A stretch of DNA of 26,748 nt from Chloroflexota bacterium (GCA_043797725.1 JAZDPM010000025.1:1-26748), one strand, 5' to 3'. Positions 1-26,748 are shown, counted from the first letter of the stretch. Numbers and translations: made by a program. Notes: generated by a model from the letters alone, not told the origin.

Positions 1-525
1 GCCGATGGCGATGATGATGACCCAGGCGTTGCCGGTCCCCCAGAAGGCGACGAGCATGAGGATCAGGAAGAAGGTCGGGATCGAGAGGACGATGTCGACC
101 AGGCGCATGAGCACGTTGTCCGTCCAGCCGCCGAAGTAGCCGGCCATGGACCCCACGGAGACGCCGATGAAGACGATGACGACGACGGCGGCGAGGCCGA
201 TGAAGAGCGAGGTCTGGAGGCCCTTCATGAGCCGGATGAACGTGTTGATCCCGAGGTTGTCGTAGCCGAACGGCGCGGTCAGGGACGCCGGCTGGTTGAT
301 CCGTTCGAGCGAGGTCTCGCGCCAGGCATCACCCGTGAGGAACGGGATCGCGACCGCCGCCGTGATCAGGATCGCCATGAGGAAGAAGGCGATGACGGCC
401 AGGCGGTGGCGCACGAAGCGCTGGCGGACTAGCTGCCAGTAGGTGCGGACGGGCGTCAGGTCGACCTCGTCGACGAGGGGGGCCGCGCCGCCGGGGAGCT
501 GGGTGGCCTGGGCGCTCTCCATCAT
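1..525 (-). CDS. oppC: Oligopeptide/dipeptide/nickel ABC transporter permease, OppC/DppC type (3' part runs off the left edge)
   Basis: Not in the ORF track; translated by hand from ATG at 525: MMESAQATQ...RTYWQLVRQRFVRHRLAVIAFF...PFGYDNLGINTFIRLMKGLQTSLFIG...GSMAGYFGGWTDNVLMRLVDIVLSIPTFFL. These are the OppC N-terminal, P(F/L)G-D-(L)G and GY-GG--D--LMR--D motifs. Lies 6 nt after the oppB stop. Confidence 0.92.
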   Translation of the reverse strand, partial: MMESAQATQLPGGAAPLVDEVDLTPVRTYWQLVRQRFVRHRLAVIAFFLMAILITAAVAIPFLTGDAWRETSLERINQPASLTAPFGYDNLGINTFIRLMKGLQTSLFIGLAAVVVIVFIGVSVGSMAGYFGGWTDNVLMRLVDIVLSIPTFFLILMLVAFWGTGNAWVIIIAIG

Positions 526-531
526 CGGCCC

Positions 532-1494
532 CTAGTACTTGATCCGCGGATCGACGACGGCGTAGAGGATGTCGGCCAGCAGGTTGCCCACGATGACCAT
601 CGCCCCACCGATCATCGCGAACGCGAGGACCACCGGATAGTCGCGCTCGGTGACCGCCGAGACGCCGAGGAAGCCGAGGCCCGGCCACGAGAAGACGGTC
701 TCCGTGATCGCGGCGCCGGCGAGAAGCGACGGGATGGTGAGACCCAGCAGGGTGACGATCGGGATGAGGGCGTTGCGCAGGGCGTGCTTGAAGATCACGC
801 GCGACCACGCGAGTCCCTTCGCCTTCGCCGTCCGGATGTAGTCGGCGCGGAGGACCTCCAGCATCGATGCCCGCATGTAGCGACTCCAGCCGGCGACGCC
901 CACGATCGTGATCGTCAGGGCGGGCAAGAACAGATGCCACAGGAGGTCCAGGACGTCGCCCTCCTTGCCGAACGTGTACTTCCCGAAGAGGGGGAAGAGG
1001 TCCAGCTGCTGGGCGAAGATCTGGCGAAGGATGAGGCCAAGCCAGAAGGTCGGGAGGGCGTAGCCGATGGTCGCGACGACCGCGATGATCTTGTCGGCAA
1101 TGCTGTACTGCTTGACGGCGCCCAGGATGCCGACCGGGATGGCAATGATGATCGTGAAGAAGAGCGCGGTGCCCATGAGCTGGAACGTGCTCGGGATCCG
1201 CTCGAAGATCTTGTCCCGGACCGGGAGCCCGTCCGTGATGGAGAAGCCCCAGGCGGTGTTGTCCCAGGGGAACGTCCAGAAGGTGGTGAACCACTTGAAG
1301 AACTGGACCGGCAGGGGCTGGTCCAGCCCGTAGACGCGCCGCAGGTTCGCGATGACCTCGGGGGAGACCTTGTTGGACCGGAAGCGGTCGAACGGATCGC
1401 CGGGAGCCAGGTTGACGATGAAGAAGGCGATGACGCTGATCCCGATGATGATCGGGATCGCCTGGATCAGCCGACGGACGACGTAGCGGGCCAT
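532..1494 (-). CDS. oppB: Oligopeptide/dipeptide/nickel ABC transporter permease, OppB/DppB type
   Basis: MARYVVRRLIQAIPII...APGDP, YGLDQPLPVQFFKW, EAA loop MRASMLEVLRADYIRTAKAKGL, KHALRNALIP, ETVFSWPGLG, DILYAVVDPRIKY; several hydrophobic TM segments. Confidence 0.95.
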   Translation of the reverse strand: MARYVVRRLIQAIPIIIGISVIAFFIVNLAPGDPFDRFRSNKVSPEVIANLRRVYGLDQPLPVQFFKWFTTFWTFPWDNTAWGFSITDGLPVRDKIFERIPSTFQLMGTALFFTIIIAIPVGILGAVKQYSIADKIIAVVATIGYALPTFWLGLILRQIFAQQLDLFPLFGKYTFGKEGDVLDLLWHLFLPALTITIVGVAGWSRYMRASMLEVLRADYIRTAKAKGLAWSRVIFKHALRNALIPIVTLLGLTIPSLLAGAAITETVFSWPGLGFLGVSAVTERDYPVVLAFAMIGGAMVIVGNLLADILYAVVDPRIKY

Positions 1495-1578
1495 CGTCTC
1501 AGCCTCGGACGCTCGGAGGGAGGAGCCGGCCGGTCCGGTCGGCGGTCAGACGGGTCATCCAGTCCTTCCCGGGAAGAG

Positions 1579-1614
1579 TCGACCGGCGGCGGCCCTGGGA
1601 CCGCCGCCGGTCGA
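1579..1614 (-). terminator. Perfect 14-bp GC-rich stem-loop between oppA and oppB (partial terminator or mRNA-stabilising hairpin)
   Basis: tcgaccggcggcgg (1579-1592), 8-nt loop, ccgccgccggtcga (1601-1614), 32 nt after the oppA stop. On the mRNA it is followed by CUCUUCCC (weak U tract) and a 12-bp palindrome cttcccgggaag (1565-1576). Such hairpins after the binding-protein gene are typical of ABC operons. Confidence 0.65.
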
Positions 1615-1646
1615 TGTCGTTCAGCGAGACGCTGGTGGCGCCGAGG

Positions 1647-3638
1647 TCACTTGGCCGCGACGACCCAGCTGTCGTTGTTCCAGTAGTAGAGCGGGCTGGC
1701 GAGATCGATGCCGCTCGTCGTGGACGAGACGGACTTGGTGACGCCCGCGTTGGCAAGGTCGGACCACGCGAAGTAGTACGGCAGGTCGTCGTGGGCGATC
1801 TGCTGGAACTTGAAGTAGATGTCCGTGCGCTTCGCCTGGTCGAGCTCCTGGCGGCCTTCCTCGAGGAGCTTGTCGGCCTCAGGGTTGTTCCAGCAGACGA
1901 AGTTGTTGTCGTCCGGGTTCTCCTTCGTCACGCACTTGGACGAATGGAAGATCGAGTAGTCGTCGGGGTCGATCGAGGTCGACCAGCCGCCGAGGTACGT
2001 GTCGAACGCGTTCGGGTAGCTGAGCAGCGGCAGCAGGACGGTCGCGAAGTCGCCTTCCTTGACCGTGAGGCCGATGCCGCACTTCTTGACCTGGTCGGCT
2101 GAGAGCTGGCCGAACGCGACGCGCTGCGGGCGGCCGGCCCGGACGTACATCTCCGAGGCCAGCTTCTTGCCGGCCTTCTCGTAGAGGCCGTCCGCGCCCA
2201 TCGTCCAGCCCGAGCTCTCGATGAGGGCCTTGGCGCCCTCGATGTCGAGCTTGTAGGGCGTGACGTTGGGGTTGTAGGCCCACGAGGCGGGCGGCGTGTT
2301 CGCCTGGATCGGCTGGCCGCGACCGTCGGTCGCCGCCGCCACGGTGGCATCGTGGTCGATGCACATCGAGAACGCCTTGCGCAGGTTGAGATCGCCGTAC
2401 AGCTTGTCCGGCCGGGTGTTGAAGCCGATGTAGTAGTAGCCGAAGTCGGCGTACTCGGCGATCTGGAGGTTCGGGTCGGCCTTGAGCGCCGCGAGGGCGT
2501 CGGAGGTGACCTCGGTCTGCCAGTTGATGTCGCCCTTCTGGAGGGCTGCAGACGCCGCGGCGGCGTCCTTGATGATCGGGATGTAGACCTTGGCCGGGCC
2601 GACCTTGGTCCCCTCGGGGCCGCCGAAGTAGTCGTCGAAGCGAGCCATCTCGACGCTCTGCGCGGTCGTGTACTTGACGAGCTTGTAGGGGCCCGAGCCG
2701 ATCGGTGCGCGCTGGAAGTCGAGGATGCGGAACGAGGCCGCGATCTGGTCGATGTCCGCGGCGGCGAGGGTGGTGTTGAGGTCGGTGAGCTGTCCGTAGA
2801 GCGCCGCGCCGTAGGACGAGTTGTCCGCGCTGCCGTCATCGGCCACGAACTTCGCCTTGTCCTCGAGCTGGATGCCGGCCTTCCCGAGGAGGGCCTCCAG
2901 CTCGGCGACGTAGGTCGCGTAGTCGCACTCCGCCGGCGGGGCGTCGGTGCTGCAGGCTTCCGCCAGGGTGGCGGCGTCGATCTTGTCGTAGAGCGCCTTG
3001 ACCTCGGCCGGATCGACCGCGCCGGTGGACGCCTTCAGGCGGCCGAAGCTGTCGCGGATGGCCTTCTCGGGCACGACGGCGACGCCGAGGCCGCTGACGG
3101 CGAAGGGCGCGAACTTCTGCAGGAGCACGAACTTGACCGTGTAGTCGTCGAGGGCCTCGACGGTCGCGATGTTGTCCTGGATGCTCGAGCAGCCGTCCGG
3201 GATGTAGGTGCAGTTCTTCGAGAGGCCGAGCTGGTAGCTGAAGACCACGTCCGAGGCCTTGAGATCGGTCCCGTCCTGGAACTTGACGCCCTGCTTGAGC
3301 TTCAGCGTCCAGGTCAGGCCGTCCGCGCTCGTCTCCGCGTAGTCCGCGGCGAGGGAGGGGACCGTCTCCAGCTTGTTGTTGATGGCGTAGAGGCCGTTGT
3401 AGATCAGGCCGACGACCCAGCTCGTCGGCAGGTCGGTGTACGCGTACGAGAAGTAGGTCGGCTCGCCGTCGAGGGCGAACTTGAAGTCGGCCGACGCGGC
3501 GGGGGCCGCCGTCGGGGCCGCCGTCTCGCCGGGCGCCGGCGTCGCGGGGACCGGGGTGGGCGACGCGGACCCGCCGCAGGCCGCAACGCCGATGGCGAGC
3601 GCCCCGAGCAGGCCGAGACTGCGCCGTCTCAAGCTCAT
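1647..3638 (-). CDS. oppA: ABC transporter family-5 substrate-binding lipoprotein (OppA/DppA-like), 663 aa, with a large internal insertion
   Basis: Start moved to ATG 3638 (AGGAGG at 3645-3650). Lipobox-like LAIGVAAC-GGS, Pro/Ala/Thr linker, family-5 motifs IYNGLY..., PSLA...S.DGLTWTLKLKQGVKFQDG..L.ASDVVFSY, PIGSGPYK, LRKAFSMCID. Confidence 0.92.
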   Translation of the reverse strand: MSLRRRSLGLLGALAIGVAACGGSASPTPVPATPAPGETAAPTAAPAASADFKFALDGEPTYFSYAYTDLPTSWVVGLIYNGLYAINNKLETVPSLAADYAETSADGLTWTLKLKQGVKFQDGTDLKASDVVFSYQLGLSKNCTYIPDGCSSIQDNIATVEALDDYTVKFVLLQKFAPFAVSGLGVAVVPEKAIRDSFGRLKASTGAVDPAEVKALYDKIDAATLAEACSTDAPPAECDYATYVAELEALLGKAGIQLEDKAKFVADDGSADNSSYGAALYGQLTDLNTTLAAADIDQIAASFRILDFQRAPIGSGPYKLVKYTTAQSVEMARFDDYFGGPEGTKVGPAKVYIPIIKDAAAASAALQKGDINWQTEVTSDALAALKADPNLQIAEYADFGYYYIGFNTRPDKLYGDLNLRKAFSMCIDHDATVAAATDGRGQPIQANTPPASWAYNPNVTPYKLDIEGAKALIESSGWTMGADGLYEKAGKKLASEMYVRAGRPQRVAFGQLSADQVKKCGIGLTVKEGDFATVLLPLLSYPNAFDTYLGGWSTSIDPDDYSIFHSSKCVTKENPDDNNFVCWNNPEADKLLEEGRQELDQAKRTDIYFKFQQIAHDDLPYYFAWSDLANAGVTKSVSSTTSGIDLASPLYYWNNDSWVVAAK

Positions 3639-3768
3639 CGAGTTCCTCCTGTTTCCGAGGGTCGGCAACTCCTCCGCGCCGATCCCTCCTCGTGCTGAAT
3701 TGCCGCGCGTCCTACCCGGCGCGGAGGGCGCGCCGGGATCCGTCGTGGCGGCCCACAGACTGCCGCGC

Positions 3769-3799
3769 ATTATAGGTCGCGGCCGTCGGCGTGCGTCAA
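3769..3799 (-). promoter_or_regulatory. Putative sigma-70 promoter of the opp operon (TTGACG-N19-TATAAT)
   Basis: Minus strand: TTGACG at 3799-3794 and a perfect TATAAT at 3774-3769, conspicuous in GC-rich DNA. The 19-nt spacer is longer than optimal. Implies a 5' leader of about 125 nt. Confidence 0.55.
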
Positions 3800-3865
3800 C
3801 CTGCCGGGTGTCCCCGGGCGGGCCGACCCCGCCCCGGTCCCGGGCCCGTCACGGTCGCGAGTGGG

Positions 3866-4501
3866 TCACCTCCTGCCGGCCTGGCGCTGCGCGGGATCCT
3901 CGCGGGTCGCGCTCGCCGGGACGAGCGGCCGCGTCTCGACGATGTCGTCGGTCCATGTCGTCTGCCGTCCCGTCGACGGCGGGAGGTCAGCGCTGATCGG
4001 CGGCGGGGCGATCCGGACGCCGGTGTACGGCCGGGTGGCGGCGCGCTCGGGGAGCAGGCCGGCCCGGCGGGCCCGCTCACGGCTCTGCTCGAACTGGAGA
4101 GACGGCGAGGCCTCGCCCCACGGCGCCTCGTTGTAGACCCCTTTCGGGCCACCATCGACGAGGGCCGCCGGACCCACGAAGACCGCGCAGAGGGCCGCCG
4201 CCGCGACGATCCCCGGCAGGCCGGACAGGATGCGGGACTGCTCGCGACGCGTCGCCGCGAGACGTGCCCGCAGGCGGGTCCAGCCGTCGACCTCGGGCTC
4301 TGCTCGCTCCGTGTCCTCGTGCAGGCGCCGGAGGCCGTGCAGGATCAGCGTCGTCGTAGCCAGCTCTCCCTCGCAGGCCCGGCAGCGATCGACGTGATCG
4401 AGCGCCCGGCGAACGCCCGGGCCGCCCGCGCGCCGCGCGGCGAACTCGACGAGGGCGGCCCGATGCTGCCCGCAGCCACCCCGGACGCGCAACCCGATCA
4501 A
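3866..4501 (-). CDS. Zinc-binding (ZAS, zf-HC2) transmembrane anti-sigma factor
   Basis: N-terminal C..H followed by ALDHVDRCRAC (HxxxCxxC), then one TM segment (ILSGLPGIVAAAALCAVFVGPAALV). Its TTG start overlaps the sigma stop (TTGA, 4498-4501). Confidence 0.8.
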   Translation of the reverse strand: MIGLRVRGGCGQHRAALVEFAARRAGGPGVRRALDHVDRCRACEGELATTTLILHGLRRLHEDTERAEPEVDGWTRLRARLAATRREQSRILSGLPGIVAAAALCAVFVGPAALVDGGPKGVYNEAPWGEASPSLQFEQSRERARRAGLLPERAATRPYTGVRIAPPPISADLPPSTGRQTTWTDDIVETRPLVPASATREDPAQRQAGRR

Positions 4502-5151
4502 GGGACGTCCTCGGCGGGGGTCGCGGCCGCGGCAACGGCCGCCGGGACGCCGGACGGTTGGTAGGCGCCGCCGAACCGGCGGTCGTCTTCGAGGCGGGTC
4601 CGCAGCGAGCGGAGGCCAAAGTGGAGGCGCGACTTCACCGTCCCCGGCCGGATCCCCAGGATCTCGGCCGTCTCGTTGATGGAGCGTCCATGGAGGTAGA
4701 AGAGGACGATGACGCCGCGGTGCTTCGGCGGCAGGGCGGCGATGCCGTCGCGGACGATGGCCCGCAGCTCCGACCGCTCGGCACTGTCGGCTGGCCCGAC
4801 CTCGCGGTCACGGACCAGGCGCGCCACGGCCTCGCTGATGGGCTCCCACGGGAGGCGCCGGCGGCCGAACCGCGAGTAGGAGAAGTTGAGCGCGACGCGG
4901 TGGAGCCAGGGGAGCGGCGAGGCGTCCGGATGGAGCCGCCGGCGCCATTCGTAGGCCTTCGCGAAGGTGTCCTGCAGGACCTCCTCGGCGGCGTTCCGGT
5001 CGCCGAGGACCGCGTACGCCGTGGCGTAGACCTGGCCGCGATAGCGGGTGAAGAACGCCTCGAAGGCGTCGATGTCGTCGACGCGGATCCGGCGCAGGAG
5101 CGCCTCCTCCTCCGGGTCGAGCACTCGGGCCGGCTGGCTGGACGTGATCAC
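4498..5151 (-). CDS. ECF (group 4) RNA polymerase sigma-70 factor; start uncertain (GTG 5151 preferred, ORF open to 5223)
   Basis: Region 2: DIDAFEAFFTRYRGQVYATAYAVLGDRNAAEEVLQDTF, PWLHRVALN. Region 4: LPPKHRGVIVLFYLHGRSINETAEILGIRPGTVKSRLHFGLRSLR. No region 1.2/3. Confidence 0.93.
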   Translation of the reverse strand: MITSSQPARVLDPEEEALLRRIRVDDIDAFEAFFTRYRGQVYATAYAVLGDRNAAEEVLQDTFAKAYEWRRRLHPDASPLPWLHRVALNFSYSRFGRRRLPWEPISEAVARLVRDREVGPADSAERSELRAIVRDGIAALPPKHRGVIVLFYLHGRSINETAEILGIRPGTVKSRLHFGLRSLRTRLEDDRRFGGAYQPSGVPAAVAAAATPAEDVP

Positions 5152-5210
5152 GGCCTCCTGCGGGAACGCGCGGGCAGGGAGACGCTCGACGCGGCACTCC
5201 TGGCGGCCTC

Positions 5211-5236
5211 TACGCTCATTCAACGTGGAAGGTTCA
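5211..5236 (-). promoter_or_regulatory. Putative ECF-type (autoregulatory) promoter TGAACC-N16-CGTA
   Basis: Minus strand: TGAACC (5236-5231), 16 nt, CGTA (5214-5211). This fits the general ECF AAC...CGT pattern and lies just upstream of the sigma gene, overlapping the gcvPB stop codon. Confidence 0.45.
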
Positions 5237-6718
5237 CTCGGCCGGTTCCGCGCGCCACCGGAGATTGGGCTGGCGGGCGGCCGTCGCCTCGTCGAGACGG
5301 CGGACGGGGGCGGTGTGAGGAGCGCTCTTGACCAGCTCGGGGTCGTCGTGGGCCTCCCGGGCGATCTCGAGCATCGCGTCGGCGAACGCGTCGAGCGTCT
5401 CGAGGCTCTCGGTCTCGGTCGGCTCGATCAGCATCCCCTCCTCCACCGTGAGCGGGAAGTAGATCGTGGGGGGGTGGAACCCCTTGTCGATCAGGCGCTT
5501 CGCGACGTCCAGGGTGCGCACGCCGGTCGCGGCCTTGAGGCCGGCCGAAGAAGCGACGAACTCGTGCAGGCAGGGCTGCTCGAAGGGGATGACGTACGCC
5601 CCGGCCAGGCGGTGCTTGAGGTAGTTCGCGGCGAGGACGGCGTCCTCGCTCACCTCGCGCAGGCCGTCGCCTCCGTGGGCCCGGATGTAGGCGTACGCGC
5701 GCACGAGGATCCCGACGTTGCCGACGAACGAGCGCATCCGGCCGATGCTCGTGGGACGCTCGCCGGCCCGCTCCAGGCGGAACGCGCCGTCCGGCTCGCG
5801 CAGGACCAGCGGCTCCGGCAGGAAGGGGGCCAGGTGGGAGCGGACGCCCACGGGCCCGGCCCCCGGCCCGCCGCCGCCGTGCGGCGTGGAGAACGTCTTG
5901 TGGACGTTGAAGTGCATCACGTCGAAGCCGGCGGTGCCCGGCCGGAAGTAGCCGAGCATGGCGTTGAGGTTGGCGCCGTCCATGTAGGCCAGGGCACCCG
6001 CGGCGTGGACCGCCTCCAGGAGCTCCACCACCCGCGTCTCGAAGAGCCCGAGCGTGGAGGGGTTCGTGATCATGACGGCTGCCGTCGTCGGGCCGAGCGC
6101 GGCCCGGAAGAGGTCGAGGTCGACGCCGCCGTCGGGCGCCGACGGGATGTTCACGGTTCGGAAGCCGGCCATCGAGGCCGTAGCCGGGTTGGTGCCGTGA
6201 GCCGAGTCGGGGACGAGGACGTCGGTCCGCGCGTGGTCTCCCCGGGCCCGGTGGTAGGCCCGAATCATGAGGATGCCGGTGAGCTCGCCCTGGGCGCCGG
6301 CCGCGGGCTGAAGCGTCACCGCGTCCATCCCGCTGATCTCGGCCAGCTCCTGCCCCAGGGTCCAGAGCAACTCGAGCGTCCCCTGGGCGGTCTCGTCGGG
6401 CGCGAGCGGATGGAGCGCCGCGAAGCCCGGCAGGCGGGCCGCCCACTCGTTCACCTTCGGGTTGTACTTCATCGTGCACGAGCCCAGGGGGTAGAAGCCC
6501 GTGTCGACCGACCAGTTGAGGTGGGAGAGGTTGACGTAGTGGCGGACGAGGGTCGCCTCGTTGAGCTCGGGAAGGGCCGGCGGGACGACGCGCCGCGCGG
6601 CGGCGGGTAGACGGTCGAGGGCATCGGCCGGGGGCGCCGGGAGCCGCGTGCCGGCCCCGCGCCCGGGCCGCGAGAGCTCGAAGAGGGTGGGCTGGAGCGG
6701 GTTGCCGGTGACGCTCAT
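5234..6718 (-). CDS. gcvPB: Glycine dehydrogenase (decarboxylating) subunit 2, P-protein beta
   Basis: True start [19 protein letters not shown] (ATGA overlap with the gcvPA stop). Motifs [51 protein letters not shown]-lysine [28 protein letters not shown]. Confidence 0.97.
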
Positions 6719-8097
6719 CGGACGGCCTCCGGCGCCGCACCGAGCTCCGCGGCGACGGCTGTGGCGAACTTCTCGATCTCGGCCGGGGTGGTGACCTCGG
6801 TGGCACAGACCAGGAGGCCCTCGGCAAGCGACGGGTCGGCGGGCTCCAGCTCGGCGAGCGGGATGCCCGCGAGGATCCCGCGCGCCAGCAGGCGGCGGTG
6901 GACGGCCACCGCGTCCGGGACGCGAACGGCGAACTCGTTGAGGTACTGGCCCGGGTGGAGGCGCGGCGCACCCGCCGCCGCGAGCGCGGCCTCCAGCTCT
7001 GCGGCGCGGGCCGCGCCCGTCGCCGCGACGTCTCGGAGGCCACCGGGCCCGAGGGCCGCGACGTAGATCGAGGCGGCCAGGGCACACAGGGCCTGGTTGG
7101 TGCAGATGTTGCTGGCCGCGCGCTCGCGCCGGATGTCCTGCTCGCGCGCGCGCAGGGTCATGACGTAGGCCCGCTTCCCCTCGAGGTCGGCGGTCATGCC
7201 GATGAGGCGCCCCGGGATCTGCCGGATGAGCGCCTCGCGACAGGCCACGATCCCGAGATACGGGCCTCCGTACTGGGGAGCCATCCCCAGGGGCTGGCCC
7301 TCGCCGGCCGCGATGTCGGCGCCGTACGTTGCCGGCGGGGCGAGGACGGCGAGGCCGACCGGCTCGACGACGGCGACGAGCAGGGCGCCCGCCGCGTGGG
7401 CGAGGCGGCCGATCTCCGCCATCGGTTCCAGGAGGCCCAGGACCGAGGGGTGCCCGGCGACGACGCCGGCGACTGGGTGGCCGGGATCGGCCAGCATCCG
7501 CGCCAGGGCGCCCAGGTCCGTGGTCCCGGCGCCGGGCCCGTCGGCGAGCAGGGGGATCTCGGCGAACGTGAGGTTCGCCCCGGCAAAGTAGGTCTCGAGC
7601 GTCTCGCGGTAGTGCGGATGGACGCCGCGGGAGACCAGGACGTGCTCCCGACGGGTCGCCCGGCAGGTCATGAGAGCGGCTTCCGCGGTCGCTGCGGCGC
7701 CGTCGTAGTGCGACGCCGAGACGACGTCCATCCCCGTCAGCTCGGCGAGAAGCGACTGGTACTCGTAGATCGTCTGGAGCGTCCCCTGGCTGATCTCCGG
7801 CTGGTACGGCGTGTAGGCCGTGTAGAGCTCGCCCCGCAGGAGCAGCTGGTCCACGACCGGCGGCAGGTGGTGACGGTAGACGCCGGCGCCCAGGAAGCTC
7901 GCGAGGTCGGTCCGGTTCCGCCCGGCCAGGCCCCCCAGGTGCTCCATGAGCTCCAGCTCGGTGAGGGCCGGAGCCAGGTCCAGCCCGGTCGCCCGGACCC
8001 CCTCCGGGATCGCCTCGAAGAGGACGTCGACCGACGCGATCCCGAGGGCCTCCAGCATCCGGTCCCGCTCGCCCGCGGTGTGCGGTCCGTACGCCAT
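6715..8097 (-). CDS. gcvPA: Glycine dehydrogenase (decarboxylating) subunit 1, P-protein alpha
   Basis: MAYGPHT..., [71 protein letters not shown]. Confidence 0.97.
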
Positions 8098-8098
8098 C

Positions 8099-8479
8099 TC
8101 AGGCCTCCGCGACCAGCGCCTCGTAGGCGGCCGAATCGAGGAGGGCGTCCACCTGCGCCGCGTCGGCCAGGCGGATCCGCAGCATCCAGCCCGCCCCGTA
8201 CGGGTCGGCGTTCACGACCTCGGGCGCCGCCGCCAGCGCGCCGTTCGTCTCGACCACCGCGCCGCCGACCGGAGCGAAGAGATCGCTCACGGCCTTCACC
8301 GACTCCACGACTCCGAACGGGGCGAACTGCTCAAGCGCTCGCCCGACGTCGGGGAGCTCCACGAAGACGATGTCGCCCAGCTGGTCGGCGGCGTGCTGCG
8401 TGATCCCGATGGTCGCCACGTCGCCGTCGACGCGGACCCACTCGTGCTCCTTCGTGTAGCGCAGGTCGGCCGGGGTCAT
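8099..8479 (-). CDS. gcvH: Glycine cleavage system H protein (lipoyl carrier)
   Basis: Start ATG 8479 after [41 protein letters not shown], lipoyl-Lys motif [19 protein letters not shown]. Confidence 0.97.
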
Positions 8480-8552
8480 GCGACGCTCCTCTCGTCCATC
8501 CGGCGCGGGGGCGCCGGAGGTCTCCGCGCCGGCGCCCGCCGGCACGTCTGGA

Positions 8553-9656
8553 TCAGCGGGGCCGGGTGTAGAACGGGAGCGGGACGACCTCCGCAGCCGC
8601 CCGCGCCTCGCGGATCTCCACGTCGAGCATCGTACCGGGCGCGGAGTCCCCCGGTGCGACGTACGCCATCGCGATCGGCACGCCGAGCGTGGGTGACATG
8701 GTGCCCGAGGTCACGACCCCGCTGGCCCGGTCGCCGGACCAGACCGGATGACCGTGCCGCGCGATCCCGCGCCCGCGCACGGCGAGGCCCACGAGCCGCC
8801 GGCGCGGCTCGGTCGCGGCGGCCGTCGCCAGCGCGTCCCGGCCGACGAAGCCGCCCTCCTTGGCGAGCTTCACGACCCTGCCGAGCCCCGCCTCGAAGGG
8901 TGTCGTGGCGCGGTCGAGCTCGTTGCCGTAGAGCGGCATCCCGGCCTCCAGCCGGAGCGTGTCGCGGGCGCCCAGGCCCACCGGCACGAGGCCGGCAGCC
9001 ACCCCCGCGGCCGCCAGGGCATCCCAGACCGTTGTACCGGCGGCGGCGTCCACGAAGACCTCGAAGCCGTCCTCGCCGGTGTAGCCCGTGCGCGCCACGA
9101 GGCCGGGAACTCCCGCCACGGCCCCCTCCGCGATCCCGTAGTAGTGGATCGCGCCGAGGTCGAGGTCGGTGAGCGGCGCGAGGATGCCCAGCGCCGCCGG
9201 GCCCTGGATGGCGACGAGCGCGGTCGCCAGCGAGCGATCGTCGAGGACGGCCCGCCGGCCCTCGAAGCGCTCGGCGAGGGCGTCGGAGACGACGGCCGCG
9301 TTCGAGGCGTTGGCGACGACCATGAAGCGGTCGTCGGCCAGTCGGTACACGATGAGGTCGTCGAGGATCCCCCCATCCGGGGCGCAGATCATCGAGTAGT
9401 GGGCGCGGCCGATCGCGAGGGTCCGGGGGTCGGTCGTCACGGCGAGGGCGAGGGCGTCGCCGGCGGCGGGACCATCAACGAAGAGCACACCCATGTGGCA
9501 CAGGTCGAAGAGGCCGGCCCGCTGCCGCACGGCGCGATGCTCCTCGAGGATCCCGGTGTACTGGATCGGCATCCGCCAGCCGGCGAAGTCGACCAGCCGT
9601 GCGCCCAGCGCCTCGTGACGCCCGACGAGGGGCGTGGCGCGTGGTTCCTCCGTCAT
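8553..9656 (-). CDS. gcvT: Glycine cleavage system aminomethyltransferase T
   Basis: TPL...[71 protein letters not shown]; GGAGG RBS. Confidence 0.97.
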
Positions 9657-9672
9657 GGCCGGACCTCCCTGC

Positions 9673-10128
9673 TCAGGCGTGCCCGTCCGGGCGGGGCGCC
9701 GCCGCGGCGGCCGCCCGGGCCACGAGCGCCCGCTCGGTCCCGAACGTCAGGAGGGTCGGGGCCTCCACGAAGGGAACCCAGCGGACCTCGTCGAACTCGT
9801 GGTCGTGGCGGTCGAGGTCGCCGCCGACCGGCTCCATGAGCCAGTAGTGGACCGTCTTGTGGATGCGGGCGCCACCCTGCACGAACCAGTACTCGATCGC
9901 CTCGAGCGGGGCGAGGAGACGCACCTGGAGCCCGGTCTCCTCGGCAACCTCCCGGAGGGCGGTCTCCTCGAGCGTCTCCTGCGGGTTCGGGGTTCCCTTG
10001 GGGAGGGTCCAGGTGACGCCGTCGCGCTGGCGGCGGCGGCGGCCGGCGACGAGGTGCGGGACGCCGTCGATGGACCGGATGACGATCCCGCCGGCGGAGG
10101 TGGCCGTCGCGCGCTTCAGCCGCGCCAC
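9673..10128 (-). CDS. Nudix hydrolase (Ap4A hydrolase/MutT1-like); GTG start at 10128 preferred
   Basis: SAGGIV, WTLPKG and a complete Nudix box GTPNPQETLEETALREVAEETGL. The Arg/Pro-rich extension to 10257 in the ORF track overlaps another plausible gene. Confidence 0.88.
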   Translation of the reverse strand: MARLKRATATSAGGIVIRSIDGVPHLVAGRRRRQRDGVTWTLPKGTPNPQETLEETALREVAEETGLQVRLLAPLEAIEYWFVQGGARIHKTVHYWLMEPVGGDLDRHDHEFDEVRWVPFVEAPTLLTFGTERALVARAAAAAAPRPDGHA

Positions 10129-10439
10129 GGCGCCGTCGCGGCACGCGGCCGGCGACCGTTGGCGCGGGCGCCGAGCTTCGCCCATCGGACGGGCGCGTGC
10201 GGGCCCGCGAGGCCGGCGGACGACCGGTGCTCCGGGACGGACGCCACGGCCCGCCACTCCGAGCGCACGAGGGCGACGGGGCCCAGCTCCGGCCGCCGGA
10301 GCAGCGTGGGGCGGTCCGCGGCCGCGCGGAAACGGACGTGACGATCCAGGCCGAGGCGGGACCCGCGCGCCCGGGGCGGGACGGTCGCGAAGCGGGCGAC
10401 GGGACGGGCGGCATAGCGGGCCACGATGCTGCGCTGCAT
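10116..10439 (-). CDS. Hypothetical 107-aa Arg-rich protein, probably translated from a leaderless mRNA
   Basis: ATG lies 7 nt downstream of a TACGAT -10 box. Nearly all codons end in G/C, matching host usage. It fills the gap between the PanG-like and Nudix genes and overlaps the Nudix start by 13 nt. No family recognised. Confidence 0.6.
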   Translation of the reverse strand: MQRSIVARYAARPVARFATVPPRARGSRLGLDRHVRFRAAADRPTLLRRPELGPVALVRSEWRAVASVPEHRSSAGLAGPHAPVRWAKLGARANGRRPRAATAPWRG

Positions 10440-10445
10440 AGCCAG

Positions 10446-10474
10446 ATCGTACCGCGTTACCAGGACTTTGTGAA
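10446..10474 (-). promoter_or_regulatory. Putative sigma-70 promoter TTCACA-N17-TACGAT for the orf107-nudix-gcv operon
   Basis: Minus strand: TTCACA 10474-10469, 17-nt spacer, TACGAT 10451-10446. The predicted +1 at about 10439 is the A of the ATG. Confidence 0.6.
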
Positions 10475-11500
10475 CGCTGCGCGCAGCCGGGTCGCAGCTT
10501 CCGGTGCGAGGCCGCGCCGCCTCTCGGCGAGGGTCACCTGGCGGCGGCCGAGGGCGCGGTAGACGTCGACCGCCTCCTCCCCCGCCCCGGCGACCGCCGC
10601 GAGGTGGGCCTCGATCGTGCCGGCGTCGCCGCGGACGGCCGGTCCGGTCAGGGCAGGGCCCGTTCCCAGCGCTCGCGCGTTGGCCAGGGCCTGCGCGGCG
10701 AGCGGGCCGTAGACGGCGAGGGCGCCCGCCTCGTCAAGGCCCGTCGGCGCGGCGACGGCAGCCACGACGTCGAGGAGCGCCGTGAGGCCGCCGGCAGCGA
10801 GGACGGCGGCGGCGTGGTAAGCGGCCTTGGAGCCAGGTGCCAGGCGGACCGGTGCCGCGCCGAGCGAGGTCGCCATCTCCGCGAGAAGGTCGAGCAGCCC
10901 CTCGTCTCCCTCGATGGCCACGGTGGCCCCGGGGAGGGCGGCCAGGGCCCGGTCCAGGTCGGCGAAGGCCACGAGCGGATGGAAGGAGCCGGCGTTCGTG
11001 CCCGCCGCCAGCGCCGGCGCGAGGATGCCGGCGCCGTGGACGCCGCTCGTATGGACGATTGCCTGGCCCGAGTAGAGGTGCAGCGTTCGGGCGACCTCGG
11101 CGAGCCTGTCGTCCGGCACGGCGAGGATCACGAGATGGCACTCGTCGAGGATCGAGGCCGCCTCGGGGAACGCCCGCGACCCGGGCACCAGCGACCGGAA
11201 CCGGGCCCGGCGCCCCGGATCGCGGCTGGCGACCGCGCCGACCTGCCAGCCGGCGCGGCTGAGAGCGACGCCGAGGGCCGTCCCGACGGCGCCGGCGCCG
11301 ACGATCCCGATCACCGGCCGGCCGTCGTCGGCGGGCCCGACGTGCGGGTGGGCGTGCGCTTCCAGGTGGACCTCGTCCCCGTGGCGGTGGGCCCCCGGCG
11401 GCAGCGGCGCCGCGCCGGCGGCCGCGCGCCGCCGAACCTCCTCCATGGTCGCCGGGTCACCCGGGGGCGGCGTCGCCGGCTCCCTGCGCCAGGACCGCAT
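10457..11500 (-). CDS. Rossmann-like + DUF2520 domain oxidoreductase (PanG-like alternative ketopantoate reductase candidate)
   Basis: IGIVGAGAVGTAL dinucleotide-binding motif, LVILAVPDD, AIVHTSG, GSFHPL, YHAAAVLA, LTGPAVRGD. ATG 11500 is preceded by GGAGAG. PanG function is inferred from the domain family only. Confidence 0.8.
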   Translation of the reverse strand: MRSWRREPATPPPGDPATMEEVRRRAAAGAAPLPPGAHRHGDEVHLEAHAHPHVGPADDGRPVIGIVGAGAVGTALGVALSRAGWQVGAVASRDPGRRARFRSLVPGSRAFPEAASILDECHLVILAVPDDRLAEVARTLHLYSGQAIVHTSGVHGAGILAPALAAGTNAGSFHPLVAFADLDRALAALPGATVAIEGDEGLLDLLAEMATSLGAAPVRLAPGSKAAYHAAAVLAAGGLTALLDVVAAVAAPTGLDEAGALAVYGPLAAQALANARALGTGPALTGPAVRGDAGTIEAHLAAVAGAGEEAVDVYRALGRRQVTLAERRRGLAPEAATRLRAAFTKSW

Positions 11501-11584
11501 CGTTGCTCTCCACGCTACTCTTGGGCCCACAGCGTAGCGCTACAGGCGGCCCGCCCGCCGCCCCGAGCCAGCGAGGATCACCCT

Positions 11585-14254
11585 GTGCCGATCCGCGATC
11601 CGTTCGGCGCCCGAGCCAGCCTCGGCCCGGGCCTCCCCGACTGCTACCGCCTGGCGGCGCTCGACGGCGGACCGGATCTCGGGCAGACGCCGGTCACGGT
11701 GAAGATCCTCCTCGAGAACGTCCTCCGCCACGCGGGCGGCGGCGTCGTCGGCGAGGCCGACGTGCGCCTTCTCGCGGGCTGGCGCCCCGGGTCCGGCGTA
11801 GAGGCCGAGATCCCGTTCATGCCGGCCCGGGTCATCCTCCAGGACTTCACCGGCGTCCCCGCGGTCGTCGACCTCGCGGCGATGCGCGACGCGCTGGCGG
11901 AGCTCGGCGGCGACCCCGGACGCGTCAACCCGCTCGTCCCGGCCGACCTCGTGATCGACCACTCGGTCCAGGTCGACCGCTCCGGGACGACCGACGCCTT
12001 CGCCTTCAACGTCGCCCGCGAGTACGAGCGGAACGGCGAGCGGTACCAGCTCCTGCGCTGGGCGCAGCGCGCCTTCCGGGGCCTGCGGGTCGTCCCGCCC
12101 GGCACCGGGATCGTCCACCAGGTGAACCTCGAGTTCCTGGCCACGGTCGTCACGACGGCCGAGGTGGACGGCGGCCCGGTCGCCTTCCCGGACACGCTCG
12201 TCGGGACCGATTCCCACACGACGATGGTCAACGCCCTGGGCGTCCTGGGCTACGGAGTCGGGGGGATCGAGGCCGAGGCGGTCCTCCTCGGCCAGCCGCT
12301 CCACCAGCCGTGGCCGCGCGTCGTCGGCGTCCGCCTCTCCGGCGAGCTGCCGCGGGGCGCCACTGCGACCGACCTCGTGCTCGTCGTCACCGAGCGGCTG
12401 CGGAGGCTCGGCGTCGTGGGCTCGTTCGTGGAGTTCGCCGGCGACGGCCTGGCGGGGCTCGCCCTGGCGGACCGGGCGACGATCAGCAACATGAGCCCCG
12501 AGTTCGGGGCGACGACGACCCTCTTCCCTGTCGACGACGAGACGCTCGCCTACCTGCGCCTGACGGGTCGTCCCGAGGAGCGGGTGCGCCTCGTGGAGCG
12601 CTACGCGAAGGAGCAGGGCCTGTGGCGCCGGCCGGGCGCCGGCCCGGACTTCGACGTCGTCGTCGAGCTCGACCTCGGCGCCGTCGAGCCCAGTCTCGCC
12701 GGTCCACGGCGGCCCCAGGATCGCGTGCCGCTTTCCGCTACCCGCGCCAGCTTCGAGGCTGCATACCCGGGGATCCTCCCGGCCTCCAACGCGCCGGCGG
12801 CACCCGGCGCGGTCCGCAACGGCTCCGTCGTCATCGCCGCGATCACCTCGTGCACGAACACCTCGAACCCGACCGTCATGATCGGGGCGGGCCTCCTCGC
12901 CCAGAGGGCGGTCGCCCGCGGCCTGCGGGTCCCGACAACCGTGAAGACGTCGCTGGCGCCCGGCTCCAAGGCCGTGACCGCCTACCTGGAGCGGGCCGGC
13001 CTGGCCGCCCCCCTCGCGGCCCTCGGCTTCACCCTCGTGGGGTACGGCTGCACGACCTGCATCGGCAACTCGGGACCGCTCGACGAGGCCGTCGCCCGCC
13101 AGGTCGAGGACGAGGGGCTCGTCGCGACGGCGGTTCTCTCCGGCAACCGCAACTTCGAGGGCCGGATCCACCCCCTGGCCCGGGCCAGCTACCTCGCCTC
13201 GCCCCCGCTCGTCGTCGCCTTCGCCCTGGCCGGGCGGATCGACGTCGACCTCTCGCGGGAGCCGCTGGGGATCGATGACGATGGCCGCCCCGTCTTCCTC
13301 GCGGACCTCTGGCCCTCCGCCGAGGAGATCCGCGAGGTCATCGCGGGGGCGATCGACGGCGAGCTCTTCCGGTCGACCTACGCGTCCGTCTTCGAGGGCG
13401 ACGAGCGCTGGCGGGCGCTGCCGATCCCCGACGGCGATCGCTACGCCTGGGATGCGCGGTCGACCTACGTCGCCAGTCCGCCCTTCTTCGCGGGGATGGG
13501 CATGGTGCCGGCGGCGGTCACCGACGTCGCGGGTGCCCGTGTCCTGGCCTGGCTCGGCGACTCGGTGACTACGGACCACATCTCGCCGGCGGGCTCGATT
13601 CCGGCCTGGTCGCCGGCGGGCAGCTGGCTCCAGGAGCACGGCGTGGCGCCGGTCGACTTCAACTCGTACGGGGCCCGGCGCGGCCATCACGAGGTGATGA
13701 TGCGAGGCACCTTCGGGAGCATCCGCCTGCGCAACGTGCTGGCCGAGGGGAAGGAGGGCCCGTTCACGCGGATCCTGCCGTCCGGCGAGGAGGCCTTCCT
13801 GTACGACGCCGCGATGGCCTACCAGGCGGCCGGCGTCCCGGCCATCGTCCTCGCCGGCCGCGAGTACGGCTCCGGCTCCTCGCGCGACTGGGCGGCGAAG
13901 GGGGTGCGCCTGCTCGGCATCCGGGCGGTCATCGCCGAGAGCTACGAGCGAATCCACCGCTCGAACCTGGTGGGGATGGGCGTCCTGCCGCTCCAGTTCC
14001 TGCCCGGCGAGAGCGCCACGTCGCTGGGCCTCACGGGCCGCGAGGCGTACGCGATCGCCGGGCTGGCCGAGGGGCTCGCGCCCCGGGCCCGGCTCACCGT
14101 CGTGGCGACGGCCGACCCGGCCGACGGCGGCGGGGAGCGGCGCTTCACGGTGGACTGCCGCCTGGACGGCCCAATCGAGGTCGACTACTACCGGCAGGGC
14201 GGCATCCTGCCCTCGGTCCTGCGCCGGATCGCGCGGGAGAGCGGCGCGCCCTGA
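11585..14254 (+). CDS. acnA: Aconitate hydratase A (AcnA/IRP family), 889 aa
   Basis: GTG 11585 after GAGGA. PARVILQDFTGVPAVVDLAAMRDA, DLVIDHSVQVD, GIVHQVNLE, GTDSHTTM, Fe-S cysteines AITSCTNTSNP and GYGCTTCIGNSG, SGNRNFEGR, TTDHISPAG, RIHRSNLVGMG. Confidence 0.97.
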   Translation: MPIRDPFGARASLGPGLPDCYRLAALDGGPDLGQTPVTVKILLENVLRHAGGGVVGEADVRLLAGWRPGSGVEAEIPFMPARVILQDFTGVPAVVDLAAMRDALAELGGDPGRVNPLVPADLVIDHSVQVDRSGTTDAFAFNVAREYERNGERYQLLRWAQRAFRGLRVVPPGTGIVHQVNLEFLATVVTTAEVDGGPVAFPDTLVGTDSHTTMVNALGVLGYGVGGIEAEAVLLGQPLHQPWPRVVGVRLSGELPRGATATDLVLVVTERLRRLGVVGSFVEFAGDGLAGLALADRATISNMSPEFGATTTLFPVDDETLAYLRLTGRPEERVRLVERYAKEQGLWRRPGAGPDFDVVVELDLGAVEPSLAGPRRPQDRVPLSATRASFEAAYPGILPASNAPAAPGAVRNGSVVIAAITSCTNTSNPTVMIGAGLLAQRAVARGLRVPTTVKTSLAPGSKAVTAYLERAGLAAPLAALGFTLVGYGCTTCIGNSGPLDEAVARQVEDEGLVATAVLSGNRNFEGRIHPLARASYLASPPLVVAFALAGRIDVDLSREPLGIDDDGRPVFLADLWPSAEEIREVIAGAIDGELFRSTYASVFEGDERWRALPIPDGDRYAWDARSTYVASPPFFAGMGMVPAAVTDVAGARVLAWLGDSVTTDHISPAGSIPAWSPAGSWLQEHGVAPVDFNSYGARRGHHEVMMRGTFGSIRLRNVLAEGKEGPFTRILPSGEEAFLYDAAMAYQAAGVPAIVLAGREYGSGSSRDWAAKGVRLLGIRAVIAESYERIHRSNLVGMGVLPLQFLPGESATSLGLTGREAYAIAGLAEGLAPRARLTVVATADPADGGGERRFTVDCRLDGPIEVDYYRQGGILPSVLRRIARESGAP

Positions 14255-14274
14255 CCCGGGCGCCCCGGATGTTC

Positions 14275-14303
14275 CTGACGCGGGGGGCGTGGGCCGGTAC
14301 GAT
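14275..14303 (+). promoter_or_regulatory. Putative sigma-70 promoter CTGACG-N17-TACGAT
   Basis: CTGACG 14275-14280, 17-nt spacer, TACGAT 14298-14303. Same -10 hexamer as at 10446; places +1 near 14310, upstream of GTG 14352. Confidence 0.5.
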
Positions 14304-14351
14304 CCCTCGCGTCGCGTCACGACCCGGGCCCCCTTCTCGTCTTGCCGCTAC

Positions 14352-15287
14352 GTGAACACCCAGCCTCGTCCGCCCGTGCGCCACGGACCGCCCCGCCACC
14401 CCGCCACGGGGGGCGACGCCCTGTTCGCCCTCGGCGTCGCCGCGCTCGGCCTGGTCCTGGCCGGCGGCCTCCTCGCCGCCGGAGGCGGGTCATCGTTGCT
14501 GGACCGCATCCTGCCCGGCGGCAGCGCGACCGCCGGGCCGGTCCGGCCGAGCCCGAGCCCGAGTGCAGCCGCCGCGCCGGGGTCGCCGCGGTTCCCCGCC
14601 GTCACCCCGGTCGCCACGCCGCCGCCGTCACCGACCCCGGTGTCGACGAGCACCCCGACGCCGGCGCCGACCGGTCCCTTCACGATGAACCTCTACCGCG
14701 ACGGCGTCTTCGTCCACCAGGTCGACGACCAGACTTGCGTGGCCGCCGCGGCCCAGAACATGCTGAACGTCATCCGGTTGGTCGAGGAGGGCCAGGAGCC
14801 CGACTCGGGGACGGCCACGCAGCGGGCGCTCTACGACCGGATCGTCAAGCTGACCACGTGGGAGGACTCCCATAACGGCGGGACCGGGCCCGGCGGCTGG
14901 GCGGCCCTGCTCACCGAGGAGGGCTACCCGTACGAAGTCCGCGCGTACGAGTCCCGGCTGGCCGCGATGCGCGCTGCCGCTGCGGCGCTCCGGGCGACGA
15001 GCCGCCCGGTCGGCATCATTGCCTGGAAGGGGATCCATTCGTGGGTCATCACCGGCTTCAGAGCGACTGCCGACCCGGCCTTCACGATGCGCTTCGCCGT
15101 CACCGAGGCCTACGTCCTGGATCCGTGGTACCCGTGGATCTCGACGCGCTGGCCGCGCTCGGAGGCGCCGAACGAGCCCCGTGACGGGAAGGACCTCACG
15201 GCGAACATCCTGGCCTGGAACCTGCCCTCGGGCCCGTACGAGGGCCGGGACGGGATGTTCCTGCTGGTCGTGCCGGTCGACGGCTGA
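14352..15287 (+). CDS. Membrane-anchored papain-fold cysteine peptidase-like protein (C39-like), function unknown
   Basis: N-terminal TM (ALFALGVAALGLVLAGGLLAAG), Pro/Ser/Thr linker, then HQVDDQTCVAAAAQNML (Q..C), KGIHSWVITGF (His before a beta strand) and YVLDPW (Asp). This is the Cys-His-Asp order of C39-like enzymes. Confidence 0.65.
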   Translation: MNTQPRPPVRHGPPRHPATGGDALFALGVAALGLVLAGGLLAAGGGSSLLDRILPGGSATAGPVRPSPSPSAAAAPGSPRFPAVTPVATPPPSPTPVSTSTPTPAPTGPFTMNLYRDGVFVHQVDDQTCVAAAAQNMLNVIRLVEEGQEPDSGTATQRALYDRIVKLTTWEDSHNGGTGPGGWAALLTEEGYPYEVRAYESRLAAMRAAAAALRATSRPVGIIAWKGIHSWVITGFRATADPAFTMRFAVTEAYVLDPWYPWISTRWPRSEAPNEPRDGKDLTANILAWNLPSGPYEGRDGMFLLVVPVDG

Positions 15288-15320
15288 CGGTCCGGCCGCG
15301 CCGGTCGGGCAGCGTGGGCC

Positions 15321-15434
15321 TGTGACATGTGGCACCCTATCAGGGACCTCCGGTACTTGACCGAGGTCGGGGGTCATGGCGACGCTGGCCCCTGGTTGAC
15401 CCTCCGGTCCACGAGGCGAGGTGCAGGGTATGGT
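15321..15434 (+). promoter_or_regulatory. Upstream control region of the CODH/ACS operon with degenerate CRP/FNR-family-like palindromes and a TATGGT -10 candidate
   Basis: TGTGA-N6-GCACC (15321-15336), TTGAC-N4-GTCGG (15357-15370), TTGACC-N4-GGTCCA (15396-15411), TATGGT (15429-15434) with no good -35. All are imperfect matches. Confidence 0.3.
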
Positions 15435-15452
15435 CAGGCGCGGCGCCGGTCG

Positions 15453-16223
15453 ATGAAGATCGCGGTCTCGGGCAAGGGCGGGACGGGGAAGACCACGCTC
15501 GCCGCCCTCCTGGCCGTGGAGCTGCAGCGACGTGACTACCGGGTCACGGTCATCGACGCCGATCCCAACCCCACCCTGGCCGCGGCCCTCGGCTTTCCCC
15601 CGGCGCCGGTGACCCCGCTCCTCGAGATGAGCGAAGAGATCGAGGAGCGGATCGGCGGCAGCGGCGGCTTCATCCGCCTGAACCCCCGGGTCGACGACCT
15701 GGTGGGCCGCGTCGCCGCCACCCATGACGGCATCCACCTGATCGTGGCCGGGGGCATCACCCACGGCGGCGCGGGCTGCGCATGCCCGCAGAGCGTGCTC
15801 CTGCGCCGGGTCCTGGAGCATGTCGTGATGGAGCTCGACGAGGCCGTCATAATCGACCTCGAAGCCGGCCTCGAGCACCTCGGCCGGCGGAGCGCCCACG
15901 AGGTGGACGCGATGCTGGTGGTGGTCGATCCCAGCCGGGCCGGCATCGAGACCGCCCGGCGCGTCCGGCGCCTCGCGGCCGAGATCGGCGTGGACCGTGT
16001 GCTGGCGGTCGGGAACCGGGTTCGGGGACCGGCCGACGTGGAGTATCTCGCCACGCAGCTCGACGGGCTCGAACTCGTCGGCACCATCCCCTACAGCGAC
16101 GACGTGATCGCAGCAGAACGAGCCGGCCGACCGGTGACCAGGATCGAGGGCGAGCTGCCCGCGGCGGTCGCCCGGCTCACCGACGCCCTGGTAGTGATGA
16201 CGAAAGTGCAGGTTAGACCGTGA
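15453..16223 (+). CDS. cooC: CODH nickel-insertion ATPase CooC (CooC1)
   Basis: True start MKIAVSGKGGTGKTT (deviant Walker A), IDADPNP, metal-binding CxC in GAGCACP, IIDLEAGLEHLGR, VGNRVR. GTGA overlap with cooS. Confidence 0.93.
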   Translation: MKIAVSGKGGTGKTTLAALLAVELQRRDYRVTVIDADPNPTLAAALGFPPAPVTPLLEMSEEIEERIGGSGGFIRLNPRVDDLVGRVAATHDGIHLIVAGGITHGGAGCACPQSVLLRRVLEHVVMELDEAVIIDLEAGLEHLGRRSAHEVDAMLVVVDPSRAGIETARRVRRLAAEIGVDRVLAVGNRVRGPADVEYLATQLDGLELVGTIPYSDDVIAAERAGRPVTRIEGELPAAVARLTDALVVMTKVQVRP

Positions 16224-18154
16224 GTGAGACCGCAGCGCCCCCGTCCCGCACGGACCCCGCAAGCGTCGAGATGCGCGAGCGAGCCAGGGCCCAGGGCATC
16301 GCCACCATCTGGGATCGCTACGCCGCCCTGGGAACCCAGTGCAAGGTCGGCGAGCTGGGCATCTGCTGCACCGTCTGCCATCTCGGGCCGTGCAACCTCG
16401 GCCTGCCCGGGAGCAAGCGGCCCCAGATCGGCGTCTGCGGCGCGAACGTCGACACGGTCGCCTCCCGCCGCCTGGCGCGCGACATGGCGGCCGGGTCGGC
16501 GGCCCACTCGGACCACGGTCGGTCGGTGGCCCACCTTCTTCTCCAGGCCGCCCGGGGCGAGGCACCCGGGTACGGCGTGCGCGACGAGCGCAAGCTGCGC
16601 ACCCTGGCCGGCGAGCTCGGTATCCCGGTCAAGGACCGGAGCGTGGACCAGATCGCCGAGGGCGTCGCCGAGTCCTGCCTGGCCCAGTTCGGCCAGCAGG
16701 AGGGAGCCCTGGCGTTCGTCAGCCGGGCGCCGGCCAAGCAGCAGGAGAACTGGCGCAAGCTCGGCATCACCCCCCGCGGCGTCGACCGCGAGATCGTGGA
16801 GGTCATGCACCGGACCAACATGGGGGTCGACACCGAGTACCGCAGCCTGATCCTGTCCGGCATGCGCAGCGCCCTGGCCGACGGCTGGGGCGGCTCGATG
16901 GTCGCCACCGACCTCCAGGACGTCCTGTTCGGCACGCCCAAGCCGATCCGGGCCCAGATGAACCTGGGCGTCCTGCGCCAGGACCAGGTGAACATCCTCG
17001 TCCACGGGCACGAGCCCGCGCTGGCCGAGGCGATCGTCGATGCCGCCGCCGACCCCGCCCTCCTCGCCCAGGCGGCCGAGCTGGGCGCCACCGGGATCAA
17101 CGTCGCCGGCATCTGCTGCACCGCCAACGAGGTGCTGATGCGACGCGGCATCCCGATCGCCGGCAACTTCCTGCAGCAGGAGCTGGCCATCATCAGCGGC
17201 GCCGTCGAGGCGCTCCTGGTGGACGTCCAGTGCATCATGCCCGGGATCGTGCAGGTGGCCGGCTGCTTCCACACCGAGGTCATCGCGACGTCGACCCGCG
17301 CCCAGTTCCCGGGGACCATCCCGATGGAGGTCACGGAGGACCGGGCGCCGGAGGCGGCCCGGGAGATCGTCGGCCGGGCGGTCGCGAGCTTCGCCCGCCG
17401 CGACCCGTCACGGGTCATGATCCCGGACCACAAGATGGACGTGGTCGCGGGCTTCACCACCGAGTCGATCACCCACATGCTCGGCGGTACCTACCGGGGC
17501 GGCTACCGGCCGCTGAACGACGGGATCATCTCCGGCCGCATCCGCGGGGTCGTCGGCGTGGTCGGCTGCGACAGCCCCAAGCAGGTCCAGGACCAGGGGC
17601 ACCTGGACACCGTCTACGAGCTGCTCCGCAACGATGTGCTCGTGGCCCAGACCGGCTGCTCGGCCATCGCCTGCGGCAAGGCGGGCCTGCTCCGGCCCGA
17701 GGCCGCCTTCGAGCACGCCGGGCGCGGGCTCCAGGAGATCTGCGAGGCCGTCGGCATCCCGCCGGTCCTCCACGTGGGCTCGTGCGTCGACAACAGCCGG
17801 ATCCTGACCGTCGCGATGGAGATGGTCCGCGAGGGCGGCATCGGCCGCGACTTCTCCGAGCTGCCGATCGCCGCGGCGGCGCCCGGCTGGTGGTCGGAGA
17901 AGGCGATCACGATCGGGTTCTACGCGGTCGCCTCGGGCATCACCACGGTCCTCGGCTCACCGTTCAACATCCTCGGCAGCGAAGCCGTCACCCGCTTCGT
18001 GACCGACGAGATCGAGAGCCTGACCGGCGGCCGGTTCGCCTTCGAGACGGACCCGCTGAAGGCCGCCCAGCTGATCGTGGCGCATCTCGACCGAAAGCGG
18101 GAGGCGCTCAAGCTGCGACCCATGATGTACGACGCCCTGCCGGCGATCGCCTAG
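16220..18154 (+). CDS. cooS: Anaerobic Ni,Fe carbon monoxide dehydrogenase catalytic subunit (CooS/AcsA)
   Basis: D/B clusters CKVGELGICCTVCHLGPC...GVCGA; His tunnel AAHSDHG; C-cluster ligands HGHEP, GICCTANE, DVQC, VGCDS, TGCS, GSCVDNSR; catalytic Lys in SEKA. Confidence 0.97.
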   Translation: MSETAAPPSRTDPASVEMRERARAQGIATIWDRYAALGTQCKVGELGICCTVCHLGPCNLGLPGSKRPQIGVCGANVDTVASRRLARDMAAGSAAHSDHGRSVAHLLLQAARGEAPGYGVRDERKLRTLAGELGIPVKDRSVDQIAEGVAESCLAQFGQQEGALAFVSRAPAKQQENWRKLGITPRGVDREIVEVMHRTNMGVDTEYRSLILSGMRSALADGWGGSMVATDLQDVLFGTPKPIRAQMNLGVLRQDQVNILVHGHEPALAEAIVDAAADPALLAQAAELGATGINVAGICCTANEVLMRRGIPIAGNFLQQELAIISGAVEALLVDVQCIMPGIVQVAGCFHTEVIATSTRAQFPGTIPMEVTEDRAPEAAREIVGRAVASFARRDPSRVMIPDHKMDVVAGFTTESITHMLGGTYRGGYRPLNDGIISGRIRGVVGVVGCDSPKQVQDQGHLDTVYELLRNDVLVAQTGCSAIACGKAGLLRPEAAFEHAGRGLQEICEAVGIPPVLHVGSCVDNSRILTVAMEMVREGGIGRDFSELPIAAAAPGWWSEKAITIGFYAVASGITTVLGSPFNILGSEAVTRFVTDEIESLTGGRFAFETDPLKAAQLIVAHLDRKREALKLRPMMYDALPAIA

Positions 18155-18199
18155 ACACCGGCTGGAACGCGAACAGCCCGAGCGACGGAGCCAGAAACC

Positions 18200-20386
18200 A
18201 TGTCACGGATCATCGCTACTGCCGCCATCCGGGGCGCGCATACGTTCGTCGAGCAGGCCGAGACGGGACTGGCCGAGGCGATGGAATCGAAGGGCGGCGC
18301 GACCCGCTTGGAGTTCCCGAACACCGCCTTCTACCTGCCCCTCATCCTGGCCACGACGGGCATCGAGGTGAAGACCCTCGAGGACGCCCAAGCGCCGCTG
18401 CGCATCGCCCGGCGCCTGCTCCCGCCGGTCCCCACCGACCGGCTGTGGCTCCCCTACCTTGGCGACGCCCTCGACGCCGGGGTCGCCGCCCTCATCGCCG
18501 AAGAGATCATCGAGGCGCTGCGCTACGCCAACGGCGGGCCGCCCAACGGGATCTACCTCGGGTTCACCGACGACGCCATCTTGCGGACCCAGGGCATCAA
18601 GCTCGTCGACGGGAGGATGCCCGGGTTCGCCGCCTGCGTGGGTGCCCTTCCGACCAACGAGGCCGCGGTCAAGCTCGCCCGGGAGCTCCAGGAGCGCAAC
18701 ATCCTCGTCTTCCTCTCCAGCCAGACCGACGGCCGGAGCATGGCCGAGCAGCTGGCCGAGGAAGGCGTGGAGATGAGCTGGGACACGTACCTCGTGCCCT
18801 ACGGCAAGGAGACGAGCTCCACCGTCTACGCCCTCAACTTCGCGGCCCGGGCCGCGATGACCTTCGGCGGCCTCGTCCCCGGCGACCTGGCCAAGGCGCG
18901 CAAGATCCTCATGTACAACAAGGAGCGGGTCTTCGCCTTCGTGCTCGCCCTCGGCGAGGTCGACGACCAGAAGTACGCGACCGCGGCCGGTGCCATCAAC
19001 TTCGGCTTCCCGGTCGTGGCCGACACGGACATCCCCGAGATCCTGCCCAGCGGCATCTGCACCTCCGAGCACGTCGTCGCCAACACGCCCCACGACCGGA
19101 TGGTGGCCCGGGCGGTCGAGGTGCGCGGCCTCAAGCTCAAGATCACCAAGATCCCGATCCCCGTCTCCTACAGCGCCGCCTTCGAGGGCGAGCGCGTTCG
19201 CAAGGAGCAGCTCCAGATAGAGTTCGGGCGGGGTGGCTTCCCGGCCCTCGAGTACCTCCGCAGCCGCGAGCTGAACGAGATCGAGGACGGGCACATCGAG
19301 CTGGTCGGACCGGACCTCGACACGGCCGAGGTGGGCGGATCGATGCCCCTGGGCATCCTCATCGAGGTCGCCGGGCGCAAGTTCCAGAAGGACTTCGAGC
19401 CGATCCTCGAGCGCCAGGTGCACCGCTTCATCAACGGGGCGATGGGCGTGATGCACATCGGTCAGCGCGACCAGCCCTGGATCCGGGTCAGCCAGGACGC
19501 CTTCAAGGCGGGCCTCCGGCTGCGCGACTTCGGGGTGATCCTGCACGCCAAGTACCTGGAGGAGTACCCCGCCCTCGTCGACAAGGTGGCAGTGACCCTG
19601 ATCTCGGACGCCGAGGCGCTCGGGCCGATCCTCAGCGAGGCCCGCGTGGTCTGGGACGAGCGCGACGCCCGGGTGGCCGGCATGACCGACGAGACGGTCG
19701 ACATCTACTACTCCTGCACGCTCTGCCAGTCGTACGCCCCGAACCACGTCTGCGTCATCTCGCCCGAGCGGCTCGGCCTGTGCGGCGCGTACAACTGGCT
19801 GGACGGCAAGGTCAGCCACGAGATCAACCCGGTCGGGCCGAACCAGCCGATCGAGAAGGGAGCCTGCCTCGACGCCTCGCTGGGCATGTACGACGGCATC
19901 AACCAGTTCGTCAGCAGCAAGTCCAACAAGACCGTCGACCAGGTCAGCCTCTACTCGATGCTCATGGCCCCGATGACCTCGTGCGGCTGCTTCGAGTGCA
20001 TCCTGGGGATCGTCCCCGAGGTCAACGGGGTGATCGTCGTCGACCGCGAGTACGCCGGCATGACGCCGCTGGGCATGTCGTTCAGCACCCTCGCCGGCAT
20101 GGTCGGGGGCGGCATCCAGACGCCGGGCTTCCTGGGCGTCGGCCGGCTCTACCTGACCAGCCGCAAGTTCATCCCGGCCGACGGCGGCCTGCAGCGCCTG
20201 GTGTGGATGCCGCAGTACCTCAAGGAGGCCCTCCGCGAGCGCCTGAAGGCCCGGGCCATCGAGATCGGGGACGAAGGGTTCGTGGACAAGATCGCCGACG
20301 AGACGGTGGCCACCACGATCGACGAGCTGACGGCCTACCTCGAGCGGGTGGGGCACCCGGCCCTGACCCTGCCGTCGCTGCTCTAG
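18200..20386 (+). CDS. acsB: Acetyl-CoA synthase (CO-methylating), bacterial type with N-terminal CODH-docking domain
   Basis: MSRIIATAAIRGA, EFPNTAFYLP, LGDALDAG, A-cluster YYSCTLCQSYAPNHVCVISPERLGLCG and PMTSCGCFEC, GMSFSTLAGMVGGGIQTPGF, RLVWMP; 728 aa. Confidence 0.98.
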   Translation: MSRIIATAAIRGAHTFVEQAETGLAEAMESKGGATRLEFPNTAFYLPLILATTGIEVKTLEDAQAPLRIARRLLPPVPTDRLWLPYLGDALDAGVAALIAEEIIEALRYANGGPPNGIYLGFTDDAILRTQGIKLVDGRMPGFAACVGALPTNEAAVKLARELQERNILVFLSSQTDGRSMAEQLAEEGVEMSWDTYLVPYGKETSSTVYALNFAARAAMTFGGLVPGDLAKARKILMYNKERVFAFVLALGEVDDQKYATAAGAINFGFPVVADTDIPEILPSGICTSEHVVANTPHDRMVARAVEVRGLKLKITKIPIPVSYSAAFEGERVRKEQLQIEFGRGGFPALEYLRSRELNEIEDGHIELVGPDLDTAEVGGSMPLGILIEVAGRKFQKDFEPILERQVHRFINGAMGVMHIGQRDQPWIRVSQDAFKAGLRLRDFGVILHAKYLEEYPALVDKVAVTLISDAEALGPILSEARVVWDERDARVAGMTDETVDIYYSCTLCQSYAPNHVCVISPERLGLCGAYNWLDGKVSHEINPVGPNQPIEKGACLDASLGMYDGINQFVSSKSNKTVDQVSLYSMLMAPMTSCGCFECILGIVPEVNGVIVVDREYAGMTPLGMSFSTLAGMVGGGIQTPGFLGVGRLYLTSRKFIPADGGLQRLVWMPQYLKEALRERLKARAIEIGDEGFVDKIADETVATTIDELTAYLERVGHPALTLPSLL

Positions 20387-20442
20387 CGGAACAGGCGCCG
20401 ATCCGGAGCGGACCGGCTGGAGAACACCGGAGGCGAGTGCAC

Positions 20443-21801
20443 ATGCCGTTGACCGCGCTGGACATCTACAAGGTGCTGCCGAAGACCAACTGTGGCGAGT
20501 GCGGAGTCCCGACCTGCCTGGCCTTCGCCATGCAGCTGGCCACCAAGAAGGCGGCCATCGACGCCTGTCCGTACGCGACGGACGACGCCAAGGCGACGCT
20601 CGCCGGGGCGGCCGCCCCACCGATCAGGCTCGTCAGCATCGGCCCCGAAGCCCAGTGCATCGTGATGGGCAACGAGACGGTCCTGTTCCGCCACGAGGAG
20701 ACCTTCCATCACCCGACCGCGATCGCGGTGCGGATCCGGACCGACCGCAGCCCGGAGGAGCTGAAGGCGGAGTTCGAGCGCGTCAAGGCCATGGTCTACG
20801 ACCGGGTCGGGCAGTTCGTCCGGGTGGAGATGGTCGCGCTCGAGGACGCCGATGGTGATCCCGGGCGCTTCGCCGCGGCGGCCGCCCTGGCCGACGAGAT
20901 GGGCCTCGCGCTCATGCTCATGAGCGATGTGCCGGCGGTGCTGGAGGCGGCCCTGGCCGGAATCTCCACCCATCGCCCGCTCCTCTACGCCGCCACGGCC
21001 GACACCTGGGAGGCGATGGCGGCGCTGGCCAAGGCCGGCGCCTGCCCGTTGGTCGTCCGGGGCACGGACCTGAAAGAGCTGGCCGACCTCACCCGGCGGA
21101 TTGCCGCGCTCGGCGTCACCGACCTGGTCCTCGACAGCGGAGCGCGGGGCCTCCAGGCCACCCTCGCGGACCTGACCCAGATCCGGCGCCTGGCGCTCCG
21201 TCGCCAGTTCCGGCCGCTGGGGTATCCGGCGCTGGCGTTCGTCACGGCCCAGGATCCCCTCGACCGGGTCACCGAGGGGACCGCCTACCTCTGCAAGTAC
21301 GCCGGCCTCGTGGTGACCGACGGGCTCGAGGACTGGCAGGCGCTGGCCATGGTCACGGCCCGCCAGAACATCTACACCGACCCGCAGAAGCCCATCCAGG
21401 TCGAGCCCGGCGTTCGCGCCGTCGGCAGCCCCGACGCCTCCTCCCCGGTCCTCGTCACGACCAACTTCTCGCTCACCTACTTCACGGTCGAGGCGGACGT
21501 CGAGGCCACCCACTCGCCGGCCTGGATCCTGATCGTGGACACCGAGGGACAGTCGGTCCTGACCGCCTGGGCGGCCGACAAGTTCACCGCCGAGACGATC
21601 GCCAAGGCGCTCGCCGAGTCGGACCTCGCCGAGCGGGTCGACCACCGGCGGGCGGTGATCCCCGGCGGCGTGGCCACGATCAGCGGCAAGCTCGAGGAGC
21701 TGAGCGGCTGGGAGATCCTGGTCGGGCCGCGCGAGTCGGCCGGCATGACCGCTTTCATGCGGACCCGCTGGCGCAAGCCCGAGGCCGCCGCGACGAGCTG
21801 A
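20443..21801 (+). CDS. acsC: Corrinoid iron-sulfur protein large subunit (CFeSP gamma)
   Basis: C-terminal 452 aa of the 1820-aa ORF-track entry; ATG 20443 after GGAGG. MPLTALDIYKVLPKTNCGECGVPTCLAFA...CPY ([4Fe-4S]), ETVLFRHEETF, RQNIYTDPQKP, VTTNFSLTYFTV, SVLTAWAADKF, VGPRES. Confidence 0.97.
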   Translation: MPLTALDIYKVLPKTNCGECGVPTCLAFAMQLATKKAAIDACPYATDDAKATLAGAAAPPIRLVSIGPEAQCIVMGNETVLFRHEETFHHPTAIAVRIRTDRSPEELKAEFERVKAMVYDRVGQFVRVEMVALEDADGDPGRFAAAAALADEMGLALMLMSDVPAVLEAALAGISTHRPLLYAATADTWEAMAALAKAGACPLVVRGTDLKELADLTRRIAALGVTDLVLDSGARGLQATLADLTQIRRLALRRQFRPLGYPALAFVTAQDPLDRVTEGTAYLCKYAGLVVTDGLEDWQALAMVTARQNIYTDPQKPIQVEPGVRAVGSPDASSPVLVTTNFSLTYFTVEADVEATHSPAWILIVDTEGQSVLTAWAADKFTAETIAKALAESDLAERVDHRRAVIPGGVATISGKLEELSGWEILVGPRESAGMTAFMRTRWRKPEAAATS

Positions 21802-21811
21802 AGGACGGCCG

Positions 21812-23728
21812 GTGACCGAATCCCGCATCACCTTCATCCCCGACGACCGCAGCGCAGTCGTCGGGGCCGGGGAGTCGCTGCTCGACGCGGCGATCGCCGC
21901 CGGCGTCCCGCTGGCCGGCGTCTGCGGCGGCCGGGCCATCTGCGAGCGCTGCTGGGTCGTGGTCACGGAAGGCGAGGTGGTCGCCCCACCGGCGGCCCGC
22001 GCCGCCGGTGGACGCGAGGTCCTCGCCTGCATGGCCCGGGCGGTCGGCGACGTGACGCTGCACGTGCCGGAGGCCTCGCGCATCGAGGGCGAGGAGATCC
22101 TCACCGGCCTCGAGCGCCCCGGCGAGCTGCCCGCTGCCGAGGACCGGGTCGCCCTCGGGCTGCCGCGGGCGGCAGAGCTGTTCGTCCCCAGCCCGCTCGC
22201 CTTCGCCGTTCCGCTCGAGCTTCCCCAGCCCACCCTCAACGACCCGGTCAGCGACCTCGGGCGCCTGGAGCGCGAGCTGCAGCGCCGGCGCAACGTCCGG
22301 AACCTCGCGGTCCCGCTGCACGTCCTGCGCGCGGCGCCCGGGGTGCTCCGGGGGGCCGGCTGGGCGGTGACCGCGGTGATCGCACGCTCGGCCGGAGGCT
22401 ACGAGCTGCTCGACCTCCGCCCGGGGACGGACGCCACCCGGACCTTCGGGCTGGCGGTGGACATCGGGACGACGACGGTCGTCGTCCACCTCGTGGACCT
22501 CGGGAGCGGAGCCACCCTGGGCGCGGCCGCGGCGCTCAACCGCCAGGTCGCCTACGGCGACGACGTGATCAGCCGGATCATCCGTGCCGCCGAGCCCGAC
22601 GGCCTGGAGCAGCTGCGGCAGGCGGTGGTCGGCGAGCTAAACGTCCTGGTCGGCAGGCTGGCCGAGACCCACGACGTGCGCGGCGACGAGATCGTCACGG
22701 CCGTGGTCGCCGGGAACACGACGATGGTCCACCTGTTCCTCGGCCTGCCGCCGGCCGAGATCCGGCGCGAGCCGTACGTCCCGGTGACCACCCTGCCGCC
22801 GGTCCAGCACGCCGATGAGCTGGGCCTGCGGATCCACCCGGGCGCGACGGTCACGGCGATGCCCGGCGTCGCCAGCTACGTCGGGGGCGACATCGTCGCC
22901 GACGTGCTCGCCGCCGGGATGGACACGACAACCGAGCTGTCGATGCTGATCGACGCCGGGACGAACGGCGAGACGGTCATCGGCAACCGGGACTTCCTGA
23001 TCTGCTGTGCCTGCTCGGCGGGTCCGGCCTTCGAGGGCGGCGGCATCTCGTCGGGAATGCGCGCCGCCCGGGGCGCGGTCCAGCGGGTCGAGGTGACCGA
23101 GGACGGGGGGCTGGCCTGCGCGACGATCGGCGGGACCCCGCCGCGGGGCATCTGCGGCTCCGGCCTCGTCGACCTGATGGCGGCCATGCTCCGGGCCGGG
23201 TGGATCGACCGGTCGGCCCGCCTCCGCGCCGACGCGCCGTTCGTCCGCACGGCCCCGGCCGGGCTCGAGATCGTGGTCGTGCCGGCGGCGGCGACGGCGA
23301 CCGGGCGGGACATCACCGTCACGAACGCGGACCTCGAGAATCTCCTGCGCTCCAAGGCGGCCGTCTACGCCGGTGCCGCGCTCCTCGCCCGGCGCCTGGG
23401 GGTCGAGATGGCCGACCTCCGGCGGGTCTTCGTGGCCGGCGGCTTCGGCACCTCTCTCGACATCGGCAACGCGATCCAGATCGGGCTCCTGCCCGACGTG
23501 CCGGTCGAGCGGGTTACCTTCATCGGCAACGGATCCGTGACCGGCGCCAAGATGGCCCTGCTCTCCTACGAGGCGCTGCGCCGGGCGGGCGACGTGGCCG
23601 CCCGGATGACCTACCGTGAGCTGAGCGTCGACGAGGCCTTCATGGATGAGTACGTCTCGGCCATGTTCCTCCCCCACACCGACTGCAGCCGGTTCCCGCG
23701 AGCCTGTGCCGCGCTCGGGGTCGCCTGA
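21812..23728 (+). CDS. acsV: ATP-dependent reductive activator of corrinoid proteins (RACo/AcsV; 2Fe-2S + ASKHA/DUF4445)
   Basis: N-terminal [2Fe-2S] CGGRAICERC...LAC; AVDIGTTTVV, YGDDVISRI, SYVGGDI, DAGTNGE, CSAGPAFEG, GICGSG, AGGFG, FIGNGS. Confidence 0.93.
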   Translation: MTESRITFIPDDRSAVVGAGESLLDAAIAAGVPLAGVCGGRAICERCWVVVTEGEVVAPPAARAAGGREVLACMARAVGDVTLHVPEASRIEGEEILTGLERPGELPAAEDRVALGLPRAAELFVPSPLAFAVPLELPQPTLNDPVSDLGRLERELQRRRNVRNLAVPLHVLRAAPGVLRGAGWAVTAVIARSAGGYELLDLRPGTDATRTFGLAVDIGTTTVVVHLVDLGSGATLGAAAALNRQVAYGDDVISRIIRAAEPDGLEQLRQAVVGELNVLVGRLAETHDVRGDEIVTAVVAGNTTMVHLFLGLPPAEIRREPYVPVTTLPPVQHADELGLRIHPGATVTAMPGVASYVGGDIVADVLAAGMDTTTELSMLIDAGTNGETVIGNRDFLICCACSAGPAFEGGGISSGMRAARGAVQRVEVTEDGGLACATIGGTPPRGICGSGLVDLMAAMLRAGWIDRSARLRADAPFVRTAPAGLEIVVVPAAATATGRDITVTNADLENLLRSKAAVYAGAALLARRLGVEMADLRRVFVAGGFGTSLDIGNAIQIGLLPDVPVERVTFIGNGSVTGAKMALLSYEALRRAGDVAARMTYRELSVDEAFMDEYVSAMFLPHTDCSRFPRACAALGVA

Positions 23729-23737
23729 GGCACCGCC

Positions 23738-24502
23738 ATGGCCGAAGTGATCGCGCTCGCCGGCAAGGGCGGCACCGGGAAGACGACCGTCGCGGGGCTG
23801 GTCGTCCGTTCGCTCCGCCGGGCGACCCGGACGCCGATCCTGGCGGTCGACGCGGACCCCAATTCCTGCCTTGACGCAGCCCTCGGGCTGCACCCGGCAC
23901 GGACGATCTCGGACGTCCTCCATGACAGCCACGGCCTGCGCGGCGTCCCCGAGACGATGCCCAAGTCGACCTACCTGGAGTACGAGCTCCAGGCATGCCT
24001 GGCCGAGGGCCGGGGCATTGACCTCATCGAGATGGGCCGCCCCGAGGGACCGGCCTGCTACTGCTCGGCTAACCATCTCCTGCGGAGCTACATGGACCGG
24101 CTGATGGGCGCGTACCGCACGGTCGTGGTCGACAACGAAGCCGGCATGGAGCACCTCAGCCGCCGGACCACCCGCGACGTGGATCTCCTCCTCATCGTCA
24201 GCGACGCCTCCCAGGTCGGGATCCGGTCGGCTCAGCGGATCAGGGCGCTCGTCGCCGAGCTCGCCCTCCCGGTGCGCCGGATGGCCCTCGTGGTCAACCG
24301 GGCCAGCGGGCTCCCGCCGGCGGTCGAGACGGCGATCGCGGCCGACGGGCTCGAGCTCGCCGGGCTCGTGCCCGACGACCCGTGGATCCCGGAGTTCGAG
24401 CTCGCCGGGCGCCCCCTGCTAGAGCTCCCCGATGACGCGCCCGCGGTCGGGGCGGTGGAGCGGATGCTGGCGGCGCTCGGCGCCGCGGGAGGGCAGGCGT
24501 GA
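23738..24502 (+). CDS. cooC2: Second CooC-family nickel-insertion ATPase (CooC2/AcsF, likely for ACS)
   Basis: IALAGKGGTGKTT, AVDADPNS, MGRPEGPACYC (CxC), DNEAGMEHLSRRTT. Position among the ACS/CFeSP genes matches AcsF/CooC2. Confidence 0.9.
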   Translation: MAEVIALAGKGGTGKTTVAGLVVRSLRRATRTPILAVDADPNSCLDAALGLHPARTISDVLHDSHGLRGVPETMPKSTYLEYELQACLAEGRGIDLIEMGRPEGPACYCSANHLLRSYMDRLMGAYRTVVVDNEAGMEHLSRRTTRDVDLLLIVSDASQVGIRSAQRIRALVAELALPVRRMALVVNRASGLPPAVETAIAADGLELAGLVPDDPWIPEFELAGRPLLELPDDAPAVGAVERMLAALGAAGGQA

Positions 24503-25125
24503 GCACGTACAAGGTGGCCTACGATGCGCTCCGCGCCCGGCTGGCCGGCCACGACCTCGCCGGCCTCGTCGAGCGCAGCGGGGCGCGCGCGCTCGGGCCG
24601 GACCGGATCGGGCTGCGCTGCCTCGGCCTGGAGTACGTCATCACGTATCCCGACGGCCTGGTTCTCGAGGCCGACGGTCAGCCGGCGCCCGAGCACGACG
24701 CGATCCTGCTTCTCCTCTACCTCACCGAGTCGACCGGGCGGGACCTTGACGGGCGATGGGTCGCCTTCGAGCAGCTCTCGGGCGGTGCCGGTTACTCCGC
24801 CTCCTTCCGGGGCCGAGTCATGGCGCCGCTCGTGCATGCCTTCGGGTCGCGCCCGAACGCGCTCCTGGAGGCGGCGGCAAGCCTCGACGGGGAGCCGCTC
24901 GAGCTCGGGGACGCGTCGGTTCGTCTCCCCGCGCTGCCCCGCGTGCCCCTCGCGTACGTGGTCTGGGGCGGGGACGAGGAGTTCCCGCCAAGCGCCAACG
25001 TCGTGTTCGACGCCTCGGTCGAGGGGTATCTCGACGCCGAGGCCGTCACCGTCCTGGCCGAGCTCGCCACCCGTCGGCTGGCCGGGGCAGCCAATCTTCC
25101 AAGGGGCAAAGGAGAGGTCACGTGA
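24499..25125 (+). CDS. DUF3786-family protein
   Basis: ILLLLYL, WVAFEQLSGGAGY...F..R, LPALPRVPLAYVVWGGDEEFPPSANVVFDAS, AVTVLAE: the pattern I recognise for DUF3786. GTGA overlaps at both ends. Confidence 0.75.
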   Translation: MSTYKVAYDALRARLAGHDLAGLVERSGARALGPDRIGLRCLGLEYVITYPDGLVLEADGQPAPEHDAILLLLYLTESTGRDLDGRWVAFEQLSGGAGYSASFRGRVMAPLVHAFGSRPNALLEAAASLDGEPLELGDASVRLPALPRVPLAYVVWGGDEEFPPSANVVFDASVEGYLDAEAVTVLAELATRRLAGAANLPRGKGEVT

Positions 25126-26108
25126 CGGTTGAGTTGATGCGCGAAACCTGGCCCGGGAAGATCCTGACGGTCACGATCGGGGCGACATCCGCCGAGGGCG
25201 GGACGCGGGGTTCGACGGTCACCGTCGGCGGCCACGGGGCGCTGCCGTTCATGACCGGCGACGCCCCGAGCCCGCATCGGCCCGTCGTCGCCCTCGAGGT
25301 GCTCGACATGGTGCCGGACGACTGGCCGGAGCACCTGCGGGCGCCGCTGGCCGACGTCCTGGATTCGCCCGCCGCCTGGGCCCGCAAGGGGGTCGAGGAG
25401 CTTGGCGCCGACCTCATCTGCCTGCGCCTCTTCTCGCCGCACCCGGACTGGCGGGGCACGACTCCGGACGAGGCCGCCCGGACGGTCCGGTCCGTGCTCG
25501 ACGCGGTCTCCGTGCCCCTGATGATCCTGGGCTGCGGTGATCCCGACGTCGACAACGACCTCTGGCCAAGGGTCACCCACGAGGCCCGGGGCGAGCGCTG
25601 CCTGATGGGCGTCGCCGTCCCCGGGAACTACAAGACTCTCGTGGTGGCCTGCCTGGCCGACGGGCACGCGCTCCTGGCCGAGGCCCCGATCGACGTCAAC
25701 ATCCAGAAGCAGCTCTCGATCCTGGTCAGCGACATGGGCCTGCCGCCCGACCGGATCGTGCTCCATCCGGGGACGGCCTCGCTGGGCTACGGCCTGGAAT
25801 ACGAGTACTCGATCATGGAGCGGATCCGCCTGGCCGGGCTCCAGGGCGACCGGATGCTCTCCCAGCCGGTGGCGGCCATCGTGGGCGAGGACAGCTGGAA
25901 GGCGAAGGAGGCGCGGCTTCCCGAGGCGGACATGCCGGCCTGGGGATCGGCGGCCCGCCGCGGCCCGGCCTGGGAAGCGGCCACGGCCGCGGCCTACCTG
26001 CAGGCGGGAACGGACATCGTCGTGCTGCTCCACCCGGAGGCGGTCGGGGCGGTCAAGCGTACGATCAGCGAGCTGACAGCGCGCCCGGCCGGCGCGGCGG
26101 AGGGATAG
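25122..26108 (+). CDS. acsD: Corrinoid iron-sulfur protein small subunit (CFeSP delta)
   Basis: GTG 25122 after GGAGAGG. ETWPGKILTVTIGAT..GGTR..TVTVGG..ALPF, PVVALEVLD, GADLICLRL, PIDVNIQKQL, LGYGLEYEYSIMERIRLAGLQGDRML, WKAKEA, GTDIVVLLHP. Confidence 0.96.
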   Translation: MTVELMRETWPGKILTVTIGATSAEGGTRGSTVTVGGHGALPFMTGDAPSPHRPVVALEVLDMVPDDWPEHLRAPLADVLDSPAAWARKGVEELGADLICLRLFSPHPDWRGTTPDEAARTVRSVLDAVSVPLMILGCGDPDVDNDLWPRVTHEARGERCLMGVAVPGNYKTLVVACLADGHALLAEAPIDVNIQKQLSILVSDMGLPPDRIVLHPGTASLGYGLEYEYSIMERIRLAGLQGDRMLSQPVAAIVGEDSWKAKEARLPEADMPAWGSAARRGPAWEAATAAAYLQAGTDIVVLLHPEAVGAVKRTISELTARPAGAAEG

Positions 26109-26110
26109 CC

Positions 26111-26748
26111 ATGTTCATCATCGGCGAACGAATCAACGGGATGTTCCGCTCGGTCGCGCGGGCGATCGCCGAGCGCGACGAGGCCGCCATCGCCGACCTT
26201 GCCCGGCGCCAGGTGGAGGCCGGCGCCCACGCCCTGGACGTCAACACCGGGCCCACCGAGGGCGACCCCGTCGAGGTGATGCGCTGGCTGGTCGAAGCCA
26301 TCCAGGCCGCCGTGGACGTTCCGCTCGCGATCGACAGCCCGAAGCCCCCCGTGGTCGAGGCCGGGCTCCGTGCTGCCCGTCGCCCGGCCATCATCAACTC
26401 GACGACCGGGGCCCAGGCGAAGCTGGACACGATGCTGCCGCTGGCGGCAACCTACAACGCGAGCCTCATCGGCCTCACGATCGACGAGCGCGGGATTCCC
26501 CGGAACGCCGAGGCCCGCGCGGAGATCGCCCTGACGATCGTGGCCCGGGCCCTGGAGGCGGGCATCGAGCCCGATCGGCTCTACCTGGACCCCATCGTGC
26601 TGCCGGTGAGCGCGGCCCAGGACCAGTGCGCGGCCGCGCTCAAGGCGATTCCGGCCTTCCGGTCGCTGTGCGACCCGTCGCCGCGAATCGCGATCGGCCT
26701 GAGCAACGTGTCCCAGGGAACGGCCAACCGGAGCCTGGTCAACCGGAC
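26111..26748 (+). CDS. acsE: Methyltetrahydrofolate:corrinoid/iron-sulfur protein methyltransferase (partial, runs off the right edge)
   Basis: Not in the ORF track; translated by hand: MFIIGERINGMF...RRQVEAGAHALDVNTGP...PLAIDSP...AIINSTTG...LIGLTIDERGIP...LYLDPIVLPV...IGLSNVSQG...RSLVNR (pterin-binding TIM barrel). Starts 2 nt after the acsD stop. Confidence 0.95.
   Translation, partial: MFIIGERINGMFRSVARAIAERDEAAIADLARRQVEAGAHALDVNTGPTEGDPVEVMRWLVEAIQAAVDVPLAIDSPKPPVVEAGLRAARRPAIINSTTGAQAKLDTMLPLAATYNASLIGLTIDERGIPRNAEARAEIALTIVARALEAGIEPDRLYLDPIVLPVSAAQDQCAAALKAIPAFRSLCDPSPRIAIGLSNVSQGTANRSLVNR

Follow-up and report, generated by a model that had tools for sequence, protein, structure and literature searches.

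The window (the whole 26,748-nucleotide stretch of DNA that was analysed) ends in a CODH/ACS gene cassette that we conclude is real, was gained horizontally by a groundwater member of the Limnocylindrales, and would be used under anoxia, mostly in the reductive direction. We place the probability of this explanation as a whole at roughly 0.8. The novelty lies in the host; CODH/ACS itself is well known, and the CSP1-3 group provides a published precedent. The locus is laid out as follows:

11600..14254 (start approximate), + strand: aconitase gene of the conserved host flank (Pfam Aconitase and Aconitase_C), the last gene ahead of the variable locus
14289..15287, + strand: hypY, a fast-evolving protein of 332 aa without a Pfam family
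15288..15452, + strand: left junction, with a conserved non-coding 5' region carried along with the cassette, a candidate promoter, operator or leader
15453..16223, + strand: cooC1, predicted Ni-insertion ATPase for CODH (Pfam CbiA/ParA P-loop; N-terminus MKIAVSGKGGTGKT; CxC at residue 109)
16220..18154, + strand: cooS/acsA, predicted Ni,Fe CO dehydrogenase (Pfam Prismane/CODH, 510 bits)
18200..20386, + strand: acsB, predicted acetyl-CoA synthase, the A-cluster subunit (Pfam CODH_A_N, CdhC and ACS_CODH_B_C)
20443..21801, + strand: acsC, corrinoid iron-sulfur protein large subunit (Pfam FeS and CdhD; N-terminal CX2CX4CX16C)
21812..23728, + strand: acsV/RACo, predicted reductive activator of the corrinoid protein (Pfam Fer2, RACo_linker, Raco_middle and RACo_C_ter; N-terminal 2Fe-2S cysteines)
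23738..24502, + strand: cooC2, predicted acsF-type maturation ATPase (Pfam CbiA; P-loop; CxC at residue 107)
24499..25125, + strand: DUF3786 protein (Pfam DUF3786, 160 bits)
25122..26108, + strand: acsD, corrinoid iron-sulfur protein small subunit (Pfam CdhD)
26111..26748, + strand: acsE, predicted methyl-THF:corrinoid methyltransferase (Pfam Pterin_bind, profile positions 15-210 of 244), truncated at the contig end

All nine ORFs from cooC1 onwards belong to the expected Pfam families and are free of internal stops. A preliminary description of this DNA had claimed nine co-oriented genes with three GTGA overlaps (cooC1/cooS, cooC2/DUF3786 and DUF3786/acsD) and gaps of 2-56 nt, and the coordinates, start and stop codons and spacing all agree with it (cooS-acsB 45, acsB-acsC 56, acsC-acsV 10, acsV-cooC2 9 and acsD-acsE 2 nt). 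Its further claim that the ligands of the CODH B, C and D clusters, the ACS A-cluster, the CFeSP 4Fe-4S cluster and the RACo 2Fe-2S cluster are present, with no frameshift, was borne out by motifs and alignments. CooS, aligned to solved CODHs, has the C-X7-CC-X2-C-X4-C of the D and B clusters and the His/Cys positions of the C-cluster, and AcsB, aligned to Carboxydothermus ACS (residues 10-728; 682 bits), has the A-cluster ligands CxxC...C...C and CGC. Both subunits of the corrinoid Fe-S protein, AcsC and AcsD, are encoded, together with AcsE and a four-domain RACo. The operon had also been called complete and intact; it is intact as far as the contig end, but acsE (reading frame 26111-26746, + strand) breaks off after 212 of about 261 residues. 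The AcsE orthologue in related contigs is full length at 261 aa, and complete in orthologous cassettes. A contig assembled from the likely source run reaches about 420 nt beyond the window end, and relatives carry a tenth gene 3' of acsE, for a MaoC-like hotdog protein of 155-160 aa. The DUF3786 gene keeps its position in every related cassette (G220, G036, G114, L077, G185 and the contigs labelled Armatimonadota). Judged on its sequence, the gene set qualifies as a bacterial CODH/ACS cluster, the carbonyl branch of the Wood-Ljungdahl pathway, real and intact as far as the contig reaches.

Against congeners without the operon, synteny stops at 15288-15308. Homology to the cassette of the sister species G220 begins at 15291 and homology to the genus-g2 cassettes covers 15317-15441, with conserved blocks visible in the alignment of the 5' region. 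Such a break might reflect a contig chimera or mis-binning, in which the operon of another organism (e.g. CSP1-3-like) was fused to Limnocylindrales DNA at about 15.3 kb; it is at exactly this point that congener synteny is lost, the closest non-Chloroflexota AcsB proteins come from high-GC MAGs of similar composition, and the bin is fragmented (332 contigs, 68% complete). The suspected misassembly was looked for and not found, however, the junction being bridged by contigs of three metagenomes. In an independent assembly of the likely source run, a Logan contig covers 12433-16500 with flat depth (6.6-6.8 versus 7.5-8.5), and contigs of two runs from unrelated studies, one of soil and one of sediment, cross the hypY-cooC1 junction (15099-15480 and 15145-15466) at 99% identity, with five and three differences, respectively. 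G220 has the operon at 94% nt identity adjoining the same DUF2520-aconitase flank, its aconitase (90.5% aa identical) directly preceding the cassette, and in same-family genomes the operon is embedded in contigs of 1.3-2.7 Mb. Tetranucleotide composition gave no outlier signal. The operon is truly located in a Limnocylindrales-type genome, and we regard a chimera as extremely improbable.

The sequence evidence supports a host that is an uncultured groundwater Chloroflexota bacterium of the order Limnocylindrales. Positions 1-15300 of the window are syntenic with all 30 congeners compared, at 77-92% nt identity (82-92% in the aconitase region). No 16S gene was found in the source bin (332 contigs, 68% complete), and the name 'Limnocylindrales' is taken from the NCBI labels of proteins that match exactly or nearly so: the AcsB encoded by G833, a genome of the same family, matches HSG86795.1 ('Candidatus Limnocylindrales bacterium') at 100% identity, and the 90% cluster containing the G185 AcsB includes two proteins with that label. 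The synteny over 15.3 kb and the G833 match thus uphold the initial guess of a high-GC Chloroflexota of the Limnocylindria kind, and the GC content (72% for the window, 73% for the genome) agrees with the very high-GC host proposed. Placement in a lineage where the Wood-Ljungdahl pathway is well documented was also checked, with a negative outcome.

The operon is a rare add-on, present in about 2% of related species, and a lineage-wide trait is rejected. It was found in 2 of 42 genomes of the genus (the source genome, G000, and G220) and in 7 of 400 other family genomes, from three of the sampled genera, and was absent from the second family of the order (0/42 genomes) and from the other four families of the class (0/263 sampled genomes). 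The phylum sample held 55 ACS-positive genomes, 54 of them outside the host's own family. The searchable literature contained no report of CODH/ACS in this class, and one survey describes the Chloroflexi supergroup outside Dehalococcoidia as lacking the full Wood-Ljungdahl pathway, so that the description of the system as under-documented here stands.

We conclude, from comparison of sequences, that the host acquired a cassette of about ten genes horizontally, at a variable locus (aconitase - hypY - tRNA-Val), because the operon is rare, its fourfold-site identity exceeds that of its flanks, and its AcsB nests among Armatimonadota-labelled sequences. Between the host genus (g1) and genus g2, the operon aligns as a single colinear block at 87.4-87.8% nt identity, with flanks at 72-77%. 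At fourfold sites the operon shows 70.6-71.2% identity and the housekeeping flanks 46.9-47.6%, close to the 44% expected at saturation; even within g1, flanks reach only 58-68%. In the AcsB tree, the genus-g2 sequences nest within the G000/G220 group. These values indicate that the operon crossed between genera of the family after those genera had separated. The Limnocylindrales AcsB clade (43 cluster representatives; node value 98) itself nests in a clade (node value 100) with sequences labelled Armatimonadota and 'Symbiobacterium', both being submitters' labels. Contigs of the former label share 80-81% AcsB identity and the same nine-gene order, and the AcsB is closest to sequences from MAGs with these two NCBI labels, the Armatimonadota-labelled ones being possibly CSP1-3/Sysuimicrobiota. 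AcsB proteins of other Chloroflexota are 46-59% identical and lie in other clades, so the Limnocylindrales cassette is not the copy inherited vertically in the phylum.

The genomic context of the cassette differs in each carrier genome. Operon-free close relatives show an empty site with clean boundaries at aconitase-hypY-tRNA-Val; hypY lies there between aconitase and tRNA-Val(CAC), at 56-75% aa identity, and precedes the cassette in G000 but comes after it in G220. The tRNA-Val(CAC) gene adjoins the locus in G220 and in the congeners without the operon. The right end of the cassette is missing from the G000 contig, and boundary data come from G220, at whose cassette ends no integrase, att repeats (judged by inspection) or other transfer machinery were found. 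An operon ancestral to Limnocylindrales or Limnocylindria, inherited vertically, lost in about 98% of species and kept similar by purifying selection and codon bias, would account for the single clade of Limnocylindrales-type AcsB and for the comparison with genus g6 (G185), where divergence is near saturation (fourfold-site identity 54% versus 47% for flanks); CODH/ACS proteins do evolve slowly. It would, however, require dozens of independent losses, and it sits poorly with an operon more similar between genera than flanks are within one, with the g2 sequences inside the g1 group, with insertion contexts that differ even between G000 and G220, and with a clade placed among sequences labelled as other phyla and remote from other Chloroflexota AcsB. 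We consider vertical descent improbable. The preliminary description had proposed an acetogenic, carboxydotrophic or acetate-oxidising lineage, a reading contradicted by the low frequency of the operon (about 2% of family genomes; 2 of 42 in the genus). That reading is opposed, too, by an operon younger than the genus split, grouping with MAG sequences labelled as other phyla, and by hosts that mostly have a haem-copper oxidase; together with rarity, these features argue for an accessory module that facultative organisms acquired horizontally.

The pathway context was compared in five carriers (G000, G220, G036, G114 and G185). All five have an fhs-folD pair (contig C60 in G000) and MTHFR (contig C320 in G000; a MetF-MetV fusion directly after acsE in G185), and fhs occurs in 99 of 100 family genomes, a tally that includes G839. 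A selenocysteine formate dehydrogenase, Sec-FdhA, was found in G220 and G036, and no FdhA above the family cut-off in G000 (bin 68% complete). NiFe hydrogenases and PFOR are present in all ten genomes tested. The carriers do not match classical acetogens: Rnf was found in none of the five, haem-copper oxidase subunit I (COX1) in all but G000 (68% complete), and acetate kinase in G000, G220 and G185 but not in G036 or G114. Near-identical contigs in a groundwater metatranscriptome cover cooC1 and acsB, in an RNA library that may include carried-over DNA.

By family biochemistry, CooS would reduce CO2 to CO, or oxidize CO, AcsE would methylate the corrinoid protein AcsCD from methyl-THF, with RACo keeping that protein active, and AcsB would join methyl, CO and CoA into acetyl-CoA, with CooC1 and CooC2 probably inserting nickel. 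Since the host family has fhs-folD, MTHFR and, in relatives, Sec-formate dehydrogenase, hydrogenases and PFOR, the cassette would complete the Wood-Ljungdahl pathway in one step. The host is thus pictured as a facultative anaerobe that gained the full pathway and would use it only under anoxia, most likely reductively, for CO2/CO assimilation and as an electron sink, with acetate kinase probably yielding ATP in G000.

Two other uses of the same cassette were weighed. The CODH/ACS reaction is reversible, and the cassette might be mainly oxidative or CO-consuming, cleaving acetyl-CoA (acetate oxidation with an anaerobic acceptor or a syntrophic partner) or oxidizing CO for energy. The respiratory chains of the hosts, the missing acetate kinase of G036 and G114, the lack of Rnf in the five carriers, and a CooS that scores 664 bits against the solved structures 6vwy/6b6v, which we take to be the stand-alone CODH of Desulfovibrio vulgaris, versus 475 bits against the ACS-bound CODHs of Moorella and Carboxydothermus, are consistent with such a role. 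Yet neither a CooF/Ech hydrogenase module nor electron-acceptor genes are linked to the cassette, and the full methyl-transfer set, AcsCDE and RACo, would be superfluous for simple CO oxidation. The closest published analogue, the CSP1-3 family Humicultoraceae, expressed these genes in chemoautotrophic enrichments, its phylum appearing in heavy 13C-bicarbonate DNA fractions (PMC11604079). We judge an oxidative role unlikely, though a serious contender. The same can be said of a cassette devoted to methyl-group metabolism, in which methyl-THF would derive from methylamines, glycine betaine or methoxylated aromatics via corrinoid methyltransferases and ACS would join the methyl group with CO from CO2. 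RACo-like and pterin-binding methyltransferase paralogues occur elsewhere than in the operon in many members of the genus (matches to query 7197-8316 and 10948-11086), and substrate:corrinoid methyltransferase genes are reported to be common in Ca. Limnocylindria MAGs (PMC11264602); however, no substrate-specific methyltransferases are linked to the cassette, and such systems are also widespread in non-carriers and therefore work without ACS. We prefer the mostly reductive use.

More tentatively, at somewhat less than even odds, a compact ten-gene cassette of some 12 kb, with its own regulatory region, may circulate among oxygen-respiring subsurface and soil Terrabacteria, including several Limnocylindrales genera, MAGs labelled Armatimonadota/CSP1-3 and a Symbiobacterium-like MAG. 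CODH/ACS is usually regarded as an ancient complex, mostly vertically inherited; contrary to that view, it would then be a recently and repeatedly mobile accessory trait. The folate methyl branch and the glycine cleavage system are already in place in the recipients, so that a single acquisition would give a heterotroph, or a bacterium relying on the reductive glycine pathway, the whole Wood-Ljungdahl pathway.

Among characterized enzymes, those of Moorella thermoacetica (1MJG/1OAO), Carboxydothermus hydrogenoformans (7ZKJ) and Clostridium autoethanogenum (6YTT) share the domain architecture and metal-cluster ligands, the structure chains scoring 660-682 bits for AcsB and 475-599 bits for CooS. 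CooS is closer by score to 6vwy/6b6v (664 bits) and to the CODH/ACS-type CODH chain 6ytt_B (599 bits), its best solved relatives, than to the Moorella type. AcsB has Tyr at the position of Moorella Phe512, as do 65 of 65 matched clade members and 51 of 51 in the next clade. Dehalococcoidia and other Chloroflexota, in which ACS is common, share phylum and enzyme family with the Limnocylindrales, and differ from them at the level of AcsB identity given above. In uncultured Actinomycetota, MAGs and SAGs reportedly revealed CODH/ACS in high-GC Terrabacteria traditionally seen as aerobic heterotrophs (ISME J 2021, ref. 33 of PMC11604079; Front Microbiol 2020, PMC7325909), a parallel in another phylum that is drawn by description rather than by sequence. 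The Armatimonadota-labelled contigs with the same nine-gene order may belong to the CSP1-3 group; there the cluster continues into folC, a metV-like gene (DUF5981) and fhs, whereas the G220, G036 and G114 cassettes end after the MaoC-like gene, with fhs-folD elsewhere. In CSP1-3/Sysuimicrobiota, CODH/ACS is found in one shallow branch, the Humicultoraceae, and was judged to be horizontally acquired; the methyl branch and glycine cleavage occur throughout that phylum (Natl Sci Rev 2024; PMC11604079). Expression and 13C-labelling evidence comes from the CSP1-3 case; the two hosts are alike as high-GC, uncultured, facultatively anaerobic Terrabacteria of subsurface, soil or hot-spring habitats.

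The nine plus-strand open reading frames between 15.45 kb and the contig end were all assigned by Pfam to the families expected of them, and the window is laid out as follows.

1 to 15.3 kb: Opp transporter, ECF sigma factor, gcvPB-PA-H-T (5234-9656), DUF2520 gene, aconitase and hypY (14289-15287, 332 aa, no Pfam family)
15291-15452: non-coding stretch (~160 nt) preceding cooC1
15453-26748, plus strand: cooC1, cooS, acsB, acsC, acsV (RACo), cooC2, DUF3786 gene, acsD and acsE

None of the nine operon frames has an internal stop. The preliminary description was exact as to coordinates, GTGA overlaps (three), gaps (2-56 nt) and the lack of frameshifts. The CODH B-, C- and D-cluster, ACS A-cluster, CFeSP and RACo ligands that it claimed were all located in the window proteins: the D/B-cluster motif C-X7-CC-X2-C-X4-C and the C-cluster His/Cys positions in CooS, the A-cluster motifs CxxC...C...C and CGC in AcsB, CX2CX4CX16C in AcsC and the 2Fe-2S cysteines in RACo. 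Both CooC proteins carry CxC. Its view of the operon as complete and intact holds for the nine genes and their ligands, but not for the 3' end, since acsE is cut by the contig end at residue 212 and a tenth gene, for a MaoC-like hotdog protein, lies 3' of acsE in orthologous cassettes. The AcsB segment C-T-L-C-Q-S-Y-A-P (19715-19741) places Tyr at the position of Moorella Phe512. The same residue is found in 65/65 motif-matched members of the 77-100% identity clade and in 51/51 of the next clade (≤66% identity, Bipolaricaulota type); Tyr is a branch-wide state, not peculiar to the window AcsB. As a system, the window operon is bacterial CODH/ACS of the canonical kind.

The left 15.3 kb is syntenic with 30 of the 30 congeners searched (77-92% nucleotide identity), and homology to operon-free genomes ends at 15288-15308, a pattern that would be produced either by insertion of the cassette or by a chimeric assembly. 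Four results decide the question in favour of insertion. A 4,068-nt Logan contig from the best-matching run, a groundwater metagenome that is probably the source, spans 12433-16500, with even depth across the junction (6.6-6.8 versus 7.5-8.5). Contigs bridging hypY and cooC1 are also present in soil and sediment runs of other studies (15099-15480 with 5 differences; 15145-15466 with 3 differences). In G220, a separate MAG of a second species of the genus, the operon is 94% identical at the nucleotide level and its contig opens with the DUF2520 and aconitase genes (92%), whilst in three genomes of the same family the operon lies inside contigs of 1.3-2.7 Mb. The junction near 15.3 kb, where a misassembly had been considered, therefore held up.

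The bin, G000, is a MAG of 1.75 Mb in 332 contigs, 67.6% complete and 1.9% contaminated, with 73% GC; the window makes up the whole of its contig C33 (26,748 bp), and the tetranucleotide composition of the window fits the bin. Positions 1-141 are identical to one end of another contig of the bin, C88, in reverse orientation; this is an assembly-graph overlap, and C88 probably adjoins the left end. For the right end, no bin contig overlaps the last 31-141 bases. The minus-strand open reading frame at 9653-10414 gave no Pfam match when read as one, and is probably two genes; close relatives have a 107-aa gene and a 151-aa NUDIX hydrolase at the same place.

The genus order at the insertion locus is aconitase, hypY, tRNA-Val(CAC), the tRNA gene lying just past hypY (17433-17509 in L081, the G220 contig; 2139-2215 in L116; 2137-2213 in L114). 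The cassette is found between aconitase and hypY in G220 and after hypY in G000. Gene content from aconitase to the tRNA varies among congeners; in some, an ABC-ATPase gene separates aconitase from hypY. A 117-nt piece upstream of the G220 cassette is a Walker-A remnant of this native ABC-ATPase gene and not donor DNA. No integrase or mobile-element signatures were found at the cassette ends, and no flanking repeats were seen on inspection by eye. The non-coding stretch 5' of cooC1 is conserved from one Limnocylindrales cassette to the next and moves with the cassette. Its blocks ATGAC-N3/4-TGGCAC and CTCCGGTxCTTGACCG..TCGGGGGTCAT..GACGCTGG are present in five Limnocylindrales cassettes and absent from those labelled Armatimonadota. 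The conserved upstream motif TGTGACA..TGGCAC showed no convincing fit to the consensus of CRP/FNR, Rex or sigma-54 and is left unassigned.

The bin contains no 16S rRNA gene, so that placement by rRNA was impossible. Among GcvT homologues, the labels are 'Chloroflexota bacterium' or 'Chloroflexi bacterium' apart from two odd ones, and a protein atlas returned generic taxa only. The preliminary guess of a high-GC, Limnocylindria-type host is nevertheless supported by the AcsB labels of genomes from the same GTDB family: over 728 residues, AcsB of G833 shows 100% identity to NCBI HSG86795.1, labelled 'Candidatus Limnocylindrales bacterium', and that of G185 falls into a 90% cluster together with two further proteins under this name. 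Genome size (2.4-3.9 Mb) and GC are likewise in line with what has been published on Ca. Limnocylindria (PMC10608941). The host class comprises five families in the genome sample surveyed, and ACS was scored across it.

Distribution of ACS in the host lineage (marker PF03598 at each taxonomic level; whole-operon DNA search at genus level)
Genus: 2/42 genomes (G000, G220)
Family: 7/400 other genomes, in three genera of the sample (3/31, 2/31, 2/2)
Second family of the order: 0/42
Other four families of the class: 0/263
Phylum: 55/400 others, 54 of these from outside the host's own family

The positives in the phylum sample concentrate in families whose genomes are small and closed and in which ACS is fixed. 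The suggestion that the operon marks an acetogenic or carboxydotrophic lineage is not supported by the counts for genus, family and the class's other four families: the CODH/ACS cassette is a rare mobile accessory, not a lineage trait. One ACS-free congener, G074, has a cooS-like gene (66-68% nucleotide identity) with a cooC-like neighbour (G074:C78:87-907; G074:C216:7213-8033), possibly a stand-alone Ni-CODH.

A search of 5.8 billion proteins placed the window AcsB in a tight clade of ~65 cluster representatives (77-94% identity), followed by a gap, the next relatives being at most 66% identical (Bipolaricaulota, Aerophobetes, Acidobacteriota). In AcsB trees, all sequences traceable to Limnocylindrales/Chloroflexota form one clade (SH-aLRT 98) nested in a fully supported clade, the deeper branches of which are NCBI-labelled Armatimonadota and a 'Symbiobacterium thermophilum' MAG. 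Another 25 Chloroflexota AcsB sequences are 46-59% identical and fall in other clades. The AcsB sequences of a second genus, g2 (G036 and G114), nest inside the G000/G220 group, and the G000 operon aligns with those of g2 in a single colinear alignment at 87.4-87.8% nucleotide identity, with the glycine-cleavage/aconitase flank at 72-77%.

Identity to G000 at fourfold degenerate sites, the clearest signal obtained
Genus g2 (G036, G114): operon 70.6-71.2%, flank 46.9-47.6%, saturation ~44%
Operon-free congeners of genus g1: flank 58-68%, saturation ~47%
Sister species G220: operon 86.7%, flank 80.4%, saturation ~47%
Genus g6 (G185): operon 54%, flank 47%, saturation 42-44%

From these values, the similarity of the g1 and g2 operons is concluded to postdate the radiation of genus g1 itself, and G220 is consistent with co-inheritance from a common ancestor in the recent past. 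The operon of G185 is, on the same measure, an older cassette variant; the first cooC there is in divergent orientation, with an identity of only 44%, and directly 3' of its acsE lies a gene for a 587-aa fusion of MTHFR with an MTHFR_C/DUF5981 (MetV-like) domain (7891-9654 on its contig L119, equivalent to G185:C3:607890-609653). The cassette neighbourhood differs in each carrier. The comparison shows that a small minority of Limnocylindrales species carry an intact CODH/ACS, that these species gained it by transfer, and that movement of the cassette between genera was recent enough for synonymous sites to stay unsaturated.

Soils, aquifers and lakes harbour abundant Limnocylindria, which are regarded as aerobic heterotrophs; few known enzyme systems are as complex or as sensitive to oxygen as CODH/ACS. 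The genomic background of the carriers is listed below.

Pathway background of the carriers
Adjacent fhs-folD pair: 5/5 carriers
fhs: 99/100 family genomes (98/99 without the unpublished G839)
MTHFR: 5/5 carriers
Selenocysteine FdhA: G220 and G036; not found in G000 (incomplete bin)
NiFe hydrogenases and PFOR: 10/10 genomes tested, carriers and non-carriers
Acetate kinase: G000, G220 and G185; not G036 or G114
Haem-copper oxidase subunit I: 4/5 carriers
Rnf: 0/5 carriers

The formate dehydrogenase alpha genes have one in-frame TGA each (G220:C15:7620-9638; G036:C1:2529959-2531977; G185:C3:570868-572745), implying selenocysteine use in the host family. Across ACS-free members of the genus, RACo-like and pterin-binding methyltransferase paralogues with 64-70% nucleotide identity to acsV and acsE are common (for example G208:C8:173429-176759, G217:C321 and G203:C1:1246680-1249476), which suggests other corrinoid methyltransferase systems.

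From the family assignments, CooS would interconvert CO2 and CO, AcsE would pass the methyl group of methyl-THF to the corrinoid protein AcsCD, RACo would re-reduce inactive Co(II), AcsB would assemble acetyl-CoA reversibly and the CooC proteins would load nickel. Given the host background (fhs-folD, MTHFR, FdhA, hydrogenases, PFOR and oxidase), the cassette would complete the Wood-Ljungdahl pathway in hosts with folate C1 metabolism already in operation and the ability to respire oxygen. We infer that its use is facultative, under anoxia. Reductive use, that is, CO2/CO assimilation with re-oxidation of ferredoxin, is most likely; use in the oxidative direction and use driven by methyl groups are both credible alternatives. 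A groundwater metatranscriptome contains short contigs nearly identical to parts of cooC1 and acsB, a hint of transcription of these genes but no proof. A 'C1 hub', coupling the glycine cleavage operon to CODH/ACS by adjacency, was rejected as a conserved feature: the two are close only in the G000/G220 lineage, being ~0.5 Mb apart in G036, ~1.4 Mb apart in G185 and on different contigs in G114, and all operon-free congeners have the gcv flank too.

The cassette provides a clean natural example of recent whole-operon mobility, in hosts that also respire oxygen, and particular groundwater, soil and sediment populations are now open to a direct test of anoxic CO2/CO fixation by 'heterotrophic' Chloroflexota. 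No report linking Limnocylindria or Limnocylindrales with CODH/ACS was found in the literature searched, the sole co-occurrence being with corrinoid methyltransferases; the annotated NCBI proteins under 'Candidatus Limnocylindrales bacterium' indicate that such genes have been deposited but not discussed. A 2021 survey of the Chloroflexi supergroup described the full Wood-Ljungdahl pathway as lacking outside Dehalococcoidia (bioRxiv 10.1101/2021.08.23.457424).

The contigs labelled Armatimonadota have a nine-gene order identical to that of the window cassette and, beyond it, folC, a metV-like gene (DUF5981) and fhs, with a MaoC-like gene between acsE and folC in one of them (L112). These relatives, whose Armatimonadota-labelled assemblies include GCA_031459175.1, may belong to the CSP1-3/Sysuimicrobiota group, whose CODH/ACS is the closest published parallel; there it is confined to the family Humicultoraceae, was judged to be horizontally acquired in facultative anaerobes, and the autotrophy of the family is supported by expression and 13C-SIP data (PMC11604079). 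With Limnocylindrales, a kind of system that is already known gains a new host; since there is published precedent in CSP1-3 and Actinomycetota, the cassette extends a known pattern rather than representing a new kind of system.
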